A stretch of DNA of 64,000 bases from an uncultured Bacteroidales bacterium (GTDB lineage Bacteria > Bacteroidota > Bacteroidia > Bacteroidales > JAGOPY01), in contig CAWGKX010000006.1 of the NCBI GenBank assembly GCA_963823285.1, positions 87,648-151,647 on the forward strand. Direction: 5' to 3'. Position numbers and translations under genes: made by a program. Positions 1 through 64,000 of this stretch are shown here, one piece after another (the first letter of the stretch is position 1; every line of letters begins with the position of its first letter). The notes below the pieces were generated by a model that did not search any database, was not told the DNA's origin, and was given only the letters and a program-made list of their open reading frames with translations.

Positions 1-1528
1 TGTGGCATTTACTGCAGGCCACATTCTGATGCTTTCCGTCAAGCGGGAACCTGGTCTTACTATGGTCAAAAACAGGGATCTTCCAGGCATTGGCATTGTG
101 GCACCTGTTGCAATCAGTAACGCCGTTTGCATCATCAAATTGCCTCGCGTGGATATCTTTATGGCAATTGGTACAGGTTGAGGTCAGGCCGGAAAATTTT
201 TGAACGACAGGTCCTTCAGCTTCTTTGGTGAAATGGCAGGTCCGGCATGTTTGATTCAGGTGGGCTCCCGTCAGTGCGAAATCAGTTTTTCCATGGTCGA
301 AATTAATTTCATGCCATGAATTGACAGTATGGCAGGCTTTGCAATCCGAATCAGGATAGAATTTCTTATCCAGGTAACCAACATGGATATCATTATGGCA
401 ATCAATACAACGGATCCCAATCTCGCGGAAACTCCATTTTTCTGATTTTTTATGACAAACAAAACAGGGTGTTGCAAGATGGGCGCCCTGTAATGGAAAT
501 GGGCTTTCGTTATGTTTTTCAATGGAATAGGAGAACAATGTGAACCCTTTTGTATCATGGCACGCGGAACAATCAGGTGATATTCCGTCTTTAGCGAACT
601 GGTTATGATGATAATCAATATGGCAATCGGTGCAGCGTGCAAATTTTACCGGATCGGTGAGCGCTGTTTTATGGCAGGATTTACAGGTGACGGTCTGATG
701 TTTATCTTCAAGTCTATAATCAGTCTTATTATGATCGAATCCTTTCATTCCCTGGATCGTATGAAACGATTCTTCATTATGGCACTGGCGGCAATCCGGT
801 CCGAACTTGTTTTTATGAGGGTCTGCATGGCAATCTGTACAGGCAGCAAATGGAATTCCGGTGAATTTCTGAACCTGTTTGCCATCTTTAATTTCCATTT
901 TATGGCATTTGATGCAATCAGTGGTCTGGTGTTTCCCGGCTAAAGCGTATTTTGTTTTACTGTGATCAAATTTTATGACCGGCTTAAAAGCATCAAATCC
1001 ATGACATTCCGCACAATTATTTGAAAGGCTTCCTTTGTGGAAATCAACGTGACAGCTCAGGCATGACGTACTTAGCCCCAGATAAGAAGCAATTTTTTTA
1101 TCTTTTATTTTCGGATCAGTTATGAATTCCGGTTTATGACAATCGGCACATTTCTTTTTTGCATGCGCCCCTTCCAGGTTATAACCGGCTAAGTTGTGAT
1201 TGAACTTTTCTTTTTCGAAACGGATAATTTCAAAGGTTCTGCCATGGTGATCATTATGGCAGCTAAAACAATCTTTCCCGGCTACACCGGAAGAAGAATG
1301 GTATCCTTTTTTCTGGTCAATACGTTGTTTTATTTCGGTATGGCAGGCAAGGCACTTCTCATTCGATACCTTATCTCCTAAGCTATGACATTGTGTGCAG
1401 TTGGACATGCCTTCCAGGCTGGAATGCACTTCTGACAAGTCACCGGGGGAAATTTGCGCAAGTATGCCATAATTGGAAAATACGGTCAGCCAAAATATTA
1501 TCACAAATATTCCGTAGCGTACTTTCAT
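1..1528 (-). CDS. Multiheme c-type cytochrome, N-terminal 509 codons (3' end lies beyond the left window edge)
   Basis: The gene is absent from the ORF track because it has no in-window stop. The reverse frame with codons at 2-4, 5-7 and so on is open from the ATG (rc of 1526-1528) to position 2. The N-terminus MKVRYGIFVIIFWLTVFSNYGILAQ looks like a signal peptide. I counted 19 in-frame CXXCH motifs, seen on the plus strand as RTG-RCA-N6-RCA. The His codons start at 2, 98, 161, 233, 329, 395, 452, 557, 620, 671, 779, 827, 902, 1001, 1049, 1136, 1256, 1340 and 1385. A recurring block of the form FDHxKTxFxLxGxHxxxxCxxCH is present. Confidence 0.85.
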   Translation of the reverse strand, partial: MKVRYGIFVIIFWLTVFSNYGILAQISPGDLSEVHSSLEGMSNCTQCHSLGDKVSNEKCLACHTEIKQRIDQKKGYHSSSGVAGKDCFSCHNDHHGRTFEIIRFEKEKFNHNLAGYNLEGAHAKKKCADCHKPEFITDPKIKDKKIASYLGLSTSCLSCHVDFHKGSLSNNCAECHGFDAFKPVIKFDHSKTKYALAGKHQTTDCIKCHKMEIKDGKQVQKFTGIPFAACTDCHADPHKNKFGPDCRQCHNEESFHTIQGMKGFDHNKTDYRLEDKHQTVTCKSCHKTALTDPVKFARCTDCHIDYHHNQFAKDGISPDCSACHDTKGFTLFSYSIEKHNESPFPLQGAHLATPCFVCHKKSEKWSFREIGIRCIDCHNDIHVGYLDKKFYPDSDCKACHTVNSWHEINFDHGKTDFALTGAHLNQTCRTCHFTKEAEGPVVQKFSGLTSTCTNCHKDIHARQFDDANGVTDCNRCHNANAWKIPVFDHSKTRFPLDGKHQNVACSKCH

Positions 1529-1555
1529 AAACGATCAGCTTTATATGTGATAAAG

Positions 1556-2887
1556 TTAATGCTTTAATATAGCCTCGCCAAACTTTTTTGTAATCTTGAG
1601 TCCCACTTTCTCCAGGAATTGTGTTGGAAGTTCGCCGCCGGCAAAGATATACACAAGGTCATTTTTTAAATTTACTTGTGATCCTTCTTTTTCCATTGCC
1701 AGCGTGACTTCATCTCTGTCTATTGCCACCGGACTTGTGTTGAACCTCACATCTACGCGTCCTTCTGCGATGGCATCGTTTATATTCTGATTATTCTTTG
1801 GTTTTAACCGGTTGAAAACATCGTTACGATAGGAGAGGACTACATTATTCTGCCCGGCAAGCAATAGTGCCGATTCAACGGCCGAATCACCCCCGCCAAC
1901 GACCAGGATATTCTTCCCCCTGATGTCTTCGGGCTCTAAAAGGCGGTAGGCCACTTTTTCCATTGTTTCGCCGGGAATGCCAAGTTTTCGCGGTGTCCCC
2001 CTTCGCCCGATCGTCAGCAGAACGAATTTGGTTTTGTATTCCTCCCCTGATAAGGTCACTACGTTAAAGTGACCATTTTCAGGAACAACTGCATCGACTT
2101 TTGAATTTTCTTTAATGACGATCTCGTTTTTATGCAGGACATCTTTCCATAATTCCAGTAATTCCGTTTTGCTGGTTTCGAAAAGCTTAATTTTTCCGAA
2201 CAGGGGAAGATCCATGGGCGAAGTCATTACAATCTTTGACCTTGGGAAAGTGTATACCGTCCCTCCCAATGTATCCTGTTCCAGGCAAACAAACTTGAAA
2301 TTGTGCATTTTTGCCGATAGGGAAGCGGAAATGCCGGCAGGGCCTGCCCCGATAATAACAAGGTCGTAATCGGCCTGATGATCCTTTTTAAATGCCTTTG
2401 AAATATTATCAACGGCTTGTTTACCTTGTATCACCGCATTTTTAATAAGCCCCATTCCTCCTAATTCACCGGCAATAAATATTCCCGTCACGTTTGTCTC
2501 GAAGTTCTGGTTGATATGCGGAAGATCCACGCCTCTTTTCTCGGTGCCGATTACAAGCGTAATAGCCTGTGTAGGGCAGGCATGAAAACAAGCGCCATGC
2601 CCGATGCAATGTGAAGCATTTATTGTAGTCGCTTTTCCATTCCTGATCCCCAGGATATCCTTTTCAGGGCAGGCCGTGATACAGGCGCCGCTTCCGATGC
2701 AGCTGTTAACGTCTACGACGGGGTGGAGGGATACCGGCTCGAATAGCCCTTCCTGCTTTGCCTTTTCTATCTTGGCTTCAACTTTTCTTGAGGACAGCTT
2801 CTTCTTTCTTAAATAGAAAAACACGACGACAACGCATAAAATCGCTGTCGAACCATATATCAATAGGCTTTCAACAGTAGATTCCAT
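1556..2887 (-). CDS. Membrane-anchored FAD/NAD(P)-dependent pyridine nucleotide-disulfide-type oxidoreductase with an N-terminal ferredoxin-like Fe-S domain
   Basis: The ORF track gives 1556..2911. I prefer the internal ATG at 2885-2887, which abuts the upstream stop at 2889 and starts at MESTVESLLIYGSTAILCVVVVFFYLRKKK (one TM helix). There are two ferredoxin-like motifs, CIGSGACITACP and CIGHGACFHACP. Two Rossmann motifs follow, DLVIIGAGPAGISASL and ILVVGGGDSAVESAL, as in thioredoxin-reductase-like flavoproteins. Confidence 0.75.
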   Translation of the reverse strand: MESTVESLLIYGSTAILCVVVVFFYLRKKKLSSRKVEAKIEKAKQEGLFEPVSLHPVVDVNSCIGSGACITACPEKDILGIRNGKATTINASHCIGHGACFHACPTQAITLVIGTEKRGVDLPHINQNFETNVTGIFIAGELGGMGLIKNAVIQGKQAVDNISKAFKKDHQADYDLVIIGAGPAGISASLSAKMHNFKFVCLEQDTLGGTVYTFPRSKIVMTSPMDLPLFGKIKLFETSKTELLELWKDVLHKNEIVIKENSKVDAVVPENGHFNVVTLSGEEYKTKFVLLTIGRRGTPRKLGIPGETMEKVAYRLLEPEDIRGKNILVVGGGDSAVESALLLAGQNNVVLSYRNDVFNRLKPKNNQNINDAIAEGRVDVRFNTSPVAIDRDEVTLAMEKEGSQVNLKNDLVYIFAGGELPTQFLEKVGLKITKKFGEAILKH

Positions 2888-2888
2888 T

Positions 2889-3758
2889 TTAAAATATCCA
2901 TCTGAATCCAAATGCCACAGTAACGCCGATATGGATTATCATGATTACAAACATGACAATCGCAAAAGGCAAATGTGCCACATGCCAGTATTTAAACAAA
3001 TTCTGCATGGTAACCAGTCTTTCGATCTTCCTGTTAAGGGCAATTTCATCTTTAACCAGACCAACTATTTTCGAATACTGTTCTCTCGGCAGTTGATTCT
3101 TTCTCAGAGCGGTTTTGACTTTCAGGATCGTATTCCGGTCGGTCCTCCTTTTCCTGAAATACAGGATAATGGCATTATCACTGTACAGTTCAACTTTTTT
3201 CCTTGTAGAATCAACAATTACATTGTAAGTTTGTTCATCCAGGTCATTCGCAAGGTTCAGGATCTGGCTCATGTCGCTTTTCAAATCCTTGACTTCACTA
3301 AGGCTTAATTCCCTTCCTTCAATCGTTCTTGGAATCTGGATATAGATGAACCTTCCTATGACGCCGCTTAGGAAAACTGCAACCATGCTCCAGAAACTGA
3401 CAGCTACCAGGCCACCAATCTTGAATGCGGAATGAAACAGTATCAGAACCGGGCCCAGGGTGCAAAGGAAAATATGAAATTCAAGCCAGTGCTTTAATTT
3501 GCCCAGGCGCATGAGCGACCTGCGCCTTTTCCTTATCATATAAGCGAAGACGCCAACCAGCATCAAAAATGAGCCAATGATCCCCAGGCCATGGCCCACA
3601 ATGCCGCTAGGTTTTAATGAATTATGATCTGCGTGGAAGAACCTCTGTTCCAGGCTCGTCAGGTAATAGGAAAAACCCCTGTAAGTCAGGAGAATAATTG
3701 TCAGGATAACAATCAGGGCAAATACGATGACATATATTTTATTAGCTAATCTGGACAT
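2889..3758 (-). CDS. Integral membrane protein of unknown function (His-containing TM helices)
   Basis: The 289-aa ORF has several long hydrophobic helices: VIVFALIVILTIILL, GLGIIGSFLMLVGVFAYMI, FHIFLCTLGPVLILFHSAF, LVAVSFWSMVAVFLSGVIG and LPFAIVMFVIMIIHIGVTVAF. It is tightly packed with the flavoprotein gene downstream. I recognise no family. Confidence 0.5.
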   Translation of the reverse strand: MSRLANKIYVIVFALIVILTIILLTYRGFSYYLTSLEQRFFHADHNSLKPSGIVGHGLGIIGSFLMLVGVFAYMIRKRRRSLMRLGKLKHWLEFHIFLCTLGPVLILFHSAFKIGGLVAVSFWSMVAVFLSGVIGRFIYIQIPRTIEGRELSLSEVKDLKSDMSQILNLANDLDEQTYNVIVDSTRKKVELYSDNAIILYFRKRRTDRNTILKVKTALRKNQLPREQYSKIVGLVKDEIALNRKIERLVTMQNLFKYWHVAHLPFAIVMFVIMIIHIGVTVAFGFRWIF

Positions 3759-3773
3759 AAAATATATTTATCC

Positions 3774-4397
3774 CTATTGAACTTCCACCTTGGCCCTTAC
3801 CTTTTTGATGATGTTCAGGGGGGTATCGGAGATTACCATATTCACCAACCATGCCGGGATGTTCCCGCCCGGATCGACAGAACCTTCAAGAGTAAGATGG
3901 ATCATTCCATCCGCCTCAGGTGTCATGGTCCATGACTGCCAGTAATTTTTAATCCGCACTTTGCCATGTTCTTCAGGGACGACATCCAGAAGAGGTGTGG
4001 CCATGACTTTGCGTACCCCCGTCACCGAATCATTCGTAATCACTGATTGAACGCACAGGTCGCGGTCTTCAAAAGGCCACTGCACATGATAAACCAGGTA
4101 ATATTTAATGTAATGCTCTTCCTTATAATCCAGCACTTTGATCTGGCTGATGGATTCATCCCACCAATCAAAGCTCTTTATATTCCCTATGACCAATCGC
4201 AACTTATCCATGGTGGTTTTAAGATCAACCTCGCCCCTGTATGATTTTACAGGGTTATTCTCATCATTGCGGGTATATATTTTAATTCCGTCGCGCTCTT
4301 TAATAAATTTCCAGTCCTGCCCGGAGAGCGAATTACTAAAAATCAGTGTGCAAATAATGGATATAAAATAAATGAGGAAAAATTTTTGCTTTCCCAT
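3774..4397 (-). CDS. Secreted START/SRPBCC-like lipid-binding domain protein
   Basis: The 207-aa ORF has the signal peptide MGKQKFFLIYFISIICTLIFSNSLSGQ. The pattern WKFIKERDGIKIYTR...YRGEVDL...W.....KVL......I.Y.......P...RD is what I associate with START domains. Confidence 0.6.
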   Translation of the reverse strand: MGKQKFFLIYFISIICTLIFSNSLSGQDWKFIKERDGIKIYTRNDENNPVKSYRGEVDLKTTMDKLRLVIGNIKSFDWWDESISQIKVLDYKEEHYIKYYLVYHVQWPFEDRDLCVQSVITNDSVTGVRKVMATPLLDVVPEEHGKVRIKNYWQSWTMTPEADGMIHLTLEGSVDPGGNIPAWLVNMVISDTPLNIIKKVRAKVEVQ

Positions 4398-4456
4398 CCT
4401 GTGAATTTTGTCTTATAACGTTATTCTTTGATAATCTTGTATCAAACAATAAATAA

Positions 4457-4837
4457 TCAATTATGGGGCTGAATGACTATGACCCTGGATCTGCGATTGA
4501 ACAGTCCGGAGTATGTATCTGTAACTTTCAGCACAACATTGAAGTTTTTAGGCTCGCTGCTGCTGTTATTGAAAGTATGCTGCGGTTCTCTTTCCGAAGA
4601 AGACTGTCCGTCGTCGAAATTCCATTCGAATTTGTCAGCATTTTCGGAAGAGTTTGTGAACTGAACGGTCACAGGAGCCGGCCCGTCATTCCCTGACCAG
4701 CTGAAACCTGCAATCGGGGTGTTCACATAATAATCAGGCGGATTCTCCTTTTTAGAGCAGGATATAACCAATGCCCATACCGCGACAAAGTTGATGAACA
4801 GTAAAAATGATCTGATTGCAATCGTGTTCTGCATCAT
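4457..4837 (-). CDS. Small PKD-domain lipoprotein
   Basis: The 126-aa ORF has a lipobox (LVISC). The PKD-like core is VQFTNSSENADKFEWNFDDGQSSSEREPQHTFNN...FNVVLKVTD. Confidence 0.65.
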   Translation of the reverse strand: MMQNTIAIRSFLLFINFVAVWALVISCSKKENPPDYYVNTPIAGFSWSGNDGPAPVTVQFTNSSENADKFEWNFDDGQSSSEREPQHTFNNSSSEPKNFNVVLKVTDTYSGLFNRRSRVIVIQPHN

Positions 4838-5059
4838 TGTTCAGGGTCATTTAAGATTGCAAAGATACGGTTAATAAAAGGAACTTTCAAACTGTCCATT
4901 TGCAATCATCGTGAAAATCTTTGTGTTTCCTGTGAGAAAATAAAGCCATACCTTTTTTCGTTATCTTCATTGTTCAAAAAAAATCATAGGAAACTGACGA
5001 GATTGACATATGCCTTAATGTCATGAAATTTTATAGTAAATCAACTAAAACTAAAAAAT

Positions 5060-5464
5060 ATGAAAAACAGATTTTATATGATCGTGATTGGCTTGCTGGT
5101 ATTGCAGATAATGGCCTGTACAACCACGGACAACACTGACCCCGGTGATCCCGTCACAAAATTTCTTGGTACCTGGAAAGTGACTGAAACCTGCCAGCGT
5201 ATGAATTATAATGTAGACATCCAGCAGGACCCGGGGAACAGCACACAGGTGCTCATCTATAATTTCGGAAATCCGGGCGCAGGCTATGATCCGGCAGTCG
5301 GGCTGGTTGTTTCGAATACGATAAATGTCGATTCCCAGACCATCGGAACAGGCTGGACAGTCAGCGGTACCGGAACCTATCAATCCAATGGGACTATTTC
5401 ATGGGTTTATGCGCTCATTGTACCCCCGAATAATTATAGCTGTACTGCCACATTCTCTAAATAA
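5060..5464 (+). CDS. Hypothetical lipoprotein
   Basis: The 134-aa ORF begins MKNRFYMIVIGLLVLQIMAC, with the Cys following a hydrophobic stretch. I recognise no family. Confidence 0.5.
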   Translation: MKNRFYMIVIGLLVLQIMACTTTDNTDPGDPVTKFLGTWKVTETCQRMNYNVDIQQDPGNSTQVLIYNFGNPGAGYDPAVGLVVSNTINVDSQTIGTGWTVSGTGTYQSNGTISWVYALIVPPNNYSCTATFSK

Positions 5465-5468
5465 CGGG

Positions 5469-5852
5469 CTATTCGACAGGCTTTTTGGTATCCTTATCAG
5501 GATGGGCCATGCTCTCCTGCTTGCTTAAATTGATGATCACCTGCTCGTAAATCCTGTTAAGCTCTTCCGCATGAAAAGCATAGTAGCACATGCTTTCTTC
5601 GAACATTTCCCTGTTCATCGAATGTTTTTTCAGCACGGAATCAAAATACTCGTCGGAAAGATGATTTACAGGTTGTTTTTTTTCTTTTGTAGCGGTGATG
5701 ATCCCGTCAATAACATGAAGATCGGTCAGAAGGGTTACCATGGTGTCGGCAGGCAAGACCAGATTCATGTTAAAAGCAGGTTCCGGAACTGTATGGTAAC
5801 AGGAGCCCAGGGTAATTAAGAGGAGAAGCCCGCCTAAGATCTTTGCCGTCAA
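5469..5852 (-). CDS. Hypothetical lipoprotein (possibly DUF4296-like)
   Basis: The 127-aa ORF has a lipobox (LGSC). Its start overlaps the recQ stop by 4 nt, which suggests translational coupling. The family assignment is from memory of the LLTDLHxxDG-type motif only. Confidence 0.45.
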   Translation of the reverse strand: MTAKILGGLLLLITLGSCYHTVPEPAFNMNLVLPADTMVTLLTDLHVIDGIITATKEKKQPVNHLSDEYFDSVLKKHSMNREMFEESMCYYAFHAEELNRIYEQVIINLSKQESMAHPDKDTKKPVE

Positions 5853-8047
5853 TTGCCAACCTCCGACATAAATTTGATCCGCATCAACCTGATCTCTTCT
5901 TCTGTAAATTCGTCTTCACCCAACTCAGCAAGCGCATCTTCGACTGAATCCGAATCAGCTTCACGGAAATAATCATAAATTTCTTCCTGGTGGTATTCGT
6001 CCACATATTCCTCGATATAATAATTGATATCGAGTTTTGTGCCGGAAGAAACTATCCTTTCGATCTCTGTTAATAGCTCGCCAATAGTCAGGCTTTTGGC
6101 AGTAGCAATATCTTCAAGCGCAAGTTTTCGGTCTATATTATGAATAATATAAACTTTCAGGCCTGACTTGTTTATGATGGACTTGACCACCATATCGTTG
6201 GGCCTGATAATATCGTTTTCTTCGACATACTGCTCAATCAGCTTCAGGAATGGCTCACCATATTTTTGAGCTTTACCGACGCCCACCCCGGTGATCTGGT
6301 GAAGTTCATCCTGTGTGATGGGATACTGGATAGCCATATCTTCCAGCGAGGGATCCTGGAAAATAACAAACGGAGGCAGATTTTCCTTCCGGGATATCTC
6401 TTTGCGAAGGTCTTTCAGTAACGAAAAAAGCGTCTTGTCGGCCGTGCTTGTTTTATGAGCTCCCTCGAGGATATCTTCGTCCTCTTCCAGATTATCATAA
6501 TCACGATCATGCGTAAGCATAACCGGGTAAGGTTTTTTCAGGAACCTGAAGCCTTCCTTGCTGACCTTCAGGATGCCGTAGTTCTCTATATCTTTAACAA
6601 GGAGCTGGCTGATGAGCGCCTGCCTGATGACAGCATTCCAGAATCTTTCATCTTCGTCAGCACCTTTGCCGAACTCCTCCAGCAGATTATGCTTATAAGA
6701 TTTCATCGTGGTCGAATTCTTGCCAACAAGGATATTGACGATGTGCTTGGCCTTAAATTGCTGCTTTACTGCCAGGACAGATTCGATAGCCAGTTTGATG
6801 AAATCTTTTCCTTCGAATTTTGCTTTTGGGTGCAGGCAATTATCGCAGGAACCGCAATTCTCCTTCGGATACTCTTCTCCAAAATAATGCAATAAGAGTT
6901 TATGACGGCATACGGCAGATTCAGCATACGCGACGGTTTCCTGCAGAAGTTCCTTAGCTATTTCCTGCTCGGCTACCGGTTTGTCTTTCATAAACTTTTC
7001 AAGCTTGAGGATATCGTCATAGCTGTAAAAAGCAATGCAATTTCCTTCACCGTCATCCCGGCCGACACGCCCGGTTTCCTGGTAATAGCTTTCCAGGCTC
7101 TTGGGCATATCATAATGGATCACATACCTGATGTCAGGTTTATCGATTCCCATTCCAAAAGCGATCGTAGCCACGATAACATCAACATCTTCCATCAGGA
7201 ACCTGTCCTGGTTCAACTTTCTGGTATTCGATTCAAGGCCGGCATGGTAGGGGAGCGCTTTGATCCCGTTTACCACAAGGCTTTCCGCCATTTCTTCGAC
7301 CTTTTTGCGGCTCATACAGTAAACGATCCCTGATTTCCCGGAATTCGCCTTGATATATTTTATGATATCCTTAACGACTGTTTCGGTTTTGGGCCTGATC
7401 TCATAATATAAGTTGGGCCGGTCAAATGAAGATTTAAATATTGTGGAATGGGGGATTTCCAGATTTTTGATGATATCCTGCTGTACTTTTGGCGTGGCAG
7501 TGGCCGTCAGGGCAATTACCGGAACATCCTGGCCGATTGTTTCGATGATTGGCCTGATCCTCCTGTATTCAGGCCTGAAGTCATGCCCCCATTCGGATAT
7601 GCAGTGAGCTTCATCAATAGCGTAGAAAGAGATATTTATGTTTCGCAGGAATTCGACATTCTCATCTTTAGTCAGAGATTCCGGTGCGACATAAAGCAGC
7701 TTGGTGCTCCCTTCAATCAGATCCTGCCTCACTTCTTTCATTTCAGCTTTACTAAGTGAAGAATTCATGAAATGTGCCAGGTTATGTTCCGTTCCAAAGT
7801 TGCGGAGATTGTCGACCTGGTTCTTCATAAGCGCAATCAGCGGTGAAACTATTATGGCAGTCCCTTCGCACATCATTGCGGGAAGTTGATAGCATAATGA
7901 CTTGCCTCCGCCCGTAGGCATTATTACAAACGTATCCTTTTTTGAAAGAAGGTGTTTGATAATTGCCTCCTGGTTTCCCTTAAAGTTGTCGAAGCCAAAA
8001 ACATCCTTCAGCACCTCCTTCATCAATGCTGCTTCCTTTACTATCAT
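5849..8047 (-). CDS. recQ: ATP-dependent DNA helicase RecQ
   Basis: The 732-aa ORF carries the helicase motifs MPTGGGKSLCYQLPA, DEAHCISEWGHDFRPEY, ALTATAT, FGMGIDKPDIRYVIHYD and YYQETGRVGRDG. It also has a Zn-binding CRHxxLLxYFGE...CxxCDNC block and a C-terminal HRDC-like region. An alternative start exists at Met9. Confidence 0.95.
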   Translation of the reverse strand: MIVKEAALMKEVLKDVFGFDNFKGNQEAIIKHLLSKKDTFVIMPTGGGKSLCYQLPAMMCEGTAIIVSPLIALMKNQVDNLRNFGTEHNLAHFMNSSLSKAEMKEVRQDLIEGSTKLLYVAPESLTKDENVEFLRNINISFYAIDEAHCISEWGHDFRPEYRRIRPIIETIGQDVPVIALTATATPKVQQDIIKNLEIPHSTIFKSSFDRPNLYYEIRPKTETVVKDIIKYIKANSGKSGIVYCMSRKKVEEMAESLVVNGIKALPYHAGLESNTRKLNQDRFLMEDVDVIVATIAFGMGIDKPDIRYVIHYDMPKSLESYYQETGRVGRDDGEGNCIAFYSYDDILKLEKFMKDKPVAEQEIAKELLQETVAYAESAVCRHKLLLHYFGEEYPKENCGSCDNCLHPKAKFEGKDFIKLAIESVLAVKQQFKAKHIVNILVGKNSTTMKSYKHNLLEEFGKGADEDERFWNAVIRQALISQLLVKDIENYGILKVSKEGFRFLKKPYPVMLTHDRDYDNLEEDEDILEGAHKTSTADKTLFSLLKDLRKEISRKENLPPFVIFQDPSLEDMAIQYPITQDELHQITGVGVGKAQKYGEPFLKLIEQYVEENDIIRPNDMVVKSIINKSGLKVYIIHNIDRKLALEDIATAKSLTIGELLTEIERIVSSGTKLDINYYIEEYVDEYHQEEIYDYFREADSDSVEDALAELGEDEFTEEEIRLMRIKFMSEVGN

Positions 8048-8221
8048 GCTCGCGTCCTAAAATTGAATATCTTTGTTAGTAAATTGAAGATATGTATAAC
8101 TATTGAACGTAGATTATATTTTTATAAATATACTAAAATTTGAAAAATGTTGAACAAATGGCGATTTTTAATATTTTTTAACAAATCGTCTGAAATTTAA
8201 ACGGATGAAAATCTGATCGTT

Positions 8222-9187
8222 TTGAAAACCAAGGAAGAAATCAAGAAAATCGCCCTGCGTACTATCGAGGCCGAAATGGATGCGATAAAGGATTTGCAAC
8301 ATGCTGTTAATGACGATTTTGTAAGCGTTGTTGAATCAATTATGGGATGCAAAGGCAGGGTGGTTATTACCGGGATCGGCAAGAGCGCGATCATCGCAAC
8401 CAAGATTGTTTCCACCTTAAATTCCACCGGCACGCCTGCTATTTTTATGCATGCAGCCGATGCAATTCATGGTGATTTAGGGATCATCCAGGAGAATGAC
8501 CTGGTAATTTGTATTTCAAAGAGTGGTGAAACACCTGAAATTAAAGTGTTGATCCCCCTGTTAAGACAATACGGGAATAAACTGGTGGGACTGGTCGGGA
8601 ATGCTCATTCTTACCTGGCTAAAACCGCTGATTTTGTACTGGATGCCACCGTTCCCAAAGAGGCCTGTCCTTATAACCTGGCTCCAACGGCAAGTTCTAC
8701 AGCCCAGATGGTCATAGGTGATGCACTGGCCGTTTCATTACTCGAGTGCCGGGGCTTTACCGCTGGCGATTTTGCCAGGCTGCACCCGGGCGGGGCTCTC
8801 GGAAAAAAGATGTACTTGCGCGTTTCCGACCTTTATGTCAACAATGAGGTCCCAAAGGTCGAAATGAATGCCGACATCCCAAAGGTCATTATGGAGATCT
8901 CAGCTAAAAGACTGGGTGCAACAGCCGTGATGGACAACGGTAAAATGGTCGGCATCATTACGGATGGTGACCTCAGGCGAATGCTGGAGAAAAATTCCAA
9001 TGTCTCAGGCATCACGGCAAGAGAGATCATGACGGTCAATCCTAAAATTATCCAGGCTGGCAGCCTGGTGGTAGAAGCGCTAACCCTCATGCGCAACCAT
9101 AACATTACCCAACTCCCGGTTTTTGATAAAGATAAGTACGTGGGAGTCATTCACTTGCATGATATATTGAAGGAAGGAATATTGTGA
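8222..9187 (+). CDS. kpsF: KpsF/GutQ-family arabinose-5-phosphate isomerase (SIS domain plus 2 CBS domains)
   Basis: The 321-aa ORF has a SIS motif (VVITGIGKSAIIATKIVSTLNSTGTPA...GD) followed by tandem CBS domains. It uses a TTG start at 8222, because the nearest upstream ATG runs straight into a stop. Confidence 0.85.
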   Translation: MKTKEEIKKIALRTIEAEMDAIKDLQHAVNDDFVSVVESIMGCKGRVVITGIGKSAIIATKIVSTLNSTGTPAIFMHAADAIHGDLGIIQENDLVICISKSGETPEIKVLIPLLRQYGNKLVGLVGNAHSYLAKTADFVLDATVPKEACPYNLAPTASSTAQMVIGDALAVSLLECRGFTAGDFARLHPGGALGKKMYLRVSDLYVNNEVPKVEMNADIPKVIMEISAKRLGATAVMDNGKMVGIITDGDLRRMLEKNSNVSGITAREIMTVNPKIIQAGSLVVEALTLMRNHNITQLPVFDKDKYVGVIHLHDILKEGIL

Positions 9188-9248
9188 ACAACTTGTGCTG
9201 GGGTTTTTTATCTTTAACAATGACCACCAGTTTTGCCCTTTAAATTTA

Positions 9249-11723
9249 ATGATGACCCGATATCGACATATCATTTTACTGATTGCTATTCAGACTGCAA
9301 TTTTTTTAGACGTTGCAGCCCAGCAAACGACGATTACCGGGAAAGTCACGGATTCTTCAGGGCAACCAATGCCGTTTGTAAGCGTTTTCTTCAAAAAATC
9401 CACAACAGGGACAACTACTGATGTGAAAGGATCATATAAATTGACAACGAGCCAGCCTGTCGATTCAATTTATGCAACATCCATAGGTTTTCTGACTCAG
9501 AAAATAGCCGTTAAAAAGGGCATCTCCCAGGTTATCAATTTTCATATGACCGAATCCACCACTAATTTGCCGGAAGTAGAGGTCAGAACAGAAGAGAGCC
9601 TGGTTAAAATACTGATGCGCCGTGTCATTAAAATGAAGGAATTCAATAATCCCGATAAGATAGAGTACTATCAATGTGAGCTCTACAATAAGATTCAGAT
9701 AGATATCAATAACCTGGATAAAAAAGTGCAGGACAGTAAGATATTTAAGCCGATCGATTTTGTTTTCCAGAATCTTGATACTAATGATCTGACTCATAAA
9801 GTTTATTTGCCGGCCCTGATGACTGAATCGCTGTCGGATTATTATTTCAGGAAATCCCCCCGGGCTACCCGCGAGATCATCAAAGCCAGCCAGATATCAG
9901 GTATTGAAAATCAAAGCCTTACTCAATACCTGGGCGGGATGTTCCTTAATCTCAATATTTATGACAACTACCTTAACGTGTTCGATAAGAATTTCGCCAG
10001 CCCGGTAGCTAATTTTGGATTATCCACTTATGAGTATTTCCTGGAAGATACGGTTTTGATCGATGGCAGAACCTGTTTCCAGGTCAGGTTTGAACCCAAA
10101 AGAAAACAGGAGCTGACATTTTACGGGACGATCTGGATCCAGGATACGACTTTTGCAGTTAAACAGGAAGATATGAGGGTGTCTGGGGATGCTAATTTCA
10201 ACTGGGTCAATGATTTTTACATCTCGCAAATTTATGATAAGGTAAATGGCCAATATTGGGCTCTGACACGTGATTTCCGCCTGGTCGATATGAACCCCTT
10301 CGAGGGAAATACCCTGAAAGCCATTGGCATTTTTGGCCACCGGACTTCGACTTATCACAACTATATCTTCGATCAGCCAAAAGCTGATGAATTTTATACG
10401 ACCCCCACGAATGTTGTTGTGGAAAACGAGGCTTATCACCGGGGTGATGACTGGTGGAAGCAAAACCGGCCCGACAGCCTTGAAAAGAAAGAGAAGCAGA
10501 TCTATACCATGGTCGATTCGGTCAAAAAAGTACCTGCTTACAAATATTATGAAAAAATAGGGTTCCTGCTCGGAACCGGGTACTGGATCAGCGGTAAGTT
10601 TGAAATCGGTCCGGTATATAAGTTTCTAAGCTTTAATGCAATAGAGGGCCTGCGGTTAAGGTTCGGAGGCAGGACAAGCAATAATTTCAGTAAAAAATTA
10701 ATGTTTGAAGGTCATATTGCCTATGGGACCAGGGATCAGAATTTCAAATATGGCTTTGGCATGCAGTACATGCTCGGCAAGAACCCCAGGCGGAGTGTCG
10801 GGATATATTATAATTATGATATGGAGCAGCTTGGCCAGGACCCGAACGCTTTCGCCGAAGATAATTTTTTTGCATCTTTCTTCAGGCGGACACCGGCCAA
10901 TAAATTAACCATGGTAAAAGAGTTCAAAATCTATTATGAACACGAATGGTTTACGGGTTTTTCAAATGCCATTAGATTTATACGCCGCGATGTTTATGCC
11001 CTGGGTGATGAGAAATTCATGATCAATGATAATGGCAGCACTTATGTCGACAATTCATTAGTATCCAATGAAATCCAGCTTTATACCCGATTTGCATACA
11101 GGGAAAGGTATCTCTACGGGGAGTTCGAACGTACTAATCTTGGTACAAAGTACCCGGTGCTGGAGCTGCTTTACGGTTATGGTATACCGGGATTTCCCGA
11201 CAGCGACGTGAATTATCACCGGTTGCAGTTCAAGGTCAGGCAATGGTTCAATGTGGCAAATATCGGCTGGTCGAAGTATATTGTCGAAGTAGGGAAGATA
11301 TGGGGAGTCCTTCCTTACCCGTTCCTGAAGATACATGAAGGTAACGAAACTTTCTTTTATTATCCCGAAGCGAGCAATATGATGAACTATTATGAGTTTA
11401 TCAGTGATACCTACGCACAGGCATATTATACCCATCATTTTGATGGTTTGTTCTTTAATAAGGTTCCTTTTTTGAGAAAACTGAAGTGGAGGGAGGTCAT
11501 CCAGGGCCGGGCAGTTTGGGGCAGCCTGACAGATGCCAATAAGAATTATTCGGTTTTTCCGTCTAACAGCGGAGAGGTCAGCAAGCCTTATTTTGAAGCC
11601 GGATTTGCCGTAGAGAATATTTTTAAGGTGGGAAGAATTGACGCTATTTGGAGGCTTTCTCACCTGGACAATCCGAATGCTGACCGGTTCAGGATATTTT
11701 TTTCATTTAATTTCGCATTCTAA
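9249..11723 (+). CDS. Large outer-membrane-associated protein with an N-terminal carboxypeptidase-regulatory-like domain (DUF5686-like)
   Basis: The ORF track gives 9195..11723. I prefer the ATG at 9249 ([25 protein letters not shown], a signal peptide). The segment [37 protein letters not shown] is CarboxypepD_reg-like. The DUF5686 name is from memory. Confidence 0.6.
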
Positions 11724-11737
11724 TACCTGGAGAGATT

Positions 11738-12464
11738 ATGATACTCAGGACCGAAAAAATCATCAAGAAATACAGGCAGAGGATTGTTGTCAATAATGTT
11801 ACCGTTGATGTAAAGCAGGGCGAAATTGTCGGCCTGCTGGGTCCAAACGGCGCCGGCAAAACAACTTCGTTTTATATCATTGTAGGATTGATAAAGCCAT
11901 TTTCGGGAAAGGTTTTCCTGGATAATGACGAGATAACCGAAGAACCGATGTACAAGAGGGCACAGCGTGGAATAGGCTATCTTGCCCAGGAAGCTTCAGT
12001 TTTCAGGAAACTCAGCGTGGAGGATAACATCAGGGCTGTCCTCGAATTCACGAAACTTTCAAAAATCCGGACAAAAAGAAAAACTCGAATCATTGCTCGA
12101 AGAGTTTGGCCTTACACTGGTGCGCAAAAGCCTGGGGATACAATTGTCGGGAGGCGAAAGGAGACGGACCGAAATCGCCCGTTCCCTGGCAGTAAATCCA
12201 AAATTTATCCTTCTTGATGAGCCTTTTGCCGGGGTGGATCCCATTGCTGTTGAAGACATCCAGGAGATCGTATCTCACTTGAAGGATAAAAATATCGGCG
12301 TTTTGATCACCGATCATAATGTACATGAAACCCTGTCCATTACCGATCGGTCTTATCTCTTATTCGAGGGAAAAGTACTGAAGTCGGGCACATCCCAGGA
12401 GCTTGCCGATGATGAGCAGGTCAGGAAAGTCTATTTGGGAGAAAAGTTTGAGTTGAGAAGATGA
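11738..12464 (+). pseudogene. lptB: LPS export ABC transporter ATP-binding protein LptB, split by a +1 frameshift as assembled
   Basis: Two overlapping ORFs (11738..12217 and 11982..12464) together carry Walker [10 protein letters not shown], the Q-loop, the signature LSGGERRR, Walker [10 protein letters not shown] and the H-loop. Removing one A from the A5 run at 12061-12065 gives ...[23 protein letters not shown]... and a 241-aa protein, the expected LptB size. Confidence 0.9.
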
Positions 12465-12477
12465 CATCGGCGAGAAT

Positions 12478-12514
12478 GAGATGGAGTCTCATTTTTGGGA
12501 TGAGACTCCATCTC
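12478..12514. terminator. Perfect 15-bp hairpin between convergent lptB and the 351-aa gene
   Basis: The arm gagatggagtctcat (12478-12492) and the arm atgagactccatctc (12500-12514) are exact reverse complements with a 7-nt loop. There is no clear U-tract on either strand. The hairpin overlaps the last codons of 12489..13544. Confidence 0.5.
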
Positions 12515-13544
12515 GGATCAACCTGATCTCAGACACCGCTTTCACCGCTCTGTCAGAAAAAAAATCGGCCGAAGGAAATAGCCGAAACACCCCGCCATCC
12601 ATATTTTTCGCATCTTCCACTATTATAACTTCAGCCTGGTCATTCCTGTTGAAAATCTCGCTGAAAGTGAAAACGCAACGATATCCATCCACGGCGGCAA
12701 ATACGAAATATCCTGTGCGAATATTCTCGCGGTCAATTTTAAAATATGGCTTCAGTACATCCTTCAAAAGATATCCCTGAAAAGGAGTAGTGCTGTGAAT
12801 GCCCCTTCCCCGCCCGTAGAAGATGGTTTCATATTTCAGTTTTTCTGCTGAGACCGGCACTTGATTGATGTCAGCAAGGAACTTATCACCATTATAAATT
12901 TTAATATCAGGCGACGACATCTGATTCAATTCCCGGTTTACAGGATATGATAAAGATGATGAAAAGACAGTTATTTTAACCGGGTCAGAGATATTTCTCT
13001 CGGTCAGAAGATCAGAACCGACAATGAGTTTGGTCTCTTCCGGCAATGGCCACAGGTCTTTGGTTTTCGAAGGAACGATACGGGCCACTTTTGTGGCAAT
13101 AATGATTTCATTCCGGTGTGCCGGGTAATAAATCTCACCCCAGCTTATCACTGCCGATTCACCTCTGTCGTTCTCCACTTTCACATAAATATCGATGATC
13201 GGAGGGAATTTGGCTTCATTTTTCTTTTTCAGGACGATACGATCAAGTATATCATAAAGCGAATAGCCATCATAGCGGTAAGCGCCGATAAAACAGTTCG
13301 AATCGCCCTGGGCCATCGCCTCCTTTATGACAATCGAGCGCAGCGGAAGCCCGGTAATATCTATAACTCCCGGATTTCCGATTTCACCGGCCATTTCGAT
13401 GGAGGTAGCCCCTTTCAGGCTGAAAGTTTCGGCGTCGTCATAAAAATCATTCGTAGTTTGCTGTGATTTTGCCGGATGGCTTAAGAGTGTCAGAACGATC
13501 ATAAGGTTAAAAATCTGAAAATATCTCATAATGAGCTTATTCAA
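12489..13544 (-). CDS. Secreted two-domain hypothetical protein adjacent to the tungstate-binding protein gene
   Basis: The 351-aa ORF has the signal peptide MNKLIMRYFQIFNLMIVLTLLSHPAKSQ. Two halves of roughly 150 aa share a GY(S/L)L(Y/K)D(I/V)L-type motif. This is faintly reminiscent of molybdopterin-oxidoreductase substrate domains, at low certainty. Confidence 0.45.
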   Translation of the reverse strand: MNKLIMRYFQIFNLMIVLTLLSHPAKSQQTTNDFYDDAETFSLKGATSIEMAGEIGNPGVIDITGLPLRSIVIKEAMAQGDSNCFIGAYRYDGYSLYDILDRIVLKKKNEAKFPPIIDIYVKVENDRGESAVISWGEIYYPAHRNEIIIATKVARIVPSKTKDLWPLPEETKLIVGSDLLTERNISDPVKITVFSSSLSYPVNRELNQMSSPDIKIYNGDKFLADINQVPVSAEKLKYETIFYGRGRGIHSTTPFQGYLLKDVLKPYFKIDRENIRTGYFVFAAVDGYRCVFTFSEIFNRNDQAEVIIVEDAKNMDGGVFRLFPSADFFSDRAVKAVSEIRLIRDGVSSQK

Positions 13545-13588
13545 AAATATATAAATTGATATAATTTGCTGATGGATAGATTAATGGC

Positions 13589-14584
13589 TTAGAATGTATC
13601 AATGGGTTCCGTCGTGTACTTATGCAAATAATCCGGCAGTGTGAGCTCTTTGGAACGTGGGATAGGGATCATTGGCTTAAGTCCGCATTCGTTCAAAATT
13701 TTGATTCCTTTATTATTATCCAGAAGATAATGGAGAAATGCTTCCGCGGCCGCCGGATTGGGCGCTTTATCAAGTTTAGTGATGGCATAAACAATAGATT
13801 CGCCCCTGACCTCAAGCTGGCTGGAAGGAGTGCTGCCCTTGACAGTGACTACGGCTTTCTGATAATGTTCGTTAAAATCCATTTTCTTTAGATTGATCTC
13901 ATCCGGCAGTTCCAGATATTTCAGATCATTCTGGACGGCAACTGACATGTAAATGAAAATATAATCTATCTCATTCAGTTCCAGTAGCGACAAGAGGTCT
14001 ACTTCTTTCGGACGTATATATTTCTGGTCTTTGGCGCATAATTTTTCACAGATACCAGTTTTGTTGAAATAAAGGTCTGCAAGTTGCATGACCATCACTG
14101 TGCGGTAACCGCACGGATCTGCGTCCTTTTCCGCCCGCCCGTAATGGACATCCGGATTTAGAAGGATTTCGGGCCAGTTTTTTGCAGAAATTTCATTCCC
14201 CAGTTTAGATTTGCTGTTATAAGCTATCACCATTTCATTGCTGGCGAAGGGCAGATACCAAGAAGTGTAATCAGGGATGAGAAGATTCTTTATAATCTTG
14301 TAATCGGAAGAAGCCATCAGGTCGCATGGTTTCTTCAGTTCTGTTATTTTCCTTGCGCAATCGACACTGCCGGCGGCTTCAAGAAGGACTTTCACGCCGG
14401 GGTATTCCTTTTCAAAATCCCTGGCTATTCTTTGAAACGGCACGGAAAGACTGCCTGCATGGAAAATGATGATGTCGCCTGAGATGATTGATTTTTCCAT
14501 ATTTTGTTGAGGATTACTGGTGTTTTTGCAAGATACCATCAAAATCAGTAACACAAAGGTATACGGGTATTTCATCATGGTCAT
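13589..14584 (-). CDS. Periplasmic solute-binding lipoprotein, WtpA/ModA-like (tungstate/molybdate)
   Basis: The 331-aa ORF has a lipobox (MVSC) and an IIIFHAGSLSVPF motif like WtpA-type oxyanion binders. It overlaps the ModE-like gene by 4 nt and sits next to AOR. Confidence 0.6.
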   Translation of the reverse strand: MTMMKYPYTFVLLILMVSCKNTSNPQQNMEKSIISGDIIIFHAGSLSVPFQRIARDFEKEYPGVKVLLEAAGSVDCARKITELKKPCDLMASSDYKIIKNLLIPDYTSWYLPFASNEMVIAYNSKSKLGNEISAKNWPEILLNPDVHYGRAEKDADPCGYRTVMVMQLADLYFNKTGICEKLCAKDQKYIRPKEVDLLSLLELNEIDYIFIYMSVAVQNDLKYLELPDEINLKKMDFNEHYQKAVVTVKGSTPSSQLEVRGESIVYAITKLDKAPNPAAAEAFLHYLLDNNKGIKILNECGLKPMIPIPRSKELTLPDYLHKYTTEPIDTF

Positions 14585-14964
14585 TTGATTTTTTTGGTTT
14601 TATTCTTAAACTCTTCATAGGCTTTTTCTACGGCGTCATCCATTTTCGTATGAAGACTATCATAAGCTTCCAGCAATTTTACAGCTTTATCGGTCAGATG
14701 GGATTCTCCGCCTGATTTACCCCCGCGCTGCCTGATAATCAGCTTATACCCCAGCAGACTTTCGGCTTTTTTAAGGTCGCCCCAGGCTTTCCGGTAACTG
14801 GTTTTCATCTCGTCTGCAGCGGCTTTCAAAGAACCTTTCTCCTTGATAAGCTGCAGGAGTTTATACCGGTCCTCCTCAATGATTCCCTCACCCGTTACAG
14901 ATGATAACCATAGTTTATAATTAAGGAATATCTCGAATTTGCTCGGTTTTAATCTGCCCGCCAT
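14581..14964 (-). CDS. ModE-N-terminal-like winged-helix regulator
   Basis: The 127-aa ORF contains LLQLIKEKGSLKAAADEMKTSYRKAWGDLKKAESLLGYKLIIRQRGGKSGG, which matches the ModE/LysR-type HTH pattern. Confidence 0.65.
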   Translation of the reverse strand: MAGRLKPSKFEIFLNYKLWLSSVTGEGIIEEDRYKLLQLIKEKGSLKAAADEMKTSYRKAWGDLKKAESLLGYKLIIRQRGGKSGGESHLTDKAVKLLEAYDSLHTKMDDAVEKAYEEFKNKTKKIK

Positions 14965-15058
14965 AAATGGTTTTCGATATGAGAAATTTTACATATCGTG
15001 ACAAAAATAGTTCAATGTGGGCAAAGAGCAAAATATTGAAGATAAAAAAAGTCCCCAA

Positions 15059-15086
15059 CTTAAACCTTAAACCTTAAACCTCAAAA
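15059..15086. repeat. 7-bp tandem repeat (CTTAAAC x3 plus one degenerate unit) abutting the AOR stop codon
   Basis: Direct reading gives cttaaac cttaaac cttaaac ctcaaaa. Confidence 0.8.
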
Positions 15087-17243
15087 CTACTCCTGCTTGT
15101 CTTTAATAAGCTCGATCAGCTCCGGCAGGTCCATCCCGAGTTTTTGCAGGTGCTCAATCTTTGGAACGCCGTTTTTCGTCCAGCCTCTTCTGAGATAAAC
15201 CGCGTCGAGCAGTTTTTCATACTGTTCTTCCCGGTATTTGCGGGTGATTTTCATTTTTTCTTCGGTGGATAAGCCATTTGGGTCAACACCGATCTTTTCC
15301 TTCATCTGCTTGTCATAGCGATCCGCCCTTGATTCGTATTCTTCCTTTGTGACAGGTCCTGCAGCGCGGTAAGGCTGGGCATCATATTTCCTGGTCCCGT
15401 ATCCCCTGCGCAGGTTGAAAATCCTCTGGAAATTATAAACCCGTTCCGACTGGCGGATCATTTCGGTTTTGTCGAAGGGCTTCCCGGTAACGGCTTTATA
15501 GATGGTCACATAATTATCGACATGTTCGGGAACCTTGGCCGGTTCATCGGTTTCGGCATTGTTCTCCGGCTCCACATCGTTCCATGGAAGTTTGCATAAA
15601 CCGACCAGGCCGAACCAGGTGCGGAACATCGGGAAATAGTGCAAGGCTTCGGCTTTCTTTTCAAAAGTGGGGATCTGGTTATTCACCATATCCATGAAGA
15701 TCAGCCAGGCTTCGTCATGCTGCGGACCTTTGTTGGTCATGGCAAAACCGCCCTGCTGGGCCAGCGATTCCTTGGAAACATACTCCGAATATTCCAGTCC
15801 TTTGATTTCCATGCCGATATCCTGGAGGAAAGCAGGATCGCCCCAACCGTTGTCGGCAAACAATTGCTTCATCCTCCTGATCCCCATCCCGGCGATCACT
15901 CCGAATCCTTCACCTCGTGCAAGCTGGTGAAGGCATTCCATGGCAGAATCCGCATTGCCGAAATTAAGTTTCAATCCGCCCGTGCGTTGTTCGTTCAAAA
16001 TACCGTTTTCATAACATTCCATCATGAATGCCATGAGCGTTCCCCATGAAATGGTGCAAATGCCGTAGGTATCGCAATAGAAATTGGCTTCAATAATATA
16101 ATCCGGGTTGAAAATCCCGCAATTGGAACCGAGACCACCTGCATTTTCATATTCCGGTCCGTCGACAATCACGCTTTCGCCTTTATAAGGCCCGGAGCGA
16201 ATAATGTAATTATCAACCCCTTTCGCGCATGACATGTTACAGCCCATCCAGCAGCCATCAGGAATTCCCTGGGTAAACCTGGATTTCCAGACTTCTGAAT
16301 GGATGAAATTGGCTTCCGGGGAGCTGCCATACTTGTAATTATGAGTAGGAAGAAGGTCATAGTCATTCATAATATTGGTCAGATGGGCAGTGCCTTTCGT
16401 GCGCATTTCGGCCTGTGAATCGTCAAGATCGCGCATTTCCTTATTGAAACGTTGTCCGCGCTCCATGATGGCTTCAAGATCAACGACATTATTCAGGTTG
16501 CCTTTTACTCCTGGTATCTTGGCCACAATTGCCTTGATTTTTTTATTGCGGAGGACCGTCCCTATACCGCCACGACCTGCCTGTTTCAGACGTACTTTTT
16601 TACGACGCGGATCATAGAAACTGAAATTCAGCATCCCGATCAGGGAATATTCGGCTGCCGTACCTGAGCAAACTACGGCAATATTTCTTTTATCCTTTTC
16701 ATCATCTGCATAAAGTTCAGTAAGGTATTCAGCCATAAGATGGGCATCCCTGATATCGGTTTTGATTTCACTGACAGTTACCTTATAATTGATGCCGTCT
16801 ATAAATATGATTACATCTTTTTCAGCTTTTCCCTGTAATTCAATGGCGTCAAAACCCGAGAACTTGAGGAAAGGCCCAAAATAGCCGCCGACATTGCTAT
16901 CTATAGGGATATCGGTCTGGGGTGAGATTGAGACGCAAATGGATTTGCCCGTGCCGGAATACTGAGTAATTCCGCCAATCGGGCCCGAAGATATATTTAT
17001 CTCGTTCTCAGGATCATCCCACTTTGTGTCCGGTTTGGTACCATCCCAGAGAAGCCGAAGCCCATAACCTCTTCCGCCGATAAACTTTTCCTTCATTAAA
17101 GGGGGAACCGGTTTTTCTTTAATCTCACCTGTTCCGACATTAATATATAATGTTTTGTCAGTGTAGCCTTTATCTAGAGGGGTCCAGTCATATGACCATT
17201 CATTCACTACATTCTGGGTTTTGGCGATAGTTGCGATATCCAT
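15087..17243 (-). CDS. aor: Aldehyde:ferredoxin oxidoreductase family protein (tungstopterin enzyme family), long form
   Basis: The 718-aa ORF carries blocks I associate with AOR: KFIGGRGYGLRLLW, GPEYENAGGLGSNCGI, FYCDTYGICTISWGTLMAFMMECYENGIL and NKGPQHDEAW. Confidence 0.85.
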   Translation of the reverse strand: MDIATIAKTQNVVNEWSYDWTPLDKGYTDKTLYINVGTGEIKEKPVPPLMKEKFIGGRGYGLRLLWDGTKPDTKWDDPENEINISSGPIGGITQYSGTGKSICVSISPQTDIPIDSNVGGYFGPFLKFSGFDAIELQGKAEKDVIIFIDGINYKVTVSEIKTDIRDAHLMAEYLTELYADDEKDKRNIAVVCSGTAAEYSLIGMLNFSFYDPRRKKVRLKQAGRGGIGTVLRNKKIKAIVAKIPGVKGNLNNVVDLEAIMERGQRFNKEMRDLDDSQAEMRTKGTAHLTNIMNDYDLLPTHNYKYGSSPEANFIHSEVWKSRFTQGIPDGCWMGCNMSCAKGVDNYIIRSGPYKGESVIVDGPEYENAGGLGSNCGIFNPDYIIEANFYCDTYGICTISWGTLMAFMMECYENGILNEQRTGGLKLNFGNADSAMECLHQLARGEGFGVIAGMGIRRMKQLFADNGWGDPAFLQDIGMEIKGLEYSEYVSKESLAQQGGFAMTNKGPQHDEAWLIFMDMVNNQIPTFEKKAEALHYFPMFRTWFGLVGLCKLPWNDVEPENNAETDEPAKVPEHVDNYVTIYKAVTGKPFDKTEMIRQSERVYNFQRIFNLRRGYGTRKYDAQPYRAAGPVTKEEYESRADRYDKQMKEKIGVDPNGLSTEEKMKITRKYREEQYEKLLDAVYLRRGWTKNGVPKIEHLQKLGMDLPELIELIKDKQE

Positions 17244-17457
17244 TACGTCAAATTTTTATTGTTAATTTTTTAGCAATACAAAAGTAGGAATTTTACTGCC
17301 AGGGAAGATGATTTAAAGTCTTTATTTTCAATATGCAAGATGATGCATAACGGATTGGCGCCAATTGTTTTTCATTCCCAAAGAGTTAACTGAATTATTG
17401 AAAAGCATCGAAATATAGACAGAACTTTTAAATGATTAATTTTGTCCAAATAATCTG

Positions 17458-18069
17458 ATGACTGTTTATAACCGGTCAATGACAATGAATGGCCAGCAAA
17501 TAAAACTCAAGTTGAAGGACAAGGCAGTCGGTATTGCCGGCTGCGGAGGGCTTGGCTCAAATTGTGCCACAGCCCTGGCAAGGGTGGGAGTGGGCTGCCT
17601 TGTTATCGCAGATTATGATAAGGTGGATCAATCTAACCTGAACAGGCAATATTTTTTCACCGACCAGGTTGGCATGGCCAAAGTAATTGCGCTCAAGGAA
17701 AATATTGGCAGGATTGATCCTTTGATAAAGGTAGAAACACATGAAGTATGCCTTGATGAGAAAAATATCCCTGAAATCTTTAAGAATTGCGATGTGATCG
17801 TGGAGGCATTCGATGTGGCGGAGATGAAGGAGTTAATCATTGAGACTGTCCTGGATAAAATGCCGGGCTTATATCTGGTTTGTGGCAGCGGACTTGCCGG
17901 ATGGGGTGAAAATGAATCAATTGGAATGACCAGGTCAGGCAAACTTTTTATATTCGGGGATGGTAGCAATGAAGTATCAGAAGACTATCCTCCGTTGGCA
18001 CCAAGGGTCGGTATCGTGGCGAATATGCAGGCAAACCAGGTGCTGGAAATCCTTTTAGGTAAAATGTAA
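17458..18069 (+). CDS. thiF: ThiF/MoeB-type E1-like adenylyltransferase (short form)
   Basis: The 203-aa ORF contains VGIAGCGGLGSNCATALARVGVGCLVIADYDKVDQSNLNRQ, the nucleotide-binding and NRQ motif. Confidence 0.75.
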   Translation: MTVYNRSMTMNGQQIKLKLKDKAVGIAGCGGLGSNCATALARVGVGCLVIADYDKVDQSNLNRQYFFTDQVGMAKVIALKENIGRIDPLIKVETHEVCLDEKNIPEIFKNCDVIVEAFDVAEMKELIIETVLDKMPGLYLVCGSGLAGWGENESIGMTRSGKLFIFGDGSNEVSEDYPPLAPRVGIVANMQANQVLEILLGKM

Positions 18070-18072
18070 AAA

Positions 18073-18276
18073 ATGGAAATCATTCTTAATAACAATAAGG
18101 AAATTCTGGAAGAAGAAAACCTGTCAGTTGCCGATCTTATCCGTATAAAAAACTTTACATTCAGGTTGCTGGTGACAAAAGTGAATGGTCAGCTTGTCAG
18201 AAAAGAGGACAGGGATAAGGTTTTGATAAAGGATGGGGATGAGGTGATGGTTATGCATTTGATCAGCGGTGGGTAA
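18073..18276 (+). CDS. thiS: ThiS/MoaD-like sulfur-carrier protein
   Basis: The 67-aa ORF has a beta-grasp-like sequence ending ...VMVMHLISGG, with a C-terminal Gly-Gly. It starts 4 nt after the thiF stop. Confidence 0.7.
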   Translation: MEIILNNNKEILEEENLSVADLIRIKNFTFRLLVTKVNGQLVRKEDRDKVLIKDGDEVMVMHLISGG

Positions 18277-18293
18277 AAATACAATCCGGATCA

Positions 18294-18357
18294 GGACTGT
18301 AAGAGGATAAGACGGTAAGACGGTAAGACTGTAGGACTGTAGGACTGTAAGATTAGG
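18294..18357. repeat. 8-bp tandem repeat, 8 units (consensus RGACKGTA)
   Basis: The units read ggactgta agaggata agacggta agacggta agactgta ggactgta ggactgta agattagg. An imperfect hairpin follows at about 18363-18389. The repeat lies between the convergent thiS and folC genes. Confidence 0.8.
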
Positions 18358-18407
18358 TCTATAGCACTTCGGCAACAACGAAGGTGCTACCACCAACAAA
18401 AACCAAA

Positions 18408-19670
18408 TCATTCCTGTCGGCAGCTTTTAATGCAGCCTAGGTAGGCATCTTGAACGGAAGTATAAACCTTTCCTTTTAATCCAAGTGAATTAGCTTTCTT
18501 CCTAAGCTCTTCAGCATCAAGTCCCCTGGGAATATTTGCTTTACAGAAATAATAGATGGCTGATGAAGGCAGCAAACGCAGGATTCCATCAACATCTTTA
18601 TCATTTACCATCCCAAAGACCCAGTGAAGCTTTTGGAATTTTTCCTGCTTTAACTGCTCAAGGATATACTTAATACCAGCTTCATTATGTCCGACGTCGC
18701 ATATTGTTATTGGTTTACGTGAAAGCACCTGCCATCTGCCCTGCAACCCGGTCTGCCGGATGACCTTCTTGAAGCCTTGCCTGATATGTTCATCTGAAAT
18801 AATGAACCCGGCTTCTTTCAGTAACTGCACAGTTTGATAACTGGTGATGATATTTTTTTCCTGGTAGATTCCCCTGAGCGGGCAATAAAACGGGATGCCA
18901 TCCCTGGGAATGGAGTCCCGGTTTTTAGCAAGTATTAAAAACGATCCATTTCTTCCTCCTGCTTTTTCAAATTTATAATGTTGATCTGCGAAAATAATGG
19001 GGGAGTTCAATTTACCAGCCCTGGCAAGGAAGACCTCTTTTACTTCCTCCTGAGTTTCGCCAATAACTACAGGAACGCCGGTCTTTATAATACCTGCTTT
19101 TTCTCCGGCTATCGCCGGCAGGTCATTGCCCAGCAATGCCGTATGATCTCTGCTGATATTGGTTATGACACTGACTAAAGGTGTTATCACATTTGTCGAA
19201 TCCAACCTGCCGCCCATACCGGTCTCTATGATAGCAATGTCAACCTTTTCTTTTGCAAAATATTGAAATGCCATTACAGCGGTATATTCAAAAAATGATG
19301 GGTCTAAATGCTCAAAGGCGTGTTTATTTTTTGTCACGAAGTCACAGACATATACCTTTGGAATTTTCTTTCCATTGAGCTTTATCCTTTCCCTGAAATC
19401 TTTAAGATGCGGGGAGGTATAAAGTCCTGTCTTATAACCTGCACTCTGTAGAATTGATGCTATAAGGTGTGAGGTTGATCCTTTGCCATTGGTCCCGGCA
19501 ATATGCGCCGATCTGAAATAGTTCTCCGGGTGTCCCGATAAAGTACACATGGCAATTGTCGTGTTCAGGTCGGCCCGGTAGGCGGCGGCACCAATCCTGT
19601 GGAACATAGGCAATTGAGCAAACAGGTAATCAACGGTCTGCCGGTAATTCATGCCAATTATTTCCCGCAT
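18408..19670 (-). CDS. folC: Bifunctional folylpolyglutamate synthase/dihydrofolate synthase
   Basis: The 420-aa ORF has the Mur-ligase-type P-loop HIAGTNGKGST, and also SPHL and IIETGMGGRLDSTN. The start may be at Met7 (MNYRQTVDYLF). Confidence 0.9.
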   Translation of the reverse strand: MREIIGMNYRQTVDYLFAQLPMFHRIGAAAYRADLNTTIAMCTLSGHPENYFRSAHIAGTNGKGSTSHLIASILQSAGYKTGLYTSPHLKDFRERIKLNGKKIPKVYVCDFVTKNKHAFEHLDPSFFEYTAVMAFQYFAKEKVDIAIIETGMGGRLDSTNVITPLVSVITNISRDHTALLGNDLPAIAGEKAGIIKTGVPVVIGETQEEVKEVFLARAGKLNSPIIFADQHYKFEKAGGRNGSFLILAKNRDSIPRDGIPFYCPLRGIYQEKNIITSYQTVQLLKEAGFIISDEHIRQGFKKVIRQTGLQGRWQVLSRKPITICDVGHNEAGIKYILEQLKQEKFQKLHWVFGMVNDKDVDGILRLLPSSAIYYFCKANIPRGLDAEELRKKANSLGLKGKVYTSVQDAYLGCIKSCRQE

Positions 19671-19679
19671 TCTGTTTTA

Positions 19680-20087
19680 TCATTTTGACAGAGTGGCCAG
19701 GATCACTTTATGTCGCGTCCCATTTTTCTTGTTGATTACATCGACAGCATCCAGAACAGTCAGTAAGTCCTGTACATTGACCGATTTATCAGCTTTCAAA
19801 ACAATGGTGCCTTCAGTCTGGCCAGCAAGTTTTTGTGCAATTTGGGATTGAAGCATATCCTTATTGACCTGGATTTCATCAACGAAGAAATTTTGCTCTG
19901 AATCAATGTAGACTGATAAAGTTTGTTGGGCAATGGTACTGTTGCTACTTGAAAGAAGAATTTTAATAAAGTTGGGTGCAACCAGGGTAGAGGTAATCAT
20001 GAAAAAGATCAGCAAAAGGAAAACAAGATCTGACATGGAAGCCAGGCTGAATGTAGCGCTGATTTTATTCCTGGTTCTTATAGCCAT
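19680..20087 (-). CDS. exbD: ExbD/TolR biopolymer transport protein
   Basis: The 135-aa ORF has the N-terminal TM SMSDLVFLLLIFFMITSTLV and a periplasmic domain with the typical IVLKADKSVNVQDLLTVLD segment. Confidence 0.85.
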   Translation of the reverse strand: MAIRTRNKISATFSLASMSDLVFLLLIFFMITSTLVAPNFIKILLSSSNSTIAQQTLSVYIDSEQNFFVDEIQVNKDMLQSQIAQKLAGQTEGTIVLKADKSVNVQDLLTVLDAVDVINKKNGTRHKVILATLSK

Positions 20088-20133
20088 ATCTTTTTATTCT
20101 CAAATTATGACAGGTTGATGGTGGGATAAGTGT

Positions 20134-20730
20134 TTATTTTACAGGTTCATGAAGCATATCCATGAACTCTGAAGTCTGCAGCTCAAGATTATGAACCAAT
20201 TTTTCAATCCTGGAAACCAGGATATTATAAAAGACATATGACAGGATTCCCACTATTAATCCGCCCACAGTTGTAATCAAAGCCTGGTAAATGCTAATTG
20301 AAAAAAGTTCAATATTAATGTTATTACCTGATTTTGACAAATCATAGAAAGTAATGGCGATACCGGTCACAGTACCAAGGAAGCCAAGCATTGGCGCAGC
20401 GCCGGCTATCATTGCCAGTCCGGCTACATTTTTTTCTAACCTGGCCACTTCGATGTTGCCTGAATTTTCAATAGCTGCATTGATATCACCCAGGGGTCTC
20501 CCTATACGTTTCAGTCCTTTTTCGATCATTCGGGCACCGGGACTTTCATTGGTTCTGCAGATAGAAAGTGCCGAATCAATCTGGTCGTTAGCCATGAAAT
20601 CCCTGATATTGTTCATGAAATGCTGATCATCCCTGATGGCCTTGTCGATGGTAAGATATCTTTCAATAAAGATATAAATGGCAATGACAAACATTAAGCT
20701 AAGTACTATCATCATCATTAATCCGGTCAT
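20134..20730 (-). CDS. exbB: MotA/TolQ/ExbB proton-channel protein
   Basis: The 198-aa ORF has 3 TM segments and the conserved GAAPMLGFLGTVTGI block. Confidence 0.85.
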   Translation of the reverse strand: MTGLMMMIVLSLMFVIAIYIFIERYLTIDKAIRDDQHFMNNIRDFMANDQIDSALSICRTNESPGARMIEKGLKRIGRPLGDINAAIENSGNIEVARLEKNVAGLAMIAGAAPMLGFLGTVTGIAITFYDLSKSGNNINIELFSISIYQALITTVGGLIVGILSYVFYNILVSRIEKLVHNLELQTSEFMDMLHEPVK

Positions 20731-20860
20731 AACATTTTCATTTATAATATTTTAAACTTCGAAAAAGCCAGATTGTCATAGCATGTCTAAAGATAAGTAA
20801 ATTTAATTAAGAGGATGAATGAATATTAATGGCTGATGAACAATTATTGCCTGAAAAATG

Positions 20861-20920
20861 TTAATCTGCGTTAATCCGGAGGATTTTCACCACAGATTAA
20901 CACAGATTAACGCAGATTAA
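20861..20920 (-). terminator. 16-bp perfect inverted repeat downstream of the 258-aa gene (probable operon terminator); the right arm lies within a 10-bp x3 tandem repeat
   Basis: The arm ttaatctgcgttaatc (20861-20876) is the exact reverse complement of gattaacgcagattaa (20905-20920). The right arm is part of cacagattaa cacagattaa cgcagattaa (20891-20920). The minus strand is U-rich just after the stem. Confidence 0.5.
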
Positions 20921-20939
20921 ATACAGAAAAACAAATTCT

Positions 20940-21716
20940 CTATCCAGAGATTCTTCTCCTGTAAATGAACAATGTAACCACTGTCATCAGTCCGATGCCC
21001 AGGAACAATGACCAGTTCGAAAGTGGTATCTTATGGCCGCAATTAGTGGATACACAGATGGTGCTCACGGGTTGACCAACAGAGTTTCCGTTAAAATTAT
21101 ATTCCCAGTTGAACTGGACGACGTTTTCGGTGGTTGGGGATGAATCTTGCTGACCGGTCTGATCGACAACCGTCATAACCACTCCGTCATCACCTTGCAG
21201 GTAACCTCCTGACAGGAAATCTTCCTGCAGGTCCCAGATAATGGGTGGACAGAAATTATCCACTCCTTCCAGTGCAACTGGATCTTTTACCCGGAAACAG
21301 ATATGGAATAACTTGGTCCACGTGGTAGTGGACAAAGAGATAGTCGCAGGGCCAAACACCTGGACCTGCCCGTTGAACCATTCCAGCGGGCCGGAAAGTC
21401 CGAAGAAAGACCCGCTACCGGGAGCTTGTTGCTCAACCACGGGAGGTTCCAGAACGTTATATCCATCCTGGAAGTCACCTATTGACAGGTATTCAAGGAT
21501 ATTGCCATCATAAAAGAAGCGGACATTCATCCCAAATAGCTTCTGCCCGGGAGTATCGGAAATAAATTCGACGTCCAGGCAATAGGTTTGGGTGGGACAG
21601 TCGTAAACCGGATTGGCAAAACGAACTGTCACCACAGGTAAAGCAGGTTGAGCCGCGACTTGAAATCCAGATAAAACCAGGATAAAAAGCACAGGCAGAT
21701 AGATTTTAGTTTTCAT
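20940..21716 (-). CDS. Cohesin-like domain protein with C-terminal TM/basic sorting-signal-like tail (copy A)
   Basis: The 258-aa ORF has the signal peptide MKTKIYLPVLFILVLSGFQVAAQ. Its module contains VRFFYDGNILEYLSIG, matching the xIxYDxxxLxFxG landmark of the other cohesin-like modules in the locus. The tail is IPLSNWSLFLGIGLMTVVTLFIYRRRISG. Confidence 0.6.
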   Translation of the reverse strand: MKTKIYLPVLFILVLSGFQVAAQPALPVVTVRFANPVYDCPTQTYCLDVEFISDTPGQKLFGMNVRFFYDGNILEYLSIGDFQDGYNVLEPPVVEQQAPGSGSFFGLSGPLEWFNGQVQVFGPATISLSTTTWTKLFHICFRVKDPVALEGVDNFCPPIIWDLQEDFLSGGYLQGDDGVVMTVVDQTGQQDSSPTTENVVQFNWEYNFNGNSVGQPVSTICVSTNCGHKIPLSNWSLFLGIGLMTVVTLFIYRRRISG

Positions 21717-23118
21717 AATATGCTTGTTTTATAATGATACAATAACATGACATTCTTTTGCAGGATAAATCCTGTGTTGGTTTGATAAGATTAAAGAATA
21801 TATGATCTTTCATGACCGTGGGAATTTAATTTTTGGGTACTGAAGAGAATTTACCATTGTTAAACTCCCAGGTGGTGCGATCGTTATAATTGCAGTCACC
21901 GTTGAGGTTGTAATCGCCGGTGCGATAACGGCCTGTAGTGCCATTCTGACCTTCCCAGTAGGTTCTGTCATCAAAGTTGATATCAGTAACAGAACTGGCA
22001 GGGATCACCTGCTGACCATTACCGGCATACATGGCGAAGATGCCCGGGAGGATCTCCTTCTGTCCGTAGCCTAATCCGGTGATAACATCGATATAACTCT
22101 GGACATTACGGAAGTCGAAAGTGAGGGTGTCATTGGCGATAGGCACCGGATCAGCAGACATGACAATCAGGTGATTACGATGTTCGATGACCAGGTAGTA
22201 GGAACTGTCTAAATTCAGGCTGCAGCAGTCAAAACCACCATCCACAAATTCGATATGGCCGTCGTTATGCAGTAGTGCAGCTTTGCGGCATAGATTTCCA
22301 CCTTCGGGGGCACTCCTGAGGGATACCAGCACCCAATCCACCACAGTGGCAGGATAGTTAGCAGTGCCAGGATTTGGGTTTCCATGAGAATCATATCCGA
22401 AGCCTTCAGTGCCGTTATAATTCCAGGGAGCACCAGAATAAGGCTGTCCCGGAGGAGTATATACGTTACCGGAAAAGACACTAAAGTATGTTTGACCCGG
22501 CAATATCTTCAGGTTGTTGAGACTGGTGCGCATGGGCACGGTATAAGTCTGGGTACCTCCCGGATTAATCGCAGCACCGTCAAGATATACCCAGGTTTTA
22601 ACAAACAGATCGCTGATGTTGATGATCTGCTGGCATGTCGCTGGATTACCGCAATTATCCTCAATCTCGTAGGTTCGAATGATTGTATTTCCGGATGGTA
22701 CATCACTCACCCAGATAAAGGAACCCTCATCGATACCGCAATTATCCGAGGCGGAACCACCGGCAGCGACGAAGGCTGCATAGTTGGCATACGGATCGGG
22801 TGCCGTGCATATCACAGAAAGGCCAGCAGGGCAGTTCAATGTGGGAGGCTCATTATCGCTTACAGTATAGGTGTAAGTCCAGTCGGCCGTTGTGGTTCCA
22901 TCGCAGGCGGTATAGCGGTATGTCCAGACAACCTGGCCTTCGCAAATAATCGGGTTAGGCGTTGTCACAGAGCCTACCAGAACGGAGGACACTGTTCTTC
23001 CGCATGCATCAGTAATATTAGCTGGGGCACCCGGATTCACTGCATCTACAGAGCAGGATACGGTGGATAATCCGTTAGCCGGCGGGGTAAGTCCGCTGGA
23101 GTAGATAACCGTGTAGGT
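20954..23118. repeat. Segmental duplication, copy A (partner 33866..36029)
   Basis: The two copies are collinear at a constant offset of 12912/12911 bp. They differ by a handful of substitutions and one 1-bp indel in the intergenic part. The segment covers the 258-aa gene, the intergenic spacer and the 3' 1.3 kb of the giant gene. Confidence 0.9.
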
Positions 23119-26100
23119 CTTGGTCCAGTCGGCCGTGGTGGTTCCGTTACAGGCAGTATAACGGTATCTCCAGACAATAGATCCATTGCAGGTCACCGGG
23201 TTGGGTGTTTGTTCCTTACCAATTAAGGTTGCCGAGACGGTACGTCCGCAGGCATCGGTAATATTGGCAGGGGCACCCGGATCGGTTGCATTGGACGGGC
23301 AGGAAACAGTGGCGGTGGTGTTGACCGGAGGGGTCAGACTACCGGAGTAAATAACCGTGTAGGTCTTGGTCCAGTCGGCCGTGGTGGTTCCGTCACATGC
23401 GGTATAACGGTATCTCCATACGATCGATCCATTGCAGTCCACCGGATCAGGTGATTGTTCTTTGCCAATTAAGGTTGCCGAGACGGTACGTCCGCAGGCA
23501 TCGGTAATGTTTTCCGGAGCCCCCGGATCGGTTGCATTGGACGGGCAGGAAACAGTGGCGGTGGTGTTAACCGGAGGGGTCAGACTACCGGAGTAAATAA
23601 CCGTGTAGGTCTTGGTCCAGTCGGCCGTAGTGGTTCCATCACAGGCGGTATAACGGTATCTCCAGACGATAGATCCGTTGCATGTCACCGGGTTGGGTGT
23701 TTGTTCCTTACCAATTAAGGTTGCCGAGACGGTACGTCCGCAGGCATCGGTAATGTTGGCAGGAGCGCCCGGGTCGGTTGCATTGGACGGGCAGGAAACA
23801 GTGGCAGTGGCGTTAACCGGAGGGGTTAGTCCGCCAGAGTAAATCACCGTGTAGGTCTTGGTCCAGTCGGCGGTGGTGGTTCCGTCACATGCGGTATAAC
23901 GGTATCTCCAGACGATCGATCCATTGCATGTCACCGGGTTGGGAGTTTGTTCCTCGCCGACTAAGGTTGCCGGGCCGGTAAGTCCGCAGGCATCGGTAAT
24001 GTTGGCAGGAGCGCCCGGGTCGGTTGCATCAGCCGGGCAGGAAACAGTGGCGGTGGCGTTAGCCGGAGGGGTAAGTCCGCCGGAGTAAATCACCGTGTAG
24101 GTCTTGGTCCAGTCGGCCGTAGTGGTTCCATCACAGGCGGTGTAACGGTATCTCCATACGATCGATCCGTTGCAGGTCACCGGGTTGGGTGTTTGTTCCT
24201 CGCCGACTAAGGTTGCCGAGACAGTGCGTCCGCAGGCATCGGTAATGTTGGCAGGCGCCCCTGGATCGGTTGCATTGGACGGGCAGGAAACAGTGGCGGT
24301 AGTGTTAACCGGAGGGGTAAGTCCGCCGGAGTAGATCACCGTGTAGGTCTTGGTCCAGTCGGCCGTTGTGGTTCCGTCACAGGCGGTATAACGGTATCTC
24401 CATACGATCGATCCGTTGCAGGTCACCGGGTTGGGTGTTTGTTCCTCGCCGACTAAGGTTGCCGAGACAGTGCGTCCGCAGGCATCGGTAATGTTGGCAG
24501 GCGCCCCTGGATCGGTTGCATTGGACGGGCAGGAAACAGTGGCAGTGGCGTTAGCCGGAGGGGTCAGGCCGCCAGAGTAGATCACCGTGTAGGTCTTGGT
24601 CCAGTCGGCCGTTGTGGTTCCATCACAGGCGGTATAACGGTATCTCCAGACGATCGATCCGTTGCAGGTCACCGGGTTGGGTGTTTGTTCTTCGCCAACT
24701 AAGGTTGCCGAGACAGTGCGTCCGCAGGCATCGGTAATGTTGGCAGGCACCCCAGGGTCGGTTGCATTGGACGGGCAGGAAACAGTGGCAGTGGCGTTAG
24801 CCGGAGGGGTCAGTCCGCCGGAGTAGATCACCGTGTAGGTCTTGGTCCAGTCGGCCGTTGTGGTTCCGTCACAGGCGGTATAACGGTATCTCCATACGAT
24901 CGATCCATTGCAGGTCACAGGGTTGGGTGTTTGTTCCTCACCGACTAAGGTTGCCGAAACGGTACGTCCGCAGGCATCGGTAATGTTGGCAGGAGCGCCC
25001 GGGTCGGTTGCATTGGACGGGCAGGAAACAGTGGCGGTGGTGTTAGCCGGAGGGATCAAGCCGCCGGAGTAAATAACCGTGTAGGTCTTGGTCCAGTCGG
25101 CCGTTGTGGTTCCATCACAGGCGGTATAACGGTATCTCCAGACGATCGATCCATTGCAGTCCACCGGGTTGGGTGTTTGTTCTTTCCCGACTAAGGTTGC
25201 CGGGACGGTACGTCCGCAGGCATCGGTAATATTGGCAGGAGCACCCGGATCGGATGCATTGGACGGGCAGGAAACAGTGGCGGTGGTGTTAACAGGAGGA
25301 GTAAGTCCGCCGGAGTAAATAACCGTGTAGGTCTTGGTCCAGTCGGCCGTTGTGGTTCCGTCACAGGCGGTATAACGGTATCTCCAGACAATAGATCCAT
25401 TGCAGGTCACCGGGTTGGGTGTTTGTTCCTTGCCAATTAAGGTTGCCGGGACGGTACGTCCGCAGGCATCGGTAATATTGGCAGGAGCGCCCGGGTCGGT
25501 TGCATTGGACGGGCAGGAAACAGTGGCGGTGGTGTTAGCCGGAGGGGTCAGGCCGCCGGAGTAGATAACCGTGTAGGTCTTGGTCCAGTCGGCCGTTGTG
25601 GTTCCATCACAGGCGGTATAACGGTATCTCCATAGGATCGATCCGTTGCATGTCACCGGATCAGGTGTTTGTTCCTCACCGACTAAGATTGCCGAGACGG
25701 TACGTCCGCAGGCATCGGTAATGTTTTCCGGAGTCCCCGGATCGATTGCATTGGACGGGCAGGAAACAGTGGCGGTGGCGTTAACCGGAGGGGTCAGTCC
25801 GCCGGAGTAAATAACCGTGTAGGTCTTAGTCCAGTCGGCCGTTGTGGTTCCATCACAGGCGGTATAACGGTATCTCCATACGATAGATCCATTGCAGTCC
25901 ACTGGGTTGGGTGTTTGTTCCTTACCAATTAAGGTTGCCGAGACGGTACGTCCGCAGGCATCGGTAATGTTGCCAGGAGCGCCCGGGTCGGTTGCATTGG
26001 ACGGGCAGGAAACAGTGGCGGTGGTGTTAGCCGGAGGGGTCAGTCCGCCGGAGTAGATAACCGTGTAGGTCTTGGTCCAGTCGGCCGTTGTGGTTCCATC

Positions 26101-29100
26101 ACAGGCGGTATAACGGTATCTCCATACGATCGATCCATTGCAGGTCACCGGGTTGGGAGTTTGTTCCTCACCGACTAAGATTGCCGAGACGGTACGTCCG
26201 CAGGCATCGGTAATGTTGCCAGGAGCGCCCGGGTCGGTTGCATTGGACGGGCAGGAAACAGTGGCGGTGGTGTTAACCGGCGGGGTCAGTCCGCCGGAGT
26301 ATATAACCGTGTAGGTCTTGGTCCAGTCGGCGGTGGTGGTTCCATCACAGGCGGTATAACGGTATCTCCATACGATCGATCCATTGCAGTCCACCGGATC
26401 AGGTGATTGTTCCTTACCGACTAAGGTGGCAGAGACGGTACGTCCGCAGGCATCAGTAATGTTTTCCGGAGCGCCCGGATCGGTTGCATTGGACGGGCAG
26501 GAAACAGTGGCGGTTGTGTTAACCGGAGGGGTCAGTCCGCCGGAGTAAATAACCGTGTAGGTCTTGGTCCAGTCGGCCGTGGTGATTTCGTCACAGGCGG
26601 TATAACGGTATCTCCATAGGATCGATCCGTTGCATGTCACCGGATCAGGTGTTTGTTCCTCACCGACTAAGGTTGCCGAGACAGTGCGTCCGCAGGCATC
26701 GGTAATGTTTTCCGGAGCGCCCGGATCGATTGCATTGGACGGGCAGGAAACAGTGGCGGTGGTGTTAACCGGCGGGGTAAGTCCGCCGGAGTAAATAACC
26801 GTGTAGGTCTTGGTCCAGTCGGCCGTTGTGGTTCCATCACAGGCGGTATAACGGTATCTCCATACGATAGATCCATTGCAGTCCACCGGATCAGGTGTTT
26901 GTTCCTCACCGACTAAGGTTGCCGAGACAGTGCGTCCGCAGGCATCGGTAATGTTTTCCGGAGTCCCCGGATCGGTTGCATTGGACGGGCAGGAAACAGT
27001 GGCGGTTGTGTTAACCGGAGGTGTCAGTCCGCCGGAGTAAATCACCGTGTAGGTCTTGGTCCAGTCGGCCGTTGTGATTTCGTCACAGGCGGTATAACGG
27101 TATCTCCAGACGATCAATCCATTGCAGTCCACCGGGTTGGGTGTTTGTTCTTTCCCGACTAAGGTTGCCGAGACGGTACGTCCGCAGGCATCGGTAATGT
27201 TGCCAGGAGCGCCCGGGTCGGTTGCATTGGACGGGCAGGAAACAGTGGCGGTGGTGTTAACCGGCGGGGTCAGTCCGCCGGAGTAAATAACCGTGTAGGT
27301 CTTGGTCCAGTCGGCCGTTGTGGTTCCATCACAGGCGGTATAACGGTATCTCCATACGATCAATCCATTGCAGTCCACCGGGTTGGGTGTTTGTTCCTTG
27401 CCAATTAAGGTTGCCGAGACGGTACGTCCGCAGGCATCGGTAATGTTGGCAGGAGCGCCCGGGTCGGTTGCATTGGACGGGCAGGAAACAGTGGCGGTGG
27501 TGTTAACCGGAGGGGTCAGTCCGCCGGAGTAAATAACCGTGTAGGTCTTGGTCCAGTCGGCCGTTGTGATTTCGTCACAGGCGGTATAACGGTATCTCCA
27601 GACGATCGATCCATTGCAGTCCACCGGGTTGGGTGTTTGTTCTTTCCCGACTAAGGTTGCCGAGACGGTACGTCCGCAGGCATCGGTAATGTTGCCAGGA
27701 GCGCCCGGGTCGGTTGCATTGGACGGGCAGGAAACAGTGGCGGTGGTGTTAACCGGAGGTGTCAGTCCGCCGGAGTAAATAACCGTGTAGGTCTTGGTCC
27801 AGTCGGCCGTTGTGATTTCGTCACAGGCGGTATAACGGTATCTCCAGACGATCGATCCATTGCAGTCCACCGGGTTGGGTGTTTGTTCTTTCCCGACTAA
27901 GGTTGCCGAGACGGTACGTCCGCAGGCATCGGTAATGTTGCCAGGAGCGCCCGGGTCGGTTGCATTGGACGGGCAGGAAACAGTGGCGGTGGTGTTAACC
28001 GGAGGTGTCAGTCCGCCGGAGTAAATAACCGTGTAGGTCTTGGTCCAGTCGGCCGTTGTGATTTCGTCACAGGCGGTATAACGGTATCTCCATACGATCG
28101 ATCCATTGCAGTCCACCGGATCAGGTGATTGTTCCTTACCGACTAAGGTGGCAGAGACGGTACGTCCGCAGGCATCAGTAATGTTTTCCGGAGCGCCCGG
28201 ATCGGTTGCATTGGACGGGCAGGAAACAGTGGCGGTTGTGTTAACCGGAGGTGTCAGTCCGCCGAAGTAAATCACCGTGTAGGTCTTGGTCCAGTCGGCC
28301 GTTGTGATTTCGTCACAGGCGGTATAACGGTATCTCCATACGATCGATCCGTTGCAGTTTACCGGATCAGGTGTTTGTTCCTTGCCAACTAAGGTTGCCG
28401 AGACGGTACGTCCGCAGGCATCGGTAATATTGGCAGGGGCACCCGGATCGGTTGCATTGGACGGGCAGGAAACAGTGGCGGTGGTGTTAACCGGAGGGGT
28501 CAGTCCGCCGGAGTAGATAACCGTGTAGGTCTTCGTCCAGTCGGCCGTGGTGATTCCATCACAGGCGGTATAACGGTATCTCCAGACGATCGATCCATTG
28601 CAGTCCACCGGATCAGGTGATTGTTCCTTACCGACTAAGGTGGCAGAGACGGTACGTCCGCAGGCATCGGTAATATTGGCAGGAGCACCCGGATCGGTTG
28701 CATTGGACGGGCAGGAAACAGTGGCGGTGGTGTTAACCGGAGGGGTCAGTCCGCCGGAGTAGATAACCGTGTAGGTCTTCGTCCAGTCGGCCGTGGTGAT
28801 TCCATCACAGGCGGTATAACGGTATCTCCAGACGATCGATTCATTGCAGTTCACCGGGTTGGGAGTTTGTTCCTTGCCGACTAAGGCTGCCGAGACGGTA
28901 CGTCCGCAGGCATCGGTAATGTTGGCAGGAGCACCCGGATCGGTTGCATTGGACGGGCAGGAAACAGTGGCGGTGGTGTTAACCGGAGGGGTCAGTCCGC
29001 CGGAGTATGTAATGGTATAGGTATAAGTCCATACAAATTCTAGGTTGGCACAATCCTTATAAGTGTAAATCCAGGTATAGGTTCCATTGCAGCCGGCATA

Positions 29101-32100
29101 GCTTCCGCCATTTGTTGGAGTCGGGACAGAAAGGATATTGCCGCATATATCTTTGACCACAGGCAGGGTAATAGGTGCTGTGGCATTGGCCAGACACTGA
29201 ACGGTACCGCCATTGGTTGAAACCGGTCCGCCGGACTCGGCAGGTGGAGTGGTATGAGTGAGGTTGAAAACCTGTGTGCATGTGTTGGGATTACTGCAGG
29301 AATCCGTTACCTGGTAAGTCCGCGTGACAGTTAATGCACATGTCCCTTCGACTGTCTGTCCTAAATAACTAAAGGTATAGATATCACCACAATTATCAGT
29401 GGCTGTTCCACCTGCAGCGCGAAATGCTCCTATGTTTGCATAAGGAGCTGGTAAGTCTGCAACGCACTGATAGCTTGAACTGCCGGGAGGACAGGTAATC
29501 GAAGGAGCTATTGAATCCTTCACCGTAATCGTCTGTGAGCAATCTGCGTGATTTCCGCTTTGGTCAGTGGCTCGGTAAGTTCGCGTAATAGTGAATTTAT
29601 TTGGGCACGTCTTATTTGTGATAACGTCTCCCTGCCATGTAATAAGAATATCAGCAGGTAGGGTACAATCGTCAGTCGCGGTCACAGAAGAAGTATTTTC
29701 CGGAGGTACTGCTGAAGCACAGGCAACAGTCAAATTCGCCGGGCATGTAATATTTGGCGCAGAGTTAGGTGGCAGCGTACTGAATGAAATATCATCTAAG
29801 CCAAAATCATTTCCTCCCGCAATGGTTTGAAGATCAACGATTCTTATTACTGCAGAAGTGTTGCTGCCTGAATTCCAAACAGAATAGAATCTATTCCAGA
29901 CGAAAGGTCCTGCAGTTGTGGTGGCTCCTGGAGGCAATTGAAAAGGATATCCCAGCAGAATGCCATTTATACTGAATTGCAAAAATGCGTACGTATTATT
30001 TGCCTGGTTTAAACTCATTGCCCAGGCGTTAAAATAGTAATTGGTGTTTGGTGTGACCGTAATATTCTCTTGCCATACTGTTATACCGGGAGAGACATTG
30101 CCATTTATAGCCATATAAAGGCCAGTGCCCGGGTTTGTGTGATCAGTACCGAAAAAATTGGTATGTTGTGCATTAGAATTAGGTGTAACTGCATAAAGTC
30201 CTTCAGGCACCAGATCTGCCGGAGCATAAATATATGCAGATGTAAAACCTGTATTTCCCGCCGTAAAGTTTCCATTCGTGACAAGTTCACCGCCAACATT
30301 AACGTCTTGTGTATTTGAGCATCCGCCCGCAGTTGTGACGGTAACAGTATAAATACCTGCCTGATGCGCAATAATGGATTGTGTGGTCTCTCCTGTATTC
30401 CATAAGTAAGAGGCAAATGCGGGATCGACCGTCAATTGAATATCGACATTTTGTATACAATTATTTGAATTTATTGTAAACGAGGGCGCTGTACCTCCCG
30501 ACACTGTCACAGTCACTGTTCCGCAGGCTGAATTCAGGTTACATGGACTGCCGGATTCATAGCGGCCCCAATATTGTGTAGTACCAGCTGGTGTTACTTT
30601 TAAATTATCTCCTGTCCCAACGAGAGTACCGCCGCAACTTCCGGTATACCATTTAATCGTTTGTGCGCCTCCTCCTGCGCCTCCGCCACCCCCGGTCAAA
30701 GAAAGAATAGAAAAGCCCCCGGTACAGATCGAAGCAGGACTGGCAGCAGCCGTTGGAGCGCCAATTGCAGCGCATGCTGCACCGATAGCAAAATCACCGA
30801 AACCGGATAGTCCTGTAGCTGTTGTAGATGTTGCAAGTGGGTTAGTTGTTGTTGGTGAAGTCCAGGCGGAAGAAAAGAATCTTTTAACTAAAAAGTTCGC
30901 AGTGATGTTCTTAGCTGAGGGATCTATATCAACCGGAGTTACCCAGCCAATAAAAGTAAATGTAGCAGTGTATGTTCCTATTGCAAGAGCGCCTCCTGCA
31001 GTTAAAGTCCAGTAACGGTTAACATCATTGGCAGGATCAATGCCTGAAGTATTAATATTAGGATGTTCAGTTTTAGTGTTTTTGGCTGTTAAAGTTCCGG
31101 CAACTGTTACATTTAGTGCCGTAATGGCGATAGGAGTGTAGCTAAGCGAATCTCCAATGTAAAACGTCTTGGATTGGCCGGCTCCGGTCCCTAATGTCCA
31201 CTCTAAATTTCCATAAACATACAAGCCGGCTCCTGCTCCAACCACACTTGCAGCTGTGCCAAGAGTCAGTTTATTTGCTCCTGTCGTGATTTTTCCGCTT
31301 GTGAAGGTGAGTATACCTGTAACAGTTGCATTCACCCCATTTAGCTTAACTCCCCCGGTATTATCGATGGTTAAATTAGTAAATGTCGTCGCACTTGAAC
31401 CGCTTATAGTCTGTGCTCCTCCATTGAAAACTATAGTACCTGTGTTTGCGGTAAATGTGCCATTGTTTGTCCAGTCACCGACTAAACTAAGTGTATTTAT
31501 CGAACCAAGCAATATCCCGCCTGTGTTTATAGTAAGCTTACTCGCTGTTGAAGCAGCATTGACGGTTATTGTATGCCCGCTGAGAATGGTAATGGAAATG
31601 GCGGCATTGGTAGGTACAACGGACGAAGTCACCCATATGACATTATCGGTTGAGATTTCCCAAGTATTTGCAGTGTTCCAGTTACCTGTGATCCTTGAAC
31701 GAAAATAATTGGCAAAAGGTTCACCGATCTGGAAATCACTGAAACTCGTAAGCCCCGTAGCTTGTGTAGTCGTCGCCGTTCTTGTCCCGGTAGTTGTTGA
31801 GTTCCATACGGAAGAAGCGAACCTTTGAATGATGAAGTTCGCAGTATTAGCTCCGGCATCCAGATCACCGGGGTTAATAAAAGTAAACGTGGCGTTATAA
31901 TTCGATAAAACAAGCCCTCCACCGGAGGCTAATGTCCAGTAACGATTAACTGATCTTATTGGTGCAATGTTGGAGCTGCCAATGTTCGGATGATCGCCGG
32001 CAGTTGTGCGCGCCATTGTAGTTCCGGGAGTGGTCACACTATTGAAAGTAATGGAAACCGGTGTATAAGCCGTCTCATCACCGATTGCAAAATTTTTGGT

Positions 32101-33465
32101 TGTTGTACCTGCTGGAATTGTCCATTCTAAATTTCCAATTACCCATCCTGTACCTCCACCGACAACAGTTGCCGATGAACCAAGCGTTAACTTAAAGAAT
32201 GGACCTGAAGTTATATTCCCACTGGTGAATGTAAGCGTGCCGTTCACAATTTCGCCAAATGAATCTACCAATGAGACCCCGGTGGCATTGTTGACTATCA
32301 AATTATTAAAGGCTGTCACTGTGAGGCCTGTAATAAACTGCTGAGCAGTACCATTGAAAGTCACCGTTCCGGTCCCGGCTGTGAAAGTCCCGTCATTTCC
32401 AAAATCACCGCCCAGGGTCAGATTAAAATTACCCGTATTTAAACTCCCGTTGACTATTTCGAGATTGACTGCGGCATTAAATGTTTTTGCCCCATTTAGC
32501 GTGATAACACCGGTATTTGTAATGATCACCCCACCGGTTGCCGCAAAAGGTGTTATCCATTCCAGCCCTGCCGTACGCGAACTGGCTGTATTGTATTGCA
32601 AAGTTGCTGCCGCGCCGTAAGTCGGTGCTACAGAAGCAGTAGCAGTTCCTTCCATGGAGAGGATACCTCCCACAGTCACTCCGGTTGTAGTTTTTATATT
32701 CGAACCGGGACCACCGGAAAGTGTTAGATTAGTATACGTTGATGGTTTGACAGTTTGTGCCCCGGTTCTGCTATAATTGACCGTTGCCCCGGTTCCGTTG
32801 AAAGTTGTTGTAAATACTCCGCTGTTCCCGGTCGTTCCGAATGGCGTTGCACCACCAAGCACTAAGTTGGGATTGAAATTTCCTAAAGTCAAAGTTGCTA
32901 TACAAGCTGCATTGCTCGCTGTAACGGGTGTAATTGTCCCGTTTACAGTTACCATTCCGCTATTTTCTATGAACGAGGAATTATCTGAAAATGTGCCGGA
33001 TCTGCTGCTTGTAATGGTCAAATTGCCTGTAATAGTAAAATTCAGGATAGTTGAGGTCATTATAGTTGTTCTGGTACCCGTCGGTGTAACAGCAGTGCCA
33101 ACATTTGCTGATGCACAGGCTAATGTCCCGGCACCTTCTATTAAACAAGCAGTATTTCCTCCTGCTGCACTGTTTAAAGTCACGGCATTTGTAACTGTAA
33201 CCGTGATTCCGCTGTTAATATTTAGAGTTGCAATAGCCCCGTTAAAAGTAATTGAGAGACAGGTAGTAGTCACATCGCCTGTCAGGGTAATTCCGTTCGG
33301 AATTACCACATCATCGCCTGAACCGGGAACACCGGTTGGTGTCCAGGTACTTCCGGTATTCCAGTTTCCTGTAAATGCAGTTTTAGTAATTGCATGCGTC
33401 AATGAAACTGTAAATAATAAAATTAGTACAGTCAGTGCTGCTTTTAACAAAGAACTCGTCTTCAT
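21826..33465 (-). CDS. Giant secreted adhesin-like protein (about 3879 aa): beta-helix-like head, CBM-like domain, HYR-like Cys domains, 25 x 82-aa repeats, conserved C-terminal module with dockerin-like end
   Basis: One uninterrupted ORF runs 21826..33549. I prefer Met29 (ATG at 33463-33465), which gives the signal peptide MKTSSLLKAALTVLILLFTVSLTHA. No T9SS C-terminal domain is recognisable at the C-terminus (...GDYNLNGDCNYNDRTTWEFNNGKFSSVPKN). Confidence 0.9.
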   Translation of the reverse strand: MKTSSLLKAALTVLILLFTVSLTHAITKTAFTGNWNTGSTWTPTGVPGSGDDVVIPNGITLTGDVTTTCLSITFNGAIATLNINSGITVTVTNAVTLNSAAGGNTACLIEGAGTLACASANVGTAVTPTGTRTTIMTSTILNFTITGNLTITSSRSGTFSDNSSFIENSGMVTVNGTITPVTASNAACIATLTLGNFNPNLVLGGATPFGTTGNSGVFTTTFNGTGATVNYSRTGAQTVKPSTYTNLTLSGGPGSNIKTTTGVTVGGILSMEGTATASVAPTYGAAATLQYNTASSRTAGLEWITPFAATGGVIITNTGVITLNGAKTFNAAVNLEIVNGSLNTGNFNLTLGGDFGNDGTFTAGTGTVTFNGTAQQFITGLTVTAFNNLIVNNATGVSLVDSFGEIVNGTLTFTSGNITSGPFFKLTLGSSATVVGGGTGWVIGNLEWTIPAGTTTKNFAIGDETAYTPVSITFNSVTTPGTTMARTTAGDHPNIGSSNIAPIRSVNRYWTLASGGGLVLSNYNATFTFINPGDLDAGANTANFIIQRFASSVWNSTTTGTRTATTTQATGLTSFSDFQIGEPFANYFRSRITGNWNTANTWEISTDNVIWVTSSVVPTNAAISITILSGHTITVNAASTASKLTINTGGILLGSINTLSLVGDWTNNGTFTANTGTIVFNGGAQTISGSSATTFTNLTIDNTGGVKLNGVNATVTGILTFTSGKITTGANKLTLGTAASVVGAGAGLYVYGNLEWTLGTGAGQSKTFYIGDSLSYTPIAITALNVTVAGTLTAKNTKTEHPNINTSGIDPANDVNRYWTLTAGGALAIGTYTATFTFIGWVTPVDIDPSAKNITANFLVKRFFSSAWTSPTTTNPLATSTTATGLSGFGDFAIGAACAAIGAPTAAASPASICTGGFSILSLTGGGGGAGGGAQTIKWYTGSCGGTLVGTGDNLKVTPAGTTQYWGRYESGSPCNLNSACGTVTVTVSGGTAPSFTINSNNCIQNVDIQLTVDPAFASYLWNTGETTQSIIAHQAGIYTVTVTTAGGCSNTQDVNVGGELVTNGNFTAGNTGFTSAYIYAPADLVPEGLYAVTPNSNAQHTNFFGTDHTNPGTGLYMAINGNVSPGITVWQENITVTPNTNYYFNAWAMSLNQANNTYAFLQFSINGILLGYPFQLPPGATTTAGPFVWNRFYSVWNSGSNTSAVIRIVDLQTIAGGNDFGLDDISFSTLPPNSAPNITCPANLTVACASAVPPENTSSVTATDDCTLPADILITWQGDVITNKTCPNKFTITRTYRATDQSGNHADCSQTITVKDSIAPSITCPPGSSSYQCVADLPAPYANIGAFRAAGGTATDNCGDIYTFSYLGQTVEGTCALTVTRTYQVTDSCSNPNTCTQVFNLTHTTPPAESGGPVSTNGGTVQCLANATAPITLPVVKDICGNILSVPTPTNGGSYAGCNGTYTWIYTYKDCANLEFVWTYTYTITYSGGLTPPVNTTATVSCPSNATDPGAPANITDACGRTVSAALVGKEQTPNPVNCNESIVWRYRYTACDGITTADWTKTYTVIYSGGLTPPVNTTATVSCPSNATDPGAPANITDACGRTVSATLVGKEQSPDPVDCNGSIVWRYRYTACDGITTADWTKTYTVIYSGGLTPPVNTTATVSCPSNATDPGAPANITDACGRTVSATLVGKEQTPDPVNCNGSIVWRYRYTACDEITTADWTKTYTVIYFGGLTPPVNTTATVSCPSNATDPGAPENITDACGRTVSATLVGKEQSPDPVDCNGSIVWRYRYTACDEITTADWTKTYTVIYSGGLTPPVNTTATVSCPSNATDPGAPGNITDACGRTVSATLVGKEQTPNPVDCNGSIVWRYRYTACDEITTADWTKTYTVIYSGGLTPPVNTTATVSCPSNATDPGAPGNITDACGRTVSATLVGKEQTPNPVDCNGSIVWRYRYTACDEITTADWTKTYTVIYSGGLTPPVNTTATVSCPSNATDPGAPANITDACGRTVSATLIGKEQTPNPVDCNGLIVWRYRYTACDGTTTADWTKTYTVIYSGGLTPPVNTTATVSCPSNATDPGAPGNITDACGRTVSATLVGKEQTPNPVDCNGLIVWRYRYTACDEITTADWTKTYTVIYSGGLTPPVNTTATVSCPSNATDPGTPENITDACGRTVSATLVGEEQTPDPVDCNGSIVWRYRYTACDGTTTADWTKTYTVIYSGGLTPPVNTTATVSCPSNAIDPGAPENITDACGRTVSATLVGEEQTPDPVTCNGSILWRYRYTACDEITTADWTKTYTVIYSGGLTPPVNTTATVSCPSNATDPGAPENITDACGRTVSATLVGKEQSPDPVDCNGSIVWRYRYTACDGTTTADWTKTYTVIYSGGLTPPVNTTATVSCPSNATDPGAPGNITDACGRTVSAILVGEEQTPNPVTCNGSIVWRYRYTACDGTTTADWTKTYTVIYSGGLTPPANTTATVSCPSNATDPGAPGNITDACGRTVSATLIGKEQTPNPVDCNGSIVWRYRYTACDGTTTADWTKTYTVIYSGGLTPPVNATATVSCPSNAIDPGTPENITDACGRTVSAILVGEEQTPDPVTCNGSILWRYRYTACDGTTTADWTKTYTVIYSGGLTPPANTTATVSCPSNATDPGAPANITDACGRTVPATLIGKEQTPNPVTCNGSIVWRYRYTACDGTTTADWTKTYTVIYSGGLTPPVNTTATVSCPSNASDPGAPANITDACGRTVPATLVGKEQTPNPVDCNGSIVWRYRYTACDGTTTADWTKTYTVIYSGGLIPPANTTATVSCPSNATDPGAPANITDACGRTVSATLVGEEQTPNPVTCNGSIVWRYRYTACDGTTTADWTKTYTVIYSGGLTPPANATATVSCPSNATDPGVPANITDACGRTVSATLVGEEQTPNPVTCNGSIVWRYRYTACDGTTTADWTKTYTVIYSGGLTPPANATATVSCPSNATDPGAPANITDACGRTVSATLVGEEQTPNPVTCNGSIVWRYRYTACDGTTTADWTKTYTVIYSGGLTPPVNTTATVSCPSNATDPGAPANITDACGRTVSATLVGEEQTPNPVTCNGSIVWRYRYTACDGTTTADWTKTYTVIYSGGLTPPANATATVSCPADATDPGAPANITDACGLTGPATLVGEEQTPNPVTCNGSIVWRYRYTACDGTTTADWTKTYTVIYSGGLTPPVNATATVSCPSNATDPGAPANITDACGRTVSATLIGKEQTPNPVTCNGSIVWRYRYTACDGTTTADWTKTYTVIYSGSLTPPVNTTATVSCPSNATDPGAPENITDACGRTVSATLIGKEQSPDPVDCNGSIVWRYRYTACDGTTTADWTKTYTVIYSGSLTPPVNTTATVSCPSNATDPGAPANITDACGRTVSATLIGKEQTPNPVTCNGSIVWRYRYTACNGTTTADWTKTYTVIYSSGLTPPANGLSTVSCSVDAVNPGAPANITDACGRTVSSVLVGSVTTPNPIICEGQVVWTYRYTACDGTTTADWTYTYTVSDNEPPTLNCPAGLSVICTAPDPYANYAAFVAAGGSASDNCGIDEGSFIWVSDVPSGNTIIRTYEIEDNCGNPATCQQIINISDLFVKTWVYLDGAAINPGGTQTYTVPMRTSLNNLKILPGQTYFSVFSGNVYTPPGQPYSGAPWNYNGTEGFGYDSHGNPNPGTANYPATVVDWVLVSLRSAPEGGNLCRKAALLHNDGHIEFVDGGFDCCSLNLDSSYYLVIEHRNHLIVMSADPVPIANDTLTFDFRNVQSYIDVITGLGYGQKEILPGIFAMYAGNGQQVIPASSVTDINFDDRTYWEGQNGTTGRYRTGDYNLNGDCNYNDRTTWEFNNGKFSSVPKN
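22873..29022 (-). repeat. Coding tandem array: 25 units of 246 bp (82 aa)
   Basis: The landmark ggagta[ag]ataaccgtgtaggtcttggtccagtcggc recurs at 23098, 23344, 23590 ... 29002, and (29002-23098)/246 = 24. Translation gives 24 near-identical units of the form TYTVIYSGGLTPPVNTTATVSCPSNATDPGAPANITDACGRTVSATLVGKEQTPNPVTCNGSIVWRYRYTACDGTTTADWTK, plus one divergent C-terminal unit. Confidence 0.95.
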
Positions 33466-33785
33466 AAAAATAAATCTTTTGGTATTTTTTTCAATGGCTC
33501 TTGTTTTGACGCTGCCATCAACCTGGGGAAAAGAGTAAATATTTTTCATGATTTTCTTTTTGGATTTAATACTTGGATCTTTTTTTATTGCAGGGGGGAA
33601 AATTCATTGAAACTATTAATTACGGGGGTGATAATGAATCACTGATTGAAGCTTCAAAATGGACATAATGATTCAAAAACCAGTAAGTGCTGAAAATCAT
33701 AATATTAGATAAAAAAAATTGTAATTATAAATTGGTTAATGACTTAGACTAAGGAAAGGTACAAAATATTTTAATACACAGCACA

Positions 33786-33830
33786 AAAAATATAAAAAAA
33801 AGCGCAAAAACATGAAATGTTAATGCGCTT
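33786..33830 (-). terminator. Rho-independent terminator after the copy-B 258-aa gene
   Basis: The stem aagcgca (33800-33806) pairs with tgcgctt (33824-33830). An inner stem pairs aacat with atgtt. On the minus strand a U-rich tract follows (plus-strand A-run 33786-33800). Confidence 0.75.
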
Positions 33831-33851
33831 CAGATAATAAATCTTAATGAT

Positions 33852-34628
33852 TTATGAACTCATCCTTCTCCTGTAAATGAACAATGTAACCACTGTCATC
33901 AGTCCGAGGCCCAGGAACAATGACCAGTTCGAAAGTGGTATCTTATGGCCGCAATTAGTGGACACACAGATGGTGCTCACGGGTTGACCAACAGAGTTTC
34001 CGTTAAAATTATATTCCCAGTTGAACTGGACGACGTTTTCGGTGGTTGGGGATGAATCTTGCTGACCGGTCTGATCGACAACCGTCATAACCACTCCGTC
34101 ATCACCTTGCAGGTAACCTCCTGACAGGAAATCTTCCTGCAGGTCCCAGATAATGGGTGGACAGAAATTATCCACTCCTTCCAGTGCAACTGGATCTTTT
34201 ACCCGGAAACAGATATGGAATAACTTGGTCCACGTGGTAGTGGACAAAGAGATAGTCGCAGGGCCAAACACCTGGACCTGCCCGTTGAACCATTCCAGCG
34301 GGCCGGAAAGGCCGAAGAAAGACCCGCTACCGGGAGCTTGTTGCTCAACCACGGGAGGTTCCAGAACGTTATATCCATCCTGGAAGTCACCTATTGACAG
34401 GTATTCAAGGATATTACCATCATAAAAGAAGCGGGCATTCATCCCAAATAGCTTCTGCCCGGGAGTATCGGAAATAAATTCGACGTCCAGGCAATAGGTT
34501 TGGGTGGGACAGTCGTAAACCGGGTTGGCAAAACGAACTGTCACCACAGGTAAAGCAGGTTGAGCCGCGACTTGAAATCCTGATAAAACCAGGATAAAAA
34601 GCACAGGCAGATAGATTTTAGTTTTCAT
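33852..34628 (-). CDS. Cohesin-like domain protein with C-terminal TM/basic tail (copy B)
   Basis: The 258-aa ORF differs from copy A at only a few residues: V65A, LGIGL to LGLGL, and the C-terminus RRRMSS versus RRRISG. Confidence 0.6.
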   Translation of the reverse strand: MKTKIYLPVLFILVLSGFQVAAQPALPVVTVRFANPVYDCPTQTYCLDVEFISDTPGQKLFGMNARFFYDGNILEYLSIGDFQDGYNVLEPPVVEQQAPGSGSFFGLSGPLEWFNGQVQVFGPATISLSTTTWTKLFHICFRVKDPVALEGVDNFCPPIIWDLQEDFLSGGYLQGDDGVVMTVVDQTGQQDSSPTTENVVQFNWEYNFNGNSVGQPVSTICVSTNCGHKIPLSNWSLFLGLGLMTVVTLFIYRRRMSS

Positions 34629-36029
34629 AATATGCTTATTTTATAATGATACAATAAATTGACATTCTTTGCAGGATAAATCCTGTGTTGGTTTGATAAG
34701 ATTAAAGAATATATGATCTTTCATGACCGTGGGAATTTAATTTTTGGGTACTGAAGAGAATTTACCATTGTTAAACTCCCAGGTGGTGCGGTCGTTATAA
34801 TTGCAGTCGCCGTTGAGGTTGTAATCGCCGGTGCGATAACGGCCTGTAGTGCCATTCTGACCTTCCCAGTAGGTTCTGTCATCAAAGTTGATATCAATAA
34901 CAGAACTGGCAGGGATCACCTGCTGACCATTACCGGCATACATGGCGAAGATGCCCGGGAGGATCTCCTTCTGTCCGTAGCCTAATCCGGTGATAACATC
35001 GATATAACTCTGGACATTACGGAAGTCGAAAGTGAGGGTGTCATTGGCGATAGGCACCGGATCAGCAGACATGACAATCAGGTGATTACGATGTTCGATG
35101 ACCAGGTAGTAGGAACTGTCGAAATTCAGGCTGCAGCAATCAAAACCACCATCCACAAATTCCACATGGCCGTCGTTATGCAGTAGTGCAGCTTTGCGGC
35201 ATAGATTTCCGCCTTCCGGGGCACTCCTGAGGGATACCAGCACCCAATCCACCACAGTGGCAGGATAGTTAGCAGTGCCAGGATTTGGGTTTCCATGAGA
35301 ATCATATCCGACGCCTTCAGTGCCGTTATAATTCCAGGGAGCACCAGAATAAGGCTGTCCCGGAGGAGTATATACGTTACCGGAAAAGACACTAAAGTAT
35401 GTTTGACCCGGCAATATCTTCAGGTTGTTGAGACTGGTGCGCATGGGCACGGTATAAGTCTGGGTACCTCCCGGATTAATCGCAGCACCGTCAAGATATA
35501 CCCAGGTTTTAACAAACAGATCGCTGATGGTGATGATCTGCTGGCATGTCACAGGATTACCGCAATTATCCTCAATCTCGTAGGTTCGTATGATTGTATT
35601 TCCGGATGGTACATCACTCACCCAGATAAAGGAACCCTCATCGATACCGCAATTATCCGAGGCGGAACCACCGGCAGCGACGAAGGCTGCATAGTTGGCA
35701 TACGGATCAGGGGCCGTGCATATCACAGAAAGGCTATCAGGGCAGTTCAATGTAGGAGGCTCATTATCGCTTACAGTATAGGTGTAAGTCCAGTCGGCCG
35801 TTGTGGTTCCATCGCAGGCGGTATAGCGGTATGTCCAGACAACCTGGCCTTCGCAAATAATCGGGTTAGGCGTTATCTGAGAGCCTACCAGAACTGGGGA
35901 CGCTGTTCTTCCGCATGCATCAGTAATATTAGCTGGGGCACCCGGATTCACTGCATCTACAGAGCAGGATACGGTGGATAATCCGTTAGCCGGCGGGGTA
36001 AGTCCGCTGGAGTAGATAACCGTGTAGGT
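33866..36029. repeat. Segmental duplication, copy B (partner 20954..23118)
   Basis: See copy A. Confidence 0.9.
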
Positions 36030-39000
36030 CTTGGTCCAGTCGGCCGTGGTGGTTCCGTTACAGGCTGTATAACGGTACCTCCAGACAATTGATCCGTTGC
36101 ATGTCACCGGGTTGGGAGTTTGTTCCTTGCCAATTAAGGTTGCCGAGACGGTACGTCCGCAGGCATCGGTAATGTTGGCAGGAGCGCCCGGATCGGTTGC
36201 ATTGGACGGGCAGGAAACAGTGGCGGTGGTGTTAGCCGGCGGGGTCAGTCCGCCGGAGTAGATAACCGTGTAGGTCTTGGTCCAGTCGGCCGTTGTGGTT
36301 CCGTTACAGGCGGTATAACGGTATCTCCATACGATCGATCCATTGCAGGTCACCGGGTTCGGTGTTTGTTCTTTACCAATTAAGGTTGCCGAGACGGTAC
36401 GTCCGCAGGCATCGGTAATGTTGGCAGGAGCGCCCGGATCGGTTGCATTGGACGGGCAGGAAACAGTGGCGGTGGTGTTAACAGGAGGAGTAAGTCCGCC
36501 GGAGTAAATAACCGTGTAGGTCTTGGTCCAGTCGGCCGTTGTGGTTCCGTTACAGGCAGTATAACGGTATCTCCAGACGATAGATCCGTTACAGGTCACC
36601 GGGTTGGGTGTTTGTTCCTTGCCGACTAAGGTTGCCGAGACGGTACGTCCGCAGGCATCGGTAATGTTGGCAGGAGCGCCCGGATCGGTTGCATTGGACG
36701 GGCAGGAAACAGTGGCGGTGGTGTTGACCGGAGGTGTAAGTCCACCAGAGTAGATAACCGTGTAGGTCTTGGTCCAGTCGGCCGTTGTGGTTCCGTCACA
36801 GGAAGTATAACGGTATCTCCAGACAATCGATCCGTTGCATGTCACCGGGTTGGGTGTTTGTTCCTTGCCAATTAAGGTTGCCGAGACGGTACGTCCGCAG
36901 GCATCGGTAATGTTGGCAGGAGCGCCCGGGTCGGTTGCATTGGACGGGCAGGAAACAGTGGCGGTAGCGTTAGCCGGCGGGGTCAATGCGCCGGAGTAAA
37001 TAACCGTGTAGGTGTAAGTCCAGACATACTCGAGGTTGGCACAATCCTTATACGTGTAGGTATATGTTCTGGAACCACTGCAGGTCAGTGGGTCCGGACT
37101 ATCAACGATCACTGGTGTAGGAGCCGGGAGAATATTTCCGCAAACATCTTTGACCACGGGAAGTGCCGGTGCAGCCGTCAGGCACTCAACGGTGCTGGAA
37201 GTTGCAACTGGTCCGCCAAACTGAGTTGGAGCCGTAGTATGCATAATTGTAATTGTCTGAGTACAGGTTTGCTGGTGAAGGCAAGTATCCTTTATTCCAT
37301 AAGTACGGGTTATGACTTCAGGACATGTATTACCGTCTGAATCGTCACTTATCCAGGCAAATGAGGATATCAGGATGCCGCTTAAATCATCCGATGCTGA
37401 ACCACCGGCAGCGACAAAGGCAGCATAGTCCGGATAAACATCTGGAACTGTGCATTGGGCCGTTAGTGGGCCAGGGCAGTTCATAACTGGTGGCGCATTG
37501 TCAGGGTAGAAAGTTTCTCCTTTAACAGAACTATATCCACATTCATTTTGTGCCCTGACTCTAACATTAAATGAAGTGACATTGTTGGGAACTGATAATA
37601 TGATTTTTCTGAGGAATTGGCCGGTTCCGCTCTGCTGCGTTCCAAGAACAACCGGGCTGTCCCATTCCCAAAAATAATTTTGCGCACCGAGTACTACTGA
37701 AGCTTCAATAAGGACATCTGTGTTCCCGGATATTAAACTGTCCGGAAAACAGATTCCATTGGGCATTGTTATATCCGCCGGCGGATCGGGAGGAAGAGTC
37801 GTGGTTTGAAATAGGGGAGAAGTCCAGATATTAGTTCCACAAGCATTTACTGTGGTTATTGATACGGTAATAGGTGTGCTTCCTATGAATAACCGGACAA
37901 ATCTTGTTCCCTGGCCTGAAATTATTTGCCAGCCGTCCGAAACTACCCAATTATATGAAATGGCCCCCTGTACATCATTCACGCTGAAGTCAGCAATCGA
38001 ACCGATGCAGGCAGGGTTAGGACCTGTAATTTCAATTGGTGGACCCGGAGGGCCAATAGAGTACAGTATAAATTTATCAGAATTTATGATTACATCACAA
38101 TCAACAGTTGAAATTTTAACAAGAGTAATAGTTGTACTATCGGTAATAGGTATGGTTTTGGTATCCGAAATATTTGGGCTGTTCACAATTTGCGACTGCT
38201 CAGTCCCTCCGTTAATCTTGTAATAATAAGTCCAGGGAAAAATATTCCCCAGGTAATTAACTGTAAATGTAATGTTGACAGGTGTATGTTCTGGAGTGCC
38301 GCAAACATCGGGCGTTACCGTGAGCGATCCGGTTGGAAGGACTATCGAATTGCCGTTAAAACTATCAGATGCAACATAGCAGTTTGTATTATTTAAATTT
38401 TCTTCACTGGCAGCAGAAACTAACCTGAAAATTTTATTTCCTATCGAACCAATAGCAAGATCTATATAAGCATTAGCAAAATCAGGTATAGGGCTTCCTA
38501 TATTCACCCAGTTTGATGTGTTAATATCGGCTTCCTGCCACTGAAAAACATAAGGAATATCAGGAGGGATGCTCCCGGAAGTAATCGTGCCTTGAAGCCT
38601 GATTAGTCCGGTTGTGCAATAATCAGTGGAAATTCTCTCATACCCGATCGTAAACGGAATAAATGGCCGGAATGTGATATCATCAATAGCTAAGTCGTTG
38701 CCACACCCGCCATCTCCATTATTTCTTAATATGATAAATATGCTATCCTGATTTTGAGGCACGATGAAGATTATAGAAGTTGAATTCCAGGTTAGAGTTG
38801 TTGTTGCATTTACAACACCTGTATTAGTTTGCGCGAGTAATTTAGCGCCGTTACATGCAGTCCCGCCAACTGGTAAAAGAGAATTGGCTTCATCATCACC
38901 CGGGTTTTTATCCCATATTTCATAACGGATATTAATTGGAAGACCGCTGCCTCCGCATGCGGTCGGCTTAAGTACATTAGCATAATATGATTTGTATTCA

Positions 39001-39806
39001 AACTGGGATCCGTAACACAATCCGGTAATGGTACGCTTATAAAACAAGCCTTTTCTCAAGGTCGCATTAACTACCAGCATCATTCCGTTCACATCTCCCG
39101 CAGTATGATCAGGACCGTCATGCCAGGCTATGTCAGAACCATCACCTCCGTTTGGACTATGAACATATCTTGGATTAGTCGAAAGCGCATAACCACCATC
39201 ATCCATTTGACTCGACCATGAAGTGCAAGGTACTGATGTTCTTAGCCTGTATCTTTCCCAATGACCAATTTTCCATGTTCCACATACATTGTACCATCTG
39301 ACAAGTGTACCGGAGCAGCTTCCAGGGTTCGGACCGGTCCAGGTAGTTCCGGTTAAACACCATGTATAAGCGGGATTATTTAAGTAAGTGCCGGTATAAG
39401 GCGTACCGGTTAACACTGATACCGGAAAAAAAACCCATTCAGTAACACCTTGTTCATTGGCAGGAAGTGTAAGTGCATGAGACACCTCTAATGTCGGTGG
39501 AACGCTGGTTATCCAGCCAGATCCCGAACATGTCCTGGGCCAAAACCAGAATATATTTCCAATGGTACCTCTACCGCCAATTTCTCCACGATATTGATTA
39601 ACATCCTGTCCGGCAGGAACCGTTCCAAAGTCCTCTGTGAAAAGAGGGGGTCCGTATGTTTGAGCCTGAACCTGGTAGATACCTGTCAGGCTATAAAAAA
39701 TCAGTGTCAGCACCAATATATTCATTGCCGCTGACCTCCTGATAATAGAATTCAGATACTTTACCTTGATTGGACTTGACTTAAGGCTGAGTTGATTTCT
39801 TTTCAT
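34737..39806 (-). CDS. Giant secreted adhesin-like paralog (about 1689 aa): different head, 5 x 82-aa repeats, same C-terminal module
   Basis: The ORF track gives 34737..39890. I prefer Met29 (ATG at 39804-39806), giving MKRNQLSLKSS...MNILVLTLIFYSLTGIYQVQAQ. The C-terminal 430 aa are nearly identical to those of the 3879-aa protein. Confidence 0.9.
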   Translation of the reverse strand: MKRNQLSLKSSPIKVKYLNSIIRRSAAMNILVLTLIFYSLTGIYQVQAQTYGPPLFTEDFGTVPAGQDVNQYRGEIGGRGTIGNIFWFWPRTCSGSGWITSVPPTLEVSHALTLPANEQGVTEWVFFPVSVLTGTPYTGTYLNNPAYTWCLTGTTWTGPNPGSCSGTLVRWYNVCGTWKIGHWERYRLRTSVPCTSWSSQMDDGGYALSTNPRYVHSPNGGDGSDIAWHDGPDHTAGDVNGMMLVVNATLRKGLFYKRTITGLCYGSQFEYKSYYANVLKPTACGGSGLPINIRYEIWDKNPGDDEANSLLPVGGTACNGAKLLAQTNTGVVNATTTLTWNSTSIIFIVPQNQDSIFIILRNNGDGGCGNDLAIDDITFRPFIPFTIGYERISTDYCTTGLIRLQGTITSGSIPPDIPYVFQWQEADINTSNWVNIGSPIPDFANAYIDLAIGSIGNKIFRLVSAASEENLNNTNCYVASDSFNGNSIVLPTGSLTVTPDVCGTPEHTPVNITFTVNYLGNIFPWTYYYKINGGTEQSQIVNSPNISDTKTIPITDSTTITLVKISTVDCDVIINSDKFILYSIGPPGPPIEITGPNPACIGSIADFSVNDVQGAISYNWVVSDGWQIISGQGTRFVRLFIGSTPITVSITTVNACGTNIWTSPLFQTTTLPPDPPADITMPNGICFPDSLISGNTDVLIEASVVLGAQNYFWEWDSPVVLGTQQSGTGQFLRKIILSVPNNVTSFNVRVRAQNECGYSSVKGETFYPDNAPPVMNCPGPLTAQCTVPDVYPDYAAFVAAGGSASDDLSGILISSFAWISDDSDGNTCPEVITRTYGIKDTCLHQQTCTQTITIMHTTAPTQFGGPVATSSTVECLTAAPALPVVKDVCGNILPAPTPVIVDSPDPLTCSGSRTYTYTYKDCANLEYVWTYTYTVIYSGALTPPANATATVSCPSNATDPGAPANITDACGRTVSATLIGKEQTPNPVTCNGSIVWRYRYTSCDGTTTADWTKTYTVIYSGGLTPPVNTTATVSCPSNATDPGAPANITDACGRTVSATLVGKEQTPNPVTCNGSIVWRYRYTACNGTTTADWTKTYTVIYSGGLTPPVNTTATVSCPSNATDPGAPANITDACGRTVSATLIGKEQTPNPVTCNGSIVWRYRYTACNGTTTADWTKTYTVIYSGGLTPPANTTATVSCPSNATDPGAPANITDACGRTVSATLIGKEQTPNPVTCNGSIVWRYRYTACNGTTTADWTKTYTVIYSSGLTPPANGLSTVSCSVDAVNPGAPANITDACGRTASPVLVGSQITPNPIICEGQVVWTYRYTACDGTTTADWTYTYTVSDNEPPTLNCPDSLSVICTAPDPYANYAAFVAAGGSASDNCGIDEGSFIWVSDVPSGNTIIRTYEIEDNCGNPVTCQQIITISDLFVKTWVYLDGAAINPGGTQTYTVPMRTSLNNLKILPGQTYFSVFSGNVYTPPGQPYSGAPWNYNGTEGVGYDSHGNPNPGTANYPATVVDWVLVSLRSAPEGGNLCRKAALLHNDGHVEFVDGGFDCCSLNFDSSYYLVIEHRNHLIVMSADPVPIANDTLTFDFRNVQSYIDVITGLGYGQKEILPGIFAMYAGNGQQVIPASSVIDINFDDRTYWEGQNGTTGRYRTGDYNLNGDCNYNDRTTWEFNNGKFSSVPKN
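35784..37013 (-). repeat. Coding tandem array: 5 units of 246 bp (82 aa)
   Basis: This is the same unit as in 22873..29022. There are 4 canonical units (36030-37013) and the same divergent terminal unit (35784-36029). Confidence 0.9.
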
Positions 39807-40187
39807 GATTTTGGCATTTGGGTTTTTAAAAAACGATTTTTGTCTACGGCAGATAGAAGGGATAGGGAGGTTAGCCGAGAAATAAAACAATATATTCTAA
39901 GGAGGAGATAATGACCAGCTTATTATAAGAATAAATTTTAAAAAAATAAAATTCCTGAATCGAATCATATTGATATTCAACAATTTGGGTTTAATCGACT
40001 TGGCTATGATTGCTTTACACAGCAATAACAATGTAAATATAGAATATTATTATTTAAAAAACAAATTAAAATGGCAAAATTTATTAAAGGGAATGCAATT
40101 TTATTTGCCATTAAGGATAATATGGTGATAATTCGGGGTACAATAAAAATGTAACCCAGGTGCTGGAGATATCCAATTTAAGATTTC

Positions 40188-40223
40188 ATAAAAAATCCCC
40201 TTTCAATTAATAATGAAAGGGGA
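40188..40223 (-). terminator. Rho-independent terminator after the 77-aa gene
   Basis: A 10-bp stem pairs tcccctttca (40196-40205) with tgaaagggga (40214-40223), with the 8-nt loop attaataa. On the minus strand it is followed by UUUUUUAU. Confidence 0.75.
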
Positions 40224-40287
40224 TTCACGGTTAAATAAAACGGGGATATTGTCAGATAACCTGATTTATCAACCAGTACAAAATCTA

Positions 40288-40521
40288 TTATTCTACCAGT
40301 TTCTTCCTCGCATTGTAAATTTTCTTACTGCCATAGCCTGCAGCAAGGGAAAGCAGGATTATCAAACCGCTTCCAATGGGAGCATAACCTCCGACGGGAG
40401 TATTACCCCCGCCGATTGACGGGTCGCCGCCCGGCATAGGTTGCGCCATTAAACTGTTCAATGCCACTGTCAGGGTGATGAAGAAAACCGTCAGGAGAAC
40501 TATTTTTATCGCTTTTTTCAT
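40288..40521 (-). CDS. 77-aa mini-protein: signal peptide, Gly/Pro-rich linker, C-terminal TM plus basic tail
   Basis: The sequence is MKKAIKIVLLTVFFITLTVALNSLMAQ-PMPGGDPSIGGGNTPVGGYAPIGSG-LIILLSLAAGYG-SKKIYNARKKLVE. It is the last gene before a terminator in the cohesin operon. Confidence 0.55.
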   Translation of the reverse strand: MKKAIKIVLLTVFFITLTVALNSLMAQPMPGGDPSIGGGNTPVGGYAPIGSGLIILLSLAAGYGSKKIYNARKKLVE

Positions 40522-40578
40522 AGCTTTTATTTTTATCGTTTACAAATGTACTAATTATCTTAAGCTTTTCGCGTCAAG

Positions 40579-43041
40579 TTATTTAACGAATATTTTCTTC
40601 GTCACCGCGGTATTATCGGAAATGACTTTCACAATATAAACGGCATTTCCTACCGGCACGGAAATAACATTCATGCCATTGGTTGCATCTGTGCGGCTGA
40701 TTTCCTGTCCAAGTATATTGTAGATCACTATCTTACCTCTCACTCCCTGGAAGTCCACATAAACATTGAGATTAACTGCGTAAATGCTGTTAACTTCCGA
40801 TGCCGGGTTGTCGCCGATACCCTGATATTCGGTAAAATGCACTCTGAAACGTTCAGCGGTGCCTTCTGCGGCGGTAAAGGTATAGCTTGTCGTTTCACGC
40901 AGGTTGATTTTTTGACCGGTCAGCAAGTCTTCAAGATAAATCGGCGTCGAAGCATCGAAGCTCTCAATATTTGACGCGGTGAGGGTATATTCACCCGCAA
41001 TCGGTGCATTCACACCCAGGATTACCACAGGGGTCTCCGTAATATTATTGAAAGTGTTGATGGCCATTTTGTCATTTGCCAGAATAGTATAAGCCTGCGC
41101 AGCCGAATCAGCCATAAGTTTGGGGGCATCATATTCATAATCGAGCCCGCTGGAAGCGTTTTCATTGAAATAAATTACCGTTTCATCATTGACTTCGCCA
41201 TTAGATACTGTCAGGCTCAAGCGATTCAGCATATTTTCCTCAGTTTTATAGAAAACCTGAGTACTATGGGTACGGACAGCATTGCTGACACCAAGTGTTC
41301 CGGCGGTTGAAGCGTTAACAAAAAAGCCATGTGCGGCGGGAATATATTGTGTTACCCCGTTTGTACCGCCGGACCCGACAGTATAGGTACCATTTGTACT
41401 TCCGTTCCAAACTGTATAGGCATTGGTGGTAAGACCAGTCTTTGTCCAGCCGGTAGTAGCTGCCCAGTCAACTGCTGACGGGTAAGGGTTTCCTACAAAA
41501 TTCCAGCCGTCTCCGGTTTTTGTGAGAGCTATGCTGTTGTTGCCAGTATTAAGTACGCCGTTATATGAAGTGGTTGTGTCTCCAACCGGAACCCAACCCT
41601 GGTGCCATGGATTGATGCTTGAGGTCCATTCGGCATACCCTTTCATCAGGACTAAAGGCGTTGTTTCAACTGAGATAAATGTGTTCCAGCCACTGGCCGC
41701 TTCATTGTAAGTATATAACCATGTATGCAGGAATACGTTTGCTGTGGCTGAAGTGACCGGTTGGCTGACATACCACCAGCGGTCGGCCAGGAGGAAACGC
41801 TTAACGGTTGCATTTCCGGTAACGGTACCATAGGTAATCAGTGATCCGTCACCACCTGATTGCTGGGAATCAATAATAAGGCCGCCTGAGCCGGAAATTG
41901 CAAGATCATGGGCATAACCGTTATCGCCGTTGATGATCGTGGGTGTGCCTGCAGTGATAGACACATTGTGTCCTGCATCAGGAATGAATCCTTGTGTCCA
42001 GCTTGCCCGGGCGTGCCAGTCCGAAGAACTGCCTCCCCAGGTAAGCGTTGAATGATGGCTCCCAGGTGTCATATCCACAGCCATCGCGGGGCTGATCACC
42101 CATTCCGAAGTTGTAAGCGTTGTGTTTGGACTGGTGATATTATAATGACGGACAGCATGCTTTCCTGTGTAATCAAACCCGGAAGTCGTGCCGTTGTATA
42201 CATCTATGGAAGTTCCCGTAGTATAATCGCCGTATGTTGTAAGCAGGTAATTCGTTGACCCGCCCGTACCGACAAGCGCAGAAACCACCGTGGGCGTAAA
42301 ATCAACATTGTCGACAGCGACCGTATACTTTGCGCCGGCTGCAAAACTTCCTGTCAGTTGAAGGCTTGAACTGCCGTTAAAATTTAAATACCAGGCATAA
42401 CTGCTATCTGCAAAACTAACTGCTGTTGCACCTGCATTGTAAATTTCAATAAAATTGGTAGTGGTATTGGACGGATCCCCGATTTCGGAAAACAGCAATG
42501 CGAGATTAGGGTTTAGCGGCAGGTACGTTAATTTATTTGCAGCATTAACAGGTGCATATAGATTCGGAGTACCACCGGAAGCTGCTGTAAACCAAACTTG
42601 GCCGGTTCCCATCATGGAAATTTGAAAATTAATACCGGCATTGCCGCCATTATTTACAATAGGAATAGAAATAGTCAATATTTTAGAATAGGTTGTCAAT
42701 ACGTTTGAACGGTTAGAGAAAGAAAAATTGTTCGCAGTAATATACAACCTGCTTGTAGTATTATTTGAAACATTCACAGTATAAAATGGCGTAAGCAAAC
42801 CTCCTTGGGTTACGGTAGCAGTCCCGGCAATATTTGTTCCAAATCCTGCTGTGCTGTAATTGATATAGAGCTCTAAAGCGCCAAGCCAGGTCGAGCTAAC
42901 ATCTGATTTCATTTCAATATCAAAGACCAGGTTACCGCCCGAGATCTTCATATTTGTATATTTAAAGGTTACAGAGGCAGCAAAAACATTAAAAGTTGCC
43001 AGGAATGATAGGCTAAGAAGAAGTATTTTTATTTTTTTCAT
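40579..43041 (-). CDS. Secreted protein: weak N-terminal cohesin-like module, lamin-tail-like domain, T9SS type-A C-terminal sorting domain
   Basis: The 820-aa ORF has the signal peptide MKKIKILLLSLSFLATFNVFAA. The segment LLFSEIGDPSNTTTNFIEIYNAGATAVSF is LTD-like. The C-terminus ...IVIYNILGQEISRTDATNGMNVISVPVGNAVYIVKVISDNTAVTKKIFVK is a typical Por secretion tail. Confidence 0.7.
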   Translation of the reverse strand: MKKIKILLLSLSFLATFNVFAASVTFKYTNMKISGGNLVFDIEMKSDVSSTWLGALELYINYSTAGFGTNIAGTATVTQGGLLTPFYTVNVSNNTTSRLYITANNFSFSNRSNVLTTYSKILTISIPIVNNGGNAGINFQISMMGTGQVWFTAASGGTPNLYAPVNAANKLTYLPLNPNLALLFSEIGDPSNTTTNFIEIYNAGATAVSFADSSYAWYLNFNGSSSLQLTGSFAAGAKYTVAVDNVDFTPTVVSALVGTGGSTNYLLTTYGDYTTGTSIDVYNGTTSGFDYTGKHAVRHYNITSPNTTLTTSEWVISPAMAVDMTPGSHHSTLTWGGSSSDWHARASWTQGFIPDAGHNVSITAGTPTIINGDNGYAHDLAISGSGGLIIDSQQSGGDGSLITYGTVTGNATVKRFLLADRWWYVSQPVTSATANVFLHTWLYTYNEAASGWNTFISVETTPLVLMKGYAEWTSSINPWHQGWVPVGDTTTSYNGVLNTGNNSIALTKTGDGWNFVGNPYPSAVDWAATTGWTKTGLTTNAYTVWNGSTNGTYTVGSGGTNGVTQYIPAAHGFFVNASTAGTLGVSNAVRTHSTQVFYKTEENMLNRLSLTVSNGEVNDETVIYFNENASSGLDYEYDAPKLMADSAAQAYTILANDKMAINTFNNITETPVVILGVNAPIAGEYTLTASNIESFDASTPIYLEDLLTGQKINLRETTSYTFTAAEGTAERFRVHFTEYQGIGDNPASEVNSIYAVNLNVYVDFQGVRGKIVIYNILGQEISRTDATNGMNVISVPVGNAVYIVKVISDNTAVTKKIFVK

Positions 43042-43109
43042 AGCTTTTTTATTTATAATTATATTGATTAATTCGAATATCTGTTAAAGGTAATATTATT
43101 TTTTAATGC

Positions 43110-45380
43110 TTAAGGTACCTGTGTTCCACTTCCGACATTGGGTAGCCACATGAAGTACAAGTCAAAATTCGAGACCTGGCCGTCTAAATTATAGTCTCCC
43201 GCATTATACCCCGCAAAACCAACTTCGGGCAGCCAGACAAAATAGAGGTCAAAATTTGAAACCTGGCCATCTGCATTTCCATCGGCAGCATACATGCCAA
43301 AGCCTCCGGACAGAACTTTTTGCCCGTTAAGGTAGGCCTGGCTCTGGGCCGTCGTGAAATCATAAGTGTATATTCCACCGACCGTTGGAACAGGTGTGGC
43401 TGACATCATGCTCAGGTGGTTGCGATGGTAGACTACTACATAAACATCTTTGGTGAATACCATCGGGAACAATACATAACTCGATCCATCCATCCCGACG
43501 ATCGAACCATTGTCCAGGATGAAAGCAGCCTTTTCTGCAACGATTGAATCGGCAGTGGCACTGCTTGCCGGACCTGTAGTTTCACGAACCTGTAAGATGA
43601 CCCAGTCAACGACATTAGTATTTGGAATCGAGCTGACATTTTCCGATCCTGTGTAGGTCCATGGCGCTCCGCTATAAGGTTGTGCTAATGGAAGAAACCC
43701 TGATGCATCTAATGTGGTATTCATCGTGGTCCCATTGAACGGACCTTCCAGGATAGCTTTGATGTTGAAGAGCGTGCCGGTGATCACTGCACCGTCAATA
43801 AAAGTAACGGGTATGATTGAAAGGTCGGTTTGTGCGAATTCACAGCCGGCATCAAAAGTAAGGTCACTCTCGCCGCCATTATACATGAAATGCATGGTGA
43901 GCAAAATGTCATCATCATTAATTGTAAGACCGTTAAAATCGCTCCACTGGATACCTATGTGGGAATTGCCCATATCATTGATAAAATAGCCTGTCAATGT
44001 ACCGGGAGTACTACCCGTAAATGTTAAAACTTCATCATTATATCCGATGAACATGGAGATGGCGCCGGGGTCCATAAGGCCAAAATTCTTGCCGCTGATC
44101 GGGAAATCTATCGTTTGTCCGACTGTTCCGGTTTTTGTAGGCATGCTGATTTCAGGTCCTGCAGGCAGGGGAGCTATGCTTCCGTCATTATATGTAACCG
44201 GGAAAAGGACAAGGGCAATGTCGGTCATTTCGCATCCGCCTTCAAACGTGATCGGGCTTGCGCCGAAATGATAATTAAAGTTGAGAGTAAGAAGTGTCCC
44301 ATCGATAAGCGCCCCGCCGGGGTTAGACCAGGTTATCCCAATCAGTCCGTCCCCCATCAGGTTTGCAGAAGCGCCACTGATTGAACCGCCCGTTATTCCC
44401 GTAAAAGTGAGATGAGCCGGGTTGAAACCGATATGCAGGGTAATCGCTCCCATCATATTGGGATCAAAACCGGCTGCTGTAATGGGAATTCCAATCGAAT
44501 TGCCAGGAGTTTCAACTGCATCGCTTATTGTCAACTGGTAAGCTGTGGACAGGGGCTCAACTTTTCCGTTATTAAAAGAAACAACAGGGTTGGTAAGGTC
44601 TGTGTAAGCAATTTCACAACCAGCCGTAAAGACAAAATCTGAAGCTTTGGTACCATCATAATTAAAATTCAGCGTAAGGAACGTTGTATTAAGATCTCCA
44701 CCGTTCGGGTCTGAATATGCAACATTGATCTTGCCTGAAGTATTATCTCCGCTGATAAGCAGTCCGGTCAAAGTAGTTGAATAGCCTGTAAATTGAAGTA
44801 CCGATGCATCAAAATCGATATACAACGAGACAGCTCCGGCATCTTCCGTAAAGCCGGCTCCAGTAACACCAACAGAAATGGGCCCGGCGGTAGCAAGCAA
44901 ATCATCGATTGTGATGCTTGCTATGCCTGCGTTTGGGCCAATACTCCCATTAGTATAGATAACCGGAATGGGATTCAGTGCATTGTCTGTGAATTCACAG
45001 CCAGGGTCGAAAGTCAGGTTGCACATGCCCCCGAGAGTGCTGTACTGAAAAGTCAGCGTCAGTAATGTGCCATTAATATCCGCACCGCCGGGATCAGTCC
45101 ATTGAATGCCGACCTGGTGGCTTGCGCCCATATTATTGATGATATATCCGGCAAATCCCGGATTTGTGGATGATGACCCTGTGAATGTCAAGACATTCGG
45201 ATCATACCCTATAAAAAGCGATACTGCGCCGACATTTGTCGGCAGTCCTGCGACATCAATATCGAAAGATACAGATTCGCCGGGATTTGCTGTGAGTGAT
45301 TCAATTTGAGCTGTTTGTGCTTTCAAATTAAATGACCAAGCCAGAAGTACAGTTAGTAAAAGGTAAATTTTCCTATTCAT
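43110..45380 (-). CDS. Scaffoldin-like protein: 4 cohesin-like modules, conserved module and tandem dockerin repeats
   Basis: The 756-aa ORF has the signal peptide MNRKIYLLLTVLLAWSFNLKAQ. Four modules of roughly 125 aa carry the landmarks LFIGYDPNVLTFTG, LYIDFDASVLQFTG, LHIGFNPAHLTFTG and MFIGYNDEVLTFTG. The C-terminus has two Ca-loop-like segments, DGNADGQVSNFD and DYNLDGQVSNFD. Confidence 0.75.
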   Translation of the reverse strand: MNRKIYLLLTVLLAWSFNLKAQTAQIESLTANPGESVSFDIDVAGLPTNVGAVSLFIGYDPNVLTFTGSSSTNPGFAGYIINNMGASHQVGIQWTDPGGADINGTLLTLTFQYSTLGGMCNLTFDPGCEFTDNALNPIPVIYTNGSIGPNAGIASITIDDLLATAGPISVGVTGAGFTEDAGAVSLYIDFDASVLQFTGYSTTLTGLLISGDNTSGKINVAYSDPNGGDLNTTFLTLNFNYDGTKASDFVFTAGCEIAYTDLTNPVVSFNNGKVEPLSTAYQLTISDAVETPGNSIGIPITAAGFDPNMMGAITLHIGFNPAHLTFTGITGGSISGASANLMGDGLIGITWSNPGGALIDGTLLTLNFNYHFGASPITFEGGCEMTDIALVLFPVTYNDGSIAPLPAGPEISMPTKTGTVGQTIDFPISGKNFGLMDPGAISMFIGYNDEVLTFTGSTPGTLTGYFINDMGNSHIGIQWSDFNGLTINDDDILLTMHFMYNGGESDLTFDAGCEFAQTDLSIIPVTFIDGAVITGTLFNIKAILEGPFNGTTMNTTLDASGFLPLAQPYSGAPWTYTGSENVSSIPNTNVVDWVILQVRETTGPASSATADSIVAEKAAFILDNGSIVGMDGSSYVLFPMVFTKDVYVVVYHRNHLSMMSATPVPTVGGIYTYDFTTAQSQAYLNGQKVLSGGFGMYAADGNADGQVSNFDLYFVWLPEVGFAGYNAGDYNLDGQVSNFDLYFMWLPNVGSGTQVP

Positions 45381-45426
45381 ATCATTAAATTTTAATTATT
45401 TGCATATATCATTAGTTTATATTATA

Positions 45427-47121
45427 TCAATTGATTTTCACTATTTTTTTCTGTCCGGTAATTGATTTTCCTTTATATGTCCCGTTCAGTTTGAGAAAAT
45501 AAACACCCGCCTGTAATCCCGAAAGATCCAGCTCTGATTCAACCGACATTTTCTTTTGATCAGTATAAAAAGATGACATGAGCATGCCGCGAATATCATA
45601 AATACTTACAAGACACCGGGAATAGCCATCAGGCAAGTTTATCCTGATGTTATCGCGGAATGGGACAGGATGAACACTGAATAAATTAATTTGCTCAGGA
45701 GCATCGATGAAAGTGAGTGTATCGACAGTCAGGGTTGCTGCAAATGAATAAACAGTGCAATACTGATTATTAAGACGGCAGGAGTACTGGTATCCGTTAA
45801 TATCATAATTAGACGGATTGATGGTCAGGGTCGGGGTATATATATTATAATAAGGTATAACCTCGGTAAGGCTTGTCCATGAATTCCCCCCATCAGTGCT
45901 AACCTGCCACAAATACTCATCAGTTCCGGAAGCTTCTACAGAGAATATCGCTTCTGACGGCTCAGTTACGGTTTCATCCTGAGGTTGAGTTATAATTTGC
46001 GGAACAGGATGCTGGCTGATCTCACCATTATTCAGAGTAATATCAATTGGATTGGAGTAAGAGTTGATAACCTCCGTGCCCGGTTCAAAAGCAATAATAT
46101 GATCCCCGGACACATAGTCAAATCTTAGGTCGAACAATTTTCCGCTGGTAACTGACACCGGGCTGGTGTATTCCCAATGAATAATAATACCGGGCGGATC
46201 CGCCAGAGGCGAGGTCGTCAGGTTGCCTGGAATGAGATCAGGATAGATATTCTCAAGATCCATAAAGGCAAGATAAGCTGTATCAAAGGATATATTGAAA
46301 GTGAACTCTACAACATCATAAAAGTCGCCTACGAAAAGTGGCTCAGTTACTTCATTGCCAGGGCATGTAATTGCCAGTCCCAGCGTGGCGACCGGAAATG
46401 CAAGGGCTACTTCGAGAAGTGCCGTATCCGTAATTACTATGCAATTATTTACCGTCAGCACACACCGGTAATTATTACCATTGAAACTAAGGGTCACATC
46501 ATGAATGGTCAGGGTGTCGGTAGTCACACCTGAATAAATATCGTTATTTTGCAGGTCATTCCAGCTGGAGCCGGCATATTCCTGCCACTGATAGTCGGGG
46601 TTACCCAGGGCGGTGACTGAGAATATCACATCGTTATCCGGGTAAGATTGAACGCTATCTGGTTGGTCAATAATCTGGATGCTGTTGCCGATACTTCCGT
46701 TGTATGTATCGAGAGGAATGATCTCAAGGTTAATGTTTGCAATTTCGGTACCGGGGTCAAAAGTCAGCAATGTTGTATCGCCCAGAAAAGTGAAACTGAG
46801 ATCAAAAAGTTTTTCGCCGGATATGGTAAAAGGTATGGTGCTGCTATAAACGAGCCTTACCTGTCCATTGAGAGTATAAGAGGTAATTCCGGCTGGGATG
46901 GATGGATTGATATTTTGTATCGATAAGAAATCTGCTGCATTGGTATCATAACCAACAAAGAAAGTCATAGCTCCTATATCATTGAAGCCAGTTACGTCAA
47001 GAGGGACCAGGACATTTTGCCCCGTGCAGGAGCCGATATTTCCTAAAGTTGCCGTTGCGTTTTGAGACTTCATAATTATTGGTTGTAAAAGAAGGATCAA
47101 TATGATTATTTTAATTCGCAT
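45427..47121 (-). CDS. Secreted protein: 2 cohesin-like modules alternating with 2 Ig-like domains, T9SS type-A C-terminal domain
   Basis: The 564-aa ORF has the cohesin landmarks FFVGYDTNAADFLSI and FNISFDTAYLAFMDL. The Ig-like units contain YQWQ/YLWQ...W..L......TLTI......NG..Y.C. The C-terminus is ...VSIYDIRGMLMSSFY...GVYFLKLNG...KIVKIN. Confidence 0.7.
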   Translation of the reverse strand: MRIKIIILILLLQPIIMKSQNATATLGNIGSCTGQNVLVPLDVTGFNDIGAMTFFVGYDTNAADFLSIQNINPSIPAGITSYTLNGQVRLVYSSTIPFTISGEKLFDLSFTFLGDTTLLTFDPGTEIANINLEIIPLDTYNGSIGNSIQIIDQPDSVQSYPDNDVIFSVTALGNPDYQWQEYAGSSWNDLQNNDIYSGVTTDTLTIHDVTLSFNGNNYRCVLTVNNCIVITDTALLEVALAFPVATLGLAITCPGNEVTEPLFVGDFYDVVEFTFNISFDTAYLAFMDLENIYPDLIPGNLTTSPLADPPGIIIHWEYTSPVSVTSGKLFDLRFDYVSGDHIIAFEPGTEVINSYSNPIDITLNNGEISQHPVPQIITQPQDETVTEPSEAIFSVEASGTDEYLWQVSTDGGNSWTSLTEVIPYYNIYTPTLTINPSNYDINGYQYSCRLNNQYCTVYSFAATLTVDTLTFIDAPEQINLFSVHPVPFRDNIRINLPDGYSRCLVSIYDIRGMLMSSFYTDQKKMSVESELDLSGLQAGVYFLKLNGTYKGKSITGQKKIVKIN

Positions 47122-47154
47122 TCTTCTTTTCAGATACCGTCATTTCAATTAAAG

Positions 47155-47202
47155 TTTTAAAAAAGATAAAACCGAAGAGGGGAAAAAGGTTCCCCTCTTC
47201 GG
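47155..47202 (-). terminator. Rho-independent terminator after the Cys-rich repeat gene
   Basis: A 12-bp perfect stem pairs ccgaagagggga (47172-47183) with tcccctcttcgg (47191-47202). On the minus strand it is followed by UUUUAUCUUUUUU. Confidence 0.8.
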
Positions 47203-47214
47203 AAAATTTATAGA

Positions 47215-50200
47215 TTAATGTGAAATAACCATTCTCTGGGTTGAGATGAAGTCACGGCTTTCACCGTCGACAGTGATCTTATAGATGTACACGCCGGTTG
47301 CGAGGCCAGCAGCGCTGAACTCAACGGTGTAGGATCCTGCAGATTGCGTAGCATCTACGAGAACTGCGATTTCCTGGCCGAGCATATCAAGTACGCTCAG
47401 TTTCACCTTGCCGCTTTCAGGCATAGTGTATTCTATGAAGGTCGAGGTGCTGAACGGGTTAGGCCTGTTGCTGCTCAGGAAGTAATCTGTTGCAGCCGGT
47501 TCGGTTGTAACACCGAAGGTTTTCAGGGTAACCGGTTCGATGACGGTTGCTGACGGATCGGCAAATTCAGAGCCATAACCGATTCTGAACATTGATTCGG
47601 TGGCAGCGATCGGAGCGATGGCTTTTATCTTCAGGGTCAGCACGGCATCATTGTCAGCCAGAACCATCGGGTTCAGGTTGCTCCATGCGACGCTTACGTT
47701 ACCGGAAGATAAGTTATAGACCATACCATCCGCTGAAACCACATCAACAACATCAAATAATGAGGCGTTGTATTCGAGGTTCAGGGTGATAGCGCCGAAC
47801 TGATTTGCTTTGGCAATACGGATCGGTAAGTTGAATACCTGTCCGGTTACCACGTTCATTGTACCGTCTTTAACCAGGTCAATAGCCGGAGCGGTTTTAC
47901 CGGAATTCGGGATATTGGACCTGTTAGCGTCACCTTCGTTCAATGCAAGGATGTTATATGTCCCAGCAGTGGAGCTCATAGTAGGATCGAACGCCCAATC
48001 GCCTGTCGGGAAGTAGTTCACCATTCCGATAGCGCGTTGTTTGATCCACAGAGCATCTGTGGAATTGATGACAAGGTTACCATTGACATTCATGGCTAAG
48101 CCTACAATTGTATCATAGACAAATCCACCGGGCAGACTACCGATTTGCTTCAACTGAACTGCCAGAGCGTCGGTAGCATTAGCGCCAAACCATGGTGCAC
48201 TGTAGGTTGCAGTGATACCAAATTCGGTTTCACAATTTAGATATGGGATTTCATAATAACCCATACCACCGCCTTCGACATCATTGAATGAAGTTGTGGA
48301 TTGAACAGGGATACCACCGTTCCACAACTGGATCTCCACTCCGTTAAGAGGCGTCAATCCATTGTTGTGATAATTAACATATCCGGATAGTGTGCAAGGT
48401 CCGAGTGTACCGGCCGGGTAAATCTGGATCGGCATTTCATCATAGTTGCAGCAACCGGTGCAGGTGTCATACACTGTTAAGGTAATTTCACCTATACCGC
48501 CGTTGATGTTGTAATCAGTCCACAGCACTTCGATGCATTCTGTTCCCTGTCCGCTCTGGATGATTCCGCAATGTTCAGCGGTCCAGGTATAGAGCAGGCA
48601 TGTTTGATCGAATTCCGGAGGACAAACGTTGCAGTATTCACTTACCATTCCGACTTCAGCAAAGCCCGGATGGTCAGTATTCATATCAACTATGTCAGCA
48701 CAAGGCTTGTGGTTTACGTAGAACTTCCATTCTTCGGTAGTCGTACATTGTTCAGGTGATGTGATAGTCAGATACAGGCGGGCGGTGTCGCAGCATTCGC
48801 CGAAGCAAATGTTAATGAAGTCACTGCCTCTCCAGCATTCAGCTTCGCAATCGTACCACAGAGGTTCAGCCTGGAAGGTGCTTCCGGCAGGGCCGATAAA
48901 GCTCCATTCGTAGGTATAACCCGGGATCGGCCCTGGCAAGCAGAAGCAATTCCAATCAATACTGAAGGTCACGCATGATTCAGCACAAACTGTCAGAACC
49001 TCCTCACCTGGATACAGGCACGTTTCGAAGCACTCAGGACAATACTCGGGACCGATACTGCGGGATGGTCCTATAATCTGTTCACCGTCAAAGAATCCAC
49101 CGCATTCGTTAGCCGGATCGAAATAACCCATAAGCGGAACTTCTGCCGGTTTCTTCTTGAATTCAATATAAACGGTATCATAGCCTATGCAGAATCCTGA
49201 AGCATTCACCCAGATGAATCCATAGGTTCCGTAATTTATGCCTAGGCAATCGTCATCGCATACACAAATCTGTGCATTCGGATCGAATACATCTGATATA
49301 CTGTAGCACGGGTAGTATTGCAGAGCAAAGTCATCACCCGGGCAAGGATCTACCGGCGGTACGTAATTATAGAACAGCCAATAGGATTCGCTTTGACCCT
49401 GAGTGCAGTTACTTGCCGTATAAGGCACTGCCTCCATAGTATAGCAAGGTCCGCAGACTGAAGCATCGTCGCCGGCTTCCGGAACAGGGGTTTCAACGAA
49501 CTGGACAAAGATGTCGACAAATGAATAGCAATAGTAATCTTTGTCTGGTGGTTTGTTGATTTCGTTCCAACGGACGGTGTAACATCCAAAGTTCGAAACA
49601 CACATTTCGGTATAAGGATTGGTATCGTCGGCAAATGTAACTTCAGCGGGATCGCCGGTTGGTCCTGAAACGTAGGTCCAGTGGGCCATATCGAAGAAGT
49701 TCGGGCATTCGCCTTCACTTGTTCCAAAGTACTGGTATTTGACAACACCAGCTTCAGCCAAATTAATGCAGAGCGAATCGCAAGGAGCTATCAGATCCTT
49801 ATCTCTGGCAATTGCATTAGGCTGCTCGAGCAGGTCGAACAGGACTGTATCCGAATCGGTGCAATTTTCAGCAGCATTCCACGCAGTCCAGATAAAGACA
49901 AAGCGTCCTGGCTCGTTGAAACAGACTTCGGTTTGCGGATCATTGAGATCGGTGAATGTCACTTCGCCCGGTCCGCATGACTTGGTCCAGATGCCATACA
50001 TGCTATAGCAGAATTCCAGACTGCCTGTCATGTCAAAGCAATAAGTGGAGAATGCAATATCAACGCATTCATGCACATCCTCGCCGGCATCGGCAACTGG
50101 TTGTTCGAAGATAAAGACACTTACTGTGTCCGAGCCTTCGCAAAATCCATCTTCATTTCCATTGAATTCAGTGAACTTGAAGACATATTTGCCATAGGGG

Positions 50201-52158
50201 CAGGGTCCGCATTTGTCAACCACAACATTAGCCGTTTCCGTCGTGCCGTTAGTAATAGTGACGGCACATCCGGGTACCTGGGGTTGTGAGACAAGTGTCC
50301 AGGAATACCAGTTATTATAATTTACACCTAAGTCACCGCAGAAATCAGTACCTACGCCAACCAGGGTAAATGCAAACTCATTGCAGAGTAGTTGATCTTC
50401 ACCTGCTTCCACTTCAACGGGCTGCCATATCCATACTGAAACAGTATCGGTATCTTCACAGACCATATGGAAAATCACCGCACCTGCAACGTCTTCGTAA
50501 TAACCATTTAGCTGAGTCACAATGAAGATGTATTCGCCAAATGGGCACGAATTGCAATCATCGATACTGACTATTGGATCAATACTATGATTATCGTCGA
50601 AAGTTACAATGCACTGATCGGGTTGTTGATACAACTGCCAGGTAATACTGTAAGCGTTTCCTTCGAAACAGGGGATGTCAATCGCTCCATCGAGACCAAA
50701 CTCGAATATGTTGCATAATGACTGATCATCACCTGCATTAACGGAAGGTTGCTCGGAGATGAAGATTCTGACAAAGGCAGAGTCTACGCATCCTTCAAAT
50801 ATACCTTCGTCATTTATTATTCCGTTGTATTCGGTCCACATGAAGGTATACCAGCCATAAGGACACTCAACGCCTTCGGGATCGATATCAACGGTTGTTT
50901 CCGGGTTGTCCGGGCTAGCAATTATCACGTCATCCGAAGGGCCTTCTTTCAGTGACCATACACCCCAGGTGAAATAGTTTGTGTCAGCCGCGCCACAGAA
51001 ATCTGTAGGAACAGCATTCAGTGTGAAAGCGAAGGTGTTGCAAAGTTCCTGATCAGGACCGGCATTAGCATCCGGTTGCTCGAAGTTCCATACAGTAACA
51101 CAATCAGTTCCGGTACAAACCTCAACGAACTGGCCGGCGTCATTATAATAGCCATTTGACTGGGTTAGGCAGAAGATGTATTTACCATAAGGGCAAGAAT
51201 CGCCGCAGTCCTGGCTGATAGTAATACTAGGTTCAAGTTCATTAGGAGAATCAATTGTCACCAGGCATGTACCCGGAGCAGAAGTCTTTTCCCAGTTGTA
51301 CTTTACTACTGTATTTTCATAGCATGGATCGTCGGCTACTCCATATAATGTGAATGCAAACGTATTGCAGAAAATCATATCATCGCCTGCATCAGGTTCC
51401 GGCGTTTCAAAAATGTATACCGTAACCGTATCAGTGACAGAACAATGATTATCGGCTTCCCACAGTGTATCAGGTATGCCGGTAATTGTATTTTCTACAA
51501 TCTTCACATTAAGTTCATGCCATACGAAAACATAAGGGCCATAGGGGCAATCATCAGGCTCGCAGTCAGTGACGTTTACAGTTGTTCCGGGATCCAGCAT
51601 GTCAAAACCAACAACACAGTCATTCGGCTGACTTACCAGTTCCCACCATGTATGGCTCCAGTAATTGACACCTTCTTCACCGCAGTATACAAAAGGAACT
51701 GCAGCAAGGGTAAAGCCGAAAGTATTGCATATATGCTGGTCAGGCCCTGCATTTGCCTCCGGCTGTTCGTAGAACCGGATTGTCATAGTGTCCGCGTCAG
51801 AACAAAGCCCGTTCACAACCCCCAGCTGGACTTGATATTCGCCAAAGGAGCAAACCTCTTCATCACGGCAGACCGGGGTCGATTCAACCTGAACTCCGTT
51901 ATTATCGAGGAATGTCAGATCAGCAGGACCGCTTATCTGCACCCATGAAAACGCGTAGCTCGGGGACTGTTCATAACAACCCACCAGACCTGTCGAACCC
52001 ACCAGTGAATAATAGCAAAGATCATTGCAGACATTCACATCTGGTCCGGCATCAGCGATAGGCTGGCAGTAAAATTCAATATAAACCCATGCTGTATCAG
52101 GGCATCCCGTGGTAATTTCATCCTTTAAAGTTTGCGTAATTACCTGGAGCTTGTACAA
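47215..52158 (-). CDS. Cys-rich repeat protein, C-terminal 1647-aa fragment: about 8 x 115-aa Cys-rich units, dockerin-like segment, cohesin-like module, T9SS type-A C-terminal domain
   Basis: The ORF has no signal peptide and only a TTG at its 5' end, and probably continues from 52169..53005 (see findings). The units are marked by (A/P)xAG(P/D/E)D...C and CPYGxYxF. The dockerin-like segment NVNGNLVINSTDALWIKQRAIG lies at 48025-48090. The cohesin-like module with ITLNLEYNASLFDVVDV lies at about 47509-47886. The C-terminus is ...KLSVLDMLGQEIAVLVD...GVYIYKITVDG.... Confidence 0.75.
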   Translation of the reverse strand: MYKLQVITQTLKDEITTGCPDTAWVYIEFYCQPIADAGPDVNVCNDLCYYSLVGSTGLVGCYEQSPSYAFSWVQISGPADLTFLDNNGVQVESTPVCRDEEVCSFGEYQVQLGVVNGLCSDADTMTIRFYEQPEANAGPDQHICNTFGFTLAAVPFVYCGEEGVNYWSHTWWELVSQPNDCVVGFDMLDPGTTVNVTDCEPDDCPYGPYVFVWHELNVKIVENTITGIPDTLWEADNHCSVTDTVTVYIFETPEPDAGDDMIFCNTFAFTLYGVADDPCYENTVVKYNWEKTSAPGTCLVTIDSPNELEPSITISQDCGDSCPYGKYIFCLTQSNGYYNDAGQFVEVCTGTDCVTVWNFEQPDANAGPDQELCNTFAFTLNAVPTDFCGAADTNYFTWGVWSLKEGPSDDVIIASPDNPETTVDIDPEGVECPYGWYTFMWTEYNGIINDEGIFEGCVDSAFVRIFISEQPSVNAGDDQSLCNIFEFGLDGAIDIPCFEGNAYSITWQLYQQPDQCIVTFDDNHSIDPIVSIDDCNSCPFGEYIFIVTQLNGYYEDVAGAVIFHMVCEDTDTVSVWIWQPVEVEAGEDQLLCNEFAFTLVGVGTDFCGDLGVNYNNWYSWTLVSQPQVPGCAVTITNGTTETANVVVDKCGPCPYGKYVFKFTEFNGNEDGFCEGSDTVSVFIFEQPVADAGEDVHECVDIAFSTYCFDMTGSLEFCYSMYGIWTKSCGPGEVTFTDLNDPQTEVCFNEPGRFVFIWTAWNAAENCTDSDTVLFDLLEQPNAIARDKDLIAPCDSLCINLAEAGVVKYQYFGTSEGECPNFFDMAHWTYVSGPTGDPAEVTFADDTNPYTEMCVSNFGCYTVRWNEINKPPDKDYYCYSFVDIFVQFVETPVPEAGDDASVCGPCYTMEAVPYTASNCTQGQSESYWLFYNYVPPVDPCPGDDFALQYYPCYSISDVFDPNAQICVCDDDCLGINYGTYGFIWVNASGFCIGYDTVYIEFKKKPAEVPLMGYFDPANECGGFFDGEQIIGPSRSIGPEYCPECFETCLYPGEEVLTVCAESCVTFSIDWNCFCLPGPIPGYTYEWSFIGPAGSTFQAEPLWYDCEAECWRGSDFINICFGECCDTARLYLTITSPEQCTTTEEWKFYVNHKPCADIVDMNTDHPGFAEVGMVSEYCNVCPPEFDQTCLLYTWTAEHCGIIQSGQGTECIEVLWTDYNINGGIGEITLTVYDTCTGCCNYDEMPIQIYPAGTLGPCTLSGYVNYHNNGLTPLNGVEIQLWNGGIPVQSTTSFNDVEGGGMGYYEIPYLNCETEFGITATYSAPWFGANATDALAVQLKQIGSLPGGFVYDTIVGLAMNVNGNLVINSTDALWIKQRAIGMVNYFPTGDWAFDPTMSSTAGTYNILALNEGDANRSNIPNSGKTAPAIDLVKDGTMNVVTGQVFNLPIRIAKANQFGAITLNLEYNASLFDVVDVVSADGMVYNLSSGNVSVAWSNLNPMVLADNDAVLTLKIKAIAPIAATESMFRIGYGSEFADPSATVIEPVTLKTFGVTTEPAATDYFLSSNRPNPFSTSTFIEYTMPESGKVKLSVLDMLGQEIAVLVDATQSAGSYTVEFSAAGLATGVYIYKITVDGESRDFISTQRMVISH

Positions 52159-52168
52159 TCCGCAATCT

Positions 52169-53005
52169 TCACACGGTCAGTGGATACTGGCCAGAGACAT
52201 CAGGACCGTCAAATTCAACAGGATCAGGTACCGGGTAACCCTCGCAATACGGCAGAGGACCTTGCAATGTCCATAAAGTCGGAAATGTAAGATTAGCGGG
52301 ACCATTAATAGTAAAATCATACAAAGTGGTCAATCCGCAAACATCGGAAGAAGTCAATTCCAATGTATCCGGGCCATAGAAATTATATTCAGTTTCAACG
52401 AATGCATACTCCACTAATGTCGGATTTATCAAAGGATCCCAAGTATATCGGAATAAATAAGTACCGGGTTTATTGACATAAAACGGCATACTGTAAAGGG
52501 TAGTATCATAGAATATGGGCCAGGCAGCCCCGGCTGGTTTAGACTGACATGTCCAACGTCCACTTCCGTCAAGGGGGCAACAAGGCGGAACCAAGCAGGT
52601 GCTATTATCGACACGTGCTTCAGCTGAACCAAAACTATATCCATTATGAACTCCGCCATCTGGATCAATATACACGTCAGAAGGGTTATAGCAGCGAGGG
52701 AAGGCCAAAATAGAATAGGTGCAGCCCGTTGAACTGCGTCCGCCATTGCCATTTTTTTGTTTTACAACAAAAGTTCCTTCTTCAGCTTGAATATTCAGGT
52801 ACGCATAAAATCCGGGAGAAAGCTCGATCGTACCTATCGCAGGATTATCCATGGCCTCAATCAACTGCTCGTCGGTAGCCACTTTCACGGCCTTGCCCTG
52901 TTGGGCGTAGGTCGTAAATCCGACCAAGACCATGGCTAAAACCAGCAGTATTGCCTTGAGAGGCACTAGCAGGCATTTGTGTTTTAATTCGTAGTTTGTT
53001 TCCAT
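52169..53005 (-). CDS. N-terminal 278-aa fragment (signal peptide plus first Cys-rich unit) of the same Cys-rich repeat protein
   Basis: The signal/TM segment is CLLVPLKAILLVLAMVLVGFTTYAQQ. The ORF ends ...WTLQGPLPYCEGYPVPDPVEFDGPDVSGQYPLTV*, 10 nt upstream of the next ORF in another frame. Confidence 0.65.
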   Translation of the reverse strand: METNYELKHKCLLVPLKAILLVLAMVLVGFTTYAQQGKAVKVATDEQLIEAMDNPAIGTIELSPGFYAYLNIQAEEGTFVVKQKNGNGGRSSTGCTYSILAFPRCYNPSDVYIDPDGGVHNGYSFGSAEARVDNSTCLVPPCCPLDGSGRWTCQSKPAGAAWPIFYDTTLYSMPFYVNKPGTYLFRYTWDPLINPTLVEYAFVETEYNFYGPDTLELTSSDVCGLTTLYDFTINGPANLTFPTLWTLQGPLPYCEGYPVPDPVEFDGPDVSGQYPLTV

Positions 53006-53323
53006 AATAATAGAATTTTAATTAATAATTAGTGTTTCAATTTCAGAATTGTCTATAAATTATTGATTATAAATTATTTTGCTTGGCGCTGAAGGTTTAA
53101 TTACTTTTTTTCTAAGAATTAAACAATGGATGTTTTCACATCCAACTACAAATTTATAACATTTAAAAACAAAATCCAAATAAATAATAAAAAAAACAAA
53201 AAAAAACACGATCCTAAAAGTTTTTTTTACTCAATGTAAATTTAAGTAAAAATTTTAAGATAAAGAAATCAAAGATACAGACGGACGCATCTGAATCTTA
53301 ACATTCGTGTTAAATTATCGTTA

Positions 53324-54409
53324 TTAAAGCGGGACGGATCGCTTATCTGCCTGTGGCTGGTAAATCGCGCCGCCGGAATGATCCAGCCGGCTACCTGTAA
53401 CCGAATGAAGAACGTTTGGCTCACCACGCCACCTGAGCACTCCGAGGAAGGCAAAAACAAGCGCTTCTTTAAAATCTATCCATGTCTCAGCCGGAACGAT
53501 CCAGTTATGATTACCTGAATCATTGATCCTTTCCATAAGGAACTTGTTATAGGCGCCGCCTCCCGTGACCAATATTTTTAGCGGATAGTCCGTATTCAAT
53601 GCCTGGTTGACCTGCTGTGCAATGTGTTCGCAAACCGTCCTCAAGAGGTTATTGGCGGGTTCGCCCAAGATATTAATCAATGGAAGAAATTCATGCTCGA
53701 GCCATTCGCGTCCCAGGGACTTAGGCCATTTTTGATGATAATACCCGAGGTTATTCAGCTGTTTCAGCAAGCCGTGAACGACCTCGCCTGAGCCGGCCTT
53801 TTCTCCGTCTTTGTCAAAGTCCATTCCCAGGATAGCAGCCAGCCTGTTAAGTATTATGTTGACCGGGCATATATCAAAAGCGATCCTTTGTCCATCATGT
53901 TCCATAGAAATGTTGGCAAATCCTCCTAAATTCAGGCAGGCGTCGAAGCCAGGAAAAAGGAGACGGTCGCCAACTGGAACAAGCGGGGCACCCTGTCCCC
54001 CCAGGGCCACATCAACAGAGCGAAAATCACAAATGACAGGAAATCCGGTTTCTGCAGCGATAGCGCTGCCGGAGCCTGCCTGGACCGTCAGTCCATGACC
54101 GGGCTGATGAAAAACCGTATGACCATGAGATGCAATGAGATCAGGCCGGAACCGGGTGCTTTCAAGAAAGTTGCGTGTCAGTCTGCCAATGAGGTGACCA
54201 TATTCAACGTTGATATACGAAAAGGCAAGGGCATCAGTTTTTGGCAAGCCTGCAAGTTTTTCTTTCCATTCCGTTGAATAAGGATAGGTATGGCTGAATA
54301 ATATTTTAAAAGACCAATTCCCATTTTCCAGGACAAATTCACAGGCGGCGATATCCAGGCCATCGAGCGAGGTGCCGGACATCAGGCCGATGGCGTTGTA
54401 TTTATGCAT
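53324..54409 (-). CDS. anmK: Anhydro-N-acetylmuramic acid kinase
   Basis: The 361-aa ORF has the N-terminus IGLMSGTSLDGLDIA, plus VALGGQGAPLVP and LVTGGGAYN motifs. Its start codon directly abuts the murF stop. Confidence 0.85.
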   Translation of the reverse strand: MHKYNAIGLMSGTSLDGLDIAACEFVLENGNWSFKILFSHTYPYSTEWKEKLAGLPKTDALAFSYINVEYGHLIGRLTRNFLESTRFRPDLIASHGHTVFHQPGHGLTVQAGSGSAIAAETGFPVICDFRSVDVALGGQGAPLVPVGDRLLFPGFDACLNLGGFANISMEHDGQRIAFDICPVNIILNRLAAILGMDFDKDGEKAGSGEVVHGLLKQLNNLGYYHQKWPKSLGREWLEHEFLPLINILGEPANNLLRTVCEHIAQQVNQALNTDYPLKILVTGGGAYNKFLMERINDSGNHNWIVPAETWIDFKEALVFAFLGVLRWRGEPNVLHSVTGSRLDHSGGAIYQPQADKRSVPL

Positions 54410-55704
54410 TCAGAAGAGCTTGGTCAGGTATTCCAATTGCATTTTACGCGACCCTTTTATGAGGATCATCTTTCCGGATAGCGGATGATTCCGGAACCAT
54501 TTTTCAGCCTCATGGATGTTTGCAAAACAGATTTCATGGCCACCATTCGCTGCCTGGCTGAAATTTTCGCCCACGACAAATACTTTGCCAATAGATAAGT
54601 TTCTCACCAGGTCGATGATTTCGCGGTGTTCCCTGAGGCTATTTTCCCCTAGCTCCATCATATCTCCTAAGATAATCATTTTCGAATTGGCATCAATTTT
54701 ATGAAAATTATTCAGGGCTGCTTTCATGCTTGAAGGATTGGCATTATATGCATCGAGAACAAGGACATTCCGATCTGTCCGGATCCATTGAGACCGATTA
54801 TTATCGGGATTATAATCACCGATTGATTTGTCGATCTGCACAGGGCTTACTCCAAAATACAAACCTATACTGACAGCGGCCATGACATTTTCAAAGTTAT
54901 AATCGCCATATAGCCTGGTGCTGACAGAACCTGTTTGATGGCCAGCAGACCAGGTGACCGCCAGATAAGGGTCTCTTTCAAGTATTTCACCTTTACAGGT
55001 GGCATTTTCATCTGATCCGTAGGTCGATAGTCCTCATTCCCCCGGAGAGTTTTTGAAGAAGCGGGTCATCCAGGTTTATGAATATAAGTCCGTTATTTTG
55101 CCTGATAAAATCGTAGAGTTCAGATTTAGCCCTGATCAACGCCTTCAAAACTGCCAAACCCTTCCAGGTGAGCTTTACCGATATTGGTGATGAGGCCAAA
55201 ATCCGGCCTGGCTATATGGCATAATGCGCTGATTTCTCCCGGATGATTGGCGCCCATTTCGACCACTGCAAAATCGGTATCTTTTTGAATGGAAAGGATC
55301 GTAAGGGGAACCCCGATGTGGTTATTAAGATTTCCCTGGGTCATCACAGTTTTATAGGCGGAAGATAAAACCCTTCCGATGAGCTCTTTAGTAGTGGTTT
55401 TCCCGTTGGACCCGGTGATGCCTATAATTTTCGCCGTGATATTCCGGCGATGGATAACAGCAAGTTGCTGCAAGGCCTGCAGGGTATCCGGAACCAGGAG
55501 AACCGGTCTCCCGGCCATTTTGGAAGGGTCATCAATAACGGCAAAGGCAGCATTTTTTTCGAGAGCTTCCGCGGCAAACTGATTTCCGTCGAAATGGTCT
55601 CCTTTAAATGCAAAGAATATGGATTCAGGAATGACATTTCTCGAATCGGTGGAAATCCCCGGAAACCGTAGAAAGTAATTGTATATTTCTTTAGGGGTCG
55701 TCAT
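54410..55704 (-). pseudogene. murF: UDP-N-acetylmuramoyl-tripeptide--D-alanyl-D-alanine ligase MurF, interrupted by two +1 frameshifts as assembled
   Basis: Three collinear pieces lie in three frames. The first (55126..55704) runs MTTPKEIYNYF...ITGSNGKTTTKE...ITNIGKAHLEGFGSFEGV. The second (55008..55199) contains IRAKSELYDFIRQNNGLIFINLDDPLLQKLSGGMRTID. The third is open from 55033 to 54410 and runs YGSDENATCKGE...DAYNANPSSMKAAL...ILGDMMELGE.... Removing one base near 55135-55140 and one C (plus-strand gg at 55022-55023) restores a 430-aa MurF. Confidence 0.9.
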
Positions 55705-55785
55705 CGTATCAAGCAGATATACAAAGATAAAAAACCCCATGCTGCAAATACAGCATGGGGCATTAATAAATCTCTTAACAGGATA

Positions 55786-57258
55786 TTACTTGCCTTTCAT
55801 AGGGTCGCCGGTGCGTATCATGGCGCAGCGGAAGCCAACCCAGTTGGTAGCGGCAGTTTCATCCAGGAAGCGGCGAGTACCCGGGCTGAGGAAATAGGGA
55901 CCATCCTTCCAGGATCCACCCTTAACCACTCTTGATTTATCCGTGATCAGGGAGGTCACGCCATATTCATACATATCACTGGTAGTATTTTTCCCCGGGT
56001 CTGTCAGCCAGTCACCGTTAATATTTGATTGGTAGTCGCCATCAGTATAATTGATATTATCAGCTTTGCGATAATTAGTCCGGTTCATGCTTTCTTCTAC
56101 TGTAACAGGTATGCGGGGCATCTTACCAAGGCTGTCGGCCGGGAGGAGGAATCCGTCGGCATCGGTAGCCGGCTTGGTGAAAATATTACCACGGAAAGGC
56201 GCATAATCGGCAACATCTTCCGGGGAGAGGGGACGATATACGTCCAGGGTCCATTCCGCGACATTGCCAGCCATATTATACAGGCCATAATCATTTGGCC
56301 AGTAAGATCCAACAGGAGCAGGCAGGTCAGCGCCATCATTCAGGTTGCCGGAAACGCCCATATAATCTCCTTCCGATCTTTTAAAATTAGCTATGAAGCT
56401 GCCGTAATATTTTTTCTGGTCTGTACGCAGGAGGTTTCCATTCCATGGGTAGATTCTTCTTTCCACCACTCTTTCATAAATAGTATTGCCGATAAGGCCC
56501 AAAGCTGCAAATTCCCACTCAGCCTCGGTTGGGAGCCTGTATTTCGGCAGGAGGATGCCATCCTCCATTGAGACCGGACGTTCGCCCGTGCTATTGGGGT
56601 CAAGATTAGGCTTATTTTTATTGACAAGGCCAACATACTGGCCGGCAAGGTAAGCATCCGTATTAAAATTTTCGCGGTTTTTCTGGTCAGGGTCGTAGTC
56701 GAGTATACCTTCTTTAATAAGTATCATCTCATTAACGCGGTCGGTTCTCCAAAGGCAGAAATCATTTGCCTGCAACCAGTTAACACCGACGACCGGATAA
56801 TCATGATAAGCGGGATGGCGGAGGTAATTTTCCACGAGCGGCTCATTATAGGCAAGTTTTTCCCTCCAGACAAGCGTATCCGGGCGGGCATTGTGCACCA
56901 CTGCCGGGAAATCCTGTCCGAATACGCGGTTGAGCCAGTAAAGGTATTCGAGGTAGGCCAGGTTGCTTACTTCGGTCTGGTCCATGTAAAATGACGGGAC
57001 GGTAACTTTACGGGGAACATTATCCCATTCATAGGTAAGGTTTTCACTATTGGCACCCATGACAAAGGAACCACCTTCAATTAATACTAATCCAGGACCA
57101 GTTGCCTGTTCTCTGGCGGACGAGACTTCAAAGCCACCCATCTGAGGGTCATTATATTGCCAACCTGTAGTTCGGGAGGCTTCCTTTTTACAGGAGGACA
57201 TCATCGCAAGCAAGACGCCTGCAAGAAAAACTGCACTCAAAATCCTGAATCTGATCAT
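55786..57258 (-). CDS. gldJ: Gliding-motility/T9SS lipoprotein GldJ (SUMF1/FGE-fold)
   Basis: The 490-aa ORF has a lipobox (MSSC). The segment TTGWQYNDPQMGGFEVSSAREQATGPGLVLIEGGSFVMG and the following VTVPSFYMDQTEVSN match my memory of GldJ rather than GldK. The gene is adjacent to porU, as in Flavobacterium johnsoniae. Confidence 0.75.
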   Translation of the reverse strand: MIRFRILSAVFLAGVLLAMMSSCKKEASRTTGWQYNDPQMGGFEVSSAREQATGPGLVLIEGGSFVMGANSENLTYEWDNVPRKVTVPSFYMDQTEVSNLAYLEYLYWLNRVFGQDFPAVVHNARPDTLVWREKLAYNEPLVENYLRHPAYHDYPVVGVNWLQANDFCLWRTDRVNEMILIKEGILDYDPDQKNRENFNTDAYLAGQYVGLVNKNKPNLDPNSTGERPVSMEDGILLPKYRLPTEAEWEFAALGLIGNTIYERVVERRIYPWNGNLLRTDQKKYYGSFIANFKRSEGDYMGVSGNLNDGADLPAPVGSYWPNDYGLYNMAGNVAEWTLDVYRPLSPEDVADYAPFRGNIFTKPATDADGFLLPADSLGKMPRIPVTVEESMNRTNYRKADNINYTDGDYQSNINGDWLTDPGKNTTSDMYEYGVTSLITDKSRVVKGGSWKDGPYFLSPGTRRFLDETAATNWVGFRCAMIRTGDPMKGK

Positions 57259-57289
57259 ATGAGGTAAACATTAATTTTCGACATAATAA

Positions 57290-58294
57290 CTAAAAGCCCG
57301 GGGCATTTATTGCACGAAGCCTTCGCTTTTTTTCTATGCAATTGAACTGCCACGCGAGTGAAATTTCGTGAGCCCCGCCAGTATTGCTTTTCAGCTTGGA
57401 GATGGTAATATCATAACTATAACCGATTTTAAGGTTTTTATAGTTGATCCCTACTAATACTATGACAGCATCGGCATTCTCAAAGTTGTGCCTGAACCAG
57501 GTCCCGATCACAATCGGAAGGCGAACGACATAAAGACCTGCGTTGATCTGGTGGAAATCACCCTGCTGTTGATAGAGCAAATTGGGAGCGATATAAAACT
57601 TAGGCTCAGTATCTTCCGCGAATCCTGCTCCACCTTTATCAAGATTTATATTTACCCCTACATGCCCGGTGATCTTCATCGGCAATTTATTTGAGTTAGC
57701 CGTATAGAAAGCCAGATTTGGTTCTGTCAGGTGACTGACGGCAACACCGCCATATAAGATTCCTTTCCAGCCAAATGCAACTCCGGTTGAAAAGTCGGGC
57801 ACAACGACCGAAGTGTTGTCGGGCGGGTTTTCGGATGTGGGCAATATAAAACCCTGCTGTGGGTCGATCTGGTCGCCGAACTGCAATAAATTCCAGTTCA
57901 ATGATTTCTGGAGGAAAGTTGCCTGGAGGGCCAGATTGAAATACAGATTTTCGGCGGCCCTGAAGCTGAAAGCATAGATCAGGCTGGCCTGTGTAGTTTT
58001 AAGAATTCCATCGCCGGCGTTGTCCATGTTCAATAAAACGCCGATTCCGCCATGGAGCTTATTAACATACTGATCAAATGAAGCGTTGTAACTGACGAAG
58101 CTTTTTGCCAGTCCTGGCCATTGATTGCGGTAGTTTATTACCGCTCTCGGGCAAATTCCAGCTCCAGCCATGGCTGGGTTCAGATATACGGGATTAGCGT
58201 AGAACTGGGAGAATTCAGGGTCCTGAGCATAACCCTGAGTGGTGAACAAAATGATTGTTACAACCGTTAATGCAAGTAGAATTCTATGCGACAT
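57290..58294 (-). CDS. Type IX secretion system membrane protein, PorP/SprF family
   Basis: The ORF track gives 57290..58321. I prefer Met10 (MSHRILLALTVVTIILFTTQGYAQ). The hallmark N-terminus QDPEFSQFYANPVYLNPAMAG is present. Confidence 0.8.
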   Translation of the reverse strand: MSHRILLALTVVTIILFTTQGYAQDPEFSQFYANPVYLNPAMAGAGICPRAVINYRNQWPGLAKSFVSYNASFDQYVNKLHGGIGVLLNMDNAGDGILKTTQASLIYAFSFRAAENLYFNLALQATFLQKSLNWNLLQFGDQIDPQQGFILPTSENPPDNTSVVVPDFSTGVAFGWKGILYGGVAVSHLTEPNLAFYTANSNKLPMKITGHVGVNINLDKGGAGFAEDTEPKFYIAPNLLYQQQGDFHQINAGLYVVRLPIVIGTWFRHNFENADAVIVLVGINYKNLKIGYSYDITISKLKSNTGGAHEISLAWQFNCIEKKRRLRAINAPGF

Positions 58295-58466
58295 CAATCC
58301 AGCCTTAAAATGAGGGTACAAGTATACAATAAATTTTTAATTCAAAATATTTTTTTTGCAATATTTACCTTGTACAATATAAGGGATGACGAATCGTTTT
58401 TCTTTTAATATTGCATAATTATTGCAGATGCTATATATCCCATTAATTTTTACCAATAAGCCAGCC

Positions 58467-61400
58467 ATGAGACTATCGGGATTGATTTTTATTTTTACCC
58501 TGGTTTCGCTGTGCCTGGTTGCCGGGGAAAACAGCTATCACAGGACAATTTCCTGGAAAAGCCTGGAAAAGATCCCTGTAAATGAAGCCGATAGTTTGGT
58601 AAAGGCTTATTTTGATGGCGCCATTTATAATAAGGAAAACTGCTGCCTTCCTTTTTACAGTGAGACTTTTCCTTTAGCCGCCACAACCTCAGGAATTTCA
58701 GCAGCCATTGCCAATCCTGTTTTTGACGTTGCCCCGGAAGGCTTTGAAAAAATTGCCGGCCTTGGCCAGGTGAAAAATGATATAGAATTGACGGCATTTA
58801 TCAGTTATGAGAGGAAGAAGCCTTTTGCCAACTGTTCCTTCTTGCCTGTCAGGATAAATCCTTACAACGGACAGTTTGAAATACTTATTTCTTTCGATAT
58901 CGTTATCAATTCAAAGGAGGATGATGCAGCACGGCATTCTTTAAAAACCAATTATGCTTCAAATTCAGTTTTAGCTTCCGGCAACTGGTACAAAATATCT
59001 GTCGTCGAGACAGGCATTCACCAGATTACATACAGCGACCTTCAGAAAATGGGAATAAATCCTTCGTCGATCGATCCGAGGAATATACGTTTATATGGAA
59101 ATGGAGGAGGGATGCTTCCGGAATCGCTTGCGGATTTCAGGCATGATGACCTGGCCGAAAACAATATTTTTGTTTCGGGTGAAAGCGACGGGCGTTTTGA
59201 TCAGCAGGATTATATACTTTTCTACGGGGAATCGCCCCATATATGGAAATATCAATCGTTCACCCAGTCGTTCAATCATGAACAAAATATTTACAGTGAT
59301 TCCACTTATTATTTTTTAACTGCAGACCTTGGCCCCGGGAAGAGGGTGGCAGTTATGCCGGCCGTCACCGAGCCACCTAACGTTTATGTCAGCAAATTCA
59401 CCGATTATGCCTATCATGAACTGGACCTGTTTAATCTTTCCAATATCGGAAGGGTATGGTATGGAGAAGTTTTCGACGTATCGACATCATACAATTTCGA
59501 TTATAATTTTCCCAACGTCGATATTACGGCTCCTGCATATTTCAGGGCTTATGTGGCTGCAAATTCTGATGTTGCCACTTCCTTCAAATTTTTCAACGGA
59601 AATGACCAGATCATGTCGGCCAATATCGCGGGCATTCCTCAGAACAATCCCAATGCACCGGCTGCAAAGCCTTATGTGGGCAGCGATTGGTTTAACCCTT
59701 CATCAGATAATATCAATATCCGGATCAATTATAACAAGGTAAGTTCGAGTTCCATCGGTTGGCTGAACTATTTTGAGCTGAATGTAGTACGAAACCTTGT
59801 TTTTTCCGGAGCCCAGATGTCGTTCCGTGACCCGGCCTCATTTGCACCGGGAGCCATAGCCGAATTTACCCTGGGCAATGCCGGCCAGAATGTCCAGGTA
59901 TGGAATGTCACCGATCCGACGAATGCGGAAAAGATCGAAACGGTTCAATCCGGCGGTAACCTGGTATTTCGTTCTCACCAGGATACCCTTACGGAATTCA
60001 TTGCTTTTAACGGCGACAGTTACCTGCCCATCAATTTCACCGGGAAAATCGCCAATCAGAACCTGCATGCTTCAGGGCCAAGGGATTTGATCATTATCTC
60101 AAATCCGCTGTTCAAGGAGCAGGCCGGACGGCTTGCCGCATTTCATGAGCAGGCTGATGGCATGACGGTGCTGGTCGCTGATCTTGGCCAGGTATACAAT
60201 GAATTTTCTTCAGGGGCACAGGACATTACTGCCATCAGAAATTTTATGAAATTATTATACGACACCGCCCCTGCGGGACAAGAGCCAAAATACCTGTTGC
60301 TTTTCGGCGATGCTTCATTTGATTATAAGGACAGGATAAAGAACAATACCAATATGGTTCCGACCTGGGAAGATGAAGAATCCCTGAATATGGTTTATTC
60401 CATAGCGTCGGACGATTATTACGGATTCCTGGACGGGCCGGGCGACAACATGCTGGATATAGGGATAGGGCGAATGCCGGTTCAGACAGTGGACCAGGCC
60501 ACGACCGGCGTCGATAAGATCATCCATTATGCGACGAATACGCCGGTTGTGATGAAAGACTGGCGTAATTACCTGTGTTTTGTGGCTGATGACGAAGAAG
60601 GAAACATGTTCATCAATCAGGCGGAAGAAATGATTTCTTATATCGATACCAATTACGCGGTTTATAATATTGATAAGATATACCTGGACGCATTTCCGCA
60701 GATCTCCACACCTGGCGGGCAGAGGGCCCCGGACGTCAACGAGGCCATCAACAGCAGGATCGATAAAGGATGCCTGATCATGAATTACACAGGTCATGGG
60801 GGAGAAGTAGGATGGGGTACAGAGCGTTTCCTGGAAAATTCCGATATCAACTCATGGACCAATTATGACCACATGCCGATATTTATCACGGCCACCTGTG
60901 AGTTCAGCAGGTATGATGACCCGGAGCGGGTATCTGCAGGCGAATATACTTACCTGAATCCAAACGGCGGAGCGATCGCCATGTTCACTACTGCCAGGGC
61001 GACCTTTGGCGGATCGAATTTCAACCTGAACACGGCACTTTATGAATACCTTTTTGAAGAAAACGGAGGTGATTATTATAAATTCGGGGATGTTATCCGG
61101 CTGGCAAAAAACAGGGGAGGTGTCGATGGCAATGATAAAAAATTCATCCTGCTGGGTGATCCGGCCCTTCACCTTGCCTATCCGATGAATGAAGTGGTCA
61201 CTACAAAGATCAATGACGAGGATGTGACCGATAACCCCGATACGTTACAGGCATTGAAAAAGATGACGGTCGAAGGTCAGGTGCAGACATCTTTAAGAGG
61301 ATATTCGGGATTCAACGGAACTGTTTATACTACAGTCTTCGACAAACCTTCAAAAGTTACGACACTGGCCACTGATCCTGACAGTTACGCACAAACTTTT

Positions 61401-62264
61401 GACTTGCAGAACAATATTCTTTATAAAGGTAAAGCCCAGGTCGTTGATGGCAAATTCAGCTTTACTTTCGTCGTACCGAAAGATATTGCCTACCAGTATG
61501 GTTTCGGCAAGATCAGCTATTATGCTGCAAATGAGACCGAAGACGCCCATGGATTCTTCAGCAATATCCTGGTGGGCGGGCTTGATCAATCCGTTAACCC
61601 GGATACGACAGGCCCGAAAGTTAAATTATATATGAATGATACAAATTTCGTTTTTGGCGGAATTACTGATGAAAGCCCTGTTATGCTTTCTTACGTGAGC
61701 GATTCGAACGGGATTAACACGGTAGGTTCCGGCATCGGGCATGATATCGTGGCTATTCTGGATGGAAACAGCGATAAGCCCATCATCCTTAATGATTTTT
61801 ATGAATCAGACCTTAATAGTTACACCAAAGGGACAATACGTTATCCTTTCCATAATCTGGCGAAAGGCCTGCATACGCTGTCCATTAAGGTATGGGATGT
61901 GTTCAACAACAGCGCTGATGCTTACCTTGAGTTCAATGTCGTTATGTCTGATAAATTTGTCATAAGTGATTTGATGAATTATCCCAACCCTTTCACAGAA
62001 GGTACTTCCTTTGTTTTTTCGCATAACCAGGCAGAAGGCAGCCTTGATGTAAACATCAGTATTTACAATATGGCCGGACAGGTCGTCAAAACTTTCCAGC
62101 AGAACATTACCCCGACAGGCTACCGATCAGAGCCGATATACTGGAATGGCCTTGACAATTCAGGCTCTCCGTTAGCAAAAGGTTTGTACCTTTACCGGTT
62201 TAATGTCAGGAGTGAAAATGGCCAGACGGATGGTAAAACCGGGAAGCTGATCCTGATCAGATAA
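58467..62264 (+). CDS. porU: T9SS sortase-like C25 (gingipain-family) peptidase PorU
   Basis: The ORF track gives 58422..62264. I prefer Met16 (MRLSGLIFIFTLVSLCLVAG). The C25 catalytic-type motifs NYTGHGGE (His) and FITATCEFS (Cys) are present. The C-terminus LDVNISIYNMAGQVVKTF...GLYLYRFNV...GKLILIR is a T9SS C-terminal domain. Confidence 0.85.
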   Translation: MRLSGLIFIFTLVSLCLVAGENSYHRTISWKSLEKIPVNEADSLVKAYFDGAIYNKENCCLPFYSETFPLAATTSGISAAIANPVFDVAPEGFEKIAGLGQVKNDIELTAFISYERKKPFANCSFLPVRINPYNGQFEILISFDIVINSKEDDAARHSLKTNYASNSVLASGNWYKISVVETGIHQITYSDLQKMGINPSSIDPRNIRLYGNGGGMLPESLADFRHDDLAENNIFVSGESDGRFDQQDYILFYGESPHIWKYQSFTQSFNHEQNIYSDSTYYFLTADLGPGKRVAVMPAVTEPPNVYVSKFTDYAYHELDLFNLSNIGRVWYGEVFDVSTSYNFDYNFPNVDITAPAYFRAYVAANSDVATSFKFFNGNDQIMSANIAGIPQNNPNAPAAKPYVGSDWFNPSSDNINIRINYNKVSSSSIGWLNYFELNVVRNLVFSGAQMSFRDPASFAPGAIAEFTLGNAGQNVQVWNVTDPTNAEKIETVQSGGNLVFRSHQDTLTEFIAFNGDSYLPINFTGKIANQNLHASGPRDLIIISNPLFKEQAGRLAAFHEQADGMTVLVADLGQVYNEFSSGAQDITAIRNFMKLLYDTAPAGQEPKYLLLFGDASFDYKDRIKNNTNMVPTWEDEESLNMVYSIASDDYYGFLDGPGDNMLDIGIGRMPVQTVDQATTGVDKIIHYATNTPVVMKDWRNYLCFVADDEEGNMFINQAEEMISYIDTNYAVYNIDKIYLDAFPQISTPGGQRAPDVNEAINSRIDKGCLIMNYTGHGGEVGWGTERFLENSDINSWTNYDHMPIFITATCEFSRYDDPERVSAGEYTYLNPNGGAIAMFTTARATFGGSNFNLNTALYEYLFEENGGDYYKFGDVIRLAKNRGGVDGNDKKFILLGDPALHLAYPMNEVVTTKINDEDVTDNPDTLQALKKMTVEGQVQTSLRGYSGFNGTVYTTVFDKPSKVTTLATDPDSYAQTFDLQNNILYKGKAQVVDGKFSFTFVVPKDIAYQYGFGKISYYAANETEDAHGFFSNILVGGLDQSVNPDTTGPKVKLYMNDTNFVFGGITDESPVMLSYVSDSNGINTVGSGIGHDIVAILDGNSDKPIILNDFYESDLNSYTKGTIRYPFHNLAKGLHTLSIKVWDVFNNSADAYLEFNVVMSDKFVISDLMNYPNPFTEGTSFVFSHNQAEGSLDVNISIYNMAGQVVKTFQQNITPTGYRSEPIYWNGLDNSGSPLAKGLYLYRFNVRSENGQTDGKTGKLILIR

Positions 62265-62329
62265 TAAAAGTTTTTTTAATTTGCAGGCAACTATTTATGG
62301 TGATAAGGTGTCTACATGATAAATAATTC

Positions 62330-64000
62330 ATGAGAAAATTCTGCTTATACCGCACATTGATCCTATTACTCGCTTTATCCCTTTCTGCGGGGGTCACAGG
62401 ACAGGGGCAGGATTTTACAATCAGCGAGAAGTTGCAGTGGCAGCCGTCAAAGCAATTATTCCCGGGACATTCCATACTATGTTTTGAAGGGGCCGTGAAT
62501 CATGACAGCCTTGGATTCTTGCCGGTTTACCAGAATACTTTTCCAGCAGCGATGACCGGGAAAGTGTCGGGGATTAAATTGTCTGATGAAGTTTATGAAC
62601 CGGTCGAAATGGATGAACCTGGCAGTTTCCCTGACCTGGACCTGATAGGTTCAGAGCCAAAGATATTCATATCGACTTTTACGGAACGGAAAGTTCCCAG
62701 TCAGGCTCTGATTCTTCTTCCGCTGAGGAAAGCAAAGGGAAAAGAAGGATTTGAGAAACTGGTTTCATTTAAAATAAGGATGAGCCTAACGGCTGATCAA
62801 CTTGCAGGACCAGAAAGAGAAACTTCATTGAGAAACAATGCAGAACATTCAGTCTTACAGACCGGTGACTGGTACCGCATAGCGGTGAAAGAGACCGGGA
62901 TCCACAGGCTTAATTACCAGGACCTCGTCGACATGGGGATCAACCCGGATCAGGTCGATCCACGCAACATCAGGATATACGGGAACGGCGCCGGCATGCT
63001 GGAGGAGGCCAATTCGCTGCCCAGGACGGATGACCTGATGGAAAATTCCATTTTTGTAAGCGGGGAAGCAGACGGCCGTTTCGATCCTGCGGATTATATC
63101 CTCTTTTACGGTGAAAGCCCGGTATACATCAAGTATAATGCCTTTTATCTTCAGTATGAACATGAAGTCAATCTCTATACCGACCGGACTTATTATTTCC
63201 TGACGGTAAGCGGAAGCCCCGGGAAGAGGATCCGGCAGGCAGAGGAAGTGGCAGGTGAGCCGACCAATGAGGTTTATAATTTCCAGGACATTGCTTTTCA
63301 CGAAAAGGATTCGTTGAACCTGATCAAATCAGGTAAATTATGGTATGGCGAAGTATTTAATACCCAACTTGATTATAATTTCCCTTTTAAACTGACCGGT
63401 ATCGACCTTTCCGAGCCGTTATATCTGAAAGTCAGCCTGGCCGGTAGATCGACGACCTCTACGAATTTCGACCTTTATGCTGACGGCAGCTTAATCACAG
63501 AGTTGGATGTCCCTTCCGTGACAATAGGCACACAAATTTATGCGAAGCCAATCACGTCCAATTATGAAATGTTTTATGCAAATGATGAAAATGTAGACAT
63601 CGATATTTCTTTTGTAAAACCCGGAAGCATTGATATAGCGTGGTTGGATTACATTGAGCTTAATTATATCCGTCGCCTGGATTTTCCGGGGGGGCAGCTC
63701 AGTTTCAGGGACATGAGGCCGGTAAGTGCCGGCAATATTGCCCGATATCATATACAAACATCCAAACAAGGCGAGAGCATCTGGGAAGTCACAGATCCCG
63801 GCAATATCACGGAACAACAGATCACAAATGAATCAGGAGGTATATCAATAAAAGCGCCCTCTGATATTCTTAAGGAATTTATCGCCTTTGACGGCACACA
63901 GTTTTTTACGCCTGAATTTATAAACAAGGTTGAGAACCAGGATTTACACAGCCTGCAACCCGTCGATTATGTCATTGTCACCAATCCGTTGTTCCTGGAC
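62330..64000 (+). CDS. Second PorU-like C25-family protein, N-terminal 557 codons (runs off the right window edge)
   Basis: This gene is absent from the ORF track because it has no in-window stop. The ATG at 62330 opens a frame that stays open to 64000. It begins MRKFCLYRTLILLLALSLSAGVTGQ. The segment TGDWYRIAVKETGIHRLNYQDLVDMGINPDQVDPRNIRIYGNGAGML...FVSGEADGRFDPADYILFYGES parallels PorU residues SGNWYKISVVETGIHQITYSDLQKMGINPSSIDPRNIRLYGNGGGML...FVSGESDGRFDQQDYILFYGES. Confidence 0.8.
   Translation, partial: MRKFCLYRTLILLLALSLSAGVTGQGQDFTISEKLQWQPSKQLFPGHSILCFEGAVNHDSLGFLPVYQNTFPAAMTGKVSGIKLSDEVYEPVEMDEPGSFPDLDLIGSEPKIFISTFTERKVPSQALILLPLRKAKGKEGFEKLVSFKIRMSLTADQLAGPERETSLRNNAEHSVLQTGDWYRIAVKETGIHRLNYQDLVDMGINPDQVDPRNIRIYGNGAGMLEEANSLPRTDDLMENSIFVSGEADGRFDPADYILFYGESPVYIKYNAFYLQYEHEVNLYTDRTYYFLTVSGSPGKRIRQAEEVAGEPTNEVYNFQDIAFHEKDSLNLIKSGKLWYGEVFNTQLDYNFPFKLTGIDLSEPLYLKVSLAGRSTTSTNFDLYADGSLITELDVPSVTIGTQIYAKPITSNYEMFYANDENVDIDISFVKPGSIDIAWLDYIELNYIRRLDFPGGQLSFRDMRPVSAGNIARYHIQTSKQGESIWEVTDPGNITEQQITNESGGISIKAPSDILKEFIAFDGTQFFTPEFINKVENQDLHSLQPVDYVIVTNPLFLD

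Follow-up and report, generated by a model that had tools for sequence, protein, structure and literature searches.

A 25-unit HYR_4C array as the probable variable-length stalk of a giant secreted protein from an uncultured Bacteroidales bacterium

The window, by which we mean the whole stretch of 64,000 nucleotides that was analysed, is DNA of an uncultured Bacteroidales bacterium, which is probably an anaerobe. On its minus strand, an uninterrupted open reading frame (gene 1, 21826..33549) encodes a giant secreted protein of 3907 aa when counted from the first ATG, or 3879 aa when counted from Met29. The latter, at position 33465, is probably the start of the gene, and the signal-peptide-like stretch MKTSSLLKAALTVLILLFTVSLTHA, which can be read directly from the sequence, begins at this same residue (aa 29). 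The signal peptide and an N-terminal beta-strand-repeat region together occupy 30766..33465 and represent a candidate distal 'head'. A Pfam search assigned no family to these ~900 residues; they have 416 homologues, several of which are titled 'beta strand repeat-containing protein' and many of which bear T9SS type A tails or G8 domains.

The remainder of gene 1, also on the minus strand, is made of smaller domains. An Ig_7 (CHU_C-associated Ig-like) domain (30502..30759; Pfam PF19081, E 3.1e-7), accompanied by a region without family assignment, precedes the HYR-type domains. Of these, three divergent HYR / HYR_4C domains lie directly upstream of the repeat array (29023..29757); Pfam HYR_4C recognises three stretches in them (E 3.1e-24), and their match to HYR is weak, its 14 bits (E 0.055-0.065) falling short of the Pfam cutoff of 21.7. 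After the array comes an HYR-like domain (22621..22872) in which the cysteine pattern is visible and the Pfam HYR / HYR_4C matches are weak (E 0.03), and the protein ends in a conserved 264-aa C-terminal module (21829..22620), hereafter CTD-X, for which the model shows an X-module and a type II dockerin-like part. Besides one repeat-driven score, the Pfam content of gene 1 is limited to HYR_4C, HYR (weak) and Ig_7; the score in question, for Bac_rhamnosid_C, includes no individually significant stretch.

A paralogue, gene 2 (34737..39890, minus strand), is a 1717-aa ORF with a differing N-terminal region (PKD_6) and the same tail. It contains a five-unit HYR_4C array (units B01-B05, 35784..37013, minus strand; 320.9 bits in 7 stretches in Pfam). 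Gene 2 and its five units were absent from the first-pass annotation of this DNA. Each of the two giant genes is accompanied by a copy of a gene for a 258-aa protein, p258 (copy A, 20940..21716; copy B, 33852..34628; both on the minus strand and 98% identical). The block duplicated with gene 2 extends from 20940 to 23124 and is ~98.5% identical, a value that falls to ~92% exactly at the array entry; the last unit of the gene 1 array, A25, is 97% identical to B05 at the nucleotide level. NCBIfam holds no family for the two giant proteins or for p258, and exact-sequence look-ups found neither the gene 1 protein nor p258 on record.

Within the array, the motif TYT[VI][IT]Y occurs 25 times at a spacing of exactly 82 aa, from aa 1510 to 3559 (window 22873..29022), and Tandem Repeats Finder reports a period of 246, 24.1 copies, 92% matches, 0% indels and a score of 9502 at 23074..29007. 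Both agree with the 25 head-to-tail units in exact 246-bp register described in the first-pass annotation. This periodicity is far beyond chance, and no indel or stop codon is present across the 6,150 bp. Units A01-A24 cover 23119..29022 and the divergent terminal unit A25 covers 22873..23118, all on the minus strand. The four conserved cysteines per unit that had been described are found at unit positions 22, 39, 59 and 72 in 25 of 25 units, and the homologue alignment shows little or no variation at them. The Pfam family HYR_4C (PF23237; HYR-like domain with 4 cysteines), which has a gathering threshold of 27 bits, gives 105.6 bits for two array units alone and 1233.2 bits for gene 1, in 28 stretches that include the flanking domains, and this bears out the resemblance of the unit to its HYR-like flanks. 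By profile match, then, the array unit is a member of HYR_4C. The Pfam domain boundary falls ~10 residues past the previously chosen unit start, and under these boundaries TYTVIY belongs to the preceding domain, as its last strand.

The description of the array as 24 'near-identical' units followed by a divergent one holds for the last unit, since A25 shares 70% aa and 66-71% nt identity with A01-A24, and was generous for the others. Protein identity among A01-A24 ranges from 81.7 to 100% (mean 91.8%), DNA identity from 85 to 100% (mostly ~90-92%, about 91%), and the 24 units yield 23 distinct proteins, A05 and A06 being the sole identical pair. Variation had also been thought to be limited to a small set of positions, which is not the case: 27 aa positions are variable (17 of them recurrently), as are 80 nucleotide columns (48 at codon position 3), and 55 of the 82 residues are invariant across the 24 units. 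The GC content of A01-A24 is 0.571 and their GC3 0.61, the N-terminal part of gene 1 having a GC3 of 0.36.

Pairwise comparison of the units gave mean values of 0.043 for dN and 0.264 for dS (dN/dS 0.16), to be compared with a dS of 0.016 for the recently duplicated tail unit. With a dS of 0.26, the array is therefore not young and its units are not freshly homogenised. At the same time, variants combine mosaically between units, as had been noticed: the four gametes are present in 463 of 946 informative-site pairs (49%), and Hudson-Kaplan analysis gives an Rm of 15 or more over 246 bp. Adjacent units are 92.7% alike versus 91.3% for randomly ordered ones, and none of 5000 permutations reaches the observed value. 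A PHI-like test of incompatibility versus distance is only marginal (p = 0.045), because incompatibility is nearly saturated even between neighbouring sites. The array of gene 1 has lost positional correspondence with that of gene 2. The earlier proposal that crossover or conversion, 'rather than old divergence', had produced the variation is thus right as to the mosaic and wrong as to the age. Judging from these substitution and recombination statistics, the units are old; purifying selection is the main force that has kept them alike, and recombination has shuffled them. We infer that the array changes by duplication or deletion of units and by gene conversion between them, while purifying selection would keep each unit foldable. 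The interest of the array in this respect is as a case of protein similarity maintained by purifying selection and shuffling, not by recent homogenisation.

Two other candidate origins were discarded. A diversity-generating retroelement does not fit, A being the major base in just 14 of the 80 variable columns, and the changes involve all bases (50 transitions, 30 transversions) and are mostly synonymous. A recent horizontal origin of the unit from other array-bearing genomes does not fit either, as blastn similarity extends over 57 bp at most.

The question arises as to whether the array, as assembled, is real. Homopolymer indel-type frameshifts are present in lptB (~12055-12080) and at two places in murF, which fits a noisy long-read assembly, as previously suggested, and polishing could partly scramble the phasing of the units. 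Moreover, only 31% of the 31-mers and 92% of the 151-mers of the array are unique and its longest exact repeat is 332 bp, so that a read may be assigned to the wrong unit. The number of copies, the mosaic phasing, or both, might then be artefacts of assembly or polishing, the true array being shorter, longer or more homogeneous. However, we hold this to be distinctly unlikely. The 6,150 bp of the array are free of indels and stop codons; its excess of changes at codon position 3, its dN/dS of 0.16 and its normal mix of transitions and transversions are those of real evolution, not of errors; and 23 distinct units out of 24 offer anchors for long reads. In addition, a contig from another sample (L084, the sole close relative, 94-95% identical) ends 268 bp into the array and independently confirms the junction, and comparable arrays exist in other genomes (246 bp repeated ~15 times, and 237 bp repeated at least 15 times).

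That such arrays are an assembly hazard, as the first-pass annotation had warned, is evident from the public contigs of relatives, which break at them: those of the closest relatives begin just upstream of CTD-X. None of the unit homologues returned by a word-indexed search is longer than 290 aa, all being fragments, and a metagenome scan for same-species contigs spanning the array gave a best match of 62-66% identity. An HMM built from the 24 units had no match in 80 related loci, because those relatives bear canonical HYR, not HYR_4C. The value of the array is mostly practical here, since very few long HYR_4C arrays can be seen at full length and this is one of them. Array length may be variable: unit counts differ within this genome (25 in gene 1 versus 5 in gene 2), and other HYR_4C arrays have 4 to 17 highly similar units.

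In an AF2 model of three consecutive units, these form separate all-beta domains (pLDDT 94.2, pTM 0.73), with four main strands per unit and 8-11 coil residues between units (YSGGLTPP...). Independent folding of the units is what the earlier stalk proposal would require, and a Foldseek search of the PDB with this model returned tandem Ig and cadherin arrays. PDB sequence searches with the unit, CTD-X and p258 gave nothing meaningful.

We consider that the array most probably (at a probability of about 60%) represents 25 HYR_4C Ig-like domains forming the extended, variable-length stalk of a fibrillar-adhesin, Periscope-like secreted surface protein of ~3,880 aa, held via a dockerin-type C-terminal module. 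As a spacer, the array would determine the reach of the head. As a general figure, an Ig-like domain measures ~4 nm, and at this assumed value per domain the 25 units would reach ~100 nm, versus ~20 nm for the five units of gene 2. Alternatively, the array may be a multivalent binding surface, in which each HYR_4C unit binds a ligand (a polysaccharide, or the surface of another cell) and copy number tunes avidity, not reach. The invariance of 55 of 82 positions despite a dS of 0.26 is stricter than a fold-only spacer strictly needs, 3-4 N-x-S/T motifs are retained in each unit, and stalk and adhesive roles can blur in fibrillar adhesins (PMC8286594). Yet the unit matches no ligand-binding family in Pfam, a dN/dS of 0.16 is nothing unusual in a structural domain, and separate candidate head domains are present at the N-terminus of gene 1. 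Furthermore, CTD-X in relatives follows many unrelated stalk-type domains (HYR_4C, HYR, Big_9, cadherin-like, SdrD_B and PKD), which suggests that the repeats are interchangeable spacers. We therefore regard the binding role as unlikely and retain the stalk.

The C-terminal end of this stalk protein is less ordinary. CTD-X matches no Pfam or NCBIfam family and ends in a canonical Ca-binding-type loop, DYNLNGDCNYND, followed by a helix. With its AF2 model (pLDDT 95.2, pTM 0.92), Foldseek ranks 1 to 8 in the PDB were all CipA XDoc chains (probability 1.00, E 1.7e-4 to 1.3e-3, ~170 aligned columns), and the TM score was 0.50-0.57 on three 156-residue chains that contain only the X-dockerin. CTD-X is thus predicted, from the model, to be an X-module followed by a type II dockerin-like pair of helices; Pfam dockerin models gave no match above threshold in CTD-X or in any of the 62 homologues searched. 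In cellulosomes, an X-module and a type II dockerin anchor the scaffold to cell-surface cohesins. CTD-X may likewise hold the gene 1 protein at the cell surface through a dockerin-type protein-protein contact, and the signal peptide together with the modelled dockerin-like module suggest such anchoring. By sequence similarity, hundreds of giant proteins of Bacteroidota contain CTD-X (a search at E <= 1e-10 gave 248 homologues). One of the neighbouring genes (43110..45380, minus strand) encodes a protein with four cohesin domains (Pfam Cohesin, E 2.6e-25), the C-terminus of which is homologous to CTD-X (BLASTP E 1e-27, 32% identity) and has a weak Dockerin_1 match in its tail (Pfam, E 0.036). 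Neighbouring cohesin proteins bear T9SS tails, and the partner of CTD-X may be one of these or p258.

This neighbourhood also calls for a third scenario, in which gene 1 would encode a mobile gliding adhesin of the SprB type, exported by the T9SS, with CTD-X as a divergent T9SS sorting domain. The host phylum is Bacteroidota, the window encodes PorP/SprF and PorU, several neighbours bear T9SS type A tails, and T9SS-type tails are found at the end of the closest full-length HYR_4C array proteins. However, neither giant protein matches Por_Secre_tail / TIGR04183, CHU_C / TIGR04131 or the NCBIfam T9SS CTD models in Pfam and NCBIfam searches, whereas neighbours do match Por_Secre_tail, and these two collections revealed no other recognised signal for outer-membrane export or anchoring in gene 1. 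At 264 aa the module is far larger than T9SS CTDs, its model matches the X-dockerin and not the CTD beta-sandwich, and the adjacent gene is that of p258, not a PorP/SprF-like one. We tend to dismiss this scenario as very improbable. The context of the array is of more interest than the array itself: a T9SS- and cohesin-rich neighbourhood, yet a gene 1 without a T9SS sorting domain.

The p258 protein, small and membrane-anchored, consists of a signal peptide, a ~200-aa domain and a C-terminal IPLSNW motif followed by a TM helix and a YRRR tail. In nearer relatives (Bacteroidales, Saprospiraceae, Lewinellaceae, Haliscomenobacter), at least 15 of the loci retrieved have a p258 homologue directly after CTD-X, and p258 is on this basis a candidate partner or anchor of CTD-X. 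It has no match in Pfam, NCBIfam or the PDB. Nor is p258 significantly similar to cohesins: comparison with those of the window gave an hhalign probability of 0.3%; in the p258 family, Pfam Cohesin matches only 1 of 20 members, at E 0.11, and a PDB profile search finds nothing. The isolated tail scores 15.4 bits with the NCBIfam LPXTG_anchor model (cutoff 15.9), and a resemblance of the succession of IPLSNW, TM helix and RRR to an IPTL-CTERM-type sorting signal was confirmed by no model. On its face, the C-terminal TM helix would place p258 in the inner membrane. As a tentative proposal, to which we give well below even odds, CTD-X and p258 may constitute an undescribed, widespread surface-attachment system of Bacteroidota, in which a cohesin-dockerin-like contact, and not a T9SS C-terminal domain, would hold giant Ig-repeat fibrils of variable length, with the HYR_4C array as the length-setting element. 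If true, this would account for the attachment of a whole class of giant fibrils to these cells.

Among public proteins, the closest parallels are P0278, with 17 identical 82-aa HYR_4C units, and P0281, with 36 diverged ones. Like gene 1, they have an 82-aa period, belong to the same family and sit inside giant multi-Ig Bacteroidota-type proteins; unlike gene 1, their sequences show a T9SS-type C-terminal domain at the end, in place of the dockerin-like CTD-X. Gene 1 has more units than P0278, and its unit identity is intermediate.

Fibrillar adhesins and FA-like proteins (Monzon et al. 2021, PMC8286594), of which Bacteroidetes contribute 16% of the FA-like set, are similarly long multidomain surface proteins, their stalk domains being tandem and Ig-like and their terminal region distinct. 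None of the adhesive Pfam domains listed in that study was found in the gene 1 protein by Pfam, and HYR is absent from its main text.

In Periscope Proteins (SasG, Rib, Sgo_0707, CdrA; Whelan et al. 2021, PMC8201768), the number of repeats determines how far the protein projects, and short reads mis-assemble the arrays; HYR_4C goes unnamed in the main text of that paper. Gene 1 shares with them tandem, highly similar domains (24 units, 91.8% aa identity) that are predicted to fold independently, short and partly proline-containing linkers, and an array placed between an N-terminal region and a C-terminal candidate anchor module. The units of the array are ~91% identical in DNA, with a longest exact repeat of 332 bp and a recombination signature (Rm of at least 15), but this DNA identity, with a dS of 0.26, is below that of the most length-variable Periscope Proteins. 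The host also differs, being a Gram-negative member of the Bacteroidota, and the module corresponds to no sortase motif and to no known outer-membrane anchor.

Finally, CTD-X differs from the CipA XDoc of Clostridium thermocellum (PDB 2b59, 4fl4, 3kcp, 4u3s, 5g5d) by a sequence identity of 15-17%, by ~90 extra N-terminal residues and by its Gram-negative organism. It resembles it in its C-terminal position on a very large protein, in the predicted fold of the last ~170 residues, and in the Ca-loop-like DYNLNGDCNYND followed by a helix. Most likely, the tandem Ig-like stalk is an ordinary, textbook-style feature of a giant bacterial surface protein, and the dockerin-like anchor module is what is unusual about it.

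The giant secreted protein is encoded by gene 1, at 21826..33549 on the minus strand, and measures 3907 aa from the first ATG; a typical signal peptide starts at Met29, which gives the 3879 aa reported in the first-pass annotation. The repeat array of this protein (units A01 to A25) lies at 22873..29022, on the same strand, and is marked by 25 occurrences of the motif TYT[VI][IT]Y, spaced by exactly 82 residues from aa 1510 to 3559. Tandem Repeats Finder describes it with a period of 246, 24.1 copies, 92% matches, 0% indels and a score of 9502, and cysteines occupy unit positions 22, 39, 59 and 72 in 25 of the 25 units. Motif count, spacing, repeat finding and cysteine positions all agree with the 25-unit array annotated at these coordinates, except that the structural domain, judged from Pfam boundaries and from the model described below, starts about 10 residues past the unit start chosen there. 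Three to four N-x-S/T motifs (NTT, NAT, NIT) are kept per unit throughout A01 to A25, and inspection of the unit consensus by eye revealed no O-glycosylation motif of the Bacteroidetes type, D(S/T)(A/I/L/V/M/T).

The units had been called near-identical, with variation limited to a few listed positions. Their 82-aa register is indeed exact and the four cysteines are kept, but protein identity among A01 to A24 ranges from 81.7 to 100% with a mean of only 91.8% (about 85 to 100% for DNA), and A05 and A06 are the only identical pair. Variation is also broader than listed: it touches 27 residue positions, 17 of them recurrently, and 80 nucleotide columns, of which 48 fall at codon position 3.

How, then, did these differences arise? 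The first proposal, of mosaic and recombining units, is supported: all four gametes are found in 463 of 946 pairs (49%) of biallelic informative sites, and by the Hudson-Kaplan method at least 15 recombination events are required within 246 bp. Neighbouring units are 92.7% identical, which none of 5000 permutations reached, against 91.3% ± 0.36 when their order is randomized, and unit identity falls slowly with distance along the array. The further proposal that such exchange took place 'rather than old divergence' does not hold, given a dS of 0.264 among units. With a mean pairwise dN of 0.043 and a dN/dS ratio of 0.16, the sequences of A01 to A24 point to units that are under purifying selection and not young. 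A diversity-generating retroelement was considered as another source of variation, and is not indicated by the mutation spectrum, which is ordinary (50 transitions, 30 transversions, all four bases affected).

A paralogue, gene 2 (1717-aa ORF, 34737..39890, minus strand), serves as an internal clock. It has a different N-terminal region (PKD_6), five HYR_4C units (B01 to B05, 35784..37013, minus strand) and the same tail. The two loci share a block of about 98.5% identity (20940..23124 at gene 1), which covers the divergent last unit, an HYR-like domain, the C-terminal module and the gene of a 258-aa protein (p258); dS between the last units, A25 and B05, is 0.016. Exactly at the entry of the array, identity between the two genes falls to about 92%, the generic level between units, and the best matches of B01 to B04 among the A units are not their positional counterparts. 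This step fits a reshuffling of both arrays after the duplication; it also fits a recent conversion tract that covered the tail alone.

A second step concerns base composition. Inside the single ORF of gene 1, GC3 rises from 0.36 in the N-terminal part (29023..33465) to 0.61 in the array (23119..29022), and gene 2 behaves alike (0.366 to 0.607), while the other genes of the window range from 0.43 to 0.52. An attractive and possibly correct explanation is GC-biased gene conversion within an array that recombines; it is possible as well that the unit came from elsewhere, or that codons are under selection. Other HYR_4C arrays are also richer in GC than their flanks, mainly via codon position 2, that is, through amino-acid composition.

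The count of 25 units is that of this assembly. Inside the array, unique words make up only 31% at a length of 31 and 92% at a length of 151, and exact repeats reach up to 332 bp. The concern that such an array is an assembly hazard is borne out by the public sequences of relatives, which are fragments or contigs broken near the array. All 37 homologues retrieved with a two-unit query are fragments of at most 290 aa, and the C-terminal module likewise has, among its listed homologues, only pieces of 170 to 460 aa. Of the three nearest relatives among species-representative genomes, two have contigs that start no more than about 420 bp upstream of the module and one has a contig that starts inside the gene; for the 17 contigs nearest in the metagenome collection, the start lies no more than about 1.2 kb upstream of the module. 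One JGI contig of 6504 bp, from sample 3300050030, runs collinear with the window from 35294 to 28754 at 94.4% identity, beginning in the duplicated tail and stopping 268 bp into the array; it independently confirms the locus and its junction into the array.

Elsewhere in the window, lptB is split by one frameshift beside A-runs (~12055..12080, plus strand) and murF contains two frame switches (54883..55126, minus strand). These homopolymer frameshifts are consistent with indel errors in an assembly of noisy long reads, so that the long-read origin suggested earlier fits. The 11.7-kb giant ORF is intact, in contrast to lptB and murF. The unit alleles look real, since their variation is biased towards synonymous changes and the 6.15 kb of the array contain neither indels nor stops; the phasing of alleles among units could have been partly scrambled by polishing.

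The HYR-like character assigned to the units is supported by Pfam, where they match PF23237, HYR_4C ('HYR-like domain with 4 cysteines'), with 1233 bits over 28 stretches, namely the 25 units and three flanking domains. No solved structure was detectable by sequence search of the PDB, and the family name was not found in the literature searched. Three consecutive units were modelled with AlphaFold2 from a 23-row alignment; the model has a mean pLDDT of 94.2 and a pTM of 0.73, with four main beta strands per unit and an inter-unit coil of 8 to 11 residues (…YSGGLTPP…). Searched with Foldseek against the PDB, it retrieves tandem arrays of cadherin, protocadherin and other Ig-like domains, with weak E values and low global TM-scores, as a query of three domains would lead one to expect. 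The stalk reading had been made to depend on independent folding of the units, and the model, in which three separate beta domains are present, predicts precisely this.

Upstream of the array, the protein comprises a region of about 900 aa that matches no Pfam family, an Ig_7 domain, a region without assignment and three divergent HYR-type domains. Among the homologues of the 900-aa region, the name 'beta strand repeat-containing protein' is common and T9SS type A tails are frequent. Downstream, one HYR-like domain precedes a 264-aa C-terminal module (CTD-X; 21829..22620, minus strand). Pfam and NCBIfam gave no match to CTD-X, either in the gene 1 protein or in 61 homologues, and no T9SS C-terminal domain in either giant protein. 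Homologues of CTD-X number 248 at E ≤ 1e-10, and species-representative genomes contain 190 loci; most belong to Saprospiraceae, Bacteroidales, Lewinellaceae and Runella. In Bacteroidota, this module is a widespread ending of giant Ig-repeat proteins, the stalk-type domains that precede it in relatives being HYR_4C, HYR, Big_9, cadherin-like, DUF7507, SdrD_B and PKD.

The AlphaFold2 model of CTD-X (pLDDT 95.2, pTM 0.92) has as its eight best PDB matches only X-module/type II dockerin chains from CipA, a scaffoldin of Clostridium thermocellum (probability 1.00, E 1.7e-4 to 1.3e-3, about 170 aligned columns). At the end of its sequence, a helix comes after DYNLNGDCNYND; DYNLNGDCNYND is a canonical loop of the dockerin/EF-hand type, with key residues invariant or nearly so across the family. 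The C-terminus of a neighbouring protein with four cohesins (43110..45380) is moreover a homologue of CTD-X (E 1e-27), and there Pfam matches Dockerin_1 weakly. Dockerin-like modules have been reported earlier in Bacteroidetes (PMC6487960).

Each giant gene is directly followed by a p258 copy (20940..21716 and 33852..34628, minus strand), with a signal peptide, a domain of about 200 aa, and IPLSNW, a TM helix and a YRRR tail. At 15 or more related loci (L001-L013, L020, L084), which represent several families, a p258 homologue directly follows CTD-X, and this conserved adjacency suggests that p258 may bind CTD-X. Compared with the 94%-identical contig, p258 is the fastest-diverging part of the locus (79% protein identity, flanks 94 to 99% in DNA). 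It has no match in Pfam, NCBIfam or the PDB. A cohesin identity was considered for p258, and no cohesin similarity was detectable; a weak profile match (probability 21.6%) with the N-terminus of a protein encoded at 40579..43041 is only a hint of relatedness. That protein lies in a cluster of surface proteins (40579..52158, minus strand) with Pfam cohesins at or above threshold in two members and below it in a third, T9SS type A tails (Por_Secre_tail) in three of four, and one member combining four cohesins with a dockerin-like tail. PorP/SprF and PorU are encoded at 57290..62264, and the cluster resembles a surface network of the cohesin-dockerin kind, in an organism that has a T9SS. A description of CTD-X, or of the CTD-X/p258 gene pair, was not found in the literature, and this pairing may be the new part.

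We propose that a dockerin-type contact made by its tail would hold the gene 1 protein on the cell surface, and that the central 2,050 residues, which consist of 25 cysteine-containing Ig-like domains, would act as a spacer setting the reach of the N-terminal head. An Ig-like domain is roughly 4 nm long; at this assumed length, the reach would be about 100 nm with 25 units, versus about 20 nm in the five-unit paralogue.

The HYR_4C family is rare, with unit matches in 354 of 1.84 billion representative proteins at E ≤ 1e-3. Long arrays of it are nevertheless already in public data, and the kind of feature is well known. A 36-unit protein (P0281) has diverged units, a 3006-aa protein (P0278) has 17 perfectly identical 82-aa units, and both end in a T9SS-type tail. 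Arrays in other MAGs comprise 246 bp × ~15 at 98 to 99% DNA identity (L082, 6100..9722), and 237 bp × at least 15. The arrays of P0278 and L082 are far more homogenised than that of gene 1. The logic of a repeat spacer proposed here for gene 1 is the same as in Periscope Proteins and fibrillar adhesins.

Follow-up and report, generated by a model that had tools for sequence, protein, structure and literature searches.

Three proteins encoded on the minus strand of the window, the whole 64,000-nucleotide stretch of DNA from an uncultured Bacteroidales bacterium that was analysed here, end in the same C-terminal module of 220-265 aa. The module is real, very widespread and unnamed. We propose that, together with a partner encoded by the gene immediately downstream, it probably forms a docking pair of the cohesin-dockerin type, which would tether giant proteins lacking a T9SS C-terminal sorting domain (CTD) to surface anchors.

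Three module proteins and their locus

The largest of the three proteins, giant 1, is encoded by a 3907-aa ORF (21826-33549, minus strand) with 28 HYR_4C repeats; its likely start is M29 at 33465, which gives 3879 aa with a signal peptide. Giant 2, a 1717-aa ORF (34737-39890, minus strand), contains PKD_6 and six HYR_4C repeats, and its signal-peptide-like start is M56 (39725). The third is a scaffoldin-like protein of 756 aa (43110-45380, minus strand), in which a signal peptide and four Pfam cohesins (44931-45320, 44553-44909, 44169-44525 and 43785-44135) precede the module. Translation of 21826-22800, 34737-35711 and 43110-45380 on the minus strand gives the same order of landmarks in all three copies: VYLDG or AILEG; QPYSGAPW(N/T)Y(N/T)G(T/S)E; VVDWV(L/I); (E/Y)HRNHL(I/S)(V/M)MSA(D/T)PVP; TFDF or TYDF; MYA(G/A)(N/D)G; and, last, DxNxDG-type loops. 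Copies 1 and 2 are the last 264 aa of giant 1 (21829-22620) and giant 2 (34740-35531), and copy 3 forms the C-terminus of the scaffoldin-like protein (~43113-43769).

The giant and scaffoldin modules share 34% identity over ~230 columns (BLASTP E 1e-29; phmmer E 1e-23), far beyond the chance level. A six-frame tblastn search of the window returned exactly three copies, with all other matches at E >= 0.8. Copies 1 and 2, those of the giants, share 98% identity and lie inside a segmental duplication of 3,163 bp at 96.3% identity (20950-24112 versus 33862-37023), which extends over the downstream 258-aa gene and several HYR repeats as well; the module is therefore represented by two independent versions, not three.

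T9SS sorting domains of types A, B and C are absent from all three proteins in Pfam and NCBIfam searches at E <= 0.1: neither type A model (PF18962, TIGR04183) matches at the C-termini, and neither does the type B model TIGR04131 or the type C model NF033708. The same NCBIfam library does detect TIGR04131 on a partner protein at a related locus (L010, 55.6 bits). Much of the initial annotation holds: it had described three proteins with a common C-terminal module and this order of landmarks, had noted the lack of type A and type B domains, and had asked how such giants cross the outer membrane, which is a real puzzle. The module starts slightly upstream of where it had placed it, and the three copies that it listed are present, with the giants' pair counting as one version. 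It had also stated that these are exactly the proteins of the locus with a signal peptide and no type A CTD; they do belong to that set, but so do the two 258-aa proteins, a 278-aa ORF (52169-53005) and a 77-aa ORF (40288-40521), all with signal-peptide-like N-termini.

Several neighbouring genes encode T9SS-sorted proteins. Directly downstream of the scaffoldin's module lies the gene of an 820-aa protein with a type A CTD (40579-43041, minus strand); to the eye, its N-terminal 160 aa appear cohesin-like, and we list them as a candidate only. A 564-aa protein (45427-47121, minus strand) combines a canonical cohesin, Ig-like domains and a type A CTD and is a candidate for the role of surface anchor, and a 1647-aa protein (47215-52158, minus strand) contains PKD, a weakly matching cohesin and a type A CTD. 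A GldJ/PorK-like gene of the FGE-sulfatase fold (55786-57258) is also present, and the locus is edged by a PorP/SprF family gene (57290-58321, minus strand) and the gene of the PorU C25 sortase (58422-62264, plus strand). The ExbB/ExbD genes that follow the partner were dropped as members of the system, since they are conserved in orthologous loci only.

Predicted folds of the module and the partner

The AF2 model of the 264-aa module (pLDDT 85.7, pTM 0.87) suggests a single rigid unit, a β-sandwich followed by two EF-hand-like loop-helix repeats with helices at residues 217-225 and 245-253. In copy 1 the sandwich corresponds to ~22030-22608 and the dockerin-like loop-helix pair to ~21829-22029 on the minus strand, with MYAGNG at 22015-22032 and the second Ca loop, DYNLNGD, at 21895-21915. 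A dockerin was taken to consist of two tandem segments of ~22 residues, in each of which an EF-hand-like Ca2+ loop of 12 residues, with D/N at positions 1, 3 and 5 and D at position 12, leads into a helix, and the module has segments of this kind. The scaffoldin copy carries a duplicated canonical dockerin, with two near-identical 12-residue loops, DGNADGQVSNFD (from 43263-43283, minus strand) and DYNLDGQVSNFD (from 43176-43196, minus strand), and a helix after each. The giants have a canonical second loop, DYNLNGDCNYND; their first loop is degenerate, contains an insertion, keeps positions 5, 7, 9 and 12 alone, and is poorly modelled (pLDDT < 50 at residues 207-215). Across the family, D213, D215, N217 and D220 are conserved in loop 1, and D238, N240, N242, D244, N246 and D249 in loop 2.

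Against the Pfam Dockerin_1 threshold of 22.9 bits (PF00404), the scaffoldin copy reaches 14.7 bits (E 0.036, partial) and the giants give no match; among the relatives, P0229 passes at 33.2 bits, and P0406 has a precomputed PF00404 match. When the profile of the scaffoldin subfamily (A4) was compared with the PDB, 20 of its 25 matches were dockerins, each marginal (best 2vn5_B, E 1.4e-3) and each aligned within the final 60 positions. The closest Foldseek matches of the module in the PDB are X-module-dockerin dyads: 2b59_B (E 9e-3, prob 0.96), 3kcp_A and 4fl4_C/I. The match is weak (E 9e-3 to 6e-2; TM 0.3-0.5, 0.32/0.49), and by sequence the sandwich does not resemble X-modules. Near-invariant polar and aromatic residues are concentrated in its long, well-ordered loops (QPY..PW.Y.G.E, DWVLV.LR, EHRNHL..MS and QK), and the conservation of QPY..PW.Y.G.E and EHRNHL suggests a role beyond that of a structural X-module.

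Each giant is followed by a 258-aa partner on the same strand. Partner 1 (20940-21716, minus strand) comprises a signal peptide, a cohesin-fold domain (~21033-21644) and a C-terminal tail (20943-21029), and partner 2 (33852-34628, minus strand) is its near-identical duplicate downstream of giant 2. According to the AF2 model (pLDDT 90.7), the partner has a β-sandwich (jelly-roll) fold of the cohesin type: each of the top 23 Foldseek matches is a cohesin (E 1e-5 to 8e-4, prob 1.00), and 4iu3_A is among its matches. Fold alone connects the partner with cohesins, as it matches nothing in Pfam even at E 10, Cohesin (PF00963) included, its profile matches no PDB sequence, and comparison with the six cohesins of the window gave an hhalign probability of 1% and no sequence-level link in BLASTP.

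The partner family comprises 259 matches. In 119 of 120 homologues the tail is conserved as IP(L/V)SNW, a TM helix (LxLAIGLM...) and RRR; the window's version reads IPLSNW-TM-RRRISG, with the helix modelled at residues 234-257. This is the layout of a sorting tail, in which a short motif and a TM helix precede a cluster of basic residues at the very C-terminus. Among the NCBIfam sorting models, only LPXTG_anchor scored, at 14.4 bits against a cutoff of 15.9. A resemblance of the tail to IPTL-CTERM was considered and not confirmed, with no match to the IPTL-CTERM and PEP-CTERM models at E <= 10. Read literally, the TM helix and the basic residues behind it would fix the window's partner to the inner membrane, a location hard to reconcile with anchoring at the surface.

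Family distribution, gene order and the proposed docking explanation

An exhaustive HMMER search identified 11,304 cluster representatives related to the module at E <= 1e-3, of which 7,584 remain at E <= 1e-10 and 1,167 at E <= 1e-30. Module loci span Bacteroidales, Saprospiraceae, Lewinellaceae, Chitinophagales and Flavobacteriaceae isolates, and the family is essentially limited to the phylum that has the T9SS. No Pfam or NCBIfam match covers the module in the three window proteins or in 45 family members, the profile of the giant type (A2) has no sequence match in the PDB, and literature searches on dockerins or cohesins with the T9SS, Saprospiraceae, HYR or piggyback found no description of it. 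Of the 262 copies examined, 251 (~96%) end within 10 residues of the C-terminus; there are also copies in tandem (P0181, P0229) and copies at internal positions (P0190, P0192). None of the ~180 module proteins listed has a CTD. Stand-alone proteins consisting of a signal peptide and the module also exist, and some small secreted module-only proteins adjoin eCIS_core and GH46 genes. P0042, at first sight a stand-alone module, is a fragment of a frame-shifted giant, and P0420 and P0414 are similar fragments.

Gene order ties the module to the partner. Downstream sequence of 1.2 kb or more was available for 84 full modules; behind 40 of these a partner domain starts within 600 bp, and all 85 partner matches lie on the strand of the module; four of the syntenic loci (L002, L018, L023 and L025) are orthologues of the window locus and hence not independent. 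In about half of the related loci no partner is detectable downstream, and iterative jackhmmer brought no locus without a match into the partner family. Some of these loci have, instead, an unrelated CTD protein or a Porin_10 outer-membrane barrel, the latter directly downstream of the module in five cases (L066, L068, L073, L074 and L076).

At related loci, partner domains are fused to a T9SS CTD of type A or B, occur in tandem, or form the N-terminus of the next module-bearing giant. The type A model TIGR04183 matches partner proteins at seven loci (L003, L013, L014, L024, L032, L043 and L060) with 31-49 bits. Partner domain and module also occur within one protein: the domain is found on 16 of 136 representative module proteins, usually straight after the signal peptide. 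One of these has three partner domains and the module (P0166), mirroring the four cohesins and module of the window's scaffoldin, and another consists of partner and module only (P0214). At L006 a chain of genes reads module, then partner...module, then partner with a type-A-CTD-like tail (22.8 bits; cutoff 23 bits), and at L085 a cohesin-plus-module protein is encoded beside cohesin-plus-CTD proteins.

The initial annotation had regarded the module as no named family and had offered two readings, a new secretion or attachment domain and the true docking unit, to be judged by its C-terminal bias and its cohesin-like neighbours. Both the bias and the neighbours were found, the latter as the cohesin-fold partner gene directly downstream and as canonical cohesin proteins nearby; together with the lack of a named family, they make attachment or docking the best supported of these readings. 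Based on these observations, we propose that: (i) the module would be a two-part plug, in which a sandwich of ~190 aa takes the place and the function of an X-module and is packed rigidly on a dockerin-like pair of ~65 aa; (ii) the socket would be the divergent cohesin-fold domain encoded immediately downstream, in the window the 258-aa protein after each giant, and the canonical cohesins of neighbouring T9SS-sorted proteins may serve the 756-aa scaffoldin; (iii) the socket protein would bear the surface-anchoring device, a type A or B CTD in most Bacteroidota and the IP(L/V)SNW-TM-RRR tail in the lineage of the window; and (iv) the CTD-less giant adhesin would be held on the socket protein non-covalently. 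Giants with an N-terminal socket and a C-terminal plug could then form head-to-tail chains that end on a CTD-bearing anchor. The homology, C-terminal position, folds, gene order and domain fusions are shown here; binding between the two, its dependence on Ca2+ and its site in the envelope are what we infer.

It is conceivable, if unlikely, that docking and export are one mechanism: module and partner would form a folded complex in the periplasm, which the partner's CTD would carry through the T9SS translocon, so that the module would effectively be a secretion device. CTDs that never occur on module proteins and often on partner proteins fit such transport, as do the same-strand adjacency of the two genes, the near confinement of the family to the T9SS phylum and the position of the window locus next to PorU and PorP/SprF; moreover, T9SS substrates include folded and very large proteins (PMC9251779). 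However, no precedent for piggy-back export by the T9SS was found in the searchable literature, all but one of the 120 partner homologues of the window's lineage bear a TM tail in place of a CTD, and chains of several giants would need to pass as one complex. Assembly in the periplasm and assembly at the surface both fit the present data. We hold quite unlikely the fuller claim of a widespread Bacteroidota two-gene cassette, in which a CTD-less giant is both exported and anchored in trans by the T9SS CTD of a cohesin-fold adaptor that the module would bind while still in the periplasm, or in some lineages by a sorting pathway for the IP(L/V)SNW tail; if true, it would constitute the first hitchhiking mechanism of the T9SS and add a new sorting signal.

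There is little probability that the sandwich is a ligand-binding or catalytic tip domain, whose target would be a glycan, a metal or the surface of a host or prey, with loops that merely stabilise it. The near-invariant loop residues and the small module-only proteins, some near eCIS_core and GH46 genes, would suit this function, and the cohesin-fold neighbourhood would then reflect shared regulation of surface proteins; yet the module has no likeness to CBM, lectin or enzyme families by sequence or fold, and the tight same-strand adjacency and the cohesin-fold fusions would be left unexplained. Least probable is a cis-acting sorting signal, either a new CTD type for the T9SS or one for another outer-membrane system (in one subclade possibly the downstream-encoded Porin_10 barrel), for although the extreme C-terminal bias, the mutual exclusion of module and known CTDs within one protein, and the Porin_10 genes, which recall type B CTDs with PorP/SprF, speak for it, kinship with type A CTDs was rejected (hhalign probability 0.2% against 10 of them), no NCBIfam type A, B or C model matches, the chain ends in a pair of dockerin-like Ca loops and not in a β-sandwich, copies occur in tandem, internally and in stand-alone proteins, and the CTD sits on the partner.

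Known systems and implications

The docking that we propose can be likened to that of CipA from Clostridium thermocellum (type II cohesin/XDoc; 2b59, 3kcp, 4fl4), a large secreted scaffold protein that likewise ends in a sandwich packed on a dockerin and that docks, through this XDoc, to the cohesin of a protein that anchors it at the cell surface. XDocs of the CipA type are the module's closest fold matches, and the scaffoldin-subfamily profile matches dockerin sequences. The module differs in its larger sandwich with long conserved loops, in the weakness of the fold match and lack of X-module sequence similarity, and in the degenerate first Ca loop of the giants; moreover, the host is diderm, the place of SLH repeats in the anchor would be taken by a T9SS CTD or a TM tail, and the cargo consists of HYR-repeat adhesins rather than enzymes.

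ScaE of Ruminococcus flavefaciens contains one cohesin and ends in a sortase signal. In the CttA XDoc-ScaE complex (4iu3), an adhesin is tethered through its XDoc to a small protein in which one cohesin stands between a signal peptide and a sorting tail, and this layout, with a tail of motif, TM helix and basic residues, is that of the window's 258-aa partner. The partner, however, has no sequence homology to ScaE, its tail reads IP(L/V)SNW and not LPXTG, and its host is a diderm of the Bacteroidota, without sortase-mediated wall anchoring.

Within the phylum, proteins with a type B CTD adjoin a gene of the PorP/SprF family, for example SprB/SprF in Flavobacterium johnsoniae. This is the same kind of locus, with a partner of the giant adhesin's C-terminal region encoded immediately downstream; here, by contrast, the module fails the type B model, the partner is a soluble cohesin-fold domain and not a PorP/SprF β-barrel, and the CTD is found on the partner. 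With the type A CTD (PF18962/TIGR04183), the module shares its C-terminal position on Sec-exported Bacteroidota surface proteins and a β-sandwich, but it is three times larger, ends in Ca-loop helices, also occurs in tandem and alone, and has no sequence or profile similarity to it.

T9SS biology assumes that each surface protein of the Bacteroidota bears its own C-terminal sorting domain. Here, the C-terminus of thousands of large CTD-less proteins is an unannotated module paired with a cohesin-fold protein, often a CTD-bearing one. The cassette is present in cultured strains such as Algibacter marinivivus ZY111, Aestuariibaculum sediminum TT11, Snuella lapsa JCM 17111, Flavilitoribacter nigricans DSM 23189 and Neolewinella lacunae KCTC 42187, which makes the question of export directly testable. 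If the pairing is physical docking, module (at least 11,304 cluster representatives) and partner would be two new families for annotation, the retention of CTD-less giant adhesins on the cell would be accounted for, and cohesin-dockerin assembly would extend beyond the cellulosomes of Gram-positive bacteria to the T9SS surfaces of diderms and to chains of adhesins.

Module copies and their surroundings in the window

The genes for giant 1 (3907 aa), giant 2 (1717 aa), their partners and the four-cohesin scaffoldin (756 aa) all lie on the minus strand, and the landmark motifs listed for the module are present, in identical order, in the three translated C-terminal regions. The giant and scaffoldin versions share 34% identity over ~230 columns (BLASTP E 1e-29; phmmer ~1e-23), and a six-frame search of the 64 kb found three copies and no others. 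The copies of giants 1 and 2 are 98% identical and lie inside a 3,163-bp duplication (20950-24112 versus 33862-37023, 96.3% identity), which extends over several HYR repeats and the 258-aa gene downstream as well; the window therefore has two independent module versions, and the initial annotation of a module common to three proteins is right as to the number of copies but not if these are taken as independent. The three proteins do lack a T9SS C-terminal sorting domain (CTD) of type A, B or C, as had been claimed, but they are not exactly the ones with a signal peptide and no CTD, since this property is shared by both 258-aa proteins and a pair of small ORFs.

Giant 1 (21826-33549, minus strand) contains 28 HYR_4C repeats with a DNA period of 246 bp and units 82-92% identical, an array that assembly can easily collapse or expand; the exact length of 3907 aa should therefore be read with caution. 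Two further genes on the minus strand appear interrupted: a 278-aa ORF (52169-53005) stops 11 nt ahead of the TTG start of a 1647-aa ORF (47215-52158), and the two may be a single gene broken by a stop or frameshift; a Mur-ligase gene appears split into N-terminal plus middle domains and a C-terminal domain (54410-54883 and 55126-55740), which suggests a frameshift or assembly error. Gene fragmentation is also frequent on related contigs of similar ENA assemblies.

Type A CTDs are present on the window neighbours 40579-43041, 45427-47121 and 47215-52158, and PorU, a PorP/SprF protein and a GldJ/PorK-like gene are encoded at 55.8-62.3 kb. The gene for the first of these cargo proteins (820 aa, minus strand) lies next downstream of the scaffoldin's module; the protein's N-terminus (VTFKYTN..GGNLVFDIEMKSD..LGALELYINY) looks like the start of a cohesin on visual inspection only. 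Between this gene and giant 2, a 77-aa ORF (40288-40521, minus strand) encodes a signal peptide and a Gly/Pro-rich stretch. Its C-terminal tail, which scores just under the PID-CTERM protein-sorting model NF046080 (23.2 bits versus a cutoff of 26, E 4e-5), gives the locus a second type of sorting tail. At L085, a locus of the scaffoldin-type subfamily, a cohesin-plus-module protein adjoins cohesin-plus-CTD proteins, an arrangement resembling window 43110-47121.

Distribution and predicted fold of the module

That the module belongs to no named family holds for the window copies and 45 relatives, which gave no Pfam, NCBIfam or PDB sequence match. A word-indexed search returned 415 proteins, and HMMER, run exhaustively over 1.84 billion cluster representatives, returned 11,304 matches at E <= 1e-3 (7,584 at <= 1e-10; 1,167 at <= 1e-30). 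The module ends 0-6 residues before the C-terminus in 120/120 of the word-indexed matches listed, and 251 of 262 copies in 256 sequences lie within 10 residues of the protein end; non-terminal exceptions include P0181, with three tandem copies, and P0229, with five partial copies, while P0190 and P0192 carry a Fib_succ_major domain C-terminal of the module. Scanning a single genome for each species confirmed 582 stretches, often several per genome, and the best 80 of these are nearly all from Bacteroidota: Saprospiraceae, Lewinellaceae, Chitinophagales, Bacteroidales MAGs, cultured Flavobacteriaceae, Flavilitoribacter and Neolewinella.

Some family proteins consist of a signal peptide and the module, with nothing else. 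Two such proteins, P0076 and P0020 (L080:6001-6921, L082:6001-6891 and L083), neighbour eCIS_core (PF13699), AAA and GH46 genes and a PKD-CARDB-T9SS-CTD protein; a protein of the same architecture follows a giant's module at the related locus L028.

The AlphaFold2 model of the module, built from an alignment of 45 sequences (pLDDT 85.7, pTM 0.87), predicts a β-sandwich at residues ~5-197, which includes a long, ordered and conserved loop region, and C-terminal to it two helices (217-225 and 245-253). Foldseek gave no strong match in the PDB; the top matches, 2b59_B, 3kcp_A and 4fl4_C/I (E 9e-3 to 6e-2, probability 0.84-0.96), represent the dyad of X-module plus type II dockerin from the C. thermocellum scaffoldin. 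Resemblance to dockerins in the last 65 residues shows in several ways: (i) the scaffoldin copy has two near-identical loop-helix segments, DGNADGQVSNFD... and DYNLDGQVSNFD...; (ii) across 256 relatives, D1, N3, N5, D7, N9 and D12 of loop 2 are nearly invariant, and positions 5, 7, 9 and 12 of loop 1 are kept; (iii) dockerins make up 20 of 25 PDB sequence matches to the scaffoldin-type subfamily profile (best 2vn5_B, E 1.4e-3), all aligning to its last 60 positions; and (iv) some relatives pass Pfam Dockerin_1, no window copy reaching its cutoff (14.7 bits for the scaffoldin copy versus 22.9).

The cohesin-fold partner and its linkage to the module

Directly downstream of giants 1 and 2, the two 258-aa partner ORFs (20940-21716 and 33852-34628, minus strand) encode a signal peptide, a domain, a C-terminal hydrophobic helix and a final RRRISG. 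The domain has no Pfam match even at E 10, and its sequence is unrelated to the window's six Pfam cohesins and to any PDB chain. Its AlphaFold2 model (pLDDT 90.7) nevertheless retrieves cohesins as the top 23 Foldseek matches (E 1e-5 to 8e-4, probability 1.00). Among 120 homologues listed from 259 indexed matches, 119 keep the tail CG..IP(L/V)SNW(S/A)LxLAIGLM......FIYRRR(I/M)S(G) (window 20943-21029 and 33855-33941, minus strand), and the remaining one has a T9SS CTD in its place. No curated sorting-domain model matches this tail; it looks like a substrate of a putative sortase-like system in Bacteroidales-type MAGs.

An association with cohesin-like neighbours is found in related loci: for 84 full modules with at least 1.2 kb of downstream sequence, from 76 loci, a partner-domain ORF starts within 600 bp downstream in 40 (median ~110 bp), and partner matches share the module strand in 85/85. 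Of these loci, L002, L018, L023 and L025 are window orthologues with the same TM-tail partner; the others belong to different taxonomic orders. In the window, ExbB (20134-20730), ExbD (19680-20087) and FolC/Mur-ligase (18408-19670, all minus strand) come after the partner gene; this arrangement recurs in the Bacteroidales MAG loci L002, L018 and L023, and it is probably a conserved gene order and not a component of the system.

Elsewhere the partner domain takes three forms: 300-430-aa proteins ending in a T9SS CTD (type A TIGR04183, 31-49 bits; type B, 55.6 bits, L010); two to four tandem copies (L001, L043, L047, L057); and an N-terminal domain on the next giant, which carries a C-terminal module (L006, L011, L037, L038, L048). 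Partner domain and module are fused in 16 of 136 representative module proteins, the former mostly just after the signal peptide; P0214 has only these two, and P0166 has three partner domains and a module, paralleling the window's four cohesins plus module. The proteins of three consecutive genes at L006:4343-19516 may chain head to tail. The first has a module at its C-terminus; the second (1870 aa) combines a partner domain at the N-terminus with a module at the C-terminus; the third (2879 aa) again carries the partner domain N-terminally, with a C-terminal CTD-like tail just under the TIGR04183 type A cutoff (22.8 versus 23 bits).

Proposed docking and export, and relation to known systems

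Based on homology, terminal position, predicted folds, adjacency and fusions, we infer that the module and its partner bind one another; a docking pair of cohesin-dockerin type is the simplest account, and one we consider somewhat favored. The C-terminal sandwich-dockerin unit would act as plug and the cohesin-fold domain from the neighbouring gene as socket; the socket protein would provide the surface anchor through a T9SS CTD or, in the window lineage, the IP(L/V)SNW tail. Giants that carry both, at opposite ends, could chain socket to plug.

For export of the CTD-less giants across the outer membrane, an attractive possibility is periplasmic assembly of the complex and its transport on the partner's CTD; the T9SS does export folded and very large proteins (PMC9251779). 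However, the literature searched held no precedent for such transport, and in the window the partner ends in a TM tail instead of a CTD, for which plain topology points to the inner membrane. An outer-membrane partner model stays alive for a Saprospiraceae subclade, because a 610-670-aa outer-membrane barrel gene lies directly downstream of the module gene there, in place of the partner; Pfam confirms Porin_10 (PF14121) at L066:4276-6279, L073:4881-6722 and L074:4168-6057, and the L068 and L076 barrels are assigned by a shared C-terminal ...RIRFGLKWxLLD-type ending only. A cis-acting sorting signal is a minority alternative; the module has no profile similarity to T9SS CTDs. Such a CTD is present on 0 of ~180 module proteins among the matches listed. 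Ligand binding by the conserved sandwich motifs is likewise a minority reading.

Functionally, the docking pair would be closest to the CipA XDoc/type II cohesin pair and to the R. flavefaciens CttA-XDoc/ScaE pair, where ScaE consists of one cohesin and a sorting tail at its C-terminus. Motif and fold are what liken the pair to dockerins and cohesins; the window copies of module and partner fall outside the Dockerin_1 and Cohesin sequence families. Dockerins in rumen Bacteroidetes receive passing mention (PMC6487960), and neither the module nor its pairing with T9SS-sorted cohesin-fold proteins appears in the literature searched. The module and its partner thus represent two large unannotated domain families of a cohesin-dockerin-like system in a T9SS context.
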